Source: an uncultured Methanosarcinales archaeon
GTDB lineage: Archaea > Nanobdellota > Nanobdellia > Woesearchaeales > CAZPJY01
NCBI GenBank assembly: GCA_964587045.1
Contig: CAZPJY010000004.1
Span: forward strand, 699 to 64,698
Reading direction: 5' to 3'
DNA length: 64,000 nucleotides
The translations under genes were made by a program, and so were the position numbers. Below, piece after piece: positions 1 to 64,000 of the stretch (the first letter of the stretch is position 1; each line of letters starts with the position of its first letter). The notes under the pieces are model-generated. The model ran no database searches and was not told where the DNA came from. It saw only the letters and a list, made by a program, of their open reading frames with translations.

Positions 1-30
1 AAAGGATGTTGTCAGCAATTACCAGAATAG

Positions 31-1200
31 TTATAAAGTCCCGTCATAGGCATCAAGAGCGTCGTATAAACCCTGATTCAAAAGGCTATTGTCTTTCTTT
101 ATCTTAGAATAAATCTTAGGGCACAGGCTTTTCACCAGAATGCCGACCTTTCCAATCATCGAGTCAAAGAACAGCAATAACTTGAGCGAATCCCTCCAAT
201 CCACAAAGGGAAAAAGGTGTTTTATGAAAAAAAGCCTCTTCTCTAGCTCAACTGTCTTTTCTCTGATTGTACCAATAGGGACTTTCTTGTGATATCTGTA
301 ATACAATCTATAACGCATCAGAGGAAAACTTCCCATTCGTCTTGTGTAGTTGTTCGAAACCTTCATAATCCTTTTACGGCTCCACTCCTTACCTTTTTTC
401 CTTTTTTGCAGATTGATACTATCAGCTTTATTGAGGTTTTTTCTCCATTCATTCATCAAAATCTTATCCTCATCGACATTTTTTGTAAGAATGAAATGAA
501 GAATGATGCACTCAAGTTTCCCAGGTTCAATCCACGCAGAGTTGCATACAAACTTTGGGCACAAGTTGAAAACGATGGGCAACCTCTGGAACTTTAAGAC
601 CAGATTGATGATTCCCTGATCACCATAATGGCTAATAAGCCCATATCTTTTCGAGTACTCAATTAGCCTAGGGAATATATCATCACGTATAGCATCCGAA
701 TTGATGAGCATGACCCCTGTGTTGAACGCAATCCGTTCCATGTTGAAATCACGCTTTAGCCTTCGGAATACTTTTTTATTGACATTCTCGTCAACGGTCT
801 TCAGATGACCAAACTGCGTAGTTAGCGGTATCTCCCAAAAATCCGGGACCGCAGCCACACCTCGCGCCTTAAGTATCGGCTTCAAAGAGCCCCTGACTAT
901 CGTGTCCGCGTCCAAGAACAAAATCTTACGCCACTTCTTGAACTCTTTTGTGAACAGATTGTATTTTGCGCATCTGACTCTCATCTCAGGCCGTATGTTT
1001 TCAATTTCCAGCGGCTCACAGTGATGGATGAGTATTCCACGTTCCGTGAACCAAGAAAGGTTACCTTCCGGTATATCATAAGCCAACAGGAGGTAGTCCC
1101 CTTTCCAGCCACCATGCTGATAGGCACTGGAGAAAACCTGTTTTGCGTAATCCAGGAACTTCTCATCCGCAAGTGTCACAAGCACATCCCTTCTTCCCAT
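31..1200 (-). CDS. Glycosyltransferase family 8-like (nucleotide-diphospho-sugar transferase)
   Basis: DxD-containing region (FLDADTIV) and a GT8-like NTGVMLINS motif. The start is set at the internal ATG at 1198-1200 (residue M43 of the listed ORF) so it abuts the upstream GT2 stop at 1203-1205. Confidence 0.55.
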   Translation of the reverse strand: MGRRDVLVTLADEKFLDYAKQVFSSAYQHGGWKGDYLLLAYDIPEGNLSWFTERGILIHHCEPLEIENIRPEMRVRCAKYNLFTKEFKKWRKILFLDADTIVRGSLKPILKARGVAAVPDFWEIPLTTQFGHLKTVDENVNKKVFRRLKRDFNMERIAFNTGVMLINSDAIRDDIFPRLIEYSKRYGLISHYGDQGIINLVLKFQRLPIVFNLCPKFVCNSAWIEPGKLECIILHFILTKNVDEDKILMNEWRKNLNKADSINLQKRKKGKEWSRKRIMKVSNNYTRRMGSFPLMRYRLYYRYHKKVPIGTIREKTVELEKRLFFIKHLFPFVDWRDSLKLLLFFDSMIGKVGILVKSLCPKIYSKIKKDNSLLNQGLYDALDAYDGTL

Positions 1201-1202
1201 GC

Positions 1203-2108
1203 TCAAATCCTCCCTGCAGGGATGTAGGTTGACCTTTTCGAGCGCGCAATGCTCTCGAGCAAGTACTCTACGATGCCTACCCTCCAAGCAGTAGCTTCGA
1301 CAAGCTCGTAGTGGAACGGATTCCATCCCTGGACTATAAGCAGTACGATTAGTTTTGGGTATACCAGGAAGAAGTTCACCAGGTTGACTGAGCTGACATG
1401 CTCTTCAGGATACTTCCTGAACCATCCCCTGTTGTTGAAATATAGTTTTGCGGCAGAATAGCCTTGGGACCTTTTCCTTGACCACACCTGTGATAGCTGC
1501 TTTGGATGATGATGCACCACCCTGACCTCGGGCAGGTAGCATATCTTGAAATTAGCCTTCTCAAGTCTGATCTTGAGGTCGAAATCTTCGAGGTCTACGA
1601 GCGAACCGTTGAAGCCGCCAACAGAGATGAGAACCTGTTTCCTGATAGCAAAGTTCTTTGTGTCAATGAAGTGTATATACTGGCCATCACCCTTCTGCCT
1701 CTTCATGAAGGTAACATGCTTTTGGTGGGCAATCTTCTCCCACTTGTTCATCTCAGAGTTAATTTCGCCTCCAACGACAATATCTTCTCCTTTATCAAGA
1801 GGCTTGAGCATTTGCGCAATCCATCCTTCCGGCACTTCGCAGTCAGCGTCGGTCATCATGATTATTTCCCCATTCGCTACCCTGACACCCCTGTTCCTCG
1901 CAGCACCTCTCGATGGCTTTGGCTCATACACAATTTTGATTCTTTCATCATCGATCCTCCTCACTAAGTCAGCGGTTTGATCAGAGGATGCGTTGTCCAC
2001 AACAATAATCTCGAGTTGCGGATAGTCCTGGCCGATGACAGCATTCAGGCAGCGTCCAATCACAGAAGCGCCATTTCTTACAGGTATTATTACCGAAACT
2101 AATCTCAT
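1203..2108 (-). CDS. Glycosyltransferase family 2
   Basis: N-terminal VSVIIPVRNGASVIGRCLNAV...IIVVDNASSD and DAD are classic GT2 motifs. Its stop overlaps the GT8 start, indicating an operon. Confidence 0.8.
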   Translation of the reverse strand: MRLVSVIIPVRNGASVIGRCLNAVIGQDYPQLEIIVVDNASSDQTADLVRRIDDERIKIVYEPKPSRGAARNRGVRVANGEIIMMTDADCEVPEGWIAQMLKPLDKGEDIVVGGEINSEMNKWEKIAHQKHVTFMKRQKGDGQYIHFIDTKNFAIRKQVLISVGGFNGSLVDLEDFDLKIRLEKANFKICYLPEVRVVHHHPKQLSQVWSRKRSQGYSAAKLYFNNRGWFRKYPEEHVSSVNLVNFFLVYPKLIVLLIVQGWNPFHYELVEATAWRVGIVEYLLESIARSKRSTYIPAGRI

Positions 2109-3175
2109 TGGATTTCCCGACTAATCCTTTTTATGAATGTAGATACGCTGAAATTTAACGCCTGTCTCTCGCAACTCCTCCGACACGACTTTGTATCCAG
2201 GGATTTGAGTGTCGCACATATTTTATTAGGGGATATATCCTTTATCAGCATCCCTGTCTCGCCGTCAATCACGGATTCTTTGTATCCTCCCTCACATGGG
2301 GCAATGACGGGCTTGCCTGAGGCCATCGCTTCCACCGCGGTCATGCCGAAATCCTCGTCTTTGGCAGTTGTGATGAAACCTTCACACCTGGCATAAAGGC
2401 TTACGAGTTTTTCAAAGCTGACATGGTTCAGGAAATTGACGTTTGAAGGGGCAATCCTCTTGATATAGGATGAATATTCCTTAAAATGCCTCGATTCCTC
2501 ATACGAGCCAACTATTATCAGTTTTTGGTCAGGCATCCTACGGAAGGCCTCCACTTGCATCTCCACTCGCTTGGGCGATACAAGACGGTTCACACTCAGC
2601 CAGTAGCCCCTACTCCTCTCATGATGGAATAAATCGGTTTCGACCGGCGGGTGGATAACCTTTGACTTCCTGCCAAGGAACTTTCTAACCCGTTGTCTCG
2701 TGTTCTCAGAATTGCACACAATTTTTGTGACATGCTTCACATAATCCTTGTTCAGGCGCCGGTTCCATCTCACCCAGACATCAAATACAGGTCTTGCGAT
2801 TGGCGGGACGAGATTATTCCGCGTGTATAAATACAGGTCCCAAATCTCCCGAATTGGGGAATGTACGTACCACATATTAGGCTTGTTGTTGACAGCTCCG
2901 GACACTGCCCAATCACCGCTAATTATGTAGTAATCGTATTCCTTTTCAAGTTTAAGTGTCCTGAAACGCCAAAGCGCCAGCTGCTGCCTGAAAGGAGCAT
3001 TAATTGGTATCCATCCGAGAGTCTTGACTTCCTGAGAAAAACCCATCCTCCTGATCTTCTGAGCGTCAGCTACAGTGGAGAAGACATCAGCCCCAAGCTC
3101 TCTTCCGAGAGTCAAGCTCACCCTCTCTGCTCCCCCAATATTGTCCAAGTAATTGTGAAAGACGGCTATTGGCAT
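2105..3175 (-). CDS. Glycosyltransferase family 4 (group 1)
   Basis: C-terminal EGFGMTAVEAMASGKPVIA motif typical of GT1/GT4 enzymes. Overlaps the GT2 start by 4 nt. Confidence 0.8.
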   Translation of the reverse strand: MPIAVFHNYLDNIGGAERVSLTLGRELGADVFSTVADAQKIRRMGFSQEVKTLGWIPINAPFRQQLALWRFRTLKLEKEYDYYIISGDWAVSGAVNNKPNMWYVHSPIREIWDLYLYTRNNLVPPIARPVFDVWVRWNRRLNKDYVKHVTKIVCNSENTRQRVRKFLGRKSKVIHPPVETDLFHHERSRGYWLSVNRLVSPKRVEMQVEAFRRMPDQKLIIVGSYEESRHFKEYSSYIKRIAPSNVNFLNHVSFEKLVSLYARCEGFITTAKDEDFGMTAVEAMASGKPVIAPCEGGYKESVIDGETGMLIKDISPNKICATLKSLDTKSCRRSCERQALNFSVSTFIKRISREIQ

Positions 3176-3204
3176 GAAACACCCCCATGCCCCACACTTG
3201 AACA

Positions 3205-3250
3205 GGATATTTATAAATTTCGCTTATTCGCGTAATTTTTATATAACAGG
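3205..3250. promoter_or_regulatory. AT-rich divergent promoter region with TATA-like boxes (tttataaattt and ttttatata)
   Basis: The ttttatata box ends about 26 nt upstream of the asnS ATG at 3271. A second TATA-like box faces the minus-strand GT4 gene. Confidence 0.4.
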
Positions 3251-3270
3251 CTCACAACCCTGATGTTCCT

Positions 3271-4572
3271 ATGGGAATATACATGCAAATAAATGATGCC
3301 ATCAAGAAGGGCACTGGTAAAGACGTCGCCATCCGCGGTTGGGTTTGGCGCGAGCGCGGCTCGAACAAGCTGCGCTTCATCACGGTGCGCGACTCGACGA
3401 ATGTCATCCAGTGCGTGGTCGTAAAAGACGAGGTTTCGCCCGAAGTGTGGGAGACCGCACAGAAGACGCCCATCGAGACCTCGCTGAAGGTCACGGGCAC
3501 TCTCCGCGAGGACAAGCGCGCGCCGACTGGCTTCGAGATCGGCGTGAAGGCTATAGAAATCGTGGGCGAGAGTGACACTTATCCCATCACCAAGGACCAG
3601 AGTCCAGAGTTCCTGCTGGACAAGAGGCACCTGTGGATCAGGAGCAGGAAGCTCACAGCGGTAATGAAGGTCAGGAGCACAGTCACCGGCGCAATCCACG
3701 AGTTCTTCAGGAGCAGGGGATATTACGAGTTCACTCCCCCCATATTCACGCCGAACGCCTGTGAGGGCGGCTCGACCCTGTTTGAGGTGAAGTACTTCAA
3801 CGAAAAGATTTACCTCACACAGAGCTGGCAGCTGTACGCTGAAGCCGCCATATTCGCGCTCGAGAAGATCTATGACGTCTCACCCACATTCAGGGCAGAG
3901 AAATCTAAGACCTCTAGGCACCTCACGGAGTTCTGGATGGCTGAGATGGAGGCCGCATGGATGGACCTCAAGGAGGTCACGGAAGTGGCCAAGGAGGAGA
4001 TCAGGTTCATCATCAGGAAGGTGCTCGAGAAGAACGAGGCCGAACTTCGGTTCCTTGGACAGGATGTCGAGAAGCTAAAGCTGGTAGCAGAGAAGGACTT
4101 CCCGACCATAACCTACACTGAAGCTCTGAAAATCCTCAAGGAGAAGTCCAAGATGGATGTGGAGTGGGGCAAGGACCTGAGAACCGTCGAGGAGGACAAG
4201 CTGATGGAGCACTTCGATACGCCTGTCGTCGTGGTTGAGTACCCAAAGGAGGTCATGGCTTTCTACAAGCCCGCAGACCCAAAAGACCCAAAGACCGCGC
4301 TCTGCTTCGACATGATCGCGCCTGAGGGCTACGGCGAGATTATCGGCGGCTCACAGAGGGATACGGACCTCAAAGCGCTGATGGATGGCTTAAAGAAGGA
4401 GGGTGAGCCTATCGAGAACTACGACTGGTACCTTGACCTGAGGAGGTACGGCTCTGTTCCCCATTCAGGCTACGGGCTGGGAGTGGAGAGGGTTGTGTCG
4501 TGGCTTTGCAAGCTTGACAACATCAAGGATGCGATACCGTTCCCCAGGACCATGCTGAGGAAATCCCCATGA
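3271..4572 (+). CDS. asnS: Class IIb aminoacyl-tRNA synthetase, most consistent with asparaginyl-tRNA synthetase (archaeal AspRS not excluded)
   Basis: Motif 2 FRAEKSKTSRHLTEFWMAEME matches the AsnRS-like EFWMxExE pattern. Motif 3 GGSQRD...GYGLGVERVVSWL...IPFPR is also present. The N-terminal OB anticodon-binding domain is recognisable. Confidence 0.6.
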   Translation: MGIYMQINDAIKKGTGKDVAIRGWVWRERGSNKLRFITVRDSTNVIQCVVVKDEVSPEVWETAQKTPIETSLKVTGTLREDKRAPTGFEIGVKAIEIVGESDTYPITKDQSPEFLLDKRHLWIRSRKLTAVMKVRSTVTGAIHEFFRSRGYYEFTPPIFTPNACEGGSTLFEVKYFNEKIYLTQSWQLYAEAAIFALEKIYDVSPTFRAEKSKTSRHLTEFWMAEMEAAWMDLKEVTEVAKEEIRFIIRKVLEKNEAELRFLGQDVEKLKLVAEKDFPTITYTEALKILKEKSKMDVEWGKDLRTVEEDKLMEHFDTPVVVVEYPKEVMAFYKPADPKDPKTALCFDMIAPEGYGEIIGGSQRDTDLKALMDGLKKEGEPIENYDWYLDLRRYGSVPHSGYGLGVERVVSWLCKLDNIKDAIPFPRTMLRKSP

Positions 4573-5501
4573 GGCTTATGCAAAACCCTTCGAAGGAGGC
4601 GCGTATGCATACCGCCGAACACATCCTCTTCAGGGCTCTCCAGCTCCAGGATGAGCAGGTCAAGCTGGACAAGATCAAGCTGGGAGAAGACGAGAGCTCC
4701 TTTTACATATCATCTGAAAATCTCGACTGGGAAAAGGTCCTCAAGGCTGAGGAACAGGCAAACAGGATAGTGGACGAGAAGAGGAAAGTGTCTGAAGAGC
4801 AGGTCCCGAAAGCCGAAGCGGCGAAGATGAAAGAGCTTCGCATAAAGCTCGAGAGGATAAAGGAAAACACGGTGCGCGTGATAAGGATTGAGGATTACGA
4901 CCTCTCAGCCTGCTCCGGCGACCACTGCGCAAGCACAGGACTGGTCGGCAACATCTTGGTCACGAGGTTCAACTCGATGGGCGGCGGCAGGTACCAGGTC
5001 AGGTACAAGATCGGCGCGCTGAGCGACCTGTACGAGATGGCCGGGGTTGCGAGGCTGGCTTCGGAGGCTCTCGGCACGGAGATGGGGCATGTCACCAAGG
5101 CCCTTCGCAACCTAATAAGTGACGAGGAGAACTACAGGAACAGGTACAGGGAGCTCTCAAAGGATGCCATAAAGGAGGTCAACAGGGAAAAGGTAGGCAC
5201 GGTGGACCTCATACACAGCGTCTATGAAGATCTGGAGCACAAGCAGCTCGTCGAGAGCGCCGGACAGCACGCATCGGACTCAACGGTGGTATGCTTCTTC
5301 AACAAGAAGCGGGACCAGGCACAAGTCATTATCAGCACCAAGCATCCAAAACTGCGGGCAGACGAGCTCCTGAAGATAGTCTTCGAGCTAGGCGGCAAAG
5401 GCGGCGGCAGGGAGAACTTCGCGATGGGGAGCGTGGGACTAGACCATATTGAGACGGTCCTATCTGAGATCAAGCGCATCATCAGCGAGACTATCCGTTG
5501 A
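4569..5501 (+). CDS. alaX: AlaX-M type alanyl-tRNA editing protein (AlaRS editing domain plus DHHA1 domain)
   Basis: Zn-binding motifs HTAEH and CSGDHC, plus a C-terminal GGKGGGR DHHA1-like motif. The start overlaps the asnS stop (ATGA). Confidence 0.65.
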   Translation: MRLMQNPSKEARMHTAEHILFRALQLQDEQVKLDKIKLGEDESSFYISSENLDWEKVLKAEEQANRIVDEKRKVSEEQVPKAEAAKMKELRIKLERIKENTVRVIRIEDYDLSACSGDHCASTGLVGNILVTRFNSMGGGRYQVRYKIGALSDLYEMAGVARLASEALGTEMGHVTKALRNLISDEENYRNRYRELSKDAIKEVNREKVGTVDLIHSVYEDLEHKQLVESAGQHASDSTVVCFFNKKRDQAQVIISTKHPKLRADELLKIVFELGGKGGGRENFAMGSVGLDHIETVLSEIKRIISETIR

Positions 5502-6306
5502 GGTATGAGAATATAGGATCCTCCATCTTCACAAGGCTTTCTATGGTGGCCTTGAATCTCTTGACATCATCGCCGAAGTATAATGCCCTGATCTCAGTCC
5601 CCTTCTCCGCAACTCCCATCATAATGCTCATGAAGCTGATGGGGTTCATGACTGTGTTGCCCTTCAGGAGCCGTGCCTCGTCTATCTCATACCCTGAAAA
5701 AGCCTTGACGACGTGAGCTATGGGCCTCATGTGCAGTCCGTCCTTGTGTGTGACTATGAGGTCTATTGCCGCGTTGGCTTTCTTCATGAGCATTTCAGCT
5801 TCGTAATCGTAGTTTTGGTATTCGATAACCTCACCCAGGTTGCTTGCCATCTCGTCTAGGACCTTCTTTACCTTGTGGTGGCCTTTTGGGTTCTTAGCAT
5901 ATAGCTTCAATAGCTCATGCTTGGTGAAAGGCCCTGCGGCCTCCCATTGGCTGGGGCTGCGGGGATCAAAAGCGAACCTGTTTGAAAGTCCCACAAGGTC
6001 TATCTCGGGATACTTGTCAGCAATCCCAGCCATTATGTGGTACTCCACCTCCTCAAGGTTGTGGTTCAGAATCACATCCATCTGAGAATAGTCATGCAGT
6101 ATCACTTCGAGAACGTCACCAATCTTTTGGGTCGGTATAGTCCGCCTGCAGTGTTCACAGTTACTTATCGCTTCAGAGCAGTCGTGCCCCTTGTCAATGA
6201 GGCTGGTGAAGACATCGACTAGTTCGGGACTCTCCTGCATCAGTTTTCGAGCGTTTGCCTTGATGCGTTCGTCAGTAATCCTAAGCTTTTTGAATAGCTC
6301 TTCCAT
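5491..6306 (-). CDS. Fusion protein: N-terminal domain of unknown function (about 185 aa, CxxC...CxxC) plus C-terminal HPr-like phosphocarrier domain
   Basis: The C-terminal about 85 aa align to HPr: GLHMRPIAHVVKAF versus the GLHxRPAAxFVK active-site His15 region; ISFMSIMMG versus the KSIMG Ser46 region; and a terminal ...LVKM. Confidence 0.55.
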   Translation of the reverse strand: MEELFKKLRITDERIKANARKLMQESPELVDVFTSLIDKGHDCSEAISNCEHCRRTIPTQKIGDVLEVILHDYSQMDVILNHNLEEVEYHIMAGIADKYPEIDLVGLSNRFAFDPRSPSQWEAAGPFTKHELLKLYAKNPKGHHKVKKVLDEMASNLGEVIEYQNYDYEAEMLMKKANAAIDLIVTHKDGLHMRPIAHVVKAFSGYEIDEARLLKGNTVMNPISFMSIMMGVAEKGTEIRALYFGDDVKRFKATIESLVKMEDPIFSYLNG

Positions 6307-6354
6307 TGTGATTCCGCCTATAAAACCTTAAATATTTAAGGGTTTCTTACGATC

Positions 6355-6906
6355 GTGATGATATATATCTTCGATCTTGACAACACACTGCTTGACAGCC
6401 GCACAAACGCTCTAGTCTACGCTAAAGTTATCGAGAACCTGGTATCCAAGGGTTACGACCCCTTGATGATCAATGAGGAAGTGAAAATAATAAAGGCCGA
6501 GACACTCGGAGAAGGACGGGCATGTGCTTCTGCTCTGTGTGGGAGGCTTGAGTGTCCCAGCCTTTATTTATTTGTGTTGGGTAGTGTAGTGGGGGAGCGT
6601 GATAGCGTGACAAAGCTTTTTGACACCTTCCGCGAGATGCGTCGGGAGGTGGGCATCGTCAGCTCTCTTGACAGGAGGACGCTTGGGTTCCTCCTGCAGC
6701 GCTATGGCATCAAACCCGGATGGGTTTTTTGTGGGGGCGATAAGACCAGCGTCCAGTTCTGGCATTCCCTGAAGGAAAACCATGGTTTGGAACCCAAAAG
6801 CTGCCGGGTTGTCAGCGACGAGGCGCTTGAGGCCCCTCGGCAGCTGGGTTTCCGGACGCTGCGTGTGGAGGCGCCGATCGACTACCGGCACCTCAAACTT
6901 ATGTAG
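6355..6906 (+). CDS. HAD-superfamily hydrolase
   Basis: Motif I IFDLDNTLLD (DxDxT) at the N-terminus; small HAD-like size. Confidence 0.65.
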   Translation: MMIYIFDLDNTLLDSRTNALVYAKVIENLVSKGYDPLMINEEVKIIKAETLGEGRACASALCGRLECPSLYLFVLGSVVGERDSVTKLFDTFREMRREVGIVSSLDRRTLGFLLQRYGIKPGWVFCGGDKTSVQFWHSLKENHGLEPKSCRVVSDEALEAPRQLGFRTLRVEAPIDYRHLKLM

Positions 6907-6930
6907 TGAGGGAGGCTTTTTTTATTTGAT
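6907..6930 (+). terminator. Oligo-T stretch (gggaggcttttttta) right after the HAD gene stop
   Basis: A T7 run immediately downstream of the stop codon. Archaeal termination uses oligo-T tracts. Confidence 0.3.
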
Positions 6931-7048
6931 GTTTAATGGTAGGGGCCCCATTTATTAATAGGCTGTGAAAGCGTTATTTAGAAGCGCCTTTCATAAGGTT
7001 TAAAAACCCTTTTCATAAGTAATTTAAAAGTGCGATGTTTCCCTGACT

Positions 7049-7750
7049 GTGATGGTACAGTTCATAGCAGCCCCGCAATGGTTCTATGGCACAGATCTGT
7101 TACTGGACCTGTTCAGCCTGCTTATCGTGTTCTTTGTAGGCCTTTTGGCGTTTAGGTTCTACCGCTTCTCAAGGAGCCCGAACTACCTCGCACTGAGCGT
7201 TTCCTTCTTCCTCATATCCGCCTCATTTCTCGCAAAGATCGCAACCTACATCCCTTATTATTACCATATCTTCAGGACCGTGCAGGTGGGCGCTAATATA
7301 CTGACATACCAGGTCTCGACCGCCACCGACCTCCTGTACCCTATTGGGTACTTCCTATTCCACCTCCTGATGCTGGTTGGGCTTTACTACCTCTTCGTCA
7401 CCTTGGAGAAGAGGGAGCTGAGCGCAACCGATCTGATTGTCCTCTATTTGATACTCATGCTCACGTTCCTTGCTAACGCCACTTACTACGTCTTCCACCT
7501 GACTGCTCTCATCATGCTCGCGCTCATCAGCTGGAGGTTCAACATCCTGTACAGGCGGACAGGCAACAGGAACACCATCTTCCTAATCATAACATTCGTG
7601 ATACTCACCTTATCGCAGCTTTGTTTCGTCCTTTCGAATTACACGCTCTATGTGGTGGCTGAGTTCCTGCAAATCGTAGGGTACATTTTCCTGCTTATTG
7701 TGTTGGTGCTAACTTATGGCAAAAAAAAGGGGAAGAATAGACATAATTAA
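7049..7750 (+). CDS. Polytopic membrane protein (6-7 predicted TM helices), function unknown
   Basis: Strongly hydrophobic segments throughout, with a C-terminal KKKGKNRHN tail. Confidence 0.45.
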
Positions 7751-7754
7751 TGAC

Positions 7755-7988
7755 ATGCTCACTTCGATCATGAACAAGGGGGGCAAAATCAAGCCGACCC
7801 ACCTGATGTACAAGGCAAACCTATCGCATACCCTCATGAAGTCCTACCTAGAGGAGCTAGTCGAAAAAGAGCTGATAAACGAGGTCAAGAACAAGAACTA
7901 CACCTATTTCATTCTGACCGACAGGGGACATGAGTTCATCGAGAAATTCCGGCAGATGAAGGAGTTCGAGAAGACCTTTGGACTTTGA
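7755..7988 (+). CDS. Small winged-helix DNA-binding protein
   Basis: About 77 aa with a predicted HTH ([28 protein letters not shown]). The start is set at the ATG at 7755 just after the upstream stop. The listed ORF allows an alternative start at 7716. Confidence 0.4.
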
Positions 7989-8032
7989 TTTCAACATAAT
8001 AATTTTAAACATTCTTGTAATACATCCTGGAG

Positions 8033-8443
8033 GTGAATAAAATGAAAGGAAAGCTTTCAGATTTATTAACGGATGCCGTTCTTGAGACATTGCCCGTCGA
8101 TATCAGCATCATAGATGAAAACGACAAGGTCATCGCATGGAACAGGCATGAGTACAGGCTTTTCCACCGGCCGATGCAGGCACTGGGCCGTGATGTGAGG
8201 GATTGCCATCCCAAGAAGAGCGTGCATCTCGTCGAGCGCATCCTTGAGGATTTCAAGAGCGGCAAGAAAGACATGGCGAGATTCTACATCAACATGAATC
8301 TTAATGAGGGCGAATCTCATAAGGTCCTGATCGATTACTTCGCCCTGCGTGGACCCCAAGGCAAGTACCTCGGATGCATGGAGGTGAGCCAGGATGTTTT
8401 TGACATCATGAACCTCCACGGCGAGAAGCGGCTTTTTGAGTAG
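8033..8443 (+). CDS. Stand-alone PAS-like sensor domain protein (PAS_10/DUF438-associated type)
   Basis: LETLPVDISIIDENDKVIAWNR...GRDVRDCHPKKSVHLVERILEDFKSGKKD matches the PAS fold signature, including a conserved CHP. GTG start. Confidence 0.5.
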   Translation: MNKMKGKLSDLLTDAVLETLPVDISIIDENDKVIAWNRHEYRLFHRPMQALGRDVRDCHPKKSVHLVERILEDFKSGKKDMARFYINMNLNEGESHKVLIDYFALRGPQGKYLGCMEVSQDVFDIMNLHGEKRLFE

Positions 8444-8472
8444 GGATTTTGGCTGAATTTTAAGATAAAGCG
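8411..8472 (+). repeat. Direct repeat copy 1 (about 60 bp), covering the last codons and stop of the PAS gene plus 30 bp downstream
   Basis: aacctccacggcgagaagcggctttttgagtagggattttggctgaattttaagataaagcg matches 10295-10355 with 3-5 mismatches. Confidence 0.85.
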
Positions 8473-8503
8473 GCTTTGCACAAATATTCGAAAATTAATA
8501 TAC

Positions 8504-9466
8504 TTAGAAGGGGAAGTAATCGTATTTGTAGGTCTCGGTAATCCTGAGGATGTCGAAGTCGCGGATGATGGTAGAAAATTTTTTTCTGATATCAGCAAGT
8601 ATTGTGTAGAGTTCATCCTCATTTTCGGCCTCTACCTCTATTTCCAAATCCCAGGAGCCAATGAGCTTCAGGAATTGCGTGGCTTTTCTATGCTGGTCTA
8701 GGTAGGCTTTCAAAGCGCTCTCTGACTGGTCGTCGAAGTTCTTGGTCCTGAGAATGATCTTGTAATGATTAATACCGACGTTTTGAAGGTTAAGGTAACA
8801 GCGGTACTGGACGATGATTCTATCTTTGACGAGTTTTTTGAGGCGGTAGGTGACGACGTCCCTTGTGAGATTTGTTTTTTTGGAGAGATCGACGATGCTA
8901 ATACGGGCGTCAGTTGAGAGGATTCTGAGGATTTCCCGGTCAGTGTCATCTAATGAGTAGCGTGTGGCAGGCTTGCCGTATGTGAAGGGTGCAGAAGGGG
9001 TGTCAGTCAAGTATTTTCTGGCGAAGACGGGAGAGTACTCGGTTAAAAGGACATCCTTCTCGAGGATGAATCGTGCATAGAGCTTCATGAACTTGCTGAG
9101 CGATTGTCCGAAATCAAAGTTCGAGGTGGTGAGCAGGGAGACAGCCAAGTCCCACTTGCCGCGGATCTGGGCGACCCATACTGCGGCGTGGTCGTTTATC
9201 CAGTAATCGACGATGTTTTTCTCATCTTCGAGGGTGGTGTCCTGGAACTTGAAGTAGATCTTGTATTGTGAGTAGCCGAGCCTGGTGAAATCGATGATGG
9301 TGTAGTATTCGAAGATGATTTTGTTCTTATGAAGACGTTTGAGCCGGTATTCGACCGCGGGCTTGCTGAGGCCGACCCTCTTTGCGATCTGGGTGTTGGA
9401 GAGCCTTGCATTCTGGTCCAAGAGGGAGAGGATTTTCTTGTCCTTGAGGTCAAGTCTATGGAGCAT
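8504..9466 (-). CDS. Lrp/AsnC-family transcriptional regulator with two tandem HTH-AsnC plus RAM modules
   Basis: Two repeats of the pattern DxxDxKILxxLxxxARxSxxxIAKxxGLSxxxVxxRLKxL, each followed by a ligand-binding RAM-like region. 320 aa. Confidence 0.75.
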   Translation of the reverse strand: MLHRLDLKDKKILSLLDQNARLSNTQIAKRVGLSKPAVEYRLKRLHKNKIIFEYYTIIDFTRLGYSQYKIYFKFQDTTLEDEKNIVDYWINDHAAVWVAQIRGKWDLAVSLLTTSNFDFGQSLSKFMKLYARFILEKDVLLTEYSPVFARKYLTDTPSAPFTYGKPATRYSLDDTDREILRILSTDARISIVDLSKKTNLTRDVVTYRLKKLVKDRIIVQYRCYLNLQNVGINHYKIILRTKNFDDQSESALKAYLDQHRKATQFLKLIGSWDLEIEVEAENEDELYTILADIRKKFSTIIRDFDILRITETYKYDYFPF

Positions 9467-9544
9467 TTAATTTATAATGTGTTTATATTATAAAAATTTT
9501 ACTTAAGAATAATAAAATAATGAAGAAAGTATTAATTATATGTT

Positions 9545-10273
9545 TTGTGTTACTATTGTGGAGGTAAGGAACAAAATCGCAAAAAAGAGGAACAAACAAT
9601 GAAAACTAAATTACTTGAAGAAGACACATATATTGTGATTGAAAAATTTATCGAATCCATTAAACCTAAATTCAGTCCATCAAGTCATTTTTTAGGGCCT
9701 TATCATGCCATCTATTTGGTGGATGAGAAGCAGGCAAGAGCAATTCGACAGACCTATAACTATAATAATCACCGAAATGAAGCGATACAAGTCAAGTGTA
9801 TCTTGAAAGATAAAGCCCGGTTGGTTTTAGAGCATGAAAAAAAATGTATAGAAACTTATCTTCAAGAATCGCCCTACAAAGATCCAATTCTCATTCCTTC
9901 AATGAAAGCAAAAGTGCCCAGAGAAAGAAAGAAGGGAATGTGGGAGATGTGGGCCAAGCTTTTGTTATTTGCACACAGAAATTATGAAATAAAATTACTT
10001 AACTTAATGACCACATCGGAAAAAAATAAGCATATTGAATTACGAAAGCAAATATTTGCGGAAAATGAATGGGGGTTGCTAAGAAACTTTCTTAAAAAAT
10101 ATTCCTCACATGAAAAAATGCCTCCCGGTACATATTTTTTTAACCAGAGATCATTTTATGGTGAAAGCCTGGATGAGTTCATAATTAATACAGGAATCCC
10201 GAAGCGGCTACTACTTGAGGACAAGAATAACTTTAATATCATTTACGACGCAATCCTAATCGACCAACGCTAA
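9545..10273 (+). CDS. Hypothetical protein, compositionally foreign (very AT-rich, about one third GC)
   Basis: Long ORF with Lys/Asn/Ile-rich codon usage unlike its neighbours. The likely true start is the ATG at 9599, preceded by aagagga. Confidence 0.4.
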   Translation: MCYYCGGKEQNRKKEEQTMKTKLLEEDTYIVIEKFIESIKPKFSPSSHFLGPYHAIYLVDEKQARAIRQTYNYNNHRNEAIQVKCILKDKARLVLEHEKKCIETYLQESPYKDPILIPSMKAKVPRERKKGMWEMWAKLLLFAHRNYEIKLLNLMTTSEKNKHIELRKQIFAENEWGLLRNFLKKYSSHEKMPPGTYFFNQRSFYGESLDEFIINTGIPKRLLLEDKNNFNIIYDAILIDQR

Positions 10274-10294
10274 AACAACCTGTTCCAATAAAAA

Positions 10295-10355
10295 AACTCC
10301 ACTGCGAGAAGCGGCTTCTAGAGTAGGGATTTTGGCTAAATTTTAAGATAAAGCG
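10295..10355 (+). repeat. Direct repeat copy 2 (about 60 bp)
   Basis: aaactccactgcgagaagcggcttctagagtagggattttggctaaattttaagataaagcg. It carries an out-of-context copy of the PAS gene C-terminal codons (…CEKRLLE*). Confidence 0.85.
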
Positions 10356-10395
10356 AAAAGTATTTATAGTAAAGCATACTTTACGTAAAGTTAAC

Positions 10396-10593
10396 TTGAC
10401 ATTGAAGAAGAACAGGCTGAAGGAGTACCGCCAGAGGATGGGATTCTCCCAGGAGAAGCTTGCCAAGTTAGCGGAGGTATCAAGGCAGACCATAATCTCG
10501 ATTGAGAGCGGGAAGTACACCCCTTCCCTGCCTCTGGCGCTCAAGTTCGCCAAGATCTTCAAATGCAGGGTCGAAGATTTGTTCGGAGTGTGA
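10396..10593 (+). CDS. XRE-family (Cro/C1-type) HTH transcriptional regulator
   Basis: NRLKEYRQRMGFSQEKLAKLAEVSRQTIISIESGKYTPSLPLALKFAKIF is a canonical HTH_XRE. TTG start, with an alternative TTG at 10402. A TATA-like tatttatag lies about 27 nt upstream. Confidence 0.7.
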   Translation: MTLKKNRLKEYRQRMGFSQEKLAKLAEVSRQTIISIESGKYTPSLPLALKFAKIFKCRVEDLFGV

Positions 10594-11009
10594 TGAAAAT
10601 GATCGGAAAACCTGAATGGTTCACCTACCGCATAGCAGGATGGGGGCTCAGGCCCAAGACCAAGGAAGGATGGGCTTACATTGCGGTCGCAATCCTGCTC
10701 TTCTGGGGAGCAAGCATGATGCCAGTTCCGCTGAAGTGGTACGGCATCGGGATACTGGCAGCCATTTTGATAATGGACGCAATCCACATAATGCTCAACA
10801 TGGGCAGGAAACACGACGAGAGGGAGAGGTACCACCAGCTCCTGATCGAGCGAGCGGCATCCTTCGCAGGAGTTGTCGCTGTAGTCGCCGTGGCGCTTTA
10901 TCAGATGTTCCTGATCGGGGAACAGCCAGATACGAGCCTCATCATAATACTGGTTGCCATGGCCTTGACGAAGTTCACCGCATGGGCGTATGTCAAGCTG
11001 AAGATGTAA
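10593..11009 (+). CDS. Small membrane protein (3-4 TM) paired with the XRE regulator
   Basis: Hydrophobic helices. The ATG overlaps the XRE stop (TGATG), a common XRE plus membrane-protein two-gene module. Confidence 0.45.
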   Translation: MKMIGKPEWFTYRIAGWGLRPKTKEGWAYIAVAILLFWGASMMPVPLKWYGIGILAAILIMDAIHIMLNMGRKHDERERYHQLLIERAASFAGVVAVVAVALYQMFLIGEQPDTSLIIILVAMALTKFTAWAYVKLKM

Positions 11010-11041
11010 CTTTTTTATACTTCTTTCCCATCACCATCCCC

Positions 11042-12397
11042 ATGGACATCAAGGTGGGACTCGAAATCCACGGGTACCTCAGGACAGAACAGAAGCTCTT
11101 CTGCACCTGTGAGATAGACAGGACCGCGGAGCCAAACACCACGATCTGCCCTGTCTGCACCTCCCAGCCAGGGGCACGGCCGATGCTCCCAAACAAGGAG
11201 GCTGTTGACACCATAATCGCAATAGCCCTCATGCTGGGCTGCAGGCTCAACAAGACCCTGATGTTCCAGCGCAAGCACTACTCCTGGCCTGACCTACCTT
11301 CAGGCTACCAGCGCACCATGTCAGGCTCCTACTCACTGCCCGTTGGGACGGACGGAGAGTTCCTCGGCATCGGGATTGAGGAGGTCCATCTCGAGGAGGA
11401 CCCAGCGGCTTGGGACCCAAACACAGGGCTCGTAGACTACAACAGGAGCGGCTACCCGCTGGTCGAGATAGTAACCAAGCCCGACTTCTCCTCGCCAGAC
11501 CAGCTGAGGGAATGGCTGAAGAGGCTCATCACGACCCTATCATACGTCAAGGCCCTGGATAAGGATGCCGGCATCAAGAGCGACGTCAACGTCTCGATAG
11601 CACCTGATTTCAGGAGGGTCGAGATTAAGAACGTCAACTCGTTCAGGTCCATTGTACGGGCAGTCGAGTACGAGGCCCACCGGCAGAAGAGCGAGAAAGT
11701 GAAGAAGCAGCACACCCGTGCCTGGGACGACAAGGTCGGCGCCACCGTGTTCATGCGCGACAAGGAGACCGCTGAGGATTACATGTTCATCCCCGAGCCC
11801 GATCTCCCTGTAATCCATGTCGATGACAGGTGGAGGAAGACAATAGAGTCCAGCCTTCCTGAGCCGCCCTCGGCAAAGAGGAAGAGATACCTGAAGTTGG
11901 GCCTTGACGAGATCCATGCCGAGTCGATCTCCTCAGACCTGGCCCTGGCCGACATCTTCGAGACCGCCGCAGAGGAGGTGGACCCTGTGCTTGCGGCGAA
12001 GTGGGTCAAAAGGGAGGTCGTGAGGGTCGCTAACTACAACAAGATCGACAGCGAAGACCTCAATCTGGACAGGGCACAGTTCACCAAGCTGCTTAGTATG
12101 GTGGAGGCCAAACGCATCACGGAGAAGGTCGCAAAAGAGTTCCTGGAAAGGCTCGTGAAAAAGTCGTTTGACGTAGAAAAAGAAGTTAAGAAGCTGGGCC
12201 TAGAATCGGTGCGGGATGCTGCGCAGATCGAAAGGTGGTGCGAGGAGTCCATCCGGGAGAACCCGAAAGTCGTCGATGATGTCAAGTCAGGCAAGGAGAA
12301 CGCCGTCAACTTCCTGGTAGGACGGGTGATGCGGAAGAGCAGGGGGACGGCGTCGCCTGAAGAAGTGAAAAAGATTATCAAAGAGATTATTTCATAA
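11042..12397 (+). CDS. gatB: Asp-tRNA(Asn)/Glu-tRNA(Gln) amidotransferase subunit B
   Basis: N-terminus MDIKVGLEIHGYLRTEQKLFCTCE is a GatB hallmark. C-terminal YqeY-like tail NFLVGRVMRKSRGTASPEEVKKIIKEII. 451 aa. The listed 593-aa ORF has a spurious N-terminal extension. Confidence 0.85.
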   Translation: MDIKVGLEIHGYLRTEQKLFCTCEIDRTAEPNTTICPVCTSQPGARPMLPNKEAVDTIIAIALMLGCRLNKTLMFQRKHYSWPDLPSGYQRTMSGSYSLPVGTDGEFLGIGIEEVHLEEDPAAWDPNTGLVDYNRSGYPLVEIVTKPDFSSPDQLREWLKRLITTLSYVKALDKDAGIKSDVNVSIAPDFRRVEIKNVNSFRSIVRAVEYEAHRQKSEKVKKQHTRAWDDKVGATVFMRDKETAEDYMFIPEPDLPVIHVDDRWRKTIESSLPEPPSAKRKRYLKLGLDEIHAESISSDLALADIFETAAEEVDPVLAAKWVKREVVRVANYNKIDSEDLNLDRAQFTKLLSMVEAKRITEKVAKEFLERLVKKSFDVEKEVKKLGLESVRDAAQIERWCEESIRENPKVVDDVKSGKENAVNFLVGRVMRKSRGTASPEEVKKIIKEIIS

Positions 12398-12403
12398 AAC
12401 CTA

Positions 12404-13609
12404 TCATTTCTCAACATTCAGTATTTTGAATGCCTCTGTCATCAGGCGCCTCTCAAAAGTCTCCCTGGTCTCACCCTCAGCCTTGTCGCTGTCGAGAGAG
12501 GCGAGGAGCGAACGCGTGGCCTGCTCCTCCTCGATACCTGGAAGCTCCTTTTGCCCGAGGTGCTCCCTAATGAGCTTTGCCTCAAGCTGCTCGACCGACT
12601 GCTCGCTCACAGATATCTCCTCAAACTCGGGAGATGTGAGCGCGGTAGTGTTCCTGGCGACGAAATAAGCTCCCCGCTCGTACGCGCGGTCGAAAATGGA
12701 TTTGAGCTTGAGGTCTGCCGTACTCCCCCCAGCCAGCCTTCCTGCGAGCCGGATAAGCACTATCGCACCGCTGACCTCCTTCCCTTCAAGCAGGGAAGAA
12801 AGCTTCCTGTCCACCTCTTCAGGTGTCATGTTTTCGCACCCCATGCTAACCGCGACCACGGGATGGAGCACAATCCTCACCGTTTCGACCTTCCCTTCCT
12901 CGTACATGTTGAAGCTGCCGCACTTGAGCTTCTCCATCTCAGCGAAGTTGTTAGGGAAAACCGGTCCTGGGTAGGCGATCGTCCCGTAGCCGGGCTCGTC
13001 TGTCTTGAACACGTAGTGCACGTGGCCTCCAGCGTAGTAGTCGAAGCCCTTGGGCAGCAGGGAGAGCGGCGCAGAGTCCATCCCCTCAAGCTCAGCAGGC
13101 TTGAACTCAGTGAGCGCGGTGTGGAACATGAAGATCTTGAAGCCCTCCTCAGACTCGAGGCTGCTCCGGTCGAGCTTCTCGTAATAGCCCCTCTCGAGCG
13201 TCCCTTTCTTGCCTATCATACCTGTGATTTTCGCTCCGCTCGGGTCCGAGGTAAACCTCAGTCTGAGCACTCCGTCTTCAACCTCGCCGCGGACCACGTT
13301 CCTTACCAGGCCAGCCTCCTCAAGCACGTCAATCATGGTCTTGCCCGTCGGCGAGAAGTCGTGGCTCCCTGCGATGATGTAGACCGGAATGCCATTCTTG
13401 GCCAGCCCTTTCAGCACCCTCACAACTGCCTTGAGCCTGTCGATCGCCGGAAGGGACGTGTTGAAGAGGTCCCCGGAGATGAGGATGAACTGAGCCTTTC
13501 GCTCCAGGGCGATCCTGACGGCTTCCTTGAAGGACCTGAGCCCCAGCTCGTTCATACGCGGGTCGCGCCAGCCACCGATGTGGCAGTCAGCCATGTGCGC
13601 AAACCTCAC
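12404..13609 (-). CDS. mre11: Mre11 DNA double-strand-break repair nuclease (calcineurin-like phosphoesterase)
   Basis: Phosphoesterase motifs [10 protein letters not shown] (I), SGDLFN (II), GSHD (III), and H plus GGHVHY (V), in Mre11-type spacing. The start overlaps the herA stop. Confidence 0.8.
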
Positions 13610-15231
13610 TTCTTCACACCCTCAAAGCTCATCGTGTCACGCTGGTAGTCCTCTTTCGTGTACTCCTTGGCCTTCTTGGCGACGCTCTTATTCTGCGTCT
13701 CGATCACCAGGTCCTCGAAGAGCGGAACCTTGATGGGCATCGCGAACTTGGCGAAGTTGGACGACACCAAAGCCTCCCCTATGTCCAGCGCGGCGATCGT
13801 CCTGGAATCGTCTGAGAGGTCCTGCGGGGATGATTCGATGACTGCCTGGCGCTCAGCCGCCATCTCCAGGCCCAGGATGATCTTGGTGTTCATGTTCGCG
13901 AGGATTGCTTTTGGTATGAGGCTGGGGAGCTGGGTAATCGCAACCAGGCCGACCTTGAACTTCCTGCCCTCACGCGCGATGGCGGCGAAGATGTTGCTCC
14001 CCCTCTCCAAGACCTCCTTGCCAAGCACCCTCGGAGCCTCCTCGAGCACCACCGATATGACCGGTTTGTCTCCCAGCAGCCCTCCCATCTTGTAGCGCCT
14101 GTACCTCCTCATCACCTCGTTGCATATTATCGACCCTATCAGGATCTCGACCGCGCCTGAGAAGCTTGAGGTGTCGACCACCACGACCTTGCAGTCCTCG
14201 AGGTCCGAGACTATGTCTGGGACGGTGCTCCCTCCGGCCTTAAGGTCGAAGACGCCATGCGCCGTGAGGCGGTTGTTGGCAAACGTCAGGTCCAGCAGGT
14301 GGAGCATCCTCCTTCGCACAACGGCGAGGGTGCCTTCGAAGAAGTCGACCTTGAGTGGCTTCTGCAGGACCAGCGCCTCGATCCACGCGTTGCCGTGCTC
14401 TGTGTAGTAAGCGTTGATGGCCTGCTGCTGTGCGTCAGACCAGTCGACCACGCCCTCGAAGTGGTGCGGCCTCAGGGTGGACAGGTTGATCTTGAGCGAT
14501 CGCGCCCCTGACGGCGGCTCGTTGGGCGTGCAGTACACGACACCGCCGGAGGGGTGGTCCTTGAACCCCTTGCCGTTCCGCCCGTAGTACTCGTCATGCG
14601 GATCCAAGACGAGGATCCCTGCGTATCCCCTGCCTATCATGCCCCACACCATCGACTTGGTGAGGTTGCTCTTGCCCCTCCCTGTCGTGGCGGGTATCAG
14701 CACGTGATGTGTGAGGACGGCGACGCCGGGCAGCGCGATGTCCACATCGATGGCCTTGGAGCCGCTCCTGAGCTTGCCCAGCCTCAACGGGTCCGAAGGC
14801 TCGGTCAGGAACGCCAGGTCCTCCTTTTCGATGGCCCTGACCTTTGAGAAGAATGGGGGAAGCGACTTGGTGATGGACACGGTCTGGCCCAGGGTGATCA
14901 GGGGCTTTGCGTAGGCGACAGTGTAGTTCCTCAGCTCGGCATCCATGAAATCGAGGTTTCCCTGCTGCTCCAGCTCCATGCCCGAGATCAGCTCCAGGCT
15001 CTGGGATGAGAGCTGGCTGCCGTACCTAACATCGAACACCTGCAGGATTACCCTGCCGCTGTCAGAATCATTGACCAGCAGCTCACCTATCTCGATTCTC
15101 TCGCCATCCTTCTGCCTGATGGATATCTTGCCCAGCTCCCCGCTGATAATCTGCCCCTTCAACGCTCCATCCTCCTTATCTGGCTGATCTCGTCGCGGGA
15201 GATCGAGCAGCCGTTGAGCTTGACGCCCCAC
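13606..15231 (-). CDS. herA: HerA helicase (FtsK/HerA-superfamily ATPase)
   Basis: Walker [32 protein letters not shown] and [15 protein letters not shown] all match HerA signatures, with an N-terminal HAS-barrel-like region. The N-terminal about 24 codons overlap the upstream ORF, so the true start may be internal. Confidence 0.8.
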
Positions 15232-15908
15232 AGCACGCTCTCGAGAAGCACGTTCTGCAGGTCAGGGATGATTTTCTCCTCCTTTGCCATGACATACCTG
15301 TTCAGCAGTCCAAGCTCGTACGCTACAGTCACCAGCTCAGCGCTCCTGATGACCCTGATACCCTTTGTGAGCCGTCTGAACCTCTTGAGGGATTCTTGGT
15401 CGATCCTCACGTCGCATTTCAGCTTCCTGCTCATCCAGTGCGCGAGCTCGTCAGGGTCCTCCAGCAGTTCCCGGGCCGTACGCTCGTCGATCACAACAGC
15501 CTTGGCCTTGAGGAAGACAGCTGTTGCGATTACCTCCATCTCGGCCGGGTGGACCAAGGTCAGGTAGCGGTCCCTGGCCTTGAGGAGGTGATTGCCAAGG
15601 GTCAGTATCTCATCAAGGATTGGCTTGACCTTTTCTGCGTTGTAGACCTTGAGCGATCCATCAAGGATGTACGGTATCATCTGGAGGGCCTCGAACTTGT
15701 ACTTCTTGGTGGTCAGAGGCCTGTCGATCAGCTCTGCCCTGACCCGGGGAGTGATCAGGAACTGCCCGGGGAAGTATTTGTTGAGCGGGTTGATCAGCCA
15801 GGTGAGGTTGTTCATCGTGAGGCTGATTAGGGGGCCGGTGTCAAAGACAATGGTCTCGCCCTGGACGTCGTGGACGGTTATGTTCTCCCATTCAGGCCGC
15901 ACGGTCAC
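15159..15908 (-). CDS. PIN-like domain protein (COG2405-like predicted nuclease); a NurA substitute cannot be excluded
   Basis: [11 protein letters not shown]...ITPRVRAEL...[30 protein letters not shown] resembles PIN-domain acidic-residue strands. It sits immediately upstream of herA and overlaps it. Confidence 0.35.
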
Positions 15909-16467
15909 CCCTCCTGAAAAGCTTGCGGGCGAACGCGACCCTTGCAGGGGTGTGCTTCCCTGACTCAGTCGAGTCTGCTATGCTGGTCTTGCCGACATAG
16001 TTCATGAGCTCCCACTGGGTGACGCCCATCAGCTCAGCAGTCTGGCCCATGGATAGGCCGTGCTCGTACAGCCTGCTGCCCTTCTTGATCTGCGCCTCCT
16101 CAAGGACGTGCATGACGTAAGGCCGGAGCTTCTTGTCCCTGTCGGCTATGTGGTCGAGCACCTTCTTCATCGCAGCCCTGTAGCCTGCCACATCCTTGGC
16201 CCCGAGGTGGCTCTTGGCCGACCTGAGCTCTGAGAGGAAGGCATCCCTGTCCTTGCCCCGCGTCCTGGTGAAGGATTTTGACAGGGCGTAAACCACCACT
16301 GCGAACTTCAGCGAGTCTGCGTCCTGGAAGATGGAAGCGTTGTGGATGGTGTGGTCTGAAAGCTCCGCCAGCCTGAGCACATCCTCGTCCTCTACCGCTT
16401 TTAGGACCTCAGAAACCAGGTAATTCAGGTCATCCTCAACCATCCTATGCGAAAACTCTTCAGCCAC
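15892..16467 (-). CDS. Hypothetical protein with a C-terminal HTH-like segment
   Basis: GLSMGQTAELMGVTQWELMNYV resembles a sigma-70 region 4 / LuxR-type HTH. Overlaps the PIN-like gene start by 17 nt. Confidence 0.3.
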   Translation of the reverse strand: MAEEFSHRMVEDDLNYLVSEVLKAVEDEDVLRLAELSDHTIHNASIFQDADSLKFAVVVYALSKSFTRTRGKDRDAFLSELRSAKSHLGAKDVAGYRAAMKKVLDHIADRDKKLRPYVMHVLEEAQIKKGSRLYEHGLSMGQTAELMGVTQWELMNYVGKTSIADSTESGKHTPARVAFARKLFRRGDRAA

Positions 16468-16552
16468 GAAAACACCCCGTCTGGCTGTCGGCGTCGCGCG
16501 TATTTAAACCTTCCGCAAAAGCTTAATAAATAGTGAGGATACCGGAAGGGGC
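16468..16552. promoter_or_regulatory. Divergent promoter region with BRE/TATA-like elements (cgcgtatttaaacc and ttaataaata)
   Basis: An 85-bp intergenic region between the divergently transcribed herA-cluster operon and the MCM-like gene, with two TATA-like boxes in opposite orientations. Confidence 0.4.
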
Positions 16553-17743
16553 ATGGCAGAGAGGAGATTCTCAGACTTGCTTAGGCTGTTGAGGAGCCTG
16601 TCTAAGAAGGAGCAGGTCCTAATCGCAGCTGTCAGCCAGCACCTCGAGCCTCCTGACCTCTCAAGGGTCAGAAAGCTCCTCAAACAACGCAAGGTGAAGC
16701 TGTTCTACGAGACCCTCGGCATCTCTGACAAGTTTTTCAGCACGCAGGAATATCCCCAGCTGGACCCCCAGGAAGGGCTGGACGATGAGATGAAGAAGTG
16801 GGTGCGTCTCATCAACAAGAAAATCCGCGCCGATGTCGAGGAGAAGGCGTTCGCCGCCTTTGCAAAGATAGCCAAGGAGACCATCCCGCTGTTCATAGCC
16901 CCTGACATCGTCGGCCTCGACACCATCAAGCAGGCAGCAGCCTTGCAGCTGTTCTCAACAGAGAGGTTCCACATCCTCCTGCTCGGGGACCCTGGCACAG
17001 GGAAGACCGACATCATCAGATCGGCAGCTCAGCTCGCGCCTATAAGCGCTTTCGGGCTGGGCTCAGGCGCCACCAAGGCAGGCCTGTCCATGACCTACAA
17101 GGGAGGCAAGGCTGAGCCTGGCCTGCTACCCTTGGCAGACCAGGGGCTGTGCGCCATAGACGAGCTCAACCTGATGAAGGAGGCTGACCGCGCCGCGCTC
17201 TACAACGCGATGGAGAAGGGTTTCGTCTCCTACCACAAGGCCGGCAAGAACGACACGATGGACGCCCGCATCAGCGTGCTGGCGACAGGGAACCCGAAAG
17301 GCGACAGGTTCGTCGGCAGGGTGGTTGATGTCCTCAGGAGCCAGCTGCCCTTCGATTCCGCGCTGCTGACCAGGTTCCACCTGGTATTCCTCGTGCGCAA
17401 GCCAGACATCAAGAGGTTCCTCGAGATCACGAAGCGGATCGTCACGTCCGACATCCCGAAGAGGCCGAACGACTCCGCATTCGTCAAGAACTACATCTCC
17501 TACGCAAGAGACCTCAATGTGGAGTTCCCCAGCTCGTTCGAAAAGCAGGTGGTGGCATTCGCCAGGTCTCTTAAGGAGCGGGAAAAACAGTTCATAGTCG
17601 AGATATCCCCCAGGATTGTCGTCGGCATCATCAAGCTCGCCAAGGCCTCAGCCAGGATGGAGCTGCGAGACAAGGTCACGATACAGGACCTCAACAGCGT
17701 ATTCAGGATTGTCGAGGAGAGCCTGGTCGTCAAGAAAGATTAA
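16553..17743 (+). CDS. MCM-family AAA+ ATPase lacking the canonical MCM N-terminal OB/Zn domain (mini-MCM)
   Basis: Walker A ILLLGDPGTGKTD; Walker B CAIDELNLM. ADRAALYNAMEKGFVSYHKAGKNDTMDARISVLATGNP aligns with the MCM [21 protein letters not shown]...ARTSILAAANP block. Arg-finger region LLTRFHLVFLV. Only 396 aa. Confidence 0.7.
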   Translation: MAERRFSDLLRLLRSLSKKEQVLIAAVSQHLEPPDLSRVRKLLKQRKVKLFYETLGISDKFFSTQEYPQLDPQEGLDDEMKKWVRLINKKIRADVEEKAFAAFAKIAKETIPLFIAPDIVGLDTIKQAAALQLFSTERFHILLLGDPGTGKTDIIRSAAQLAPISAFGLGSGATKAGLSMTYKGGKAEPGLLPLADQGLCAIDELNLMKEADRAALYNAMEKGFVSYHKAGKNDTMDARISVLATGNPKGDRFVGRVVDVLRSQLPFDSALLTRFHLVFLVRKPDIKRFLEITKRIVTSDIPKRPNDSAFVKNYISYARDLNVEFPSSFEKQVVAFARSLKEREKQFIVEISPRIVVGIIKLAKASARMELRDKVTIQDLNSVFRIVEESLVVKKD

Positions 17744-17771
17744 TAAATAGTACTTTTATTCTGTGAGCCTT

Positions 17772-18095
17772 ATGCATGAGCTGACCATATCCCAAGGCAT
17801 AGTCAACGAGGCTAAGAAGCACGGCAACGTCGTATCACTAACAATAGAAGTGGGAGAGCTTGCCGACATCACTGCTGATGAGATCAGATCCTCACTGAGC
17901 AGGCTGGTGGATTGGGACGTTCAAATCAAGAAAAATCCGGGGAAAGTCGCCTGCTCATGCGGGTACACAGGAAAGCCGAAAATCGTGGAGCGCGGCCACG
18001 GCTACGTGATTTTCGAGTGCCCGAAATGCGGCAAGACCCCTGCAGTGATAGAGGGCAACCAGATAATCCTAGTGGAGCTGGACGTCAAGGAGTGA
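17772..18095 (+). CDS. hypA: Hydrogenase nickel-insertion protein HypA
   Basis: MHELTISQGIV N-terminus plus a C-terminal CxxC...CPKCG zinc motif (CSCGY...FECPKCG). A TATA-like ttaataaata lies upstream. Confidence 0.75.
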   Translation: MHELTISQGIVNEAKKHGNVVSLTIEVGELADITADEIRSSLSRLVDWDVQIKKNPGKVACSCGYTGKPKIVERGHGYVIFECPKCGKTPAVIEGNQIILVELDVKE

Positions 18096-19043
18096 GTACT
18101 CCTCCGAGCCCATGCCGAGCCTCGCAGCAGCCCGAACGTGTTCTAAGCCACCCTTCTTGTTCGCCTTGAGGAAGACGTCAGTACCCACAAGGTCTGCGGC
18201 AGCCTTGTCGATGGCGACACCATCCTCCCCCGCGAAGTACCCGGCGTCCTCGGCTATGACTTCTCCCGGGTTCCTCTCGCAGTCGCAGAGCTTGGAGATG
18301 TTGACAGCCAATGAGATGTAGTAGTCCTTCTTGAAGGACTTCTGGGCTGCATAAGCGCCTTCGGCCAGTAGGTCGTCGAAGTATGCCACCGCCGGCTTGA
18401 GTACGCCCGCAGAGCATGCCATGCAGCAGTCCGAGCACCCATAGCACGTCCCGATCTCGGGCTTGTCGGTCAGCTTGATTGAGTTGAGTGGGCAGGCCTC
18501 GACGCATGCCCCGCACTGCGTGCACTCGCCAGTGAGGACCGGCCTGCCCCCGGAGTGGATCGCAGACTTGCTCCTCTTGGTGACAGCTCCCATACCGAGG
18601 TTTTTGATCGCGCCTCCGAAACCTGAGCAGGTGTGGCCCTTGAAATGGCTGATGACCAGGACCCCATCCGCATCGGAGAGCTCCTTGCAGACCTCATAGG
18701 ACATGTGCTCGCCTTCCACGAGCTCGAACTCTTCCCCAGTCCTTATCTCGCCTAGTTGGTCCCAGCCCTTGGCACGCGCTGCGTCTGCGTATGTGTCGGA
18801 CTGGTGCCTTGGGCTGTGGTACGAGACCGGCGAGTCATAGAGGAAATAATCGAATCCCATGTCAGAGAGCATTTCGGTGAAGGGCTTGACCTGCTCAGGC
18901 ACGAGCGCTGTGCGGTTGCCGGGCTCGCCGAAGTGCAATTTGACAGCGATTTTGCTGCAGCCTGAGAATCTCTTCTTGATGTCATCCCCCACAGCCCTCA
19001 TGAATGCTGGGGTCATTTGCTCAGAATGCAACACCTTTGCCAT
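18069..19043 (-). CDS. DUF362-family protein with inserted 2x[4Fe-4S] ferredoxin domain
   Basis: CTQCGACVEACP and CYGCSDCCMACS cluster motifs embedded in a DUF362-like scaffold. Confidence 0.6.
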   Translation of the reverse strand: MAKVLHSEQMTPAFMRAVGDDIKKRFSGCSKIAVKLHFGEPGNRTALVPEQVKPFTEMLSDMGFDYFLYDSPVSYHSPRHQSDTYADAARAKGWDQLGEIRTGEEFELVEGEHMSYEVCKELSDADGVLVISHFKGHTCSGFGGAIKNLGMGAVTKRSKSAIHSGGRPVLTGECTQCGACVEACPLNSIKLTDKPEIGTCYGCSDCCMACSAGVLKPAVAYFDDLLAEGAYAAQKSFKKDYYISLAVNISKLCDCERNPGEVIAEDAGYFAGEDGVAIDKAAADLVGTDVFLKANKKGGLEHVRAAARLGMGSEEYSLLDVQLH

Positions 19044-19118
19044 GCGAAGTGAAAAAGCACGGACGTTTTTAATTCTTTTGCCGCAAAGCTTTTATTCACG
19101 CCGGCCATCCGGGTTAGC

Positions 19119-19499
19119 ATGCTCAAGGTGCTCGCTTTCGGAAACACCCTTCACCAGGAGGACAAGGTTGCGATAGACATCGCCAGGGAGCTGACCATCC
19201 CGGGCGTCGTGTTTTCCGAGTGCCACTCCCTCGACCAGGCACTTCAGGCTGCGAGGGGTGACACCATAATACTAGACGTAGCCAGGGGGATAGACAGAGT
19301 TATGCTTATAGATGACCTGGACAGGATAAAAGCTCGGCACCTCTACAGCCTCCACGACTTCGATCTTGGCTACTTCCTCAAGCTGATGCAGAGCATGGGA
19401 TCTTTGGACAGCGTGAGGATTCTCGCGCTGCCTTACGGACGCGCGTCCCACGAGGTCATCGACGAGGTTGCTCAGGTTCTGCGCTCCCTGGTCGAGTAG
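19119..19499 (+). CDS. Hydrogenase maturation endopeptidase (HycI/HybD family)
   Basis: MLKVLAFGNTLHQEDKVAIDIAREL matches the hydrogenase maturation protease N-terminal signature (GNxLxxDDGxG). About 126 aa. Confidence 0.6.
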   Translation: MLKVLAFGNTLHQEDKVAIDIARELTIPGVVFSECHSLDQALQAARGDTIILDVARGIDRVMLIDDLDRIKARHLYSLHDFDLGYFLKLMQSMGSLDSVRILALPYGRASHEVIDEVAQVLRSLVE

Positions 19500-19536
19500 A
19501 AAATTTTATATAGGCAGCGACCATTGGGTTCAGTGG

Positions 19537-20484
19537 ATGGGGAAGGTTATTCCGAAAGCTGATTTCAACAGGTGGCTTCGCAAGCTTTCTAGGAAATACG
19601 AACTGATCGGGCCTGTCAAGTCAGACCTGGTTAGATACTCGAATTTTGAGAGGCTCGAGGACCTGGAGCTGAGCGAGCTGCCCTACTACTCCTTCAAGCG
19701 GTACTTCTTCCCGCCCAAAGAGGAGCTCTTCTCATTTTCGAAAGACAGGGTGAAGCTTCCAAAGGTCAAGGCGCAAAGGAGGATCATCATAGGCGCTCCC
19801 CTAGCTGACATCAACGCCTTGAGGGTGATGGACAAGATATTCCTCGGCGACTACAAGGACGAAGGGTACGCCGAAAGGAGGAAGAACACGCTGCTGGTGG
19901 GATACGCCGACTTCCAGCCTGACGAGTACTGCTTCTCCAGCTCGTTCGACCAGGAGCCCTGCTACGACCTGATGCTCCACGAAAAAGGTGACAGCTTCTA
20001 CGTCGAGGTCGGCAGCGAAGCGGGACGAAAGCTAGTCCGAGGATTCAAGGAAGGCCAAGCCCCGAAGAAGAAGAAAATGGTCTTCCAAAAGAAGCTCGAG
20101 GTAAAGGACATCAAAGCCCACTACGACAGCCCCAAATGGGACAAGGAGGCAGAAAAATGCCTCGGCTGCGCCGGCTGCACCATCATTTGCCCAACCTGCG
20201 CGTGCTTCAACGTCTTCGACGACGCCAACTTCGACTTCATATCCGGAACTCGGTTCAAGGAGTGGGAGACGTGTGACGCCAAGAACTTCACGACGGTCGC
20301 GGGCAACTTCGCATTCAGGGATGACAGGTCGTCGAGGATGAAGCACAGGATATACCACAAGATGGTCTATTATCATGACTCCTTCGGAGGCTACATGTGC
20401 GTCGGCTGCGGCAGGTGCCTGCGCGTATGCCCTGTGGGCATAGACTTCGTCAAGGTATCTAACTCATTCAAGAGGAAAAAATGA
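19537..20484 (+). CDS. hydB: Sulfhydrogenase (group 3b [NiFe] hydrogenase) beta subunit, 4Fe-4S protein
   Basis: CLGCAGCTIICPTCACFNV and CVGCGRCLRVCPVG cluster motifs, collinear with Pyrococcus HydB. The start is set at the ATG at 19537, about 25 nt downstream of a ttttatata TATA box. The listed ORF begins at 19468. Confidence 0.75.
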   Translation: MGKVIPKADFNRWLRKLSRKYELIGPVKSDLVRYSNFERLEDLELSELPYYSFKRYFFPPKEELFSFSKDRVKLPKVKAQRRIIIGAPLADINALRVMDKIFLGDYKDEGYAERRKNTLLVGYADFQPDEYCFSSSFDQEPCYDLMLHEKGDSFYVEVGSEAGRKLVRGFKEGQAPKKKKMVFQKKLEVKDIKAHYDSPKWDKEAEKCLGCAGCTIICPTCACFNVFDDANFDFISGTRFKEWETCDAKNFTTVAGNFAFRDDRSSRMKHRIYHKMVYYHDSFGGYMCVGCGRCLRVCPVGIDFVKVSNSFKRKK

Positions 20485-21272
20485 GCGGGAAGGAATACGA
20501 ACCAAGACAGGTAGAGATCCTCAAGGTCGTCGACGAGACGCCTGATACCAAGACATTCAGGCTTAAGACGAGGATCAATCTGCTGCCCGGCCAGTTCGTC
20601 GAGGCCAGCGTGCTCGGCATCGGAGAGGCGCCGATATCCAACTGCTCTTACAACGGAGAATTCCTCGAGCTCATGATACGCGATGTCGGGAATGTCACGC
20701 ACGCGATCCACCAGCTCAAGGCAGGAGACAAGCTGTGGATACGAGGCCCGTACGGGCACGGCTACCCGATGGAGGAGATGAAGCACAAGAACATCCTGGT
20801 CGTGGCTGGCGGCACAGGCGCTGCCCCTCCCCGCTCAGTGCTGCAGTATGTTGAGCATCACAGGAGAGACTACGGCGACGTGAGGGCGATCATAGGATTC
20901 CGGAGCCCAAAAGACCTCATATTCAAGTACGATTTCGAGAGGTTCTCGCGTCTGTTCGACTTCACAGTGACCGTCGACAAGGGAGACGACACCTGGAATG
21001 GAAAGGTCGGGCTGGTGACCCAAATACTCGAAGAGAAGAAGGTGCCTGCCCAGAACACTGCCGTGGTGACGTGCGGACCGCCGATAATGATCAAATTCGT
21101 CATACAATCGCTGAAGAAGCTCGGTTTCTACGACAGCCAGATCTACGTGAGCTACGAGAGGCACATGCGCTGCGGGCTTGGGCACTGCGGCCACTGCATC
21201 TTCAGCGACAAGTACATATGCAAGGACGGGCCGGTGTTCCGGTACGACCAGGTCAAGGAGTTGCATGACTGA
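20481..21272 (+). CDS. hydG: Sulfhydrogenase gamma subunit (FAD/NAD(P)-binding, 2Fe-2S)
   Basis: A ferredoxin-NADP reductase-like fold with GGTGAAP and a C-terminal CGLGHCGHC cluster motif. Confidence 0.75.
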   Translation: MSGKEYEPRQVEILKVVDETPDTKTFRLKTRINLLPGQFVEASVLGIGEAPISNCSYNGEFLELMIRDVGNVTHAIHQLKAGDKLWIRGPYGHGYPMEEMKHKNILVVAGGTGAAPPRSVLQYVEHHRRDYGDVRAIIGFRSPKDLIFKYDFERFSRLFDFTVTVDKGDDTWNGKVGLVTQILEEKKVPAQNTAVVTCGPPIMIKFVIQSLKKLGFYDSQIYVSYERHMRCGLGHCGHCIFSDKYICKDGPVFRYDQVKELHD

Positions 21273-22066
21273 TGAAGCCTAAAGTGGGAATATTCGGTGT
21301 GACCTCATGCATGGGGTGCATGCTCACCGTGCTTTTCGACGAGCACCTGCTCAAGATAGTCGAGCTGATAGACCTCAGGGCTTGGCACCTGGCGAAGGAG
21401 AAGAACGATCCGGGCCCATTCGACATCGTGATATGCGAAGGGACCATTGTCAACAAGGAGGACCTGGAATACGTAAAGAAGCTGAGGGAGAAGGCCGGGT
21501 TCCTCATCTCGCTCGGAGCGTGCGCTGTCCATGGCAACATGCCTGCCATGAAGAACTTGATGAGCCGCTACGAGGTCGAGCACTCAGTATATGACAGGAA
21601 GATCGACTCACATCCCATCAATCCGGCGCCGCTCTCCAAGCATGTCGATGTCGATTACGAGATTCCCGGCTGCCCTCCTGCCAAGGACGAGATAAGGAGC
21701 GTACTAAAGGACCTGCTCCTGGGCAGGAAGCCCCACAGGATCGAGCGGCCCGTGTGCTTCGAGTGCCGCTTAAGGGAGAACAGGTGCCTGCTCAACGACG
21801 GAATCCCTTGCATGGGACCACTGACCCAGGCCGGATGCCATGCCCTCTGCCCATCGGTGAACCACCCCTGCACAGGATGCAGGGGGCCAATCGGAGACTC
21901 AAACTACGCCTCGGAATTCTCCAAGCTACTGGAGTTAGGCTACGACAAGGATTTCATCATGAAGAAGATGAGCAAGTACGCGGCGCCTGACGTCAAGGAG
22001 AAGCTGACGAAAGTCAGGATGGGCGAGTCGGAGCGCGTGAGACGAACTGTGAGGAAGCTCAGATGA
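21272..22066 (+). CDS. hydD: [NiFe] hydrogenase small (delta) subunit
   Basis: N-terminus GIFGVTSCMGCM...; cysteine ligands GCPP, CFEC and CTGCRG. The start overlaps the hydG stop (TGATG). Confidence 0.8.
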   Translation: MKPKVGIFGVTSCMGCMLTVLFDEHLLKIVELIDLRAWHLAKEKNDPGPFDIVICEGTIVNKEDLEYVKKLREKAGFLISLGACAVHGNMPAMKNLMSRYEVEHSVYDRKIDSHPINPAPLSKHVDVDYEIPGCPPAKDEIRSVLKDLLLGRKPHRIERPVCFECRLRENRCLLNDGIPCMGPLTQAGCHALCPSVNHPCTGCRGPIGDSNYASEFSKLLELGYDKDFIMKKMSKYAAPDVKEKLTKVRMGESERVRRTVRKLR

Positions 22067-23346
22067 CAGTAATAAAGCTCAACCACATCTGCAAGGTCGA
22101 GGGGCACGCCAAGTTACATCTGAATATCGAGAGGGGCAAGGTAAAGACGTGCGAGCTCGCCGTGACCGAAGGCGCGCGCTTCTTCGAAGGTCTGCTCAAG
22201 GGCAAGCACTACTCCGACGCAAAGGAGATCACGTCACGCATATGCGGCATCTGCAGCTGCGGGCACGTGGTAGCGAGCCTGAAGGCGACGGAAGCGGCGT
22301 TCGGCCTGGAGGTTAGCAAGCAGACCGACGTGCTGCGCGAGCTCCTCACCATGGGAGAACGCATCAGGAGCCACGCGACCCACATGTACCTGCTCGCGCT
22401 TCCCGACTACCTGGGCTACGACTCCGCCATCGCGATGGCTGCAAAGTACAAGACCGAGGTCAGCAGGGCCCTGAAGATTGTGGGCGTTGGCAACAAGATG
22501 GTCGAGACCGTCGGCGGGAGGGAGATGCATCCTGTGAGCCCAGTCGTCGGAGGCTTCACCCATGTGATCAACAAGAAGGAGCAGGGCTTCCTCATAGACC
22601 AGCTGCACTCCATAAGGAAGGACTGTGAGAAGTCAGCAGAGCTCTTCTTGTCTTTGGACTACCCCAGGTTCGAGCATGATATCGAGAATATCTCGCTCCT
22701 GCAGCAGGAGAAGTTCCCGCTGATCCATGGGATCATAATATCCAACAGGGGGGTCTCGTTCGAGCCGCAGGACTACAAAAAGTTCATCGCCGAGCACATC
22801 AACCACTACTCGAACGCCAAGTTCGCAACCCGGGACGGCAAGGGATACCGTACCAACGCCCTTGCGAGGGTAAATCTCAACTATGAGCTGCTGGGCAACA
22901 AAGAGAAGGAGATGGTCTCCAAATCAAAGTACTCGTTCCCTTCGGTCAACCCCTTCCTGAACAACGCGGCGCAGGGCCTCGAGCTCATGCACTGGACAGA
23001 CCGGGCCATCGAGATGCTCGAGGGCTTCGAGTTCGGTCCAGAAGAGGTCCTCAAGCCTTCAGTAGGTGAGGGGAGGGGTGTAGGTGTTGTGGAGGTTCCA
23101 CGTGGCATCCTGATCCACGACTACACCCATGACAAGAAGGGATTCATCAAGCGCGCAAACATCATCACGCCCACCGTCCAGATGCTGCAGGGCATGCAGG
23201 ACGGCATCACCCTGTACGTCGAGCATCTGCTGAGAGAGAAGAGCATGACCAACGAGAAGCTCGTGCTCGAGATAGAGAAGCTCATACGCGCGCACGACCC
23301 GTGCTTTTCGTGCTCATGCCACTTCTTAGAGGTCGACTGGAGCTAG
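22063..23346 (+). CDS. hydA: [NiFe] hydrogenase large (alpha) subunit
   Basis: N-terminal RICGICSCGH (RxCGxCxxxH) and C-terminal DPCFSCSCH (DPCxxCxxH) nickel-binding motifs. Confidence 0.85.
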   Translation: MTVIKLNHICKVEGHAKLHLNIERGKVKTCELAVTEGARFFEGLLKGKHYSDAKEITSRICGICSCGHVVASLKATEAAFGLEVSKQTDVLRELLTMGERIRSHATHMYLLALPDYLGYDSAIAMAAKYKTEVSRALKIVGVGNKMVETVGGREMHPVSPVVGGFTHVINKKEQGFLIDQLHSIRKDCEKSAELFLSLDYPRFEHDIENISLLQQEKFPLIHGIIISNRGVSFEPQDYKKFIAEHINHYSNAKFATRDGKGYRTNALARVNLNYELLGNKEKEMVSKSKYSFPSVNPFLNNAAQGLELMHWTDRAIEMLEGFEFGPEEVLKPSVGEGRGVGVVEVPRGILIHDYTHDKKGFIKRANIITPTVQMLQGMQDGITLYVEHLLREKSMTNEKLVLEIEKLIRAHDPCFSCSCHFLEVDWS

Positions 23347-23429
23347 GTTATCGGTGAATTGGCCGATTTCACTGGAACTGCGCTAGCCAGTGCCTGTATC
23401 TAACAAAACAGCCACACCCCAGGTCGAGT

Positions 23430-23951
23430 CTATGTGTAGCCCTTGGTCCAGAACTCGTCCGACATCTCGTTGGTGAGCTTCCGCGCCTCTTCTGGGTCCA
23501 CCCTTTTCCGGATGATCTCTAAAACCTTGCGGTCCCTAAGCGTCTTTTCCGGGCTCCTGTGCAGGCCGGTGAGCTGCGCCATCTTGGACACAAGCAGGGA
23601 CTCTGGGCTCAGCACCTTGAGTTTGTACCCTTCGAACTCTACCTCCACAGCTCTGGGGACCAGCACCCTGGACGCGTTGGTGTTGCAGCAGATGTCGAAA
23701 GTGGTGCCGTTCTTCTCGACAGTCTTCATTGCCCATCGGTCGCCATCGTTCTCTTCCCTGGTAAGTTTCCATCCCTTGGAAACGAAGTCCTCAGCAATGG
23801 GTGCGATGTCAGCAATGGACTTAGTAAATATGTCTATGTCCTCGGAAGCTTCGACGCCTGTCTGCAGAAAACCGGCGAAACCGGCGAATATGACATAGCC
23901 GTCAATGCGGGCGAGGTAGCCCATCAATTCTCTCATCTCTTTTGTTATCAT
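23430..23951 (-). CDS. Nucleotidyltransferase-domain protein
   Basis: GFAGFLQTGVEASEDIDIF matches the minimal NTase G[SF]x...[DE]xD motif. 173 aa with a C-terminal extension. Confidence 0.45.
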   Translation of the reverse strand: MITKEMRELMGYLARIDGYVIFAGFAGFLQTGVEASEDIDIFTKSIADIAPIAEDFVSKGWKLTREENDGDRWAMKTVEKNGTTFDICCNTNASRVLVPRAVEVEFEGYKLKVLSPESLLVSKMAQLTGLHRSPEKTLRDRKVLEIIRKRVDPEEARKLTNEMSDEFWTKGYT

Positions 23952-24025
23952 ATGCAGTGATTAAAGCACCGACTATATAAACCTGAGCATAAAAAATAAA
24001 AACAGCCTGTGCATCCCCAGGTGAT

Positions 24026-25075
24026 ATGGCCTTCCTGGACGCGACTTTTTTCGGAAACACCGTTCTGAAGTATATTATATTCTTCGGCATCATCATTGGC
24101 GCGATAGTTGTTGGGAGAATCATATATTACCTAACGCAGGGCATTGGAAGAAAGCTCACCAAGAAGACGAAGGGCAGCCTTGATGATATCATCCTAGACC
24201 TGATTGAGGAGCCATTGGTTTTCCTTATCTTCGTCGGCGGCATGTTCATCGCAAAATCCACTATCTACATGTCCGACCGGTTCACGGTGTTCTATGATAA
24301 CACCCTCAAGATTCTCGTAATACTGGCTATCGCCTATTTCATAATCAAGCTTATCGACTCGCTCATGGTGCACTACCTGCAGCCGATTACCAGCAAGACC
24401 AAGTCGGACCTTGATGATCAACTGATCCCCATAATCAGGAAGCTGGTGAAGTGGACTCTGATCATAATCACAGGCATCATGGTCATCAGCGAGTTCGGCT
24501 ACGACGTGACCTCAATCATCGCCGGAGTCGGAATCGGCGGACTCGCGTTCGCCCTCGCGGCGCAGGACATGCTCAAGAACTTCTTCGGAGGCCTAACCCT
24601 GCTTTCGGACAAGCCGTTCAAGGTCAACCAGAGGGTCAAGATTGGATCATACGACGGGTTCGTCCGCGAGATCGGCATCAGGAGCACCAGGATTGAGACC
24701 TTCGAGGGGACCAAGCTGACCCTCCCCAACTCGTACGTGGCAGACAATGTAATCGAAAACGTCTCTGCGGAGAGGGCGAGAAGGGTCAAGATGATGATCG
24801 GCCTCACCTACAACACTACCGCTGACCAGCTTGAGAAGGCCAAGAAGATCCTCTCAGAAATCATCCTCAAAAACGACAAGACGGATGACGAGAGCAAGGT
24901 AATCTTCGATTCGTTCGGCGACTTCTCGGTAAACATCATGCTAATCTACTGGATCAAGGACCTCAAGCAGATACTGGAGACAAAGGATGAGGTCAACTTA
25001 GCCATAAAGCGGCGCTTCGACCAGGAAGGCCTGGATTTCGCGTTCCCGACCCAAACCATATATGTTGCCAAGTAA
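24026..25075 (+). CDS. mscS: Small-conductance mechanosensitive channel (MscS family)
   Basis: N-terminal TM helices followed by the MscS beta-domain signature GLTLLSDKPFKVNQRVKIGSYDGFVREIGIRSTRIETFEGTKLTLPNS. Confidence 0.8.
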   Translation: MAFLDATFFGNTVLKYIIFFGIIIGAIVVGRIIYYLTQGIGRKLTKKTKGSLDDIILDLIEEPLVFLIFVGGMFIAKSTIYMSDRFTVFYDNTLKILVILAIAYFIIKLIDSLMVHYLQPITSKTKSDLDDQLIPIIRKLVKWTLIIITGIMVISEFGYDVTSIIAGVGIGGLAFALAAQDMLKNFFGGLTLLSDKPFKVNQRVKIGSYDGFVREIGIRSTRIETFEGTKLTLPNSYVADNVIENVSAERARRVKMMIGLTYNTTADQLEKAKKILSEIILKNDKTDDESKVIFDSFGDFSVNIMLIYWIKDLKQILETKDEVNLAIKRRFDQEGLDFAFPTQTIYVAK

Positions 25076-25174
25076 AAATCAAAAATTTTAAATACCTTCT
25101 TTGGATTATCCTCCTAGAAAAAGAGGTGAAAGTCCTTCTTTCACAAGTAATATATAGCGAATCGCAATAGGGGT

Positions 25175-25756
25175 TTGTCAATGTCCAAGGACATAACGGA
25201 GATAAGGTTCCACGGAAGGGGAGGCCAAGGGGCAAAGACGGCAGCCGAGCTGCTGGCAGATGCCGCCCTCGAATCGGGCAAGTACATCCAGAGCTTTCCG
25301 GAGTACGGAGCTGAGAGGCAGGGCGCTCCCATGAAGGCGTTCACGCGCATCTCTGACAAGCAGATAGTGATCCACTGCGGTGTTACGAACCCAAACATCG
25401 TGGCGGTCGTCGACCCAACGCTTATTTACAGCATCCCGGTCACCGAAGGCCTTGACGAGAACGGGCTGCTCATAGTAAACACCGATCTCCCTGCACAGGA
25501 TGTCAGAAAAATCTTGGGCTGGAAGGGCAGGCTCATCGTGCTGAACGCCACCAAGATAGCGCTCGACGAGCTCGGAAGGCCTGTTACCAACACGGCCATG
25601 CTCGGAGCTCTTCTCAAGGGCAACGAGCTGGTGCCGTTCGACTCCATGAAGGAGATTATGAAGAGCAAGCTCACGGCTAAGATCGGAGGCGATCTGGCTG
25701 AGCGGAACATCAAAGCGCTCGAGAGGGCGCATAACGAGGCGCAGGTAGATGGGTGA
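25175..25756 (+). CDS. porG: Pyruvate:ferredoxin oxidoreductase gamma subunit
   Basis: EIRFHGRGGQGAKTAAELLADAA is the canonical PorG N-terminus. Confidence 0.85.
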   Translation: MSMSKDITEIRFHGRGGQGAKTAAELLADAALESGKYIQSFPEYGAERQGAPMKAFTRISDKQIVIHCGVTNPNIVAVVDPTLIYSIPVTEGLDENGLLIVNTDLPAQDVRKILGWKGRLIVLNATKIALDELGRPVTNTAMLGALLKGNELVPFDSMKEIMKSKLTAKIGGDLAERNIKALERAHNEAQVDG

Positions 25757-26285
25757 GGTACCAATGGCCCACAAGGATATCGAATGCAAGCACGAGAAGA
25801 GCCAGCACCGCCCGGACATGAAGTACCAAGAGATTCCAATAGGCGGAATCATAGAGGAGGCTGGCAACTCGATATGCTATCCCACAGGGGACTGGCGAAC
25901 ATTCATTCCTGTCCACATACCTGAGAAGTGCACCGATTGCGTCATCTGCTGGTTCAACTGCCCTGACTCTTCCATCGTGCCGAGGGATGGCGACTTCGAC
26001 AGGTTCCTTTACACCCACTGCAAGGGATGCGGCATCTGCGAGGCAGTATGCCCGACCAAGGCTATCAAGCTACTGACTGAAAAGGAGTTCAAGGAGCAGC
26101 TCCCTGAGAAGACCAAATGCTATTCCTGCGGAAAGGAGATAAATGTCAAGGAGTTCAAGGACGATCAGATGTTTGTCATCTACGTGACCGAGGGCGAGAA
26201 TCTCGCGCTGAAGTTCTTCTGCTGCAGGGAATGCTATGACAAGAAGCATGCGGAGATCCGCGAAGCGAGGAGGGCTGGAAAGTGA
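25749..26285 (+). CDS. porD: Pyruvate:ferredoxin oxidoreductase delta subunit (2x[4Fe-4S]) with an unusual 70-aa C-terminal Cys-rich extension
   Basis: CTDCVICWFNCP and CKGCGICEAVCP, followed by an extra ...CYSCGKE...CCRECYD tail. Confidence 0.75.
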   Translation: MGEVPMAHKDIECKHEKSQHRPDMKYQEIPIGGIIEEAGNSICYPTGDWRTFIPVHIPEKCTDCVICWFNCPDSSIVPRDGDFDRFLYTHCKGCGICEAVCPTKAIKLLTEKEFKEQLPEKTKCYSCGKEINVKEFKDDQMFVIYVTEGENLALKFFCCRECYDKKHAEIREARRAGK

Positions 26286-27463
26286 GCACCAGACGAGCTT
26301 TGACCGGGGCTGAGGCATCAGCAGAGGCGATGAAACAGATCAACCCGGATGTCGTCGCAGCTTACCCAATCACGCCTCAGACTCCCATCATGCACGCGTT
26401 CTCCCAGTTCGTCGCCGACGGCTCTGTGGACACGGAGCTGATAACTGTGGAGAGCGAGCATTCCGCAATGAGTGCGTGCGTGGGAGCATCGGCAGCCGGA
26501 GGCAGGGCGATGACCGCAACAGCTGCTAACGGACTCGCACTCATGATCGAGATAGTCTACATCGCAGCTTCCAACAGGCTGCCGATAGTGATGAACATTG
26601 TCAACAGGGCGCTGTCAGGTCCTATCAACATCCACTGCGACCACTCGGATTCCATGGCATGCCGGGACTCAGGCTGGCTACAGATGTATTCTGAAAACGG
26701 GCAGGAAGCATATGAGAACACCATCATGGCCACAAGGATTGCCGAACACCCTGACGTGCTCCTTCCAGTAATGGTCTGCCAGGACGGATTCATAACGAGC
26801 CACGCCGTCGAGAACGTCGACGTCCTCGATGACAAGCAGGTGAAAGACTTTGTCGGAGAGCACAAGGGGCATCACCCCCTGCTCGACGTTGACCACCCAG
26901 TATCCTCCGGGCCATTGGACCTGTTTGATTACTATTTTGAGCACAAGCAGCAGCAGCTCGACGCAATGGAGCGGTCTGTCAAGGTCATTCACGATGTGTT
27001 TGCTGAGTTCGGGAAGGTCACTGGCAAGAAGTACGAGTTCTTCGAGGAGTACTTCACAAAAGACGCCGAGATTATCATTGTTGCCCTGTCTTCAAGCGCA
27101 GGGACTATCAAAGCAGTAGTCGACGAGCTCCGCGCTCAAGGCAAGAAGGTGGGACTGGTTAAGCCCAGGGTTTTCCGACCCTTCGTCAACCAGTATATTG
27201 TAGACATCCTCAAGAACGCGAAGGCTGTGGCAGTGCTGGACAGGTCTGCATCTTTTGGCGCGACAGGCGGTCCCCTGTTCCTTGAGACGAGAAGCGCGTT
27301 CCATGACGAGCCGAAGAAGCCAAAGATAGTGAACTATATCTACGGTCTGGGCGGCCGCGAACTAGACCTAGTCCAGATACATAAGGTGTACGAAGATCTA
27401 TCAAAGATTGCCCAAACCGGCAAATTCGACCATCTGGTGCAGAGCTTGGGGGTGCGAAGATGA
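26282..27463 (+). CDS. porA: Pyruvate:ferredoxin oxidoreductase alpha subunit
   Basis: LTGAEASAEAMKQINPDVVAAYPITPQTPI N-terminus typical of PorA/VorA. Confidence 0.85.
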   Translation: MSTRRALTGAEASAEAMKQINPDVVAAYPITPQTPIMHAFSQFVADGSVDTELITVESEHSAMSACVGASAAGGRAMTATAANGLALMIEIVYIAASNRLPIVMNIVNRALSGPINIHCDHSDSMACRDSGWLQMYSENGQEAYENTIMATRIAEHPDVLLPVMVCQDGFITSHAVENVDVLDDKQVKDFVGEHKGHHPLLDVDHPVSSGPLDLFDYYFEHKQQQLDAMERSVKVIHDVFAEFGKVTGKKYEFFEEYFTKDAEIIIVALSSSAGTIKAVVDELRAQGKKVGLVKPRVFRPFVNQYIVDILKNAKAVAVLDRSASFGATGGPLFLETRSAFHDEPKKPKIVNYIYGLGGRELDLVQIHKVYEDLSKIAQTGKFDHLVQSLGVRR

Positions 27464-28392
27464 CCAACCTAAAGGAGTTCTCCAAGCGGCCTGAGCGCCT
27501 AGCACCAGGACATCGGCTCTGCCCGGGATGCGGCCTTTCCATAATCACCAGAGCGATCCTAAAGGCAACCGAGGACCCTGTCGTCGTGACCAACGCGACA
27601 GGCTGCCTCGAGGTCTCCACCACAATTTATCCTTTCAGCTCATGGCGCGTCCCATGGATGCACAACGCTTTCGAGAATGCCGCAGCGACCCTTTCAGGCA
27701 TCGAGAAGGCCTATGTCGCCCTGAAGAAGAAGGGCAAGATCAACCGACCGGTCAAGTTCCTGGCCTTCGGAGGTGACGGTGGCACTTACGACATCGGCCT
27801 CCAGTCGCTGTCAGGAATGCTCGAGCGCGGTCATGACACTGTATATGTGTGCGTGGACAACGAGGGCTACATGAACACAGGCATCCAGAGGTCCAGCTCG
27901 ACGCCTTACGGCGCCTGGACAAAGACCAGCCCTGTCGGGGCAGCTCACCAGGGCAAAGAGCAGTTCAGGAAGGACCTGACCGAGATATGCGCCGCCCACC
28001 ATATACCTTACATCGCGCAGGCATCAATCCATAACTTTATGGATCTTATAAGGAAGGCTGAGACCGCCTTCAACACGCCAGGGCCTGCCTTCATCAACGT
28101 CCTCAGCCCGTGCATACCCGGCTGGAGGACCATGCCCCAGGACACGGTCAGCCTGGCCAAGACTGCAGTCCTGACCAACTTCTGGCCACTCTACGAGGTG
28201 GTCAACGACAAATGGGTTCTCAATTTCGATCCCGGCGACAAGAAGCTTCCCATAGAGGAGTGGCTCAAACCCCAGAGGCGCTTCAGGCACCTCTTCCGTG
28301 AGGAGAACAAGCACATCATCGGGGAGCTGCAGGCCGAGATAGACCGCAGGTTCGAGCTTCTCAAGCGCAAAGCCGCAATTTCCAAGGATTAG
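27460..28392 (+). CDS. porB: Pyruvate:ferredoxin oxidoreductase beta subunit (TPP-binding)
   Basis: CPGCG...GCLEV...AFGGDGGTYDIG is the TPP-binding GDG motif. Confidence 0.85.
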   Translation: MTNLKEFSKRPERLAPGHRLCPGCGLSIITRAILKATEDPVVVTNATGCLEVSTTIYPFSSWRVPWMHNAFENAAATLSGIEKAYVALKKKGKINRPVKFLAFGGDGGTYDIGLQSLSGMLERGHDTVYVCVDNEGYMNTGIQRSSSTPYGAWTKTSPVGAAHQGKEQFRKDLTEICAAHHIPYIAQASIHNFMDLIRKAETAFNTPGPAFINVLSPCIPGWRTMPQDTVSLAKTAVLTNFWPLYEVVNDKWVLNFDPGDKKLPIEEWLKPQRRFRHLFREENKHIIGELQAEIDRRFELLKRKAAISKD

Positions 28393-28425
28393 CTTTTTAA
28401 ATACCCGCTTTCTCACCCGCCCCAG

Positions 28426-28737
28426 GTGATTATTTTGGGTAAAGGAAGATACAGGATGATACCGATAACGTTCATGATTGCAGCTGTTGCCGCATTCGGA
28501 TACAAGCAGTTCTCGCCTCCAAGCCTAGAGGACACGGTCAGCGATTTTGGCACCAGGCATGGCTCTTACGTGACCCGGGCGAGCTTCCTAGAGAGCCGTG
28601 GGTGGTGGTATGAGAGCAAGAGAGTCACTCCGCAGACCGATGGGACCTGGAAGGTCGAATATTTCAAGGATGACATCAACGACCCATCGCGCGCCTACAT
28701 CTTCCAAGACGACGGCAGCTACAGCGAGGTGAATTAG
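28426..28737 (+). CDS. Small membrane-anchored protein, paralog 1 of 3
   Basis: N-terminal TM helix; shares ESR...W and D-x-D-G-x motifs with the two downstream ORFs. Confidence 0.4.
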   Translation: MIILGKGRYRMIPITFMIAAVAAFGYKQFSPPSLEDTVSDFGTRHGSYVTRASFLESRGWWYESKRVTPQTDGTWKVEYFKDDINDPSRAYIFQDDGSYSEVN

Positions 28738-29070
28738 ATGGGGTTCGGACAGAGAGTGCTTGGAACCCTAATCGGGCTTGCTCTGGCTGCTGGAGGAGCG
28801 ACCGTGTACAAGAACGTCTCCCCAATGACCTACAAGGTCGAGATTGACCCGCGCATCCACACAGTGAGCGAGAACGTTGTTAAAGGAAAGGCTCCATGGC
28901 TGGAATCGAGGGCCTGGCCATGGGATGACAACTTCTTTGAGAGATCCGACAAGGAACTTGTGAAGTACCAGGGAATCAAGGTGGCGATCTATGATGATGA
29001 CATGGACGGCGCGCCGGACAGGTACAACGCAGACATACCAAAAAGTCTACTGGATAAAATATACAAATGA
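28738..29070 (+). CDS. Small membrane-anchored protein, paralog 2 of 3
   Basis: TM helix followed by KGKAPWLESR...DDDMDGAPDRY. Confidence 0.4.
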   Translation: MGFGQRVLGTLIGLALAAGGATVYKNVSPMTYKVEIDPRIHTVSENVVKGKAPWLESRAWPWDDNFFERSDKELVKYQGIKVAIYDDDMDGAPDRYNADIPKSLLDKIYK

Positions 29071-29074
29071 GGGA

Positions 29075-29470
29075 ATGACAATGACTGAAGAGAAGAAAAA
29101 CAATCTTGCTAACTACGTCATGACATCGTTTTTCAGCGCACTCGTTGGAGCAGCGCTGGCCAGCGGGTACTTTTACTTGAACCAGAGAAGCGGCTCAGAC
29201 CTGGAGATCACCATCGAAAATCCGATAGTGCAGATAAAGGACCAGGGCAAGGTAATCAAAGGAAAAGCCCCCCTGAGCGAGAGCAGAAACATCCTCGATT
29301 TATTCACCGGGCACAGGGCTGACAAGTGGATCAAGTTCGAGGACGAAGGTTACATAATCTACTGGGATTACAACAACGACGGGAAATACGACAGGTACAA
29401 GTCCGTCTACAAGCAGGGGTCCATCGAAGAGAAATTCAAGGAAATCCAGACTGACAGCACCGGACGCTAG
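29075..29470 (+). CDS. Small membrane-anchored protein, paralog 3 of 3
   Basis: TM helix followed by KGKAPLSESR...NNDGKYDRY. The start is set at the ATG at 29075, just after the paralog 2 stop. Confidence 0.4.
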   Translation: MTMTEEKKNNLANYVMTSFFSALVGAALASGYFYLNQRSGSDLEITIENPIVQIKDQGKVIKGKAPLSESRNILDLFTGHRADKWIKFEDEGYIIYWDYNNDGKYDRYKSVYKQGSIEEKFKEIQTDSTGR

Positions 29471-30639
29471 CGGACCAGCGTGACAGTCTCCTTGGCTATC
29501 TCAAGCTCCTCGTTCGTCGGGATGACGAACACCTTAACTTTCGAGCCCTTGGCAGATATGACTCTGGCGTTGCGCCTGTTGGCATTGGCGTCTAACCTCA
29601 CTCCCATATGCTTAAACCTTGACAGGACCTTAGCTCTGGTACCCCACTCATTCTCGCCTATGCCTCCAGTGAATACGATGCAGTCCAGGCCTTCAAGAAC
29701 GGTCGCATAGGCACCGATGAAGAACGCTATCCTGTAGGCGAGCATGTCAAGAGCGAGCTCTGCCCTATCATTTCCCGATTTGGCTGCCTGGACCAGCTCC
29801 CGGACATCCGAGCTGATGCCAGAGATGCCCTTGAGGCCTGATTTCTTGTTGAGATAATTGGACAGCTCGTCCGGTTTGAAGTGTTTCTTCTTAATGAGGT
29901 ATATGGGAATCTCAGGGTCCAGCTCTCCACTTCGAGTGCCCATGATCAGCCCGTCCAGCGGTGTGAATCCCATGGTCGTGTCAACGCTCTTCCCGTCCTT
30001 TATCGCCGTGATTGACGAGCCGTTCCCGAGATGGCAGGTGATCATCTCGTGGCTCTTGCGCTTGAGCATCTTGGCCGCCTCGCGGCTGACGTATTTGTGG
30101 GAGGTACCATGGAAGCCGTATTTCCTTATCTTGTATTTCTGGTAGAGCTCGAGGGGTATGCCATAAAGGTAGGCCTCCTCCGGGATGGTCTGGTGGAATG
30201 CTGTGTCGAAGACGGCCACCTGCGGCACCTTGGGCATCACCTTCATGCACGCTTTGATACCTGCAAGGTTTGGGGGGTTGTGGAGGGGTGCAAGCTCGAA
30301 GAGCTCCTTGATGCGCTTGATGACCTCACCGTCGATTAGCGTCGGTCCATGATAGTATTCCCCGCCGTGCACGACTCGGTGGCCAACAGCCTTGATGTCA
30401 TCGATGTCCTCAAGCACCTTTGATCTTATCAGAAATTCCAGGGCGAAATGAACCGCCTCTGCGTGGTCCTTTATCAGCTCCTTCTCCTCTACCTTCTTGT
30501 TGCCGTACGATAACTTCACCGTGCACCGGTCCAGTCCGATGCCATCGACATGCCCCTTGAAGAGGAGAGCCCCTTCCGGCATCTCCAGAAGCTGGTATTT
30601 CAAGGAGCTTGATCCTGAGTTCAGGACGAGGACCTTCAC
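29467..30639 (-). CDS. ackA: Acetate kinase
   Basis: (M)KVLVLNSGSSSLKYQL N-terminus and other acetokinase motifs. The probable GTG start at 30637-30639 overlaps the pta TGA (GTGA). The listed ORF extends to an ATG at 30705. Confidence 0.8.
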   Translation of the reverse strand: MKVLVLNSGSSSLKYQLLEMPEGALLFKGHVDGIGLDRCTVKLSYGNKKVEEKELIKDHAEAVHFALEFLIRSKVLEDIDDIKAVGHRVVHGGEYYHGPTLIDGEVIKRIKELFELAPLHNPPNLAGIKACMKVMPKVPQVAVFDTAFHQTIPEEAYLYGIPLELYQKYKIRKYGFHGTSHKYVSREAAKMLKRKSHEMITCHLGNGSSITAIKDGKSVDTTMGFTPLDGLIMGTRSGELDPEIPIYLIKKKHFKPDELSNYLNKKSGLKGISGISSDVRELVQAAKSGNDRAELALDMLAYRIAFFIGAYATVLEGLDCIVFTGGIGENEWGTRAKVLSRFKHMGVRLDANANRRNARVISAKGSKVKVFVIPTNEELEIAKETVTLVR

Positions 30640-31616
30640 CTTCCCACCGCCTGAGCCTGAATCACTGTTATGGCCGTTATCCCGTAAACGTCGTCGACTG
30701 AGCACCCTCGGGAGAGGTCGTTGACAGGCCTTCTGATGCCCTGGATTATGGGACCAAGGGAGGTGACCTGGCCGATTCTTTGTGTTATCTTGTAGGCAAT
30801 GTTGCCAGCGTCCAGGTTGGGGAATATGAAGACGTTTGCCTTCCCCCCAATTGGGGAATCAGGGCATTTCTTCTGGGCCACTTTCTCGACGTATGCTGCA
30901 TCGAACTGCAGCTCCCCGTCAAGCAGTAGGTCCGGGGCGCGCTCCTTTGCAATCCTGGTCGCCTCGACGACCTTGTCGACCATGGGGTGCTTGGCGCTTC
31001 CGTGCGTCGAGAAGGAAAGCATCGCAACCCTGGGTTCGATGCCGAAAAACTTGGCCGATTCAGCGGTTGCGAGAGCGATGTCGGCGAGCTCCTCAGGATT
31101 GGGATCAATGACAAACCCGCAATCTGCATAGAACATCAGTCCCTGATCGGATATCTCGAAGAAGAAGCTCGATGCAAGCTTCCTCCCCTCAGCGGTCTTG
31201 AGTATCTGAAGCGCAGGCCTAAGCGTGTGGGCTGTGGGATGGGAAGCACCGGATATCAAGCCGTCAGCCTCACCCAGATGGACCATCATGGTCCCCCAAT
31301 AGATTGGCTCTGCAACCATCTTCCTTGCGTCGTCGATTAGTGCTAGCTTGCCCTTGCGGAGCTCCATGAACTCCTTGGCAAAGCTCTCCACGTCGCCTTT
31401 GGCTGGATCCACTATCTGGATGTCACCGAGGTCGAGATTGAGCGAGGCTGCCTTGGCCCTCGTAGTCTCTTCAGGACCCACGAGTATTGGGACAGCTATG
31501 CCATCATTCTTCACGCGCAGGGCTGCCTTGAGAATGCGTTCGTCCTCAGTTTCTGGGAATACTATGCGCTTTGGCTCCTTGCGAGCTTTCTCGATTAGAT
31601 TGGACAGGAAATCCAT
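30636..31616 (-). CDS. pta: Phosphotransacetylase (short, about 326 aa form)
   Basis: N-terminus MDFLSNLIEKARKEPKRIVFPETEDERILKAA and conserved Pta core. Translationally coupled to ackA. Confidence 0.8.
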   Translation of the reverse strand: MDFLSNLIEKARKEPKRIVFPETEDERILKAALRVKNDGIAVPILVGPEETTRAKAASLNLDLGDIQIVDPAKGDVESFAKEFMELRKGKLALIDDARKMVAEPIYWGTMMVHLGEADGLISGASHPTAHTLRPALQILKTAEGRKLASSFFFEISDQGLMFYADCGFVIDPNPEELADIALATAESAKFFGIEPRVAMLSFSTHGSAKHPMVDKVVEATRIAKERAPDLLLDGELQFDAAYVEKVAQKKCPDSPIGGKANVFIFPNLDAGNIAYKITQRIGQVTSLGPIIQGIRRPVNDLSRGCSVDDVYGITAITVIQAQAVGR

Positions 31617-31635
31617 GATTCATCCCTCCTAAGAA

Positions 31636-32112
31636 TCAAAGGATCTTTGACTCCCTCAGCTTGTTGAGGTACTCCTCAACCGAAATCTTCATCGAGATGA
31701 GCTTCCAGTCAAGGTGCTTGATGAGAGAGATGATCCCTTCGAGTATGTCTGTCTGCGTCACCAGTCCGACTAGCTTGCCCTTGTAGTCAGTTATCGGGAA
31801 TCTCCTGCACTTCTTCTGCCGCATGAGCTCGGCTGTTGGCACGAACTCCGCTTCCGGAGGCAAAGACAGCACGGGTGCTGTCATGACATCCCCGATAGGG
31901 GTTTTCTTTGGGTCCCTTCCAGCGACGATGACCTTCTTAATCATGTCTCTCTCAGTTAGTATGCCTATCGGCTTCTTTTTGTCGACGATAACGGCACAGC
32001 TGATCTTCTTGGTCGCCATCGCTCTCGCGACTGTGATGACTTTCTCATTCTTGGACACGGCATACACTGTCTTGGACATGATGCTCCCGACGTCTCTTTG
32101 GTCTCCTTTCAT
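31636..32112 (-). CDS. CBS-pair domain protein
   Basis: Two CBS repeats (IMSKTVYAVSKNEKVITVARAM...; VMTAPVLSLPPEAEFVPTAELM...). The start is set at the internal ATG at 32110-32112. Confidence 0.6.
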   Translation of the reverse strand: MKGDQRDVGSIMSKTVYAVSKNEKVITVARAMATKKISCAVIVDKKKPIGILTERDMIKKVIVAGRDPKKTPIGDVMTAPVLSLPPEAEFVPTAELMRQKKCRRFPITDYKGKLVGLVTQTDILEGIISLIKHLDWKLISMKISVEEYLNKLRESKIL

Positions 32113-32327
32113 TTTCGAATCCCAAAATCCACCTTTTCTTCTTCTTGAAATCGTTGTGCGAACATCTGGGGAATGTTCTCCTCGAAGCCGCACTTCGTGC
32201 AGTAGAGCCTGCCAATCCTCTGGTTATAGCGCAGGTCGAGCGAATTGCACTGGGGGCACCGCTTCAACGGCATGAAGTCGCCGAACTGCTCAGTGAATCG
32301 CGCCTTCCACTTATCATACGAGTCCAT
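32109..32327 (-). CDS. Small zinc-ribbon protein
   Basis: CPQCN...CTKCG four-cysteine ribbon. The start is set at the internal ATG (MDSYDKW...). Overlaps the CBS gene start. Confidence 0.35.
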   Translation of the reverse strand: MDSYDKWKARFTEQFGDFMPLKRCPQCNSLDLRYNQRIGRLYCTKCGFEENIPQMFAQRFQEEEKVDFGIRK

Positions 32328-32494
32328 CTTAATAATTTTCCCCCATAGGCATCTATACACCCGCGCTTTATAAACTTGTGTAATTATTGCGGGCTCACAA
32401 CATGATGCCATATCAGTATGCGGGTCCCTCGGTTGTTATTCCAGAATAATAACGAATCTTTTTATAGGCCTACCACAAATAATGTGCTAAAGAG

Positions 32495-34918
32495 GTGGAC
32501 TTATTGGAAGATAAGGATAATACATTCATTCTCTGGTTTGATCAACTCAATATCCAAGATATCAAGTATGTTGGAGGGAAGAACGCGTCCCTTGGGGAGA
32601 TGTACAGGAACCTGTCCTCACTCGGTGTGAATGTCCCCAATGGATTCGCGATCACAGCCAGGGCCTACAGGTATTTCCTGGAGCACAACAAGATACCCGA
32701 CAAGATCCACGAGATACTGGCAGACCTTGACACCGGCAACATGAACAACCTGTCTGAGAAAGGTTACAAGATAAGGCATATGATCATCAACGCAGAATTC
32801 CCCGAAGACCTAAAGGAGGCGATAATCGGAGCGTACAAGGCGTTATGCAACTCCTATCAGACCGAACTCGTGGACGTTGCGGTCAGGAGCTCAGCGACAG
32901 CGGAGGATCTCCCCGACGCCTCTTTTGCTGGGCAGCAGGAGACCTATCTCAACATAAGGGGCTCGTACAACATCGTCCATTCAGTAAAGAAATGCTTCGC
33001 ATCCCTATTCACAAATAGGGCCATATCCTACAGGGTGGACAAGAAATTCGACCACTTCTCAGTCGCGCTGTCTGTCGGGATACAGAAGATGGTGAGATCA
33101 GACAAGGCCTGCTCAGGAGTGATGTTCTCCCTCGACACAGAATCTGGGTTCAGGGATGTGGTCCTCATCAATGGCATCTACGGCCTCGGCGAGAACATCG
33201 TCCAGGGAGCGGTTAACCCTGACGAGTTCCTGGTCTTCAAGCCTACGTTGAAGAACGGATTCAGGCCGATAATCGAGAAGAAGCTGGGCGGAAAGCGCAT
33301 CAAGATGGTCTACAGCCAGGAAGGTGTGGAGTCAGTAAAAAACGTGCCGGTCGACATCAATGACAGAAAGAGTTACGTGCTGAACGATGACGAAATCCTC
33401 ACGCTCGCCAGGTGGGCGATGGTTATCGAAGAACATTACACCAAGGTCAGGGGGAAGGATACCCCCATGGATATGGAGTGGGCGAAGGATGGTGAGCTCA
33501 ACAAGCTGTTCATAGTGCAGGCCAGACCAGAGACTGTCCACTCTCAGAGGGACGCGACCAAGCTCACTGAATATGTCCTCAAGGGCAAGGGGACAGTTCT
33601 GGTCAGAGGCACATCTGTCGGGAACAAGATCGGAAAAGGCAAGGTCGCCATAATCAAGGATGTGCACAATATTAACCAATTCAAGAAGGGAGAGGTCCTC
33701 GTGACAGAGATGACCGACCCGGACTGGGAACCTATTATGAAGATTGCCGGCGCGATAGTGACCAACCGCGGAGGGAGGACCAGCCATGCCGCCATCATCT
33801 CCCGCGAGCTTGGGATACCCTGCGTTGTGGGCACGCAGACAGGCACCGAGATTCTCAAGAGCGGCCAGGAGGTCACTGTCGACTGCTCGAAGGGCGAGAA
33901 CGGTCATGTATATGAAGGGCTCATCGATTTCGAGTTGCTCCAGCAGGACCTCTCAGAAATACCCAAACCCAAGACAGCGATCATGATGAATGTGGGCAAC
34001 CCAGAGCAGGCCTTCCACCATAGCTTCATACCCAACTCTGGGGTGGGACTGGCAAGGGAAGAGTTTGTGATCAATTCGTACATCAAAATCCACCCCTTGG
34101 CTCTTATCAAGTTCGACGAGCTCACCAATGAGGAGGTAAGGTCGCAGATTCTTGAGCTGACTTCGGGCTATGAGGACAAGAAGCAGTACTATGTCGACAA
34201 GCTCTCCTATGGTATCAGCATCATCGCATCCGCCTTCTATCCAAAGGACGTAATCGTTCGCCTGAGCGATTTCAAGAGCAACGAGTACGCGAATCTGATA
34301 GGTGGGAAGCTCTTCGAGCCGACTGAGGACAATCCGATGATCGGGTGGAGGGGCGCATCCAGGTACTATGCTGAAAAGTACAAGGAGGCCTTCGCACTGG
34401 AGTGCAAGGCGCTCCAGAAGGTGAGGGATGAGATGGGCCTCACCAATGTCAAGATCATGGTGCCTTTCTGCCGCACGGTGGAGGAGGGCAGGAAGGTCCT
34501 GCACGAAATGGAGAAGAACGGACTCAAGCAGGGAGAGAATAACCTTCAGGTCTATGTCATGTGCGAGATCCCCTCCAATGTCATTCTCGCCGACCAGTTC
34601 TGCGATATCTTTGACGGATTCTCAATCGGCACAAACGACCTCACCCAGCTCACCCTCGGACTGGATAGGGACTCTGAGCTTGTGTCCCACATCTACGATG
34701 AGAGGAACGACGCTGTCAAACGTCTGGTGTCGATGGTCATCAAGACAGCCCGTGAGAGGCACCGTAAGATTGGCATATGCGGCCAGGCACCCAGTGATTT
34801 CCCCGAGTTCGCTGAGTTCCTTGTAGAGCAGGGAATAGATTCGATTAGCCTGAATCCTGATACTGTGATAAGGACCACGATGCGGATCGCCGAGAAAGAG
34901 CAGCAGTTGGGCCGTTAG
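32495..34918 (+). CDS. ppsA: Phosphoenolpyruvate synthase (pyruvate, water dikinase)
   Basis: N-terminal ILWFDQLNIQDIKYVGGKNASLGEM, a central phosphohistidine domain (GGRTSHAAIISRELGIPCVVG) and a C-terminal PEP-utilising TIM-barrel domain. 807 aa. GTG start. Confidence 0.85.
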   Translation: MDLLEDKDNTFILWFDQLNIQDIKYVGGKNASLGEMYRNLSSLGVNVPNGFAITARAYRYFLEHNKIPDKIHEILADLDTGNMNNLSEKGYKIRHMIINAEFPEDLKEAIIGAYKALCNSYQTELVDVAVRSSATAEDLPDASFAGQQETYLNIRGSYNIVHSVKKCFASLFTNRAISYRVDKKFDHFSVALSVGIQKMVRSDKACSGVMFSLDTESGFRDVVLINGIYGLGENIVQGAVNPDEFLVFKPTLKNGFRPIIEKKLGGKRIKMVYSQEGVESVKNVPVDINDRKSYVLNDDEILTLARWAMVIEEHYTKVRGKDTPMDMEWAKDGELNKLFIVQARPETVHSQRDATKLTEYVLKGKGTVLVRGTSVGNKIGKGKVAIIKDVHNINQFKKGEVLVTEMTDPDWEPIMKIAGAIVTNRGGRTSHAAIISRELGIPCVVGTQTGTEILKSGQEVTVDCSKGENGHVYEGLIDFELLQQDLSEIPKPKTAIMMNVGNPEQAFHHSFIPNSGVGLAREEFVINSYIKIHPLALIKFDELTNEEVRSQILELTSGYEDKKQYYVDKLSYGISIIASAFYPKDVIVRLSDFKSNEYANLIGGKLFEPTEDNPMIGWRGASRYYAEKYKEAFALECKALQKVRDEMGLTNVKIMVPFCRTVEEGRKVLHEMEKNGLKQGENNLQVYVMCEIPSNVILADQFCDIFDGFSIGTNDLTQLTLGLDRDSELVSHIYDERNDAVKRLVSMVIKTARERHRKIGICGQAPSDFPEFAEFLVEQGIDSISLNPDTVIRTTMRIAEKEQQLGR

Positions 34919-35175
34919 AGGTTCATGTCATACTCGTTCTGGATCTTGATTGACTGCCTGTTCAGAGCCTTTTCGATGAAGAGCCTTTTGTTCTCTTCCA
35001 TATACTTATTGTCAACTCGAGCTTCCTGCTGCTTCACAGGGATAGGCTGCTGCACTTCTTCCTGCTGCCGGGGCTCATCTTTACTTAGAATGGTGGAAGC
35101 TTTTTCCTTCGCTGCTGTCTCTGTAGCGCCCATCTTGCGTAGTACGCCCACGAGGCGCTCGAATTCTGGTGACAC
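34915..35175 (-). CDS. Hypothetical small protein (charged, Gln/Glu-rich centre)
   Basis: ORF only; no recognisable motif. Confidence 0.25.
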   Translation of the reverse strand: MSPEFERLVGVLRKMGATETAAKEKASTILSKDEPRQQEEVQQPIPVKQQEARVDNKYMEENKRLFIEKALNRQSIKIQNEYDMNL

Positions 35176-35214
35176 TGCAGAGAGAGGAATGAGTATACTC
35201 GTATATAAACTTTT

Positions 35215-35553
35215 TCAATCGATATATCCTTTCTTGAAAGTGAAAAGAAGATTGCCCGTTGTGAGGTAAAGAACGATTTTTTCCTCAACAGATATATCTT
35301 CTTCAAATTCCTTGAAAAACTCCCTGAGGAAGGGGTTAATCCTATTAAGGGCTATCTTGTTCTTAGTGTCAATCAGCTGCGGGTAGCTAATCGAGCCATC
35401 CTGCTCGTTGTAGGTCAGAGCGAACTCTCCTGATTTCAATAATCCTTCCATACCTTCATAGGGCATGGTGAAGCGAACGCCCTCCCTAATCTTTGTGGCC
35501 TTGATGCTGCCGTCAAGCTCAATGACTTTCTGAATCAGGGTATCTCGATCCAT
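35215..35553 (-). CDS. Hypothetical protein
   Basis: ORF only; no recognisable motif. Confidence 0.25.
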   Translation of the reverse strand: MDRDTLIQKVIELDGSIKATKIREGVRFTMPYEGMEGLLKSGEFALTYNEQDGSISYPQLIDTKNKIALNRINPFLREFFKEFEEDISVEEKIVLYLTTGNLLFTFKKGYID

Positions 35554-35890
35554 GAGATGGGGGTTAGCATAACTTATATTTAAACATATATTATTTTACC
35601 ACTTTATAGTGATTAAATATTGGAAGATTCATGAAGGAACTTCCTTGAAGCTTAGGAACCGAAATACTTGGACTTAAAATGAACTGGGAATACCACTTGA
35701 GGAAAGCGGGCGAACTTGACCAAGCACTCAATCACCCATTTATGCAGGGTAGAATGCGGCACCATCATGGACGGTCTCAACGCCCAGTAACCTCCGATGA
35801 CAGGGACCGCAAAATAACTAAGGGTAGGAAGCTCGTCAAAAAGTTTAAATAGTTACCTTCTCCTTTGCAGAGTAAAAGAGGTTCCTCTGC

Positions 35891-36874
35891 ATGTATGATA
35901 TTATCACTATGGGTTCTGCTACCGTAGACGTCTTTGCCAAGACCAAATCGGAGCTCATCACCATTGAGACAGGCACCGAGAAAGAACAGCTGATTGCCTA
36001 CCCCAGCGGCCACAAGATCCTCATCACAGACCTGCAGTTCATGGTGGGAGGAGGCGGAACCAACACCGCGGTGGCTTTCTCAAGGCTTGGCCTCAATACA
36101 GGGTACATCGGCAGGCTGGGCAAGGACACGAACGCAAACCTAATCCTCGACCTACTCGAAAAGGAGAAGATAAATTTCCTCGGATCCCAAGACAGCAAAT
36201 CCAAGACAGGATACTCGATAATACTGGACAGCATAGAAAGGGACAGGACCATACTCACATTCAAGGGGGCAAACAACACCCTGACAGACTTCGACACAAA
36301 AAAGATCAAGACCAAGTGGTGCTATTTCTCCTCCATGGTCGGCGACTCCTTCGAGACCCAGAAGAAGATTGCAAAATACGCTTACAAGAACAAGATAAAA
36401 ATCGTTTACAACCCGAGCAACTATCAGGCCGAAAAAGGGCCTGAATTCCTCAAGGAATTGCTAACAAGGGCCACAATCCTGATTCTAAATCTTCAGGAGG
36501 CACAGTACCTGGTTGGCAAGAGGAACGATGACAACTTGCTGAGAGCCCTGCACAGTTTAGGACCGAAAGTTGTCGTCGTGACCAATGGGAACAAAGGATC
36601 CATCGCAAGTGATGGCACAACGCATTACATGATTACACCTCACCAACTTGAGATAACAGAAACCACAGGTGCTGGAGACGCGTTCGCATCAGGATTCGTG
36701 GCAGGTTATATAATGAACAGCGACATGACAACCTCATTACAGATGGGGCTGGCCAACGCCGAATCAGTGGTCACCAACTACGGCGCAAAAAACATACTGC
36801 TGACCAAGAGCCAGATTGAGCGGCGCATCAAGGACGAACCCGGCAGCGTCGAAACAAGGAAGTTAGAGGAATGA
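35891..36874 (+). CDS. PfkB-family carbohydrate/nucleoside kinase (ribokinase-like)
   Basis: Di-Gly motif MVGGGGTNTAVAF and C-terminal TGAGDAFASGFVAGY signature. Overlaps the downstream aldolase start (ATGA). Confidence 0.75.
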   Translation: MYDIITMGSATVDVFAKTKSELITIETGTEKEQLIAYPSGHKILITDLQFMVGGGGTNTAVAFSRLGLNTGYIGRLGKDTNANLILDLLEKEKINFLGSQDSKSKTGYSIILDSIERDRTILTFKGANNTLTDFDTKKIKTKWCYFSSMVGDSFETQKKIAKYAYKNKIKIVYNPSNYQAEKGPEFLKELLTRATILILNLQEAQYLVGKRNDDNLLRALHSLGPKVVVVTNGNKGSIASDGTTHYMITPHQLEITETTGAGDAFASGFVAGYIMNSDMTTSLQMGLANAESVVTNYGAKNILLTKSQIERRIKDEPGSVETRKLEE

Positions 36875-37797
36875 AAATGGTCTTAGTAAACAGCAAAGAC
36901 ATTCTCAACAACGCAAGAGAGAACCACTATGCCGTCGCGGCTTTCAACGTGAACAACATGGAAGCTGTCCAGGCTGTCGTCCAGGCGGCCGTTGAGGAGA
37001 AGGCTCCTGTAATCATCCAATGCACCGAAGGGGCTATCAAGTACGCTGGCCTTGACATGCTCAGGGCCATGGTAAACGCAGCGGCAGGAAAACCCGAACA
37101 GCGCTTCGTCCTGCACCTAGATCATGGCAAAGATATGGAAATTATCAAATCCTGCATAGACGGCGGATTCACTTCGGTGATGATTGACGCCTCATCAGAG
37201 GATTTTGAGGCTAATGTCGCCAGAACCAAGGAAGTCGTCGACCTAGCACATCCCAAGGGCCTAACAGTTGAAGCAGAGCTCGGACAGCTGAAAGGTGTAG
37301 AGGACAACGTCGCTTCGGAAAACCAGGTATTCACGGATCCCGAAAAGGCCAAAGAGTTCGTGGAAAGGACTGGCTGCGACTCCCTCGCAATAGCCATAGG
37401 GACCAGCCACGGAGCGCACAAGTTCAAGGGCGAGCCCCATCTGGATATGGAGCGGCTATCCAGAATTAGGGAGGTGGTGAAAATCCCTCTCGTATTGCAC
37501 GGCGCATCACGTGTACCTCCCGAGACCGTCTCGGAAGCGAACCATTATGGCGGCCAGATCGAAAACGCACATGGAGTGCCTGACGAAATGCTGGCTGAGG
37601 CGGTTCGCAGGGGGATTTGCAAGGTGAACACGGACACCGACTTGAGGCTTTCCCTCACTGCAGGCCTCCGGAAGGCTCTCGCCGAGAACCCTTCAAACTT
37701 CGACCCGCGCAAGGAGCTCGGACCAGCCAGGGAGGCGATGAAGGAAGAAGCGAAGCATCGCATAAGAGTAGTCGGAAGCTCTGGCAGATTTGCATAA
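36871..37797 (+). CDS. fba: Class II (metal-dependent) fructose/tagatose-bisphosphate aldolase
   Basis: AVAAFNVNNME...HLDHG...EAELG...HG motifs of class II FBA. Confidence 0.8.
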   Translation: MKMVLVNSKDILNNARENHYAVAAFNVNNMEAVQAVVQAAVEEKAPVIIQCTEGAIKYAGLDMLRAMVNAAAGKPEQRFVLHLDHGKDMEIIKSCIDGGFTSVMIDASSEDFEANVARTKEVVDLAHPKGLTVEAELGQLKGVEDNVASENQVFTDPEKAKEFVERTGCDSLAIAIGTSHGAHKFKGEPHLDMERLSRIREVVKIPLVLHGASRVPPETVSEANHYGGQIENAHGVPDEMLAEAVRRGICKVNTDTDLRLSLTAGLRKALAENPSNFDPRKELGPAREAMKEEAKHRIRVVGSSGRFA

Positions 37798-37835
37798 TCT
37801 TTATATACTCTTTTCTTATCTTTCAGGGAGAAAAT

Positions 37836-39410
37836 ATGAAACATATAATTTGGCCTTCGGAACTGGCAGACCAGGATGTAGGTTACAAGGCTAAGGGCCT
37901 GGCTGAGCTGCAGCAGCAGCGAATACAGGTAGCTCCTTTCTTCGTCGTGACCGGAAGCGTTTTCGAGGAAATGGCAGGAGAGGTGATGCCGCGAATCAAG
38001 AACCTGCTCACCACAATCAGCGACCAAGAGTCCTTGGAAGCGAACGCGACCATCATACAGAGGCTGGTGGCCGGTCTCGAGCTGCCAGCTGACCTCAAGG
38101 AAGAGCTAATTGAGGCCTATGAGGTCCTGGAGATAGACTTCGAGAACGTCCATATATCTGATATGGTGAAGGAACTCGAGGATCCCATCGTGGCGGTGAG
38201 GGTCAGCACCTCGGACTCAGGACTCTCATCAATGCTCTCCAAGCGCATCCAGGGCCAGCTGGTAATCAAAGGGACCGATGCCCTCCGTAAAGCCCTGCAC
38301 GGGGTGTGGGTTGCCCAGTTCTTCCCCGAAATCATCAATTACAAGAGGTCCTCCAACCTGGATCCGCTCGAGCCGATATCGATAATGGTCCAGAAGGTCA
38401 TCAAGTCCAATAGGTCTTGCAGGACCGAAACCATGTCGCAGGAGCAGATATTGGTCGAGGCCATGCCCGGATCCAGCTGGGGAGTCAAGGATGAGGAGAT
38501 CGGGAAGGACAGGTTCATAGTCGCCTCTAAGGGTCTTGAGCTCAAGGAGTCTACGCCAGGAAGGCATACTAAGAGGTACCATTTCGATCCTGGATCTCTC
38601 AGCTTCCTAAAGCAGGAAGGGATATCCCTCAAGACCATCAACGACAAGGAAGCAGTTGAGGCAGCCCGCGTCACCAAGAACGCCTCTGCAATCCTCAACT
38701 CCCCGGTCAGCCTGACGATTGACATCCAGGAGGACCTGATGTTTGTCACAGACTGCACCCCGCTGGAATCCTACCAGATGCCCCTGAAGGCTTTTACTGA
38801 GGAGAGGGCAGAGGACCTGATCCATCTCGAAGAGGAACCGAAGGAGGAGGAGAAGGATCTCAAACAGGGGGATGCTGAAGAATTCGCCCCAATCGAGCAT
38901 GAGGAAGATGCTGAAAAATTTGTCCCTATCGGACATGAGGAAGATGCCGCTGATGAAGCACCGGCCCCCGATGAGGACTTCTTAGAGGTGTCGACCGACT
39001 CTGATGAGGAGCCTGAGGAGTTCATAGAGATTCAAGGAACCAAGCCGGAAGAGACCCCTAAAGACGATGAGTACGTAGAACTCCAGGAGCCCCCTGATGA
39101 AGAACAGGCAGAAAATGATGAAAGCTCAATCATAACGGATTTCATGGGAAACCAGAAGGCCATGCAAGAGCTCTCCAAGGCAATACGCACCTTTGAGCAT
39201 TCGATCGTGTCGGCACTCAAAGAAACAAGCGGAAGCGAAGAGAACCAATTGGAAGACCTTCTGGATGAGGTAGATATTGAACCTGAGCTCAAGACGCGAG
39301 CCAGGGCTGTCAAACGGCTCGCTGACCGCTACAGGGGTGGTGAGACCCTGACTCTTCCTGAAATGGAGTTCGCCCTGAAGGCCGTTAGGGAGATTCTCGA
39401 CGGGCTTTGA
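37836..39410 (+). CDS. Paralog of the PEP-synthase/PPDK N-terminal nucleotide-binding domain, fused to a long acidic, partly repetitive C-terminal tail
   Basis: GYKAKGLAELQQQRIQVAPFFVVTG...VAVRVSTSDSGLSS aligns with ppsA GGKNASLGEM...NGFAITA...VAVRSSATAEDLP but with substitutions in the conserved block. The tail is D/E-rich, with EDAEEFAPIEHE / EDAEKFVPIGHE repeats. The ATG at 37836 is preceded by gggag. Confidence 0.5.
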   Translation: MKHIIWPSELADQDVGYKAKGLAELQQQRIQVAPFFVVTGSVFEEMAGEVMPRIKNLLTTISDQESLEANATIIQRLVAGLELPADLKEELIEAYEVLEIDFENVHISDMVKELEDPIVAVRVSTSDSGLSSMLSKRIQGQLVIKGTDALRKALHGVWVAQFFPEIINYKRSSNLDPLEPISIMVQKVIKSNRSCRTETMSQEQILVEAMPGSSWGVKDEEIGKDRFIVASKGLELKESTPGRHTKRYHFDPGSLSFLKQEGISLKTINDKEAVEAARVTKNASAILNSPVSLTIDIQEDLMFVTDCTPLESYQMPLKAFTEERAEDLIHLEEEPKEEEKDLKQGDAEEFAPIEHEEDAEKFVPIGHEEDAADEAPAPDEDFLEVSTDSDEEPEEFIEIQGTKPEETPKDDEYVELQEPPDEEQAENDESSIITDFMGNQKAMQELSKAIRTFEHSIVSALKETSGSEENQLEDLLDEVDIEPELKTRARAVKRLADRYRGGETLTLPEMEFALKAVREILDGL

Positions 39411-40338
39411 TTACCACTATTCTCTTGGTAAGGTTTTTGTGTAGGTAATGCTCGTAGCTTGCGACCTCTTCCCAGCCATGCAGGAATTCCTTGTGGTCCA
39501 CAAAACTTGGGAACATCACGACTGAGGTACCCCTGACATGTTCGATGCTCTTCCTCATGAACTTGTGGTACAGCTCTGTCAGTCCTGAGGAGAGCCTGCT
39601 GGAAAGTCCGTACGGGAGGTCTGTGACCATGTGGTCGAACTTCCCTTTAATTCCCAGCGCGTCACCCTGGAGAATGTCCGCTTCGATATTGAAGTATTCA
39701 AGGTTTAGGGCACACTTGTGGACCATCAGCGCGTCCATGTCTATCCCGGTTGTGTTGATCCCCATCATGGCAGCCTCGATGATCACCCCACCTGTGCCGC
39801 AGAAAGGGTCGATTAGCGTCTGGCCGGGCCTGATACTGGTGAGGTTTACGCAGGCGCGCGCCAGGCGCGGATCTAAGGAGACCGGAGAGAATCCTGGCCT
39901 TAGGTGGGCTTTCCTTCCCATGAACTCGTTTGGATTCTCATATTCGAGCAGGCCTACAATCATCCTCTCCCCCGCCTTGGCCATGATTATTGGAAACTTA
40001 GGGCTTTTCAGGTCGACCTTCGCCTCCGGTGCCGAAGAGTGTACCAGTGAAGCAGCATCCTTCTCTGAGAGGGGTGACCTGCCCATTTTCCTTATTGAGA
40101 AGCTCCCCCTGAGCAGGGAGGCCCAGTCGTAGTTGCTGATCCCTGCCTCGAGCCGGTCAGGAGCGCAGCTTATCAGGACTCTGACCGCCAGTTTTACGTA
40201 CGCGAATCTGGGTATGGTCCCAGGGCTGACATCAGCCAGGCTCCAATCCCCATGATGCGCCACTTTGCTGGCAAGCGCTGATAGCTCATCCCTTGAGAGC
40301 TGGATATTCTGCTTGGAGAGCAGGAATGCATATACCAT
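39385..40338 (-). CDS. Trm11/Trm-G10-like tRNA (guanine-N2)-methyltransferase (THUMP-associated MTase family)
   Basis: SAM motif I LIDPFCGTGGVIIEAA and motif IV DLPYG. Confidence 0.6.
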   Translation of the reverse strand: MVYAFLLSKQNIQLSRDELSALASKVAHHGDWSLADVSPGTIPRFAYVKLAVRVLISCAPDRLEAGISNYDWASLLRGSFSIRKMGRSPLSEKDAASLVHSSAPEAKVDLKSPKFPIIMAKAGERMIVGLLEYENPNEFMGRKAHLRPGFSPVSLDPRLARACVNLTSIRPGQTLIDPFCGTGGVIIEAAMMGINTTGIDMDALMVHKCALNLEYFNIEADILQGDALGIKGKFDHMVTDLPYGLSSRLSSGLTELYHKFMRKSIEHVRGTSVVMFPSFVDHKEFLHGWEEVASYEHYLHKNLTKRIVVIKARRESP

Positions 40339-40425
40339 ATCTTACAGTAGGCTATATCTAAATAAAAAGCTTAATTATTTGCAATATGGAAAAATATAAA
40401 AAGAATTTTCTGTACAGCTATTAGC

Positions 40426-40752
40426 ATGCCCAGGGGAAGACCAATCAAATCTGCAATACGGCAGAACATTATCAACATTCTAGCCTATCTGGGAGAGGGC
40501 TACGGCTATGACATCTACAAGGTATACATACAGGTGTATCCCCGTGCATCCATGAGGGTAATCTACTACCACCTCAAGAAAGGGGTGGTTCTCGGAGAGT
40601 TCAGGGTAAAAGGCATCAAGGTCGAGGAGGGAGACTACAGCTGGGGGCCAAAGGCAGAGAAGGTCTACTATGGGCTGGGCCCAAAGGCACTCCCGCAAAA
40701 AGAGGCAAGGATCGAGAGAGCACTAAAGAATGGCAAGGCAAGAGCTGATTGA
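40426..40752 (+). CDS. PadR-like winged-helix transcriptional regulator
   Basis: IINILAYLGEGYGYDIYKVY...RVIYYHLKKGVVLGEF resembles the PadR wHTH. Confidence 0.4.
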   Translation: MPRGRPIKSAIRQNIINILAYLGEGYGYDIYKVYIQVYPRASMRVIYYHLKKGVVLGEFRVKGIKVEEGDYSWGPKAEKVYYGLGPKALPQKEARIERALKNGKARAD

Positions 40753-41371
40753 TTACGTCGAGCAAAACCTCAAGAGGGGTTTTACGAAAGAGCAGGTAGT
40801 CGCAGCTCTGCGCAGGGCCGGTTATGCTGAGGAATCCATCGCCGAGGTGTTCCCAAAATCGAAAGCTCACAAGCATGTCCTGATGACTGTTGTGATTATA
40901 GCGGTACTGGCGATAATAATTTCGTCTGCGGTTCTCGTGACGCAGCTGACCGGTAACCTGATAGAAAAGCAGCCTCTTCTGGAGCAGCCCAAGACCGAGA
41001 TCAAGCCCCCTTCAGTGAATTACGTCAAGGATGATGAGGTCTGCTCGGCTCTGGTCCGTTTCGAGATCCTGAACCTGGGGGGAAAGATCCGTTTCTGCAG
41101 TCTCGACGACAGGCCGCCGAAGGTGCAGTTCATGGCGCATAATTTCGGGAAGGTCCCAATCAAGGAGCTGGTTTTGACAGCCAACGGATGGTACACTTAC
41201 AGCCTGCCTGACACTGCGATATCCCAAGACGACTTCATAGCCAGGATGATAACTCTTGACCGGCAGGTAAAAGAGGTTACCAAAGCTAAGATTTCCCCTG
41301 TCGTCGAGGTAGATGGCAGAGAGATAATCTGTGACGGGATCACGATCGACCCCGTCGAGATGTGCGGCTGA
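40730..41371 (+). CDS. Membrane-anchored protein (single TM), function unknown
   Basis: N-terminal soluble segment, a TM helix (VLMTVVIIAVLAIIISSAVLV), then an extracytoplasmic domain. Confidence 0.35.
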   Translation: MARQELIDYVEQNLKRGFTKEQVVAALRRAGYAEESIAEVFPKSKAHKHVLMTVVIIAVLAIIISSAVLVTQLTGNLIEKQPLLEQPKTEIKPPSVNYVKDDEVCSALVRFEILNLGGKIRFCSLDDRPPKVQFMAHNFGKVPIKELVLTANGWYTYSLPDTAISQDDFIARMITLDRQVKEVTKAKISPVVEVDGREIICDGITIDPVEMCG

Positions 41372-42038
41372 CCTTGTTCTTTACTTTGTTGAAGAATCCG
41401 AGCAAGGCATAGGCCTCCCTCTTGGTGAGGAAGGACTTGCCCAGCAGTTTCCTCCACACGACCTCTTGGGTCTGCTTTTTTTCCTTTGTTGAGAAATCCA
41501 GCGCTCCCATTATATCGTTGAGCATATCCATTATGATATCCTTTTCCTTCTTACTTGCAGCCTCATACCTATCCTCAAAGCCTTGCTTGGAGAGTTCATA
41601 GAGCATAACGGCTACAGAATGTGACAGATTGAGCACAGGATATCTTGGGTTGGCGGGGATGCTGACGACGAAATCGCATTTCTTGACCTCCTCATTCGTG
41701 AGCCCTGTGGCTTCCCTTCCGAATACCAGCCCCACATCCCCACCACCCAAGTTCTGGGCTAGCTGGGATGGGGTGAGCGGGCTCCTGGGGATGTTGTAGT
41801 CCGAGCCGAGTTTTGCTGTTGTGGCGACCAGGCAGTCAATTCTGGGAAACCTTTTCAAGACCTTGACATTCTCGAGGACGTCCTGTGCCCATTTCGCCCT
41901 GTTACGGGCTTCCTTTGAGAGGTGGTCCGCCTTGGGATTTACCAAGATGAGCCTGCCAGCGTTGAAGTTCTTCATGACCCGCGCAACAGCGCCGATGTTT
42001 CCCGGATGTTCGGGCTCCACAAGTATGACATGTATCAT
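41340..42038 (-). CDS. SPOUT-class RNA 2'-O-methyltransferase, TrmJ/SpoU-like
   Basis: IHVILVEPEHPGNIGAVARVMKNFNAGRLILVNP N-terminal signature, with SPOUT motifs further on. Confidence 0.7.
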   Translation of the reverse strand: MIHVILVEPEHPGNIGAVARVMKNFNAGRLILVNPKADHLSKEARNRAKWAQDVLENVKVLKRFPRIDCLVATTAKLGSDYNIPRSPLTPSQLAQNLGGGDVGLVFGREATGLTNEEVKKCDFVVSIPANPRYPVLNLSHSVAVMLYELSKQGFEDRYEAASKKEKDIIMDMLNDIMGALDFSTKEKKQTQEVVWRKLLGKSFLTKREAYALLGFFNKVKNKVSRTSRRGRS

Positions 42039-42197
42039 CTGTACTTGGAAGTATTGGGATAATTAAAAACATTCCGAACACTTAATCCAACCCTTAAGGA
42101 CTTGTGAGACCAAAAATTGGAGGAGTAAGTCACTTCAGATATTTAATGTCGTTAACCGCACTAACAGAAACGTGCACCCCAACCGTTATCGATTGTA

Positions 42198-43436
42198 TCA
42201 AGGGATGAAAGAGAACATCCACTGGGTTATGGAAAAGCAGATGATAAACAGCAGAACCGCACCTGTGAAGTAGCTTATCCTTACCCACATCAACTGCGCC
42301 TTCTTCTCGTCGGGGATCACCCTCTTTAAGAACACCTGCAGCATCCTCCCGCCGTCAACCGGGCCAAGAGGCAGGAGGTTGGCGAGGCCTATTCCGAAGT
42401 TCAGCATGACGAGCCATCCGAAAAGCCTCCTTACCCAGTCGACGAACGCGAAGAGTGCATTGCCCCATCTCGAGTCGTCCTTGAGCTCGTATTCCTGCTC
42501 GATCCCGATGATGCCGAAGTATCCCTTGTCATGGTCACCCTCAGGGTGGGTAGTCGTGATGACAGTGAAATCCCCCTGGTCAGTTCCGAACACCACTGCC
42601 TGATCCGGCATGACGCATTCGATCTGGTCGAGGAACTCATTGCCGTTGGTAATCGGCTTCCCGTTCATGGAATATATTATCATGTCAGGAGTGATGCCTG
42701 CCTCAGCCATGGGATACCCTTCCTGAACCTCCTGAAAGGAGATGCCTGTTGGGTTGACCATGGAACCCTGTATTGGTGTGATTAGGAACAGCACCAAGAA
42801 GACAGAGATGAAACCGAACACGACGTTCGATACCGGGCCAGCGGCGAATACTGAGTACTGGACGATGTCCTCTTGCTTCGACAGCTGCTTTTCGTCAGGC
42901 TCCACGAAGGCAGCAGGGATGGGTCCAAAAAAGGCGAACCCTGAGGATTTGAGCCTGATGTTGTGCACAAGGGACATGATTCCGTGAGAAGCCTCATGTA
43001 TCACAACGACCAGGAAGATGGCGATTATCCCATGCCAGAAAGGGAGGAATATCGGCGATCCCGGCACCCTTATGCCGGGCAGTATTATCCCGATAGCAGG
43101 TGTAGCTGCCGGCTGGACGACCAGCTCGTAGGCGTTCTTCAGTATGAAGTACATGATATAAATCATGCCTACGAAACCAGCTCCCACGGCGATGTATCCC
43201 ATAACCCGGAACCACTCCCTGAAGCGTTCGGCGGTCTTCTTCATGAAGGCAAGGCCGATTGTGGTGCGGTAGAGAGCTATGATCTTGGCCTGTATCTCGA
43301 ACTTTTTCTTGTTCGCGAGTATTAGCACAACGGCTAGGGTGTAGAATATTATTACCCACTTGTACTGGAGAATGAAGGATATCATGCTCATTTTTTCCTG
43401 ACAGGTCTCAAAGCGCTGCTCTTGCACTTCCTGCAA
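42198..43436 (-). CDS. Site-2 protease-family (M50) intramembrane zinc metalloprotease with PDZ-like insert
   Basis: HEASHG (HExxH) inside a TM helix, multiple TM segments, and a central PDZ-like region. Confidence 0.7.
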   Translation of the reverse strand: MQEVQEQRFETCQEKMSMISFILQYKWVIIFYTLAVVLILANKKKFEIQAKIIALYRTTIGLAFMKKTAERFREWFRVMGYIAVGAGFVGMIYIMYFILKNAYELVVQPAATPAIGIILPGIRVPGSPIFLPFWHGIIAIFLVVVIHEASHGIMSLVHNIRLKSSGFAFFGPIPAAFVEPDEKQLSKQEDIVQYSVFAAGPVSNVVFGFISVFLVLFLITPIQGSMVNPTGISFQEVQEGYPMAEAGITPDMIIYSMNGKPITNGNEFLDQIECVMPDQAVVFGTDQGDFTVITTTHPEGDHDKGYFGIIGIEQEYELKDDSRWGNALFAFVDWVRRLFGWLVMLNFGIGLANLLPLGPVDGGRMLQVFLKRVIPDEKKAQLMWVRISYFTGAVLLFIICFSITQWMFSFIP

Positions 43437-43556
43437 CTAACCTTTCCGGCTATGACCTGCAGATTAGGAGCCTTGATGACAGACTTGCATCTCTTGCAAA
43501 CGAATTTGTTGTGGAACAGGCGAACCTCCGCCTCTGGTATTTTTGCCATTTTTCAC

Positions 43557-43955
43557 CTAATCCGGCTTGATTTGTTTCAGTACTTTGTCGCCCATGATGT
43601 CCCAGTAGAGGACGATGGCGGTCTCCTTCACTTCAGCTCTCATGTCCTCAGGAATCTTGATGTCAAAGGTCTCGTAGGTCTCCATGTCCATGACATTCGC
43701 CGTATCACCTGAGATTGACAGGACCTGGGCGTTCTTCTTCTCGATAAGCGGCACCTCGATGTTGTCATGTCCTGGCATGACAATCTGGCGCTTCTTGTCA
43801 TCGATCAAGCCGACGGCTGTGAGTCTGACCTTGGCGTGGCCGTGCTTTCCCGGCCTTGAAACTTGAGTATCGGTCACCTTACAGGCGACACCTTCAACAA
43901 TGACGTACTGCCCTTTCTTGAGGCCTCCTACACTTGTCAATTTCGTAGCCATCAT
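43557..43955 (-). CDS. eif5a: Translation initiation factor 5A (aIF5A)
   Basis: Hypusination loop SRPGKHGHAKV. 131 aa. Tandem ATG ATG start preceded by an AAGGAGG SD. The listed 282-aa ORF is a spurious upstream extension. Confidence 0.85.
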   Translation of the reverse strand: MMATKLTSVGGLKKGQYVIVEGVACKVTDTQVSRPGKHGHAKVRLTAVGLIDDKKRQIVMPGHDNIEVPLIEKKNAQVLSISGDTANVMDMETYETFDIKIPEDMRAEVKETAIVLYWDIMGDKVLKQIKPD

Positions 43956-44046
43956 GAATTCCTCCTTAATTCTTGGGAAACGTATCCCATTTATAAAAGT
44001 TTTGGGAGGATAAAGTATATAAATGGTCCTGTTTTCCTCGAGAGGT

Positions 44047-44697
44047 ATGAGAATCTTCGCAGATACAGCTGATGTCGCGTACATAAGAAAATTGGCTTCC
44101 ATGGGCGCAATCGATGGCGTCACGACCAACCCTTCGCTGCTGGCCAAGGAGGGCAGGGACCCTTCAAAGGTCATGAAGGACATACTGAAGGCTGTGGAAG
44201 GACCTGTTAGCCTTGAGGTCACAGCTTCGGACACCAAAGGAATGGTCGCTGAGGCGGAGAGGCTGGCAGCTCTTGGCAAGAACGCCGTCATCAAGATACC
44301 GATGACACCTGAGGGCATGCTTGCTGTCAAGGAGCTGTCCGGAAAGGGCATCAGGACAAATGTGACTTTAGTCTTTTCCCTCGCGCAGGCGATTCTCGCA
44401 GCCAAGGCAGGCGCGACCTATGTCTCCCCTTTCGTCGGCCGCCTGGATGACGCCGGCCAGGACGGAATGCAGCTGGTGGAGGAAATTCTGACAGCCTTCG
44501 ACAACTACGGGTTCGGCACAGAGGTTATCGTGGCTAGCATTAGGGGAATGCAACATGTCAAGGAAGCCGCGCTGCTCGGGGCGGATGTCGCCACGATTCC
44601 GCCTGCGATCATCGAACAGATGTTCCGGCATCCCCTCACCGAAGTGGGGATAAAGAAGTTCTTGGATGACTGGAATAAACTAAAGAGTAAGAAGTAG
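44047..44697 (+). CDS. tal: Transaldolase (short Fsa/TalC-type)
   Basis: [10 protein letters not shown]...TTNPSLL...KIP...Schiff-base lysine context. About 216 aa. TATA-like boxes lie upstream. Confidence 0.8.
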
Positions 44698-45087
44698 GAT
44701 TGCTATCACGGCGAAACCTATCCCCACCACTTTGAGGAGCGTTAGCTTTTCTGCAAGGAACAGAACCGCGACGAGAGCAGTGACTGCAAAGCTCAATCCC
44801 CGCAGGGTGGCTGCTATGCTGGCCTTCCCCATCTGAATCGCCGCGATGAACGATATGAAGGAAAGTCCGGCGATTATGCCCGCGATTCCGGCATATTTCA
44901 AGCTCTCAAGGTTATACTTCTTGTTCCTTGACAGCAGCCAGAAGATTAGGATAACAGCTGTCATGAACACAGATGCGATCAGGGTAGTAGTCACAGGATC
45001 CGTGCTCCTACCTGCAAGCTTGTAGAGGATTGCAGTAATCCCGTAACCGGCCATTGCAAGGAGCGCAAGCAACAGGTAAGGTTCCAT
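44680..45087 (-). CDS. EamA/DMT-superfamily small membrane transporter (4 TM)
   Basis: Four hydrophobic helices with an EamA-like pattern. Confidence 0.45.
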
Positions 45088-45233
45088 AGGCCTTGAGAGG
45101 TTAATTGTGTATTTAAATTTATGGAGTATGCATAAATGTTATCGTAAAAATGTAAAAATATTTTAGTTATTAAAGCAAAAAATGTAAGATAATTTCTTAA
45201 TTAGGCCACATTACTTAGCATATTAGTGGTAAT

Positions 45234-45938
45234 ATGAAAAAATCCAAATTATGGTTTCTAATGGTTCCCCTACTTGCCATTGGGCTTGGAAAAGAGGCTC
45301 CGGCCCAGGACCTCACTGCGATAATCGAGAACACGGTAATCAATAAAAACATCTTCGTCGGGATGAACTTTGGGAACAAGCCGATGGAACAGCTCTACAC
45401 AACTTTCGGCAACAAGCACTTGGCTTTCGGTACCTGGTGCAGTTACAGCCTCAAAGACATGAAGATGCAGGAAGTCGATTATTACTTATCCTCTCCGATC
45501 AAGGTCAACAAACACCTAACCCTGGAGCCTGGCGCAGGACACTATACTTTCCCTAACACCGAAGACGAGGACGCCCAGGAGCTGTACCTGGAGGCGAGGA
45601 CCGTCGGCCTGCCATTCGACTACTACCTACTGCTCGGGAAAGCCTTCGGACCGGTCAGCAACTACGGACATATTGCCATGGTAACTGCAAAAAAGCCATT
45701 CGACATAAGCAAACAGGTTAAGCTCATCCCAAAGATAGAGTTCATCTACAATGATCACTATTTCACAACGGCTTCGGGATTTTCTCATGTGGGGACCAAC
45801 CTGGCGTTATCGTTCAATCTAATGAAAAAGATGAGCGTATCTGCCACAGGAACTTACCAGTTCCACGTAAGCGATGCTTTTGAAGGAATCACTCTCGACG
45901 AGAGCTATTTCACGGTTAGTGTGACGCATACTTTCTAG
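45234..45938 (+). CDS. Secreted protein with signal peptide and beta-barrel (OMP-like) character
   Basis: N-terminal signal peptide MKKSKLWFLMVPLLAIGLG, amphipathic alternating-residue strands, and a C-terminal ...SVTHTF ending in Phe. An AT-rich 150-bp region lies upstream. Confidence 0.4.
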   Translation: MKKSKLWFLMVPLLAIGLGKEAPAQDLTAIIENTVINKNIFVGMNFGNKPMEQLYTTFGNKHLAFGTWCSYSLKDMKMQEVDYYLSSPIKVNKHLTLEPGAGHYTFPNTEDEDAQELYLEARTVGLPFDYYLLLGKAFGPVSNYGHIAMVTAKKPFDISKQVKLIPKIEFIYNDHYFTTASGFSHVGTNLALSFNLMKKMSVSATGTYQFHVSDAFEGITLDESYFTVSVTHTF

Positions 45939-46612
45939 AAGCCGAAGATTGACCTGATTCTCTTCTTGGCCGCCAAGCGGCTTAGGCTCCGCTCGAGCTC
46001 AGCCGCATTTGGGTAGGCCTTCTCATCCTTCCGGAAGGCGGCCGAATGGTACCTGCTTCTCCTCCCGGTGCTTGAGAACTTGTGCTTTTTGTGGAGCATC
46101 TCATGGTACATCACGTAATCGAGCAGTTCCTGCTCTCCTTCCAGTATTGCCGACATGGTTATTGTGTCGGTGCCGTAATCATAGCTGCCGAACTTGTGGA
46201 AACTTGCAGTACCCCAGACCAGGTTCGGAGCCTCCATCTGCCCATAGAGGAACTGATCGTTGACGCGCTCGAATGACTCCAGAAGCACCGGGTCCTGCGC
46301 GTCCTTTGGGATGGCGATGTGAACATTCTTGAGGAAGATGTGGTAGAGGTCCATCGCTGTGGTCTTCTTCCCGCCTTTGAACAGCCTGACCATCAGCGAC
46401 TGGATGAGCCCCTTGACGATGTCGCGCTGGACTCCTTTCCATTCCCTGCTCAGACGCAGCTCAAGCCTTTTTGTGAAGCCTTTCTGAACCATCCTGATGT
46501 TTGCGTTGTAGCTTGAGAACTTGCCGGAGTACTTCAGCGACGTCTCGAAGCCGAAGCCCTTCTCCGGGTATAGTTCTGAGTAAGCTTCCTCAATCAGGTC
46601 CATTGCGATCAC
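45935..46612 (-). CDS. DUF45/YgjP-like metal-dependent hydrolase
   Basis: C-terminal YVMYHEMLHKKHKFSSTGRRSRYHSAAF has an HExxH zinc-binding motif placed as in the YgjP family. Confidence 0.5.
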   Translation of the reverse strand: MIAMDLIEEAYSELYPEKGFGFETSLKYSGKFSSYNANIRMVQKGFTKRLELRLSREWKGVQRDIVKGLIQSLMVRLFKGGKKTTAMDLYHIFLKNVHIAIPKDAQDPVLLESFERVNDQFLYGQMEAPNLVWGTASFHKFGSYDYGTDTITMSAILEGEQELLDYVMYHEMLHKKHKFSSTGRRSRYHSAAFRKDEKAYPNAAELERSLSRLAAKKRIRSIFGF

Positions 46613-47508
46613 TTCTCTAGAATCATCTTCGAAGACACGAGGTTGATGACCAGCTCAGCGATCTTCCTGAGGTAGTACAGCATCCTTACCTCGCTTGGGG
46701 TCGCCTTCATGAACAGCTTGTCGCTTCTTTCGCGAAGCTCGTAGCGACGGTCGACGAGGCTCATCACTCCCTTATCGTTGTAGGAGTAGAACAGCTTGTG
46801 GAAGTCTTCGACCATGGTGTTTATGTCCGCGTAGAGCCTCATGACCTCTTTGCTGATCTTTGTGTCCTCGAGCCGAAACATCCTTGAATACTCGTCACCC
46901 AGTAGCTCAAGCAGCGTTAGTATGGTATAGTAATGGATGGTGTCCTTGAAGATGCGGTGTCCGTACTTGTTGAGGCTTCTTAGGCAGTAGTTGACGAACT
47001 TGTTGATATGGTAGTCGCGTTTCTGCAGCTCGTTGAGCTCGGTGAGCTTGCCCTTTTGGATTAGCTCATAGCCTTCCTTGGCCATGGAGAGTATCAGGAG
47101 GAATATCCTGCGCAGCACGTTGTCGAACTCTATGTCAGGAGTGCCTGCCAGGTCCTTGATCAGCATGAAGCCGGTCCCCTGGTCCATTATCTCGAAGCCT
47201 GGCATGTAGAGCACGCTGCGTTCGATGACTTCCTGGTAGCTTGGGTCGTCGAACTTCACCATCACCTCATCATCTCCCCGCACATAGCAGGTGCGTAAGC
47301 GATATCGCACCATGAACACAGGCAGTCCTGATAAAATGAGCTCTGAACTCTTGGAGACAGTCGATTTCTCAGTGCTGACCCTGAGTCCCTCAGGCTCTAT
47401 GTCCACTTCCAGCTCGTCGCCCGCTTTGAGCTTGTAGCGCTTGGTCCACTTGGCAGGAAGGGAAAGTGTCAGGCTGGAAGTTCCCTGTTTGATGATCTTG
47501 CGTTTCAT
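46609..47508 (-). CDS. Archaeal AbrB/SpoVT-like plus PhoU-like domain regulator
   Basis: N-terminal swapped-hairpin motif KQGTSSLTLSLPAKWTKRYKLKAGDELEV, followed by a helical PhoU-like region. Confidence 0.5.
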   Translation of the reverse strand: MKRKIIKQGTSSLTLSLPAKWTKRYKLKAGDELEVDIEPEGLRVSTEKSTVSKSSELILSGLPVFMVRYRLRTCYVRGDDEVMVKFDDPSYQEVIERSVLYMPGFEIMDQGTGFMLIKDLAGTPDIEFDNVLRRIFLLILSMAKEGYELIQKGKLTELNELQKRDYHINKFVNYCLRSLNKYGHRIFKDTIHYYTILTLLELLGDEYSRMFRLEDTKISKEVMRLYADINTMVEDFHKLFYSYNDKGVMSLVDRRYELRERSDKLFMKATPSEVRMLYYLRKIAELVINLVSSKMILEK

Positions 47509-47621
47509 ATCCTTTGAAAGGAAGAGATAATATATTAATATTTCGATTGAATATAAATATATGCTATAATATATTCGATATCAAAAAAGAATATATTTAT
47601 TTTGTCTTCTCCAATGATTAG

Positions 47622-48524
47622 GTGAAGCAAATGGAAGAAACCATCAAACGACTCCTAGAAGACAAGCAACCAAGCGCGTATCCAATTATGGAGCTGCATG
47701 CGCACACATACTATTCAGACGGGGTGGTGAGCCCAACCAACCTTGTGCTTGAAGCGGCGCGGAAAGGCGTGGAATACCTGGCGATAACAGACCATGACAC
47801 TCTTGAAGGAATCGATGAAGCGATCATGGCAGCACAACCTTTCGGAATCAGGATCATACCAGGAATTGAGCTCTCCTCGACCGTTGGAGGGAAATCGATC
47901 CACATGCTGGGCCTCGCCCTGAAAGGATACTCCAAGATGCAGCAGGAACCGCTTGTGAAAAAGCTGATCAAAGGGAGGAGGGACCGCGCCGAGCTGCACT
48001 GCCACGAGCTGGAGAGGCTCGGATTCGATATCAAGTTCGAGGACGTGGATGTCAAGGGAACCCACGGCAAGGCACAAGTGGTGGAGGCATTGCTAAAGAA
48101 AAACAGCGAGCGCATCCTCTCAGAGGTAAAGGAGTTCAAAACCTTCGGTCCTGTCATCGACTACTACTTCAAGGAAGGACCCATCCCGTACATACCCAAT
48201 TTCAAGATCGACTACCGCGACGCAATCGACCTCATACACGACTACGGAGGCCTGGCAGTTCTCGCGCATCCGGCAATCAAGCTCAAGAGAGGCGCTGAGG
48301 ACAGCCTGATTGTGCGCATGATCGATTACGGGCTCGACGGGCTGGAGGTCTTCCACAAGAAGCACAGCTTTGAGGACGCCGCGCACTACGCAAACATGGC
48401 TCGGAAGGCTCGCATCTTCATGACCGCGGGCACCGACTACCACGGCCACGACGGGAGCAGGCCGCTGGGCACGCTCCAGACCTTCGACGATCAAAAAGAG
48501 AGGCTCCTGGACAGGCTTGGGTGA
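47622..48524 (+). CDS. PHP-domain metal-dependent phosphoesterase
   Basis: MELHAHTYYSDG...ITDHD...HP motifs of the PHP family. Confidence 0.75.
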   Translation: MKQMEETIKRLLEDKQPSAYPIMELHAHTYYSDGVVSPTNLVLEAARKGVEYLAITDHDTLEGIDEAIMAAQPFGIRIIPGIELSSTVGGKSIHMLGLALKGYSKMQQEPLVKKLIKGRRDRAELHCHELERLGFDIKFEDVDVKGTHGKAQVVEALLKKNSERILSEVKEFKTFGPVIDYYFKEGPIPYIPNFKIDYRDAIDLIHDYGGLAVLAHPAIKLKRGAEDSLIVRMIDYGLDGLEVFHKKHSFEDAAHYANMARKARIFMTAGTDYHGHDGSRPLGTLQTFDDQKERLLDRLG

Positions 48525-48641
48525 TCACAATCGACCCTAGGATAATAATCGAGGCAAAGGACCGCAGGCAGTACGAGATGATGCGCGACAGGATAGAATG
48601 CGCCCTGGGCTGCAGCATTGAGATCGTCGGCAAGTACGGGA

Positions 48642-49130
48642 TCACGAGAGGTATTTTGTGAGGGTCGCATCGACCTTGGACGCCCGCGTATCAAGCCATC
48701 CCTGGGTTTCCCAAGTGGCATCCATCCCAACAAGCGCTTCACAAGCAGCATAGACTGCAATACCCGCACCGATACCGAGAGCCAGAGGAGATATCATCGT
48801 GCCCATGAGCACGCCGAGTCCGACACAAACCGCCCGTCTGAAATCGACAATCCTCTTAAGGTAAGGCGTGGTCTTGTAGTGAATTTTCACATCAACCACC
48901 TTTTCCAGCTCTTCTGCCTTCTGGTTGAAATCCGGACGGTGCTTTGCTAATATTGGAAAGTACTTGGCACAGAAACTGGTTTCCTTGTACAGCTTTCTAC
49001 CCTCATAATAATATGACTTTCCCTTGTCGAAATCTTCGTTAGACAGAATATCGAGGACAAGCGCGTCCAGCTTGTTCCCGCCTCTTGGATATATGGTCTC
49101 AGCAGCCTTTATCTTGTTGTGTATTCCCAT
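48642..49130 (-). CDS. Hypothetical protein with a C-terminal hydrophobic/Gly-rich segment
   Basis: ORF only. Confidence 0.3.
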   Translation of the reverse strand: MGIHNKIKAAETIYPRGGNKLDALVLDILSNEDFDKGKSYYYEGRKLYKETSFCAKYFPILAKHRPDFNQKAEELEKVVDVKIHYKTTPYLKRIVDFRRAVCVGLGVLMGTMISPLALGIGAGIAVYAACEALVGMDATWETQGWLDTRASKVDATLTKYLS

Positions 49131-49180
49131 CGGTCATGCACCCCAAACAGGCACAGAATCAAGTATATTTAAACCTTACA

Positions 49181-49240
49181 GTTCGTGTTGATGGCGGCAA
49201 TCCCTCCCATGTCGCGGAGCTGCACTCCCTCACGCTGAGG
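49181..49240. repeat. Diverged duplicate of the aRF1 3' coding end (pseudo-fragment), copy A
   Basis: Its reverse complement encodes ...REGVQLRDMGGIAAIN..., matching the aRF1 C-terminus. It shares the 20-nt core cccatgtcgcggagctgcac with 49902-49921. Confidence 0.7.
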
Positions 49241-49252
49241 AGGTGAGAATAT

Positions 49253-49834
49253 TTAATCCTTTGCCTTCATGAGCGCGAGGACCTTCTCGAAAGCCTCGGC
49301 CTGCGCGACGGCATCCTCGAGGGCGTTGTGGGTGAGGCCATTGGGGAGGAACTCGGATATGGTAGCGTACTCGTCCCCGGTCACGCCCCAGTAGACAGAA
49401 TTCATATCGATGCCACGCCAGCCGAAGGGGTTCTCGCCCATGAAGTGGCGGAAGTAGTAGTCAACGAACTTCCAGTCGAAGCAGGCGGGGTGGGCGACGA
49501 AGACCGGGTTCGGGTCGATGACGTAGAGCCAGTCCCTAAAGTCCTCCATCGCCTTGCGCGGAGGCGTACCATTGATGTCGAGCTCCAGGAGGGCCTCGAG
49601 CGGCTCGAACTCCTTCCTTCCAGGATGGAGCTCCTCCTTGCCCTTCAGGCATTCGAGGCCCAGGCATGCCACCCGCATGGCCGGCTCCTCGTACTCGATA
49701 CCGAGGCCTTGGATCTCCCTGTAGAACCGCGTCTCCGTGTCACCGACGACGCATGCCCCCAAGGAGAGCATGGAATAGGTCGGTGGGTAAGGGCCCGATA
49801 CCTCGATGTTGACAGCGATGTAGGTGTTCTCCAT
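49253..49834 (-). CDS. DnaQ-like (DEDDh) 3'-5' exonuclease-domain protein
   Basis: Exo II-like FVAHPACFDWKFV and Exo III-like HNALEDAVAQAEAF. The first motif reads VNIEVSG, with N where the Exo I Asp is expected. Confidence 0.55.
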   Translation of the reverse strand: MENTYIAVNIEVSGPYPPTYSMLSLGACVVGDTETRFYREIQGLGIEYEEPAMRVACLGLECLKGKEELHPGRKEFEPLEALLELDINGTPPRKAMEDFRDWLYVIDPNPVFVAHPACFDWKFVDYYFRHFMGENPFGWRGIDMNSVYWGVTGDEYATISEFLPNGLTHNALEDAVAQAEAFEKVLALMKAKD

Positions 49835-49867
49835 GCGAGGTGTGGATAAGAACTTTCTAATAAAACT

Positions 49868-50962
49868 TTAGATTTCGTACCTGTTAATCGACGCGATGCC
49901 ACCCATGTCGCGGAGCTGCACCCCCTCGCGGGTCTCGGTCGATATGATCTCCACCTGGGACCCCATCTCTTCAGCCTTCTTTTCCAGCTCCTCAATCTTC
50001 TCGTCAGAAAAGGTCTCAGAGACGAGCAAAATCTCGACGGCACCGATCTCAAGGGCGTGCCTTACAGCGGCCTCCCCATAGCTAACCATCTTCTCCTTGG
50101 TGGACAGGAGCTGGAAGAACCTTCCCACCAGCTTCTTTTCTTCCATGACCTCCTCGTTGGCCAGGACGTCCTCGCTCTTCTCGAGCAGCTCCTGCAGCCC
50201 GAAATCCCCTGTGTACGACAGGTCCTTAATGGCGATGATCTTCTGCTTGACCTGATCCGTGATGAAGCCGCCCTCGACGAAGTCGTACTTGGTCGGCCCG
50301 GGACCGCCGACTATTATGCCCTTGACCTCCTTGTTGTCCAGGAACTCCTCCTTCATCATGTCAGCGATCTTCTTGTAGAAGTCCTTCGCAGCCCCTTCCC
50401 TCAGCCGCTCGAATCGCTGGGCAGACTGGCCGCCTGCGCGCGTCTTTCCAGGCACGTTGGAGCTGGCCTTCGATATGGGTACGATTGCCTTCCCCTTGAG
50501 CAGAGCGACATTCCCGTCCCTCCTGTCCATGACCACCAGCCCGTAGACCACGTCGTCCTCGCACATATCCCTGAGCAGGTCCAAGACAAACGTCTTGTCG
50601 CAGCGGTATATTCTCGTCTTGAGCGGAACCGGAGGCTCGACGCTCCACACCTGGAAGTCGAACTGGCCCTCCCGTTCTGAGACGTTGCCTGAGAACACGG
50701 CAAGACCGTGCTCAGGCGTCCTGGGGAAGAGACGGAGGTGCTGTATCATCTTCTCAAGCGCGTCAATCACATTCTTCCTGGTCGAGCTGGATTTGATGTT
50801 GGTCGCTGTGCCCTGCTCCTGCGAGAGGTGGTTGATAATCTTGTTTATGTCATAGCCTGCCGGCACATATACTGAGACGAGCTCGGTATGCCTACCCCTA
50901 TATGTTTCCAATTCCTTTATCAATTTCTGGAGCTTAAACTTCTGATGTGCTGAAATTGCCAT
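49868..50962 (-). CDS. prf1: Peptide chain release factor aRF1
   Basis: TATNIKS (NIKS) and GGQ (RAGGQSAQRF) motifs. 364 aa. Confidence 0.9.
   Translation of the reverse strand: MAISAHQKFKLQKLIKELETYRGRHTELVSVYVPAGYDINKIINHLSQEQGTATNIKSSSTRKNVIDALEKMIQHLRLFPRTPEHGLAVFSGNVSEREGQFDFQVWSVEPPVPLKTRIYRCDKTFVLDLLRDMCEDDVVYGLVVMDRRDGNVALLKGKAIVPISKASSNVPGKTRAGGQSAQRFERLREGAAKDFYKKIADMMKEEFLDNKEVKGIIVGGPGPTKYDFVEGGFITDQVKQKIIAIKDLSYTGDFGLQELLEKSEDVLANEEVMEEKKLVGRFFQLLSTKEKMVSYGEAAVRHALEIGAVEILLVSETFSDEKIEELEKKAEEMGSQVEIISTETREGVQLRDMGGIASINRYEI
49882..49935. repeat. aRF1 3' coding end, copy B of the diverged duplication
   Basis: See the 49181-49240 feature. Encodes ...EGVQLRDMGGIASINRYEI*. Confidence 0.7.
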
Positions 50963-50988
50963 ATATAAAGAGAAAAACTAGTCGTTTA

Positions 50989-51447
50989 TTAACTTATCCC
51001 AAAATAGTCTTTCAGGTAAAGAATGCTCTCATCGACAGTGTCGACCACCTTGCCGTATCGCTGCAGCGCATGTCTTCCATATTCCTTGTTCATTCCCGCA
51101 GGCCAGATCAGAACGATCTCGTCAAGAGGCCCTTCTCCCACGCCTCCATGCATGTGGTAAAACATTCCTATTTCCTCGCCAAGTTCAGGCATCGAGAACG
51201 ATGGGCAGTATCCAAGGAGTACCCAAGAATTTTCTAGGCCCCAAATGTTATCTGAATGGAAATTGGCTTGCTGCTGTGCTTTCCTAGATTCCCAGTGGAA
51301 AAAACGTAATTCAGGGAGTGAGTCGATTATCCAATCCGCATAGAAATTATAGTGCTTCTGCCTGGGTCCACCCAGGAAAACGTCAAACTCGTAATCTTTT
51401 GCCATAAAGACATCTCCCAAACACCTTTCTTTTATGCCTTTCGGCAA
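50989..51447 (-). CDS. Hypothetical protein, possibly nucleoside 2-deoxyribosyltransferase-like (Rossmann-like)
   Basis: Only weak resemblance (DVFLGGP...W). Low confidence. Confidence 0.25.
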   Translation of the reverse strand: MPKGIKERCLGDVFMAKDYEFDVFLGGPRQKHYNFYADWIIDSLPELRFFHWESRKAQQQANFHSDNIWGLENSWVLLGYCPSFSMPELGEEIGMFYHMHGGVGEGPLDEIVLIWPAGMNKEYGRHALQRYGKVVDTVDESILYLKDYFGIS

Positions 51448-51479
51448 GATTTTTAAATTCCTCCCCGTTCATCCCTGGA

Positions 51480-52400
51480 ATGAAGGGCATAATATTCTCC
51501 ACCGCTTTCGGAACCTTCTATTCAAGCGGCGAGAAGCTGGAAGACAGCATCATCTCAGAGCCCTCGCCGGACCATTCCAAAGAAGAAGAACAAATGAAGA
51601 GGAAGCACCCTGATGCCTCAATAATCACAGACATCTCAAAATATCCTGCCCGCCTGCTGGACAGCCTAGACTCGGAGTTCCGGAAGGCCAACCTGGTGCT
51701 TACCAAGGACTCGCTTAAGGCTTCTGTGACCGACGACCTCGTCGTGATTCACCTAATCCACACCATCGACGACAACGAGCGCATTTTCAACATGCTGTCC
51801 AAGAGGCTCAGGGAGTACGCGGAGCTATTCGTGCCTGAGTACTCCCACAAGGTACCGGACCATGAGCGCTTCGTCGCAGGGATACGGACTAAGACCAGGA
51901 AGGAGCTCCTGCTCTACGCGAGCGTCGATGAGAAGGCAAGCGCAGGGGCGGCGCCGACCAAGGCGCAGGAAGAAGCCATGGGGCAGATCGCAGATGCTGC
52001 CGCCAATGCCGTGATGACGCGCAACGCACTCACGAAGCAGCTTGAAGGCATCATGAAAGGGTGCTGCCCCAACCTGCTCGAGATCGCCGGCCCCACTATA
52101 GGCGCAAGGCTTATCGCGCACGCGGGGGACCTCAAGAGGCTCTCAGAGATGCCCTCATCCACAGTGCAGCTGCTCGGAGCTGAGAAGGCGCTATTCCGCC
52201 ACATGCGCACCGGTGCGAAATCCCCAAAGTATGGGGTGATCTTTGCCCACCAGCTGGTCCAGAAGGCCAAGGCGAAAGGCAAGGCAGCCAGGTTCCTCGC
52301 CGACAAGCTAGCAATCGCGGCCAGGCTCGACCGCTTCGGAGGCGAGTTCAAGGCAAAGGAGATGCTCACAGAGCTTGAGAGCAAGCTGGAGGGTGTATGA
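51480..52400 (+). CDS. nop5: Box C/D snoRNP protein Nop5 (Nop56/58 homolog), short form
   Basis: NOP-domain signature LLGAEKALFRHMRTGAKSPKYGVIFAHQLV. A TATA-like atttttaaatt lies about 25 nt upstream. Confidence 0.75.
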   Translation: MKGIIFSTAFGTFYSSGEKLEDSIISEPSPDHSKEEEQMKRKHPDASIITDISKYPARLLDSLDSEFRKANLVLTKDSLKASVTDDLVVIHLIHTIDDNERIFNMLSKRLREYAELFVPEYSHKVPDHERFVAGIRTKTRKELLLYASVDEKASAGAAPTKAQEEAMGQIADAAANAVMTRNALTKQLEGIMKGCCPNLLEIAGPTIGARLIAHAGDLKRLSEMPSSTVQLLGAEKALFRHMRTGAKSPKYGVIFAHQLVQKAKAKGKAARFLADKLAIAARLDRFGGEFKAKEMLTELESKLEGV

Positions 52401-52747
52401 TGCTTCCACAGTACGCAGGGCTTACGCTGTTTGCGATGTACGTATTCCTGGTCGTGGTAGGGCCGATCCTCATGATCCTCCCCTCAATCGTTCTAGGTGC
52501 TTTGTACATCAACTTCGCCAAGAGGTACAAGGGAAGGAGTATCGGCCGCGAAGGTCTGGCATCAGTCATCTTCAGGTCCTACCTGACCACAGCCCTGGTT
52601 TATGACATAGCATTCTACATCCTGGTCAGGACCACTGACATACCTGTCGTCACCATCCTTTGGGCCCTCCTTTTGGGGGTCGTGGCGGTTGAGGCAGCGG
52701 CGATGCAGGCCTACTACATGTTCAAGAGCGAGAGGGTGAGGAAATGA
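52397..52747 (+). CDS. Small membrane protein (3 TM) wedged between nop5 and fibrillarin
   Basis: Overlaps the nop5 stop (ATGA) and the fibrillarin start (ATGA). Hydrophobic helices. Confidence 0.4.
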   Translation: MMLPQYAGLTLFAMYVFLVVVGPILMILPSIVLGALYINFAKRYKGRSIGREGLASVIFRSYLTTALVYDIAFYILVRTTDIPVVTILWALLLGVVAVEAAAMQAYYMFKSERVRK

Positions 52748-53412
52748 AGGAGATGCTGTACGGCAAGTTCCCTGGCGTCTTCTTCGACAAGAAGAAGCTC
52801 CTCACGCTCAACCTGACGCCTGGCAAGAGCGTCTATGGGGAGCGTCTCGTTAGGCAGGGAACAATAGAATACCGGGAGTGGGACCCCACAAGGAGCAAGC
52901 TCGCCGCCGCCATCAAGAAGGGAATCAGCCAGGTTGGCCTGAAAGCGGGATGCAGGGTCCTGTATCTTGGCGCTGCCTCTGGCACGACGCCCTCACACGT
53001 GTCCGACATCGTCGGCAGTGAAGGCATGGTCTACTGCTTGGATTTCGCCCCAAGGGTAGTAAGGGATCTCTACTTCCTGTGCCTTGAAAGGGAGAACATG
53101 GCTCCCCTCCTGGCAGATGCCGGAAAGCCCGAGAGCTACAGGTCCCGCGTGCCTGACGTCGATTTCGTCTATCAGGACATCGCCCAGAGGGACCAGGCCA
53201 CGATATTCTTGAAAAACTGCAGGGTGTACCTAAAGAGCGGAGGCTTCGGAGCCCTGTGCGTGAAGGCCAGGAGCGTCGACGTGACCAAGAAGCCAGCACT
53301 GATCTTCAAGGAGGTCCGTGCGCAGCTGGAAAAGGAGATGTCAGTCGTCGACTACAGAAACCTTGAGCCGTTCGAGAAGGATCACGCGTTCTTCGTGTGT
53401 AAGAAGAGATAA
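52744..53412 (+). CDS. flpA: Fibrillarin-like rRNA/tRNA 2'-O-methyltransferase
   Basis: VLYLGAASGTTPSHVSDIV SAM motif plus conserved fibrillarin blocks. Confidence 0.9.
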   Translation: MKEMLYGKFPGVFFDKKKLLTLNLTPGKSVYGERLVRQGTIEYREWDPTRSKLAAAIKKGISQVGLKAGCRVLYLGAASGTTPSHVSDIVGSEGMVYCLDFAPRVVRDLYFLCLERENMAPLLADAGKPESYRSRVPDVDFVYQDIAQRDQATIFLKNCRVYLKSGGFGALCVKARSVDVTKKPALIFKEVRAQLEKEMSVVDYRNLEPFEKDHAFFVCKKR

Positions 53413-53438
53413 TTTAAAATAGGATTACGTGACACCTC

Positions 53439-54836
53439 ATGCCCATGAAGGTCTACAACACGCTTTCGCGGAAGAAGGAAGAGTTCGTGCCCTTAGAGAA
53501 AGGCAAGGTCGGCATATACACCTGCGGCCCCACGGTCTACAACTACGCCCACATCGGGAATTTCAGGAGCTACGTATTCGAGGACCTGCTCATCAGGTTC
53601 CTGCGGTACAAGGGCCTCAAGGTCACGCAGGTCATGAACATAACGGATATCGATGACAAGACCATCCGCGACTCGAAGAAGGAGGGCAAGAGCCTAAAGG
53701 AGTTCACCGACTTCTACACCAGGGAGTTCCTGAAAGACCTAGACACCCTCAACATCTCAAAGCCTGACATCATGCCGCGCGCGACCGAGCACATCAAAGA
53801 GATGGTCGCCATGGTCAAGAATCTGGAGAAGAACAAGCACACCTACCAAAAGGGCGGCTCGACCTACTTTTCCATCAGGACCATGCCCAACTACGGCGAG
53901 CTCGCGCGCATAGACCTAGCTGGCCTGCAGGACTCAGCTTCCGGCAGGGTGGACGACGACTCCTACGAAAAGGAGGATGCCAAGGACTTTGCCCTGTGGA
54001 AGGGGTATGACGAGTCGGACGGGGATGTGTTCTGGGAGACCGAGCTTGGGAAGGGCAGGCCCGGATGGCACATCGAGTGCTCTGCAATGTCTACCAAGTA
54101 CCTCGGCGACAGCTTCGACATCCATTGCGGAGGGGTCGACCTAATATTTCCCCACCACTCCAACGAGATAGCGCAGGCTGAAGGCGCGACAGGAAAGAAG
54201 TTCGTGAAGTACTGGATGCACTGCCGCCACCTGATAGTTGAAGGGCAGAAGATGTCCAAGTCATTGGGCAACTTCTACACGGTGAGGGACCTGCTTAAGA
54301 AAGGGTATTCCGCAAAGGCCATCCGTTACGTCCTGCTCGCCACGCATTACCGCCAAGAGCTCAACTTCACTTTCGACTCGCTCAAGGGCGCCGAGAACAA
54401 CATTGAGAAGTTCCGCGAGTTCCTGGTCAAGCTGAAGGCCGTCAAGGGCAAGGCAGAAGGTGACGTCGACAAGTCGATAAAAGCCGCGCGGCAGAAGTTC
54501 GAGTCCTCGCTCGACGACGACCTGAACATATCCGGCGCCATGGCGGCGGTCTTCGAGTTCATGGGTGATGTCAACTCAATGATGGGTGACGGCATCCTCA
54601 GCGGGGAGGGGGCGAAGAAAGCCTTAGATTTCATGATGGAGCTGGACAAGGTATTCGGCCTCATGGACTTTGATGAGGCGAAGGTGCCAGATGAGATCCA
54701 AGCCCTCGTGGATAAGAGGGAGGCTGCCCGGAAGGCAAAGGACTGGGCCACCTCAGATAGGCTTCGCGATGATATCAAGGAGAAAGGCTGGGCGGTGTCA
54801 GATTCCAAGGACGGGCCGATCGTGAAGAAGCTATAA
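53439..54836 (+). CDS. cysS: Cysteinyl-tRNA synthetase
   Basis: YTCGPTVYNYAHIGN (HIGH-type) and KMSKSLGN motifs. 465 aa. Confidence 0.9.
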   Translation: MPMKVYNTLSRKKEEFVPLEKGKVGIYTCGPTVYNYAHIGNFRSYVFEDLLIRFLRYKGLKVTQVMNITDIDDKTIRDSKKEGKSLKEFTDFYTREFLKDLDTLNISKPDIMPRATEHIKEMVAMVKNLEKNKHTYQKGGSTYFSIRTMPNYGELARIDLAGLQDSASGRVDDDSYEKEDAKDFALWKGYDESDGDVFWETELGKGRPGWHIECSAMSTKYLGDSFDIHCGGVDLIFPHHSNEIAQAEGATGKKFVKYWMHCRHLIVEGQKMSKSLGNFYTVRDLLKKGYSAKAIRYVLLATHYRQELNFTFDSLKGAENNIEKFREFLVKLKAVKGKAEGDVDKSIKAARQKFESSLDDDLNISGAMAAVFEFMGDVNSMMGDGILSGEGAKKALDFMMELDKVFGLMDFDEAKVPDEIQALVDKREAARKAKDWATSDRLRDDIKEKGWAVSDSKDGPIVKKL

Positions 54837-55631
54837 ACTGATAATCTTGTGCCCCGCAACGCCAAGATTATATACTTCGGTCCTGCCAATCTTGACCATC
54901 CCTTCTGCCTCGTGGATATGCCCACAGAAAACGAATTTCGGCCGCTCTCTCTTTATAAAATCCAAAATTACTTTGCTTCCCGCATGCTTCCCTTTCCATT
55001 CTTTCGGAGCGGAAGGGTGGTCTGTTTTGTCCAAAAATCCGTATGGCGGTTGATGGCACACTAGGATGTCTATCCTATTGAAGTTCTTCAATATCCGTTT
55101 TGCCTTAGCTGTTTGTTTCCGCGCTTTTGCGATCTGTTTTTGGTCTTTGCTCTGAAATTCCCTAAACCAACAGATATCGCTAAAATATTCCAGGAATCCA
55201 ATTCTGACTCCACCGATATTCCTGACCGTATTCCTTACAAAATGGAAATTTCTGATCTTATCCATACGTTCCCTCATATAGGGCAATTTGATTCCGTATT
55301 TTATCTCGTCACGTTTCACTCTTGAGGCGTCAACCATATTCATTCCGACATTCCCTAGGATAGAATAGGTCGGGGCAAACCTTGAAGTGTATTTCCAGAC
55401 CGCGATGGATGAGGTGAATATCTCCATCCATGATTTCTTGAGGTCTTTTGCAGTATATTCCAGTTCTTCCAATCCATTCATTTTTCGATTCCTGTTCTCA
55501 AAACATCTGTCCCTAGCGAAGTCCGCTTTCCCCACATCTCCTGTGATAAGAATCAGGTCTGTCTTCAACAAAGGGATCTTCTTAATCTTATCAATGGCCC
55601 CATGAGGGTCGCCTATAGCAAGAATTCTCAT
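54831..55631 (-). CDS. Calcineurin-like metallophosphoesterase
   Basis: MRILAIGDPHG, GDVG, and C-terminal ILVCHQPP / VFCGHIHE motifs. Confidence 0.7.
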   Translation of the reverse strand: MRILAIGDPHGAIDKIKKIPLLKTDLILITGDVGKADFARDRCFENRNRKMNGLEELEYTAKDLKKSWMEIFTSSIAVWKYTSRFAPTYSILGNVGMNMVDASRVKRDEIKYGIKLPYMRERMDKIRNFHFVRNTVRNIGGVRIGFLEYFSDICWFREFQSKDQKQIAKARKQTAKAKRILKNFNRIDILVCHQPPYGFLDKTDHPSAPKEWKGKHAGSKVILDFIKRERPKFVFCGHIHEAEGMVKIGRTEVYNLGVAGHKIISL

Positions 55632-58078
55632 TTCGTCACCGAAATCTTAACTTTCTCTCTGACCTCGAACTCGCCAGGCCCGAAGTCGATGTTCTTGGCC
55701 TTGGTCGTCCCCTTGAGGTCGCCTAAGGCAGTCTCGATCCTCTTCCTGTCCTCTTTTGAGCATTCGATCACCAGGGTGCCTATCTCGTCCCTTAGGGCCA
55801 TCTTCTTCTCTGTCTTGTACTTGCGCACAGCTGCTATCAGGTCGTGGACGAGATCCCCTGCGGCTTCGGCCTCCTCATCATAGAAATCCTCGTTAAACGC
55901 CGGCCACCTCGAAAGGTGAATGCTCTTCTGCTTCTCGATCTCTGCGAAATGCAGGTGATAGACCGCCTCGGTGATGTGCGGCATGATCGGAGCGAAGAGC
56001 TTCAGGATTGATAGCAATCCCTCATAAAGGCCGTACTGCGCAGCCCTGCGCTGCATCTCACCCCTCTCCTCAGGGTTGTAGATCCTGTCCTTGACAATCT
56101 CGAGGTAGTTGTCGCAGAAGACCTGCCAGAAGAACTGCTCTGTATCAAACTTGTTCCTCATGAACTCGTACCTCTCGAAAGCCTCAGTACACTCCTTGAT
56201 CAGGCGGTGCAGCTTGGTGAGCATCCACTTGTCCATAACCTCAAGATCGACCTCGCCCGCAGGCTCGAAATCCTGAAGATGCATGATGACGAATTTCGAG
56301 GCGTTCCATAGCTTGTTGATTATCTTCTTGCCTGTCACCAGGTCCTTTTCCATGAAGGGCAGGTCGTCGCCCAGCTTGCATCCCGCAGCCCAGAATCGCA
56401 GGCAGTCGGCGCCCCACTCGTCCATGACTACCTGCGGGTGGATCGCGTTGCCTTTCGACTTGGATATCTTCTTGCCATGCGGGTCGAGGGTGTGGCCGGA
56501 TATGACGCAGTCCTTCCAGGGGTTAACGCTGTGGTGAAGCCTGCTCTTGACCACGGTGTTGAACAGCCAGAATGTGATGATGTCATGCGCCTGGGGCCTC
56601 AGGCTCATCGGGTACAGCTTCTTGTATATCTTGTGGCCCTTGTAAAGCTCTGCTGCGATGTTTGGGGTGAGCGAGCTGGTCGCCCATGTGTTGATGATGT
56701 CTGTCTCAGGCACAAATTCCTTGTGGCCGCACTTGGGGCACTTGTCAACCGGAGGCTTATCGGTTATCGGGTCTACAGGGAGGTCTTTTTCGTTTGCAAG
56801 GATGACCTCGTCGCATTTTGCGCAGTACCATACTGGAAATGGTATGCCGAAGTATATCTGCCTGGATATGCACCAGTCCCACCGCAGCCCGTTGACCCAG
56901 TTGTCGTACCTGGTCTTCATGTGCTGCGGGTACCAGTTGAGCTCCGCGCCCCATTTGAGCATGTCGTCCTTGAGGTCGAGGTACTTGATGAACCACTGCT
57001 TGGAGTGGAGGATCTGCACCTCGGTCCCGCACCTTTCATGGACGTTGACTGTGTGCTTGATTGGCTCTTGGGTCAGAAGCAATCGCTCGTCTTTGAGGTC
57101 CTCGATTATCATCTTGCGGGCAGTGTTGATACTCATCCCCTCATACTTGCCTGCGAGCTCGGTCATCTTGCCTGAGCTGTCGATGGCGACCTTCAACGGA
57201 AGCTTGAACTCGAGATAGTGCTCAACATCGTCCTGGTCGCCGAAGGTGCAGCACATAAGGATGCCTGTCCCCTTCTCGGGATCTGCCCTCTTGGATGCAA
57301 TAATAGGCACCTCGTAGTCGAAGAGCGGCACCTTGGCTTTCTTGCCGAAGAGCTTCTTGTACCTCTTGTCGTCGGGATGCGCAAATATCGCAACGCACGC
57401 TGGAAGCAGCTCAGGCCTCGTGGTGGCGATTATCAGGTCTGTGCCGTCCTCGAGCTTGAACACTATGTCGTTGAAGTAGCTTTCAAGCTCAGCGTCCTTC
57501 ATCTCCACCTGGGAGATTGCGGTCTTGCATTCCGTGCAGTACATGGTCGGCGCGTCGGCCCGGTACTCGCGGCCCATCTTGTAGAGGTCGATGAAAGACC
57601 TTTGGGATATCCTGCGGCAGTGGTCGTTTATCGTGGTGTAGAATGACTCGAAATCGCAGCTCATGGCAATCCGCTTCCAGTCCTCAATGTATGAGGGCCT
57701 GAGCTCATCCCTAAGAGTGTCCACGCAGAGCTTCCTGAACTTCTCCCTGCCCAGATCCTCGGCCTTGACCTGTTTTGTCTTTTCTATTAGCCGCTGTGTA
57801 GGTAGACCGTTATCATCGGTTCCGAACGGGAAGAAGACATTCATTCCCTTCATCCGCCTGTACCTGACGACGAAATCCTGCTGGGCGTAGGAGAACGCAT
57901 GGCCTATATGCATCTTCCCGGAAACAGTAGGGGGAGGGGTGTCGATTGAATACACCTCGCCCTTGGCATCCGGGTTGAACTTGAATATCTTGTTCTCCTC
58001 CCAGTAAGCCCTCCACTTGGACTCCTCGGTTTTGTGGTCATAATGCTTGGGAAGCTCCATAGGGCGGCTGAACAGCAT
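55628..58078 (-). CDS. valS: Valyl-tRNA synthetase (class I)
   Basis: PPPTVSGKMHIGHA (HIGH), WCISRQ and KISKSKGN (KMSKS) motifs. 816 aa. Confidence 0.85.
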   Translation of the reverse strand: MLFSRPMELPKHYDHKTEESKWRAYWEENKIFKFNPDAKGEVYSIDTPPPTVSGKMHIGHAFSYAQQDFVVRYRRMKGMNVFFPFGTDDNGLPTQRLIEKTKQVKAEDLGREKFRKLCVDTLRDELRPSYIEDWKRIAMSCDFESFYTTINDHCRRISQRSFIDLYKMGREYRADAPTMYCTECKTAISQVEMKDAELESYFNDIVFKLEDGTDLIIATTRPELLPACVAIFAHPDDKRYKKLFGKKAKVPLFDYEVPIIASKRADPEKGTGILMCCTFGDQDDVEHYLEFKLPLKVAIDSSGKMTELAGKYEGMSINTARKMIIEDLKDERLLLTQEPIKHTVNVHERCGTEVQILHSKQWFIKYLDLKDDMLKWGAELNWYPQHMKTRYDNWVNGLRWDWCISRQIYFGIPFPVWYCAKCDEVILANEKDLPVDPITDKPPVDKCPKCGHKEFVPETDIINTWATSSLTPNIAAELYKGHKIYKKLYPMSLRPQAHDIITFWLFNTVVKSRLHHSVNPWKDCVISGHTLDPHGKKISKSKGNAIHPQVVMDEWGADCLRFWAAGCKLGDDLPFMEKDLVTGKKIINKLWNASKFVIMHLQDFEPAGEVDLEVMDKWMLTKLHRLIKECTEAFERYEFMRNKFDTEQFFWQVFCDNYLEIVKDRIYNPEERGEMQRRAAQYGLYEGLLSILKLFAPIMPHITEAVYHLHFAEIEKQKSIHLSRWPAFNEDFYDEEAEAAGDLVHDLIAAVRKYKTEKKMALRDEIGTLVIECSKEDRKRIETALGDLKGTTKAKNIDFGPGEFEVREKVKISVTK

Positions 58079-58136
58079 TCTCGTATTTAAATGTTAGGGG
58101 ATAGGCTTAAATAAAGCCTCGACCATAACCGGTTTA

Positions 58137-58784
58137 ATGGGGCTGGAACATTTCCTGAGCGAGCACCAGTTCTGCAGGCAAGACGTCGATTTTATTGACA
58201 AGCTTAACAAGGAGTACAGTCCAAAACTGGTAGACTTCTACAGGAAGATGGAGACGCATTGCATGACCTTCCTGACCGGGTCTTACCTGATGAAAAAGAA
58301 CCAAGAGGCCGAATTCCCCTACAAAAAGGCCTATAAGGACATATTTGACATATCCCAAACCCTCGTGCGGATATCCGACAGCAGGAAACTGGTCGAGGAC
58401 CTAGGCAGTCTCCTGATGAAAGTCAAAGGCAGCATCGGCGACCTAGGAAGGTTTTCGAACTCAATCATCGAGTTCTCGAATTACTTCCTTAGGGTCAACG
58501 GTAAGATATATCAGGTTGTCGAAAAAAGGATGCCCCAGTACCAATCCTGGTGCCAGCAGACGATTCCTGCAGAGCTGGGACTCCAGTCAGTCTATTCCAT
58601 GCTCACAGGGCACCTGCACAGGGCTAGTGAGGCAATGGCTGAAGGCAATTTGCTTGACGCGGAGATGCATCTCGAAGTAATCGGCCATTACAGGGGCAAG
58701 CCTGAGATAAGTTTCGAGTTCTTCGTCGAGTACGGTGATGATGTCGATGAGCTTGCCGCTTACATAAGGGAGGTCAAGATATGA
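58137..58784 (+). CDS. Hypothetical protein (helical, no recognised domain)
   Basis: ORF with a 4-nt overlap to the next gene, indicating a co-transcribed pair. Confidence 0.35.
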   Translation: MGLEHFLSEHQFCRQDVDFIDKLNKEYSPKLVDFYRKMETHCMTFLTGSYLMKKNQEAEFPYKKAYKDIFDISQTLVRISDSRKLVEDLGSLLMKVKGSIGDLGRFSNSIIEFSNYFLRVNGKIYQVVEKRMPQYQSWCQQTIPAELGLQSVYSMLTGHLHRASEAMAEGNLLDAEMHLEVIGHYRGKPEISFEFFVEYGDDVDELAAYIREVKI

Positions 58785-59512
58785 ATCCTGAAGAAAGCGA
58801 GAGGTTAAGGGAAGCTGTCCGCAAGGATTTGGAGAAGACCAACGCCTTCACCTACTTCAAGAACAAGGGCTATGAGATACAGGTCGGACAGCCCAAGCAT
58901 ACAATAAAGGGTGACATAATTGAAGTGCCTCTCATGTTCAAGCATTTCGATTTCATATACCATGTGGGATCCTACCTGCTCAAGGACGGAGAGGTCAAGG
59001 TACCCATGCCCTACCAACTGGTTGACTTGGCTGTCAACGAAGCCAAAAAGAATTACTTGACTGACAAGATAAGCCGGTCCCACCTAAAGATGCTCGAAGG
59101 GATAATCAACACGCCGGTGAAGTGGGGCTACACGAGCGGCGCGGAATTCATGAGAAAGGCAAAGATCGGAAAGGCATCCTTGGATGACGTGGTCCGCTAT
59201 ATCGACACTGTCCACAAGCTGGTAGGGCAAGAACTGAGCATTCTTTTTGTAAGCTTCGACGCTGACCAGCATTTCAGGTTCGACCTGCTGGCAGACATCT
59301 CTGAGGTTTACGGACCGGCTATACACGAGGAGCCGCATGGGAGGCTCGAGCAGCTCCTCAAACTGAGAGACCTCAACAGGGAGTATAGGAGCATACTCGA
59401 GGAGGACCTAAGCGACGAATACATGGCATCAAAGCATGATAATCTCGTAATGGGGATACATAACCAAGTTTTGGAAATCAGAGGTCAGAAAGGTTCAGAA
59501 CTACCTCTGTGA
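58781..59512 (+). CDS. Hypothetical protein
   Basis: ORF overlapping the upstream gene (ATGA). Confidence 0.35.
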   Translation: MNPEESERLREAVRKDLEKTNAFTYFKNKGYEIQVGQPKHTIKGDIIEVPLMFKHFDFIYHVGSYLLKDGEVKVPMPYQLVDLAVNEAKKNYLTDKISRSHLKMLEGIINTPVKWGYTSGAEFMRKAKIGKASLDDVVRYIDTVHKLVGQELSILFVSFDADQHFRFDLLADISEVYGPAIHEEPHGRLEQLLKLRDLNREYRSILEEDLSDEYMASKHDNLVMGIHNQVLEIRGQKGSELPL

Positions 59513-59669
59513 ACCGTTCGCACTTGAACCCTTTTGGAACCTTCTTCTTGTGGTGGACGCAGTACTCCTGCTCGTTGTCCATGTGGAGGCAGTTTTGGCA
59601 CATCTCATCGATGGTCTCTTCCGCAGGAGTAGTTGTTGTCTTCTCTTCAGGCTCTATCTCAAGAATCAT
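59478..59669 (-). CDS. Small Cys/His-rich (zinc-finger-like) protein
   Basis: CQNCLH...CVHH...C pattern. 63 aa. Confidence 0.3.
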   Translation of the reverse strand: MILEIEPEEKTTTTPAEETIDEMCQNCLHMDNEQEYCVHHKKKVPKGFKCERFTEVVLNLSDL

Positions 59670-59749
59670 GCGGATAAATTCTAGTATCCCTTCTATTTAA
59701 AGCTTTTGATGCGAAAATTTGATAAATCAGCGGGCAAACCTTACCTCCC

Positions 59750-60946
59750 ATGTGGGTTGCAAAGTACATTCCAAGGGAGGTCGACGAGCTGCAAGGCCAG
59801 GATACAGCACTCCAAAGGCTGAGGGGTTTCATCTCCCACTTCTCAAAGGAGAAGAAGAAGGCAGCCCTGCTTTACGGACCCTACGGGACGGGCAAGACCG
59901 GCGCCGTCTACGTCCTGGCAAAAGAGCTCGGGCTGGAAGTGGTCGAGCTGAACGCGTCGGATTTCCGCAACAAGGATATCATCCAGTCAGTGGTCGGCAG
60001 CGCGATGGCCCAGCGCTCCCTGTTCTTCAAGGGAAAGATAATCCTCATCGACGAGATAGACGGGCTATCAGGCGCAAAAGACAGGGGCGGAGTGCAGGCG
60101 CTCTCCAAGCTCCTGGGCACCACTTCTTTTCCTGTTGTGATGACCGCACACAACCCTTACGAGCAGAAGCTCTCAGACCTCAGGAAGAAGTCCGAGCTCA
60201 TCGAGTTCCATACCTTACGGTACACCTCGATTGTGAAAATTCTGAAGCGTATCTGCTCTTCCGAAGATATCAAGTTCGAGGAGGCGGCCTTGACCACATT
60301 GGCCAGGAGGGCTGGCGGTGACGCGAGGGCAGCGATAAACGACCTCGAGACCCTCTCACAGGAGAGCAAGAGACTGGCCGCAAAGGACATAGAGGCGTTA
60401 GGCGACAGGTCGCAGATAGAGAGCATGCAGAACGCGCTCATAAAGGTTTTCAAGACTCTCGATTCCAACGTCGCAAGGAGGGCATTCGACAACGTCGACG
60501 AGGATCTCGACAAGGTGATGCTTTGGATCGACGAGAACCTGCACAAGGAGTACTCCGGAAAGGACCTTGCCAGAGCTTATGACGCCCTATCCAGAGCAGA
60601 CGTTTTCAAGGGGAGAATCATAAGGCGGCAGAACTGGGGCTTCCTCGCCACGATATACCCCCTGCTCGGGGCGGGCATCGCAGTGGCGAAGGACGAGAAG
60701 CAAAAGGGCTTCGTCCAGTACAAGCCCACCACAAGGATTTTCAAGATTTGGCGCGCCAACATGGCAAACCAAAAGAAGAAGGCCATAGCCGCGAAACTCG
60801 CCGAAGCGACACACACCTCGACCAGGCGCGCCATGGAAAGCATCCCATACCTGAAGGTGATCTTCCGGGACAAGAGGATGGCCAAGGGCATCACAGATCA
60901 GCTCGAGCTCGACAAGGAAGAGGCAGCGTGGCTTGCAGAGGCTTAA
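59750..60946 (+). CDS. rfcL: Replication factor C large subunit
   Basis: WVAKYIPREVDELQGQD...ALLYGPYGTGKTGAV Walker A, with a collinear RFC clamp-loader fold. TATA-like tatttaaag lies upstream. Confidence 0.8.
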   Translation: MWVAKYIPREVDELQGQDTALQRLRGFISHFSKEKKKAALLYGPYGTGKTGAVYVLAKELGLEVVELNASDFRNKDIIQSVVGSAMAQRSLFFKGKIILIDEIDGLSGAKDRGGVQALSKLLGTTSFPVVMTAHNPYEQKLSDLRKKSELIEFHTLRYTSIVKILKRICSSEDIKFEEAALTTLARRAGGDARAAINDLETLSQESKRLAAKDIEALGDRSQIESMQNALIKVFKTLDSNVARRAFDNVDEDLDKVMLWIDENLHKEYSGKDLARAYDALSRADVFKGRIIRRQNWGFLATIYPLLGAGIAVAKDEKQKGFVQYKPTTRIFKIWRANMANQKKKAIAAKLAEATHTSTRRAMESIPYLKVIFRDKRMAKGITDQLELDKEEAAWLAEA

Positions 60947-61082
60947 GGATTGATTTTTTCTCAAGCGCTGATGAAGCTAACAACACTTGTCACCGCAGGC
61001 ATGATTGGTCTTTCGAGCTTAGTGCTCGCCATTTCGTCCCAGGACATCATGGATTTCGGAATGCGGGTGTTCGAGAACAAGC

Positions 61083-61739
61083 TCAATTTCTCGGATTGAG
61101 CTCCAAATCCAGCTTCTCAACCTGCGGCCTTATCGTATCCCAGAACTCCCGGTCGGCCAGTTCCAACCTGACCTTCTCGTCGAGGTCAAGGGCCCTCTTT
61201 ACGCAGGTGAGGTACTCCCTGGCCTTCTCAGGGTCTGTTTGCTTATAGACAAGGGTATCGAGGAGTGTGTTCATCAGATTAGACTGATAGTTCTCTTTAG
61301 GGAGCAGTTGTTCTATAGGTCCTGTCTTCTCTGTGACAGGGGAAGCCTTGGTGCCATTGGGACTCTCATTCGATTGGAGGAAACTGGGGCCTTCCGAGTC
61401 TTCCCACCCGTTTTCCAGATTGGTGTTCAGCCCTCCAAACTCATCAGGTCCTGGGAGAGGCTTGCTGTAGGATGACAGCGAAGCGAAAATCTCGTTTACG
61501 TATTTTGATACAACCCTCTTTTGCCTGGGAAGACCATAAACCTTGTAATTCGCCAGCAAGACCTTGCCGTTCTTCTTGTTCTGCTCGCTGAGGTACGGTG
61601 ACTTCTTGGTCGCCTTGACGAACGATTTTAGTTTTGAGTAGACCTTCCCTTCACTTTCGAAGAGGCTCAAGTGCAGCTGGTTGGCGAGATTGCCTATCTC
61701 CTTAGGGGTAAGCTGTGGTTTTCTGTTGAAGAATCTCAT
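61083..61739 (-). CDS. Hypothetical protein
   Basis: Third gene of a three-gene minus-strand operon (4-nt overlap with the upstream gene). Confidence 0.3.
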   Translation of the reverse strand: MRFFNRKPQLTPKEIGNLANQLHLSLFESEGKVYSKLKSFVKATKKSPYLSEQNKKNGKVLLANYKVYGLPRQKRVVSKYVNEIFASLSSYSKPLPGPDEFGGLNTNLENGWEDSEGPSFLQSNESPNGTKASPVTEKTGPIEQLLPKENYQSNLMNTLLDTLVYKQTDPEKAREYLTCVKRALDLDEKVRLELADREFWDTIRPQVEKLDLELNPRN

Positions 61740-62014
61740 TTTCTGTACCCCCTGATCTTGCTATCGAGTGTGGCGGCGTGCCGGTCGATGCCCTTCCAAA
61801 ATTCGTCATCATTGGTGTCTGGGAGTTTGCCGGCCCGGTATTTCATAAGGGTCTCCTCCACGATCTGAAGGCATTCTGAGGCCTTAACCGCATAGGAAGA
61901 ATCGTTTTTGATAATGGCTCTGTCAAGGTAAGCTTCCCCCTGGAGGATGAGCTTTGCCACGGTCTCCTCGTAGGTGCAGCCGCCCAGGGGCCTTTCTGGG
62001 ATATCCATCTTCAT
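61736..62014 (-). CDS. Hypothetical small protein
   Basis: ORF only. Confidence 0.3.
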   Translation of the reverse strand: MKMDIPERPLGGCTYEETVAKLILQGEAYLDRAIIKNDSSYAVKASECLQIVEETLMKYRAGKLPDTNDDEFWKGIDRHAATLDSKIRGYRK

Positions 62015-62118
62015 TCTTCTTCCTCTTCCGGTCGCCTCAATACTGGTGTCGGGCGCCTGATTATCGGTATTGGGATCGCTACGAACGGTCTCTCTTCTTC
62101 CTGGTCGATTCTAATCAC

Positions 62119-62418
62119 CTATGCGTATCCCTTTTGAGGGGAGGGTTCATACGGGTTGCCTTGTGGCTTGTCCTTGTTTGAAAGAGCCGCCCGGTATTGT
62201 TTTACCAGCTCGTCCACTTCCTCTACCGTGATACCCTGCGGGACTTTGTAGACCTGGGAGTCATCCGTGCGTATTAAAGAGGACGCCATCTCCTCCTGGG
62301 CGCGTTGGAGTTCATTATCACCAATGGAGTTCATTATCATTATAATGGGCTTTTCCTTCAGGTTGTTTATTAGCTCAGCTATGTCGTTCTGAGCGACCTG
62401 GAGTTTTTCTTCAGCCAT
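62119..62418 (-). CDS. Hypothetical small protein
   Basis: ATG preceded by a GAGGTGA Shine-Dalgarno 7 nt upstream. Confidence 0.35.
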   Translation of the reverse strand: MAEEKLQVAQNDIAELINNLKEKPIIMIMNSIGDNELQRAQEEMASSLIRTDDSQVYKVPQGITVEEVDELVKQYRAALSNKDKPQGNPYEPSPQKGYA

Positions 62419-62582
62419 GTTTGTTCACCTCATTTTTTGGAAAAGAGGGTGGAGGTCGGTTGGGGGGGGTAGAAGTGAGTTCCTTCCTCCACCTCTATTT
62501 TGAGCGAGAGGAGGTGAGAGATGCTGATGGAGTGAGGGGGTGGGGAGGTTAGAATGCAGCATCTCATCACCTCTTTTGAGCA

Positions 62583-62702
62583 TTAAAACAGGTCGTATGA
62601 ATCGACCTTGATTCCATACCGCTCGGTCACGTTTGCGACCATCTCAGCGGCCTCGGTGCCTTCACGCCTTGCGTTGGTTCTTGAAACGATCTTGTCGAGC
62701 AT
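62583..62702 (-). CDS. Candidate unannotated 39-aa ORF (MLDKIVSRTNARREGTEAAEMVANVTERYGIKVDSYDLF)
   Basis: The ATG is preceded at about 6 nt by AAGGGGTGAT, a near-perfect archaeal SD. A TATA-like tatttata lies about 40 nt further upstream on the same strand, and a strong hairpin follows the stop. Confidence 0.2.
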   Translation of the reverse strand: MLDKIVSRTNARREGTEAAEMVANVTERYGIKVDSYDLF

Positions 62703-62947
62703 GTATTATCACCCCTTTTCTTATTACTACTGTATGGTGATACTAGTATAAATACTTTTTGTTTTTTGTTACTTAGAAGTGACAAATTATTCCTAAATAA
62801 CATTATTGGGGCCTGAGGGCTAAGAATTCTGCCTCCCCATATGCCCAAATATGGCCTTAACAGGGCTTGCTAAGGCAATCTTGGAAGGCAATTTTTCACA
62901 TTTTTTGGAAAAATTTAATATACTGTCCTGCAAACCCCGAAGACACG

Positions 62948-64000
62948 ATGATACCTATCGACGAGATGGCCTCATTCTGCAAGAGGAAGGGAATAATTTA
63001 TCCCAACTCTGAGCTCTACGGAAGCAACGCTGGATTCTGGGATTTCGGACCCATCGGAGCAGAGCTCAAGAAGAACCTAAAGGAGGAATGGTGGCGCACA
63101 CACGTGCACATACGCGACGACGTCGTAGGCATCGACGGAGCGATAATAACCCACCCAAAGGTCTGGGAAGCTTCGGGGCATGTTGGAGAGTTCTCAGACG
63201 CGATAGTATCCTGCACGAAATGCAAGGCACAGCACAGGGCAGACCAGCTGGTAGAGGAGAAGACCAAGACCAATGTAGAGGGCCTTCCCCTAAAAGAGAT
63301 TGACGCGATGATTGCCAAGAACAAGATCACCTGCCCAGCATGCGGCGGGGCTCTTGGAAAGGCGGGCACATTCAACCTCATGTTCAAGACACATGTGGGA
63401 CCTTCGGAGGACAGCTCATCGCTTGCATACCTCCGCCCCGAGACTGCGCAGCTAATGTTCGTCGACTTCAAGCTGGTTGTCGACAATGCCAGGCTGAAGT
63501 TGCCGTTCGGCATAGCCCAGATGGGCAGGGCCTTCAGGAACGAGATATCACCCCGCAACTTCATCTTCAGGTGCAGGGAATTCGAGCAGATGGAAATCGA
63601 GTACTTCATCCATCCGAAGAAAGCAGACGAGTGCCCGTTCATCGATGACGTAAAGGAAGTCTCTTTTCAGGTGCTGTCCGCCCAGATGCAGGAGAAAGGC
63701 AGCAAGGCCCAGAAGATGAAGGTGTCAGACATGCTCAAGAGCAAGCTGATTGCCCCCTGGATCGCGTATTGGCTCGCGCATGAGATAAGATGGTTCACCG
63801 ACCTCGGCGTCAAGAACGAGCACCTGCGCATAAGGCAGCATACGTCAGACGAAAAGAGCCACTACGCACTAGACACATGGGACCTCGAATACAACTTCCC
63901 CTTCGGCTGGAAGGAACTGCAGGGCATCGCTAACCGAACTGACTACGACCTCAAGGCACATATGAAACTTTCTGGCAAGGATCTCTCCATCTATGATGAG
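62948..64000 (+). CDS. glyS: Glycyl-tRNA synthetase (archaeal/eukaryal alpha2 type), 5' partial; runs off the window
   Basis: Manual translation from the ATG at 62948: MIPIDEMASFCKRKGIIYPNSELYGSNAGFWDFGPIGAELKKNLKEEWWR...FRNEISPRNFIFRCREFEQMEIEYF, the class II GlyRS signature. A TATA-like aaatttaatata lies about 25 nt upstream. Confidence 0.85.
   Translation, partial: MIPIDEMASFCKRKGIIYPNSELYGSNAGFWDFGPIGAELKKNLKEEWWRTHVHIRDDVVGIDGAIITHPKVWEASGHVGEFSDAIVSCTKCKAQHRADQLVEEKTKTNVEGLPLKEIDAMIAKNKITCPACGGALGKAGTFNLMFKTHVGPSEDSSSLAYLRPETAQLMFVDFKLVVDNARLKLPFGIAQMGRAFRNEISPRNFIFRCREFEQMEIEYFIHPKKADECPFIDDVKEVSFQVLSAQMQEKGSKAQKMKVSDMLKSKLIAPWIAYWLAHEIRWFTDLGVKNEHLRIRQHTSDEKSHYALDTWDLEYNFPFGWKELQGIANRTDYDLKAHMKLSGKDLSIYDE

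Follow-up and report, generated by a model that had tools for sequence, protein, structure and literature searches.

The 3′ end of the gene for peptide chain release factor 1 (aRF1) in the window, the whole 64-kb stretch of a Woesearchaeota (DPANN) chromosome analysed here, is engaged in a direct repeat that brackets a single small exonuclease gene, and we rate it an even call that this arrangement was left behind when a small foreign DNA integrated at the gene end through a single (Campbell-type) crossover. The repeat spans 54 nt at 80% identity, and its copies, 49181–49234 (copy A) and 49877–49930 (copy B), both on the minus strand, lie 696 nt apart in a repeat search. Copy B, which is attL-like, comprises codons R345–Y362 of aRF1, while copy A, which is attR-like, is an orphan fragment of an aRF1 3′ end. 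An exact 20-nt core, CCCATGTCGCGGAGCTGCAC on the plus strand, is present in both copies (49206–49225 in copy A, 49902–49921 in copy B) and is recovered from the sequence itself, the repeat search and self-BLAST; the core in copy B is the candidate crossover segment. When the window is compared with itself by BLAST, the top two matches are the aRF1 pair, whose 26-nt centre by itself gives E = 1.2e-4, and a pair at 8414–8472 and 10297–10355 (E = 1.6e-18); beyond these two pairs the 64 kb yields no match at E < 0.09. An architecture of intact aRF1, one small cargo gene and an orphan copy of the C-terminal codons, with a perfect 20-nt core and flanking similarity, had been put forward in a preliminary description; the repeat search and the ORF map bear it out, and the core is found as described.

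The aRF1 gene (49868–50962, minus strand, 364 aa), whose 3′ end would be the insertion site, is intact. It matches the Pfam families eRF1_1 (5e-16), eRF1_2 (1e-39) and eRF1_3 (2e-21; residues 272–364, last residue included), and its C-terminus, ending in TREGVQLRDMGGIASINRYEI before the stop codon, looks functional, with the C-terminal RYE motif kept as in homologues. Copy A encodes, in a single frame, REGVQLRDMGGIAAIN followed by TN, and REGVQLRDMGGIAAIN agrees with aRF1 residues 345–360 at 15/16 positions. Read on the minus strand, the complete frame is IFSPPQ-REGVQLRDMGGIAAIN-TNCKV and a stop; it starts right after the exonuclease stop codon and in the same frame. The 18-nt linker from the exonuclease stop to copy A (49235–49252, minus strand; IFSPPQ) matches the corresponding aRF1 codons at 6/18 nt, which is chance level, and has no detectable relation to aRF1. 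The tail of the orphan frame (49169–49180, minus strand) consists of CKV and a TAA that falls within GGTTTAAATATAC, the TATA-like box belonging to the following gene. Copy A lies outside any ORF, as had been stated before, and its own starts are limited to internal GTG/ATG codons that would give only 13–18 aa. By tblastn it is the sole other aRF1-like segment in the window, and a permissive tblastn from aRF1 to the conserved SprT-like neighbour recovers copy A only. A weak extension of the aRF1 match into the exonuclease C-terminus was rejected as chance, the FEKVL.LMK found there being the consensus of the exonuclease family.

The two copies evolved separately under protein-level selection and did not arise by local duplication followed by drift. 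Among the 16 codons that they share, eight of nine base differences fall at third codon positions (P = 0.00025), and identical codons number 8/16 against 7.4 expected for unrelated coding, so that synonymous sites are saturated. Because of these two features the copies represent the 3′ ends of two aRF1 genes with separate evolutionary histories; the saturated, peptide-preserving divergence rules out a target-site duplication or a recent local duplication and requires two aRF1 sources. The original term 'diverged duplicate' is thus misleading, since the differences are almost all synonymous, and although the copies could be aligned as proposed, their divergence could not be dated. Identity is concentrated in a run of six codons (20 nt), with two of three codons changed to its left and six of seven to its right, as expected for a crossover segment. 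Given the saturated synonymous divergence, a run of six identical codons has P of about 0.02–0.04, a significance that becomes marginal once codon usage is counted, and one GC-rich relative (L004) has a 14-nt run in common with copy A at the same place. Both copies also have Gly354 and Asn360, where Lys and Leu are nearly universal among the 120 closest Woesearchaeota aRF1s; Gly354 recurs in just two others among these 120, and Asn360 in none of 60 C-terminal tails listed. The shared pair therefore points to a fairly close, unsampled relative as the second aRF1 source. Copy A ends in TN, where every aRF1 tail examined (the 60 listed tails and seven relative loci) has RY or RF at this place.

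The cargo is a DEDDh 3′–5′ exonuclease of the Rv2179c/Cap18-like type (49253–49834, minus strand, 193 aa) and is the only gene between the copies. It scores 24.3 bits against PF00929 (cut-off 24) and 26.8 against PF16473, just under the cut-off of 27; PADLOC returns PDLC00753, 'Exonuclease' (7e-42), and the PDB returns 7t2s, '3′-5′ exonuclease' (4.5e-25). Together with the alignment, these matches establish the sole bracketed gene as the DEDDh-type exonuclease with an N-I-E motif that had been read from the sequence at the outset. At Exo I the family has D-[IV]-E, and Asp9 is replaced by Asn in the cargo, while E11, D120, H169 and D174 are retained in the alignment; the catalytic set is thus incomplete for DEDDh, with the Exo I Asp9 missing and the Exo II and Exo III residues present. 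Asn at this position is found in none of ~118 other homologue N-termini inspected by eye. The search gives 142 homologues, the nearest only 50% identical, and 120 homologues are 170–230 aa long; the identical protein itself is present in the protein collection (P0001), although an exact-sequence look-up gave no match. Relative to the Cap18/Rv2179c-like exonucleases (PF16473, PDLC00753, 7t2s), the cargo shows full-length similarity and the Exo II and Exo III residues; it differs in the first catalytic Asp, and no CBASS cyclase or defence partner lies nearby. A CBASS system with a Cap18 accessory protein was accordingly rejected, there being no adjacent CD-NTase cyclase or effector: the neighbourhood gives no cyclase match and consists of aRF1, ORFans, a PHP-domain protein and an AbrB-PhoU protein.

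With a GC3 of 0.84, the highest in the window and similar to that of the host core genes, the exonuclease carries no compositional sign of foreign origin. A TATA-like box, TTTTATTA (49858–49866, minus strand), starts 3 nt after the aRF1 stop and precedes the exonuclease ATG by ~30 nt; many genes in the window have such a box at an equivalent distance (−26 to −35), and this one is a putative promoter of a leaderless exonuclease mRNA, as judged from its sequence and position. Homologues in other DPANN archaea reside in different, conserved neighbourhoods, and the relatives detected in viral contigs, which reach no more than 38% identity, are uninformative. A 23-nt repeat around an OB-fold and an exonuclease gene in L013/L014 (spacing 1,559 nt) was rejected as chance, because the repeated motifs belong natively to a diphthine-ammonia-ligase-like gene and to an AAA_22 ATPase, and both are conserved in L015.

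The exonuclease is not ancestral at the position next to aRF1, in line with the initial expectation: it is missing after aRF1 in all nine relative loci (seven distinct), whose aRF1s are 63–74% identical. The closest aRF1 homologues belong to Woesearchaeota, at no more than 74% identity. An SprT-like gene directly follows aRF1 in L001, L005, L007 and L008, and probably in L009/L010, where an unannotated 213-aa gene occupies this place; L002, L004 and L006 have other genes there, and no repeat bracket follows aRF1 in L004, L008 or L009. The downstream neighbour in the window, outside the bracket, is a 162-aa ORFan (48642–49130, minus strand, GC3 0.55) with no Pfam, PHROG or PADLOC match, and among 5.8 billion proteins only the protein itself was retrieved. 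An empty site was sought in genome and metagenome collections and by the 5.8-billion-protein search, where the best aRF1 match is 74%; it could not be shown, because no close relative is available and the downstream gene is an ORFan.

A single-crossover integration would assemble this locus as follows. The incoming DNA would have carried the exonuclease gene, its own promoter and a stretch homologous to the last ~20 aRF1 codons, the latter probably derived from the aRF1 of a related, separately evolving Woesearchaeote. Crossover would have taken place in the 20-nt core, the one stretch identical between both aRF1 versions. The outcome would be an intact aRF1 with a substituted C-terminal coding end, represented by copy B, and the other aRF1 end would have been displaced 696 nt downstream, persisting as the orphan pseudo-3′-end of copy A beside the promoter of the next gene. 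The recombinase may have been a site-specific integrase that acted in trans or was lost by decay, or host homologous recombination may have sufficed; none is encoded in the window. We infer the circular intermediate, the crossover within the core, the assignment of the host copy and the promoter from the arrangement of these elements.

Several observations bear on integration as such. In its favour is the layout, in which a conserved, intact gene contains one copy of a direct repeat at its 3′ end and the second copy follows a compact cargo. Against it are the absence of a recombinase from the 64 kb and of a cognate element from viral contigs, and the 642-nt cargo is far below any described archaeal integrated element in size. 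Moreover, a simple Campbell event predicts the host's canonical end in the downstream copy, and copy A has TN. The change from RY to TN would require two adjacent replacements after displacement with the preceding 16 codons near-unchanged, for which a rough estimate of chance is ~0.03; otherwise, homology ends at Asn360.

No recombinase, integrase or transposase is found in the insert or the 64 kb by Pfam scanning of 56 ORFs (all 58 mapped genes except 10563–11009 and 44680–45087), and no tRNA genes were found in the window. Viral contigs searched with the 20-nt core, the repeat of the other bracket and its 242-aa cargo protein gave no matches. Transposons, casposons and MITEs were rejected, as the cargo ends have no terminal inverted repeats and saturated, peptide-preserving copies are incompatible with duplication in place. 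An integron gene cassette was likewise rejected, given a 3′ flank with no more structure than shuffled sequence (z +0.67), no integrase and a single gene beside a housekeeping gene.

The process behind such a locus, which the preliminary description could not name from the sequence, has documented precedents. Integrated elements in 3′-distal parts of protein-coding genes, flanked by attL/attR repeats and replacing the gene end, account for 14 of 68 in Thaumarchaeota (PMC6563490), and bacterial integrase-less derivatives that retain both att sites are described as CIMEs (PMC5704250). In the Thaumarchaeota elements (NitEve-E2 and 13 others; PMC6563490), as here, one repeat copy overlaps the end of a conserved gene, which is kept whole by a replacement end and stop codon that the element brings along. 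These elements are multi-gene and described as recombinase-integrated, whereas a single 193-aa gene is present here with no recombinase within 64 kb; furthermore, the host here is a DPANN archaeon, aRF1 is not among the targets given, and the resemblance between the arms is confined to the peptide level. The streptococcal CIMEs, decayed ICEs/IMEs that have lost their integration and transfer genes (PMC5704250), share with this locus an integrase-less cargo, att-like repeats and the 3′ end of a housekeeping gene. They differ in being bacterial and in deriving from recognisable ICE families with known cognate integrases that act on their att sites, while for this locus neither a parent element nor an integrase is known. 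In the window, the repeats flank the insert and one copy overlaps the target-gene 3′ end, as attL and attR do; no integrase lies inside, the insert being the exonuclease only; and both repeats are kept with no recombinase found, as in a CIME. By analogy, the unit resembles a decayed, integrase-less element with both att sites retained. The repeats of 54–62 nt are within the 29–69 bp range reported for crenarchaeal att sites. SXT/R391 integrates into prfC, the gene for bacterial release factor 3, and rebuilds the gene end; as here, the target is a gene for a translation-termination factor, and sequence from the element takes the place of its coding end, but SXT/R391 is bacterial, uses the 5′ end of prfC, measures about 100 kb and encodes its own integrase.

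A second bracket of the same topology occurs in the window. Its first copy (8411–8472, plus strand) contains the last 10 codons and stop of a PAS_10 gene (8033–8443) together with 29 nt downstream of it, and its displaced second copy (10294–10355, plus strand) closely precedes the TATA-like box that belongs to an XRE-type HTH gene (10396–10593). The cargo region between them (8473–10293) holds a double Lrp/AsnC-type regulator (8504–9466, minus strand) and a 242-aa ORF without family (9545–10273, plus strand, GC3 0.35). The two copies, 62 nt long, are 92% identical, and their likeness is at the DNA level: 28/29 non-coding bases are identical, and every coding difference changes an amino acid. 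This fits a young event, and the aRF1 and PAS_10 brackets do not share one history. The notion of two examples in the window therefore holds for the topology, the other example being most likely this one, but not for a common history.

The closest competitor to single-crossover integration, a possible explanation though an appreciably less probable one, invokes neither circle, att site nor integrase. Linear DNA of a related Woesearchaeote, with aRF1 followed by the exonuclease, would have replaced the resident sequence by homology-facilitated illegitimate recombination, engaging through homology within or upstream of aRF1 and rejoining illegitimately inside the recipient aRF1 at codon 345, so that its last ~22 codons remain as a stump. 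Such a replacement accounts for two aRF1 ends that evolved apart and are saturated at synonymous sites, for the missing recombinase and for the sharp left edge of copy A at codon R345; the host-like codon usage of the exonuclease would follow from a donor that is a close relative, and remodelling on both sides of aRF1 is evident from the 152-aa ORFan (GC3 0.50) that lies upstream of the gene. However, it turns the 20-nt core into a coincidence (P about 0.02–0.04), leaves the second bracket, of the same topology and 40 kb away, unexplained, and still needs the RY-to-TN change in the stump; moreover, the nine relative loci (seven distinct) include no case of aRF1 followed by the exonuclease.

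A broader proposal, which we hold to be unlikely, is that Woesearchaeota possess an undescribed trans-acting system that places small, recombinase-less, promoter-bearing cassettes into the 3′ ends of conserved genes, both brackets being its products. Under such a system, each cassette would supply a peptide-preserving replacement of the last codons of the gene. Equally doubtful is an old tandem aRF1 paralogue: two functional genes would have coexisted until their synonymous sites were saturated, and the downstream one would then have been destroyed and superseded by the exonuclease, leaving the last ~20 codons. Descent from a paralogue would place Gly354 and Asn360 in both copies without an unsampled donor and would account for the purely synonymous divergence, yet nothing else between 45.9 and 49.9 kb resembles a remnant of aRF1, tandem aRF1 genes are absent from the relative loci, a precise swap of about 1 kb for a 0.6-kb gene is required, and the second bracket is unaccounted for.

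The contig is part of a metagenome-assembled genome, and an assembly chimera between strains or species present together has to be weighed as the origin of the apparent second 3′ end, although we consider it very unlikely. The only other contig over the locus (L003), 100% identical over 1,551/1,552 nt, spans the aRF1–exonuclease junction and ends at 49579, short of copy A, which leaves room for an artefact. Nevertheless, the copies have just 20 exact bases in common with mismatches on either side, and 20 bases is below the k-mers usually used in assembly; a linear chimera, moreover, cannot make the succession of exonuclease stop, 18 nt and aRF1 codon 345 unless that junction existed in a real molecule.

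Still less probable is that copy A is expressed and selected, for instance as an aRF1-like tail of the exonuclease produced by TAA read-through. Copy A does lie in frame after the exonuclease stop, and selection in place would likewise conserve the peptide, as seen at 15/16 positions, while synonymous sites became saturated; but the in-frame position has a 1 in 3 chance, and TAA read-through or recoding is not known in these archaea. Copy A has also lost the RY of the (G/A)ILRY-like motif, a motif that the title of a study cited in PMC2909394 implicates in eRF3 binding in eukaryotic eRF1, and an aRF1-like tail is found in 0/12 aligned exonuclease homologues. Of negligible probability is a similarity due to chance or to a conserved non-coding RNA or terminator with no connection to aRF1 coding sequence, the latter having been raised as an objection from the beginning. 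Nothing speaks for it beyond the short match length; against it stand the self-BLAST E of 1.2e-4 for the centre alone, just two such pairs in the window, a similarity that tracks the codon frame (P = 0.00025), no Rfam match even at E = 1, and folds no better than those of shuffled sequence (z-scores +0.67 and −0.58).

The aRF1 bracket adds one modest new case to a known pattern and is, taken alone, an ordinary outcome of known recombination mechanisms. DPANN archaea have small, fast-changing genomes, and almost nothing is known about how they acquire genes. The locus provides a clean, base-resolved case in which one gene was added beside an essential translation gene without damage, with the scar still readable, and this scar points to DNA from a related, unsampled lineage. 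If such scars recur across Woesearchaeota, orphan gene ends recognisable at the peptide level would constitute a simple marker of gene gain where integrases and close relatives are missing.

The aRF1 locus belongs to a core part of the chromosome of a Woesearchaeota (DPANN) archaeon; the proteins most similar to its aRF1 come from Woesearchaeota or Nanoarchaeota and are at most 74% identical. On the minus strand, a 152-aa ORFan (50989-51447) precedes aRF1 (49868-50962), which is separated by a 33-nt spacer from the gene of a 193-aa exonuclease (49253-49834); an 18-nt linker then leads to an orphan aRF1-like segment (49169-49234), followed by a 162-aa ORFan (48642-49130). A repeat search recovers the orphan segment (copy A, 49181-49234) and the aRF1 3′ end (copy B, 49877-49930) as a direct repeat of 54 nt with 80% identity and a spacing of 696 nt, containing the exact core CCCATGTCGCGGAGCTGCAC at 49206-49225 and 49902-49921. 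In a self-BLAST of the whole window, just one other pair, 8414-8472 / 10297-10355, is significant alongside this one, confirming that the repeat with its exact 20-nt core, as reported in the preliminary description, is real and not a product of chance. The locus is a recombination scar of a gene insertion at the aRF1 3′ end.

Of the new results, the most informative is that the two copies resemble each other at the peptide level only. Read on the minus strand, copy A gives IFSPPQ-REGVQLRDMGGIAAIN-TNCKV and a stop codon, while the resident aRF1 ends in REGVQLRDMGGIASINRYEI and a stop codon. The copies differ at nine bases across the 16 codons they share; eight of these fall at third positions, and the ninth gives a Ser/Ala change (P = 0.00025 for such a codon-position spread were the differences randomly placed). 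Identical codons number 8/16, close to the 7.4 expected of unrelated genes that encode one peptide under the codon usage of this genome; synonymous sites are therefore saturated, and peptide identity fully accounts for the 80% identity of the DNA. Judging from this pattern, copies A and B must have been parts of working aRF1 genes for most of the time since they separated, so that their divergence, which the preliminary description had proposed to date by alignment, is undatable. A target-site duplication or a recent in-place duplication is ruled out by the saturated synonymous divergence with the peptide kept. The comparison identifies copy A as the putative end of another lineage's aRF1; of the earlier interpretation, insertion at the aRF1 3′ end stands and the "diverged duplicate" of local origin falls.

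Both copies carry Gly354 and Asn360. Gly354 occurs in only two others among the 120 closest Woesearchaeota aRF1s (consensus ...D[ILM]GK[IV]AAILRYE...), and Asn360 in 0/60 aRF1 C-terminal tails examined; the presence of these rare residues in both copies indicates that the second aRF1 source was a fairly close relative outside all collections searched. The resident protein reads ...GGIASINRYE against the Woesearchaeota consensus ...GKIAAILRYE, with the Gly354 codon at 49901-49903 and the Asn360 codon at 49883-49885, the Asn taking the Leu position in the (G/A)ILRY-like motif, a change shared with the orphan copy.

Relatives whose aRF1 is 63-74% identical to that of the window carry other genes at this position. 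A SprT-like gene directly follows aRF1 in four loci (L001, L005, L007, L008), and probably also in L009 and L010, as an unannotated 213-aa gene; a 315-aa membrane protein, CorA-like by eye, lies between aRF1 and SprT in L004, and the gene after aRF1 is HIT-like in L002 and methyltransferase-like in L006. The exonuclease gene never follows aRF1 in the relative loci examined; this synteny makes it an insertion by comparison with other Woesearchaeota, and an ancestral position is not borne out. Synteny between L008 and the window further includes aIF5A and an M50 peptidase. In the window itself, 3.2 kb separate the SprT-like gene (45935-46612) from aRF1; the exonuclease gene and copy A lie in between, as do the 162-aa ORFan, a PHP-domain gene and an AbrB-PhoU gene, and these intervening features mark the whole stretch downstream of aRF1 as a variable zone. 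The AbrB-PhoU gene overlaps SprT by 4 nt, and the PHP-domain gene is oppositely oriented. The zone varies across Woesearchaeota as well, with L004, L002 and L006 each holding a different gene there. Both aRF1 flanks carry low-GC3 ORFans, at 0.50 (152 aa) and 0.55 (162 aa) against a window mean of 0.69; the former separates Nop56/58 from aRF1, two genes that are neighbours in L001 and L005, and a search of 5.8 billion proteins gave no homologue of the latter.

The cargo gene encodes a DEDDh exonuclease of Cap18/Rv2179c-like type (PADLOC PDLC00753 'Exonuclease', 7e-42; PDB 7t2s, 4.5e-25), with Pfam matches PF00929/PF16473 near their cut-offs and closest homologues at just 48-50% identity; no CBASS partner lies near the gene. 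Its Exo I motif is N-I-E, as first described, where D-[IV]-E stands in all other homologue N-termini inspected by eye (~118). Specifically, the first catalytic Asp is replaced by Asn at codon 9 (AAC, 49807-49809), while E11, D120, H169 and D174 are retained. Other DEDDh enzymes are inactivated when the Exo I Asp is replaced, so the cargo protein may be inactive, altered in function or repurposed. The gene's GC3 of 0.84 is the window maximum, and its composition thus carries no sign of a distant donor. A TATA-like box, TTTTATTA, begins 3 nt past the aRF1 stop and ~30 nt before the exonuclease ATG, the spacing seen upstream of many window genes and typical of leaderless transcripts, from which we infer that the cargo has its own predicted promoter. 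The TAA closing the copy A reading frame falls within the TATA-like box of the 162-aa gene. Homologues in other DPANN archaea occupy different conserved neighbourhoods, e.g. LonB - Dph6-like - OB-fold - exonuclease - AAA_22 ATPase, with no brackets in the neighbourhoods checked. A candidate bracket around the OB-fold and exonuclease genes of another Woesearchaeota locus, L013 (also L014), comprising a 23-nt repeat (96%) and a weaker 35-nt one (3438-3537 / 4997-5068), is due to chance, as both copies are native motifs of two unrelated genes, conserved in L015.

Campbell-type integration at the aRF1 3′ end is the most likely route, held at about even confidence. Foreign DNA bearing the exonuclease gene and an aRF1 3′-end homologue would have integrated by a single crossover inside the identical core, keeping aRF1 intact with a replacement end (attL-like) and displacing the orphan end (attR-like); the agent could be an integrase encoded elsewhere, one since lost, or homologous recombination. 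The six consecutive identical codons of VQLRDM (P = 0.038 for such a run by permutation; P = 0.017 for their identity given codon usage), flanked by 2/3 differing codons on the left and 6/7 on the right, fit a crossover segment at marginal support, and a 14-nt run is common to copy A and the GC-rich relative L004 at the same place purely via codon preference. Such a pattern is documented for archaeal integrated elements (PMC6563490); bacterial CIMEs form a defined class keeping attL and attR with the integrase lost (PMC5704250). Against Campbell-type integration, the cargo falls far short in size of all archaeal integrated elements described, and copy A reads TN where all aRF1 tails examined have RY or RF. 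The downstream copy should carry the canonical host end, so either two adjacent replacements followed displacement or homology stops at Asn360. RY is part of the (G/A)ILRY-like motif, which a paper title cited in PMC2909394 implicates in eukaryotic eRF3 binding. Pfam comparison of 56 ORFs from the window gave no integrase, no transposase and no other recombinase; tRNA genes in the window, terminal inverted repeats at the cargo ends and the core sequence in viral contigs were likewise not found.

Homology-facilitated illegitimate recombination, or the exchange of aRF1 in place for an aRF1-plus-exonuclease block from a relative, would explain why no recombinase is seen and why codon usage is host-like, but it is unlikely, turning the core into a coincidence and leaving the second bracket without explanation. 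Still less credible is an old tandem aRF1 paralogue with copy A as its remnant: the shared Gly and Asn would need no donor, yet tandem aRF1 genes occur in no relative examined and no other aRF1 remnant was found. Translation of copy A by read-through of the exonuclease stop is highly improbable; copy A follows in frame with a conserved peptide, yet it has lost RY, and such a tail is present in 0/12 aligned exonuclease homologues. An assembly chimera is unlikely given just 20 bases common to the copies, even though the copy-A junction is on one contig only and the near-identical contig L003 stops at 49579. Chance similarity or an RNA or terminator element is disfavoured, with no Rfam family or significant fold at either copy.

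Other features of the window include a tandem 36-nt repeat (38866-38937; two copies, 78% identical) within a 597-aa PPDK_N-like ORF (37617-39410), and two short, perfect or near-perfect palindromes. The palindrome at 6322-6345 lies in the TATA-rich spacer of divergent genes 5491-6306 (-) and 6355-6906 (+) and may be a shared bidirectional promoter or operator; that at 26808-26829 is inside a POR ORF (26282-27463). Energy-metabolism genes at 19468-23346, 26282-28392, 29467-30705 and 32495-34918, including a NiFe-hydrogenase-like cluster (Fer4, NAD-binding, Oxidored_q6 and NiFeSe_Hases matches), pyruvate:ferredoxin oxidoreductase subunits, acetate kinase and PEP/pyruvate dikinase, give the impression of a set that seems unusually rich for a DPANN archaeon.

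The second bracket is formed by 62-nt copies at 8411-8472 and 10294-10355 (92% identical), spanning the last 10 codons of a PAS_10 gene, its stop and 29 nt downstream. Its cargo (8473-10293) comprises the gene of a double Lrp/AsnC-type regulator as well as a 242-aa ORF of no known family, whose composition is clearly foreign (GC3 0.35, z = -3.6); no recombinase is present, and the TATA-like box of an XRE-type HTH gene comes just after the displaced copy. The copies match at 28/29 non-coding bases, and 3/3 differing codons change the amino acid. This DNA-level likeness, with all coding differences nonsynonymous, indicates a young bracket, younger than that at aRF1, and by the same comparison the two have different histories. 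Two brackets of the same topology in ~78 ORFs suggest, on the basis of these 64 kb, a recurrent mode of gene gain. The aRF1 scar is best classed with a known type of integrated element, what is new being that it is a DPANN, aRF1-targeted, single-gene and integrase-less case.
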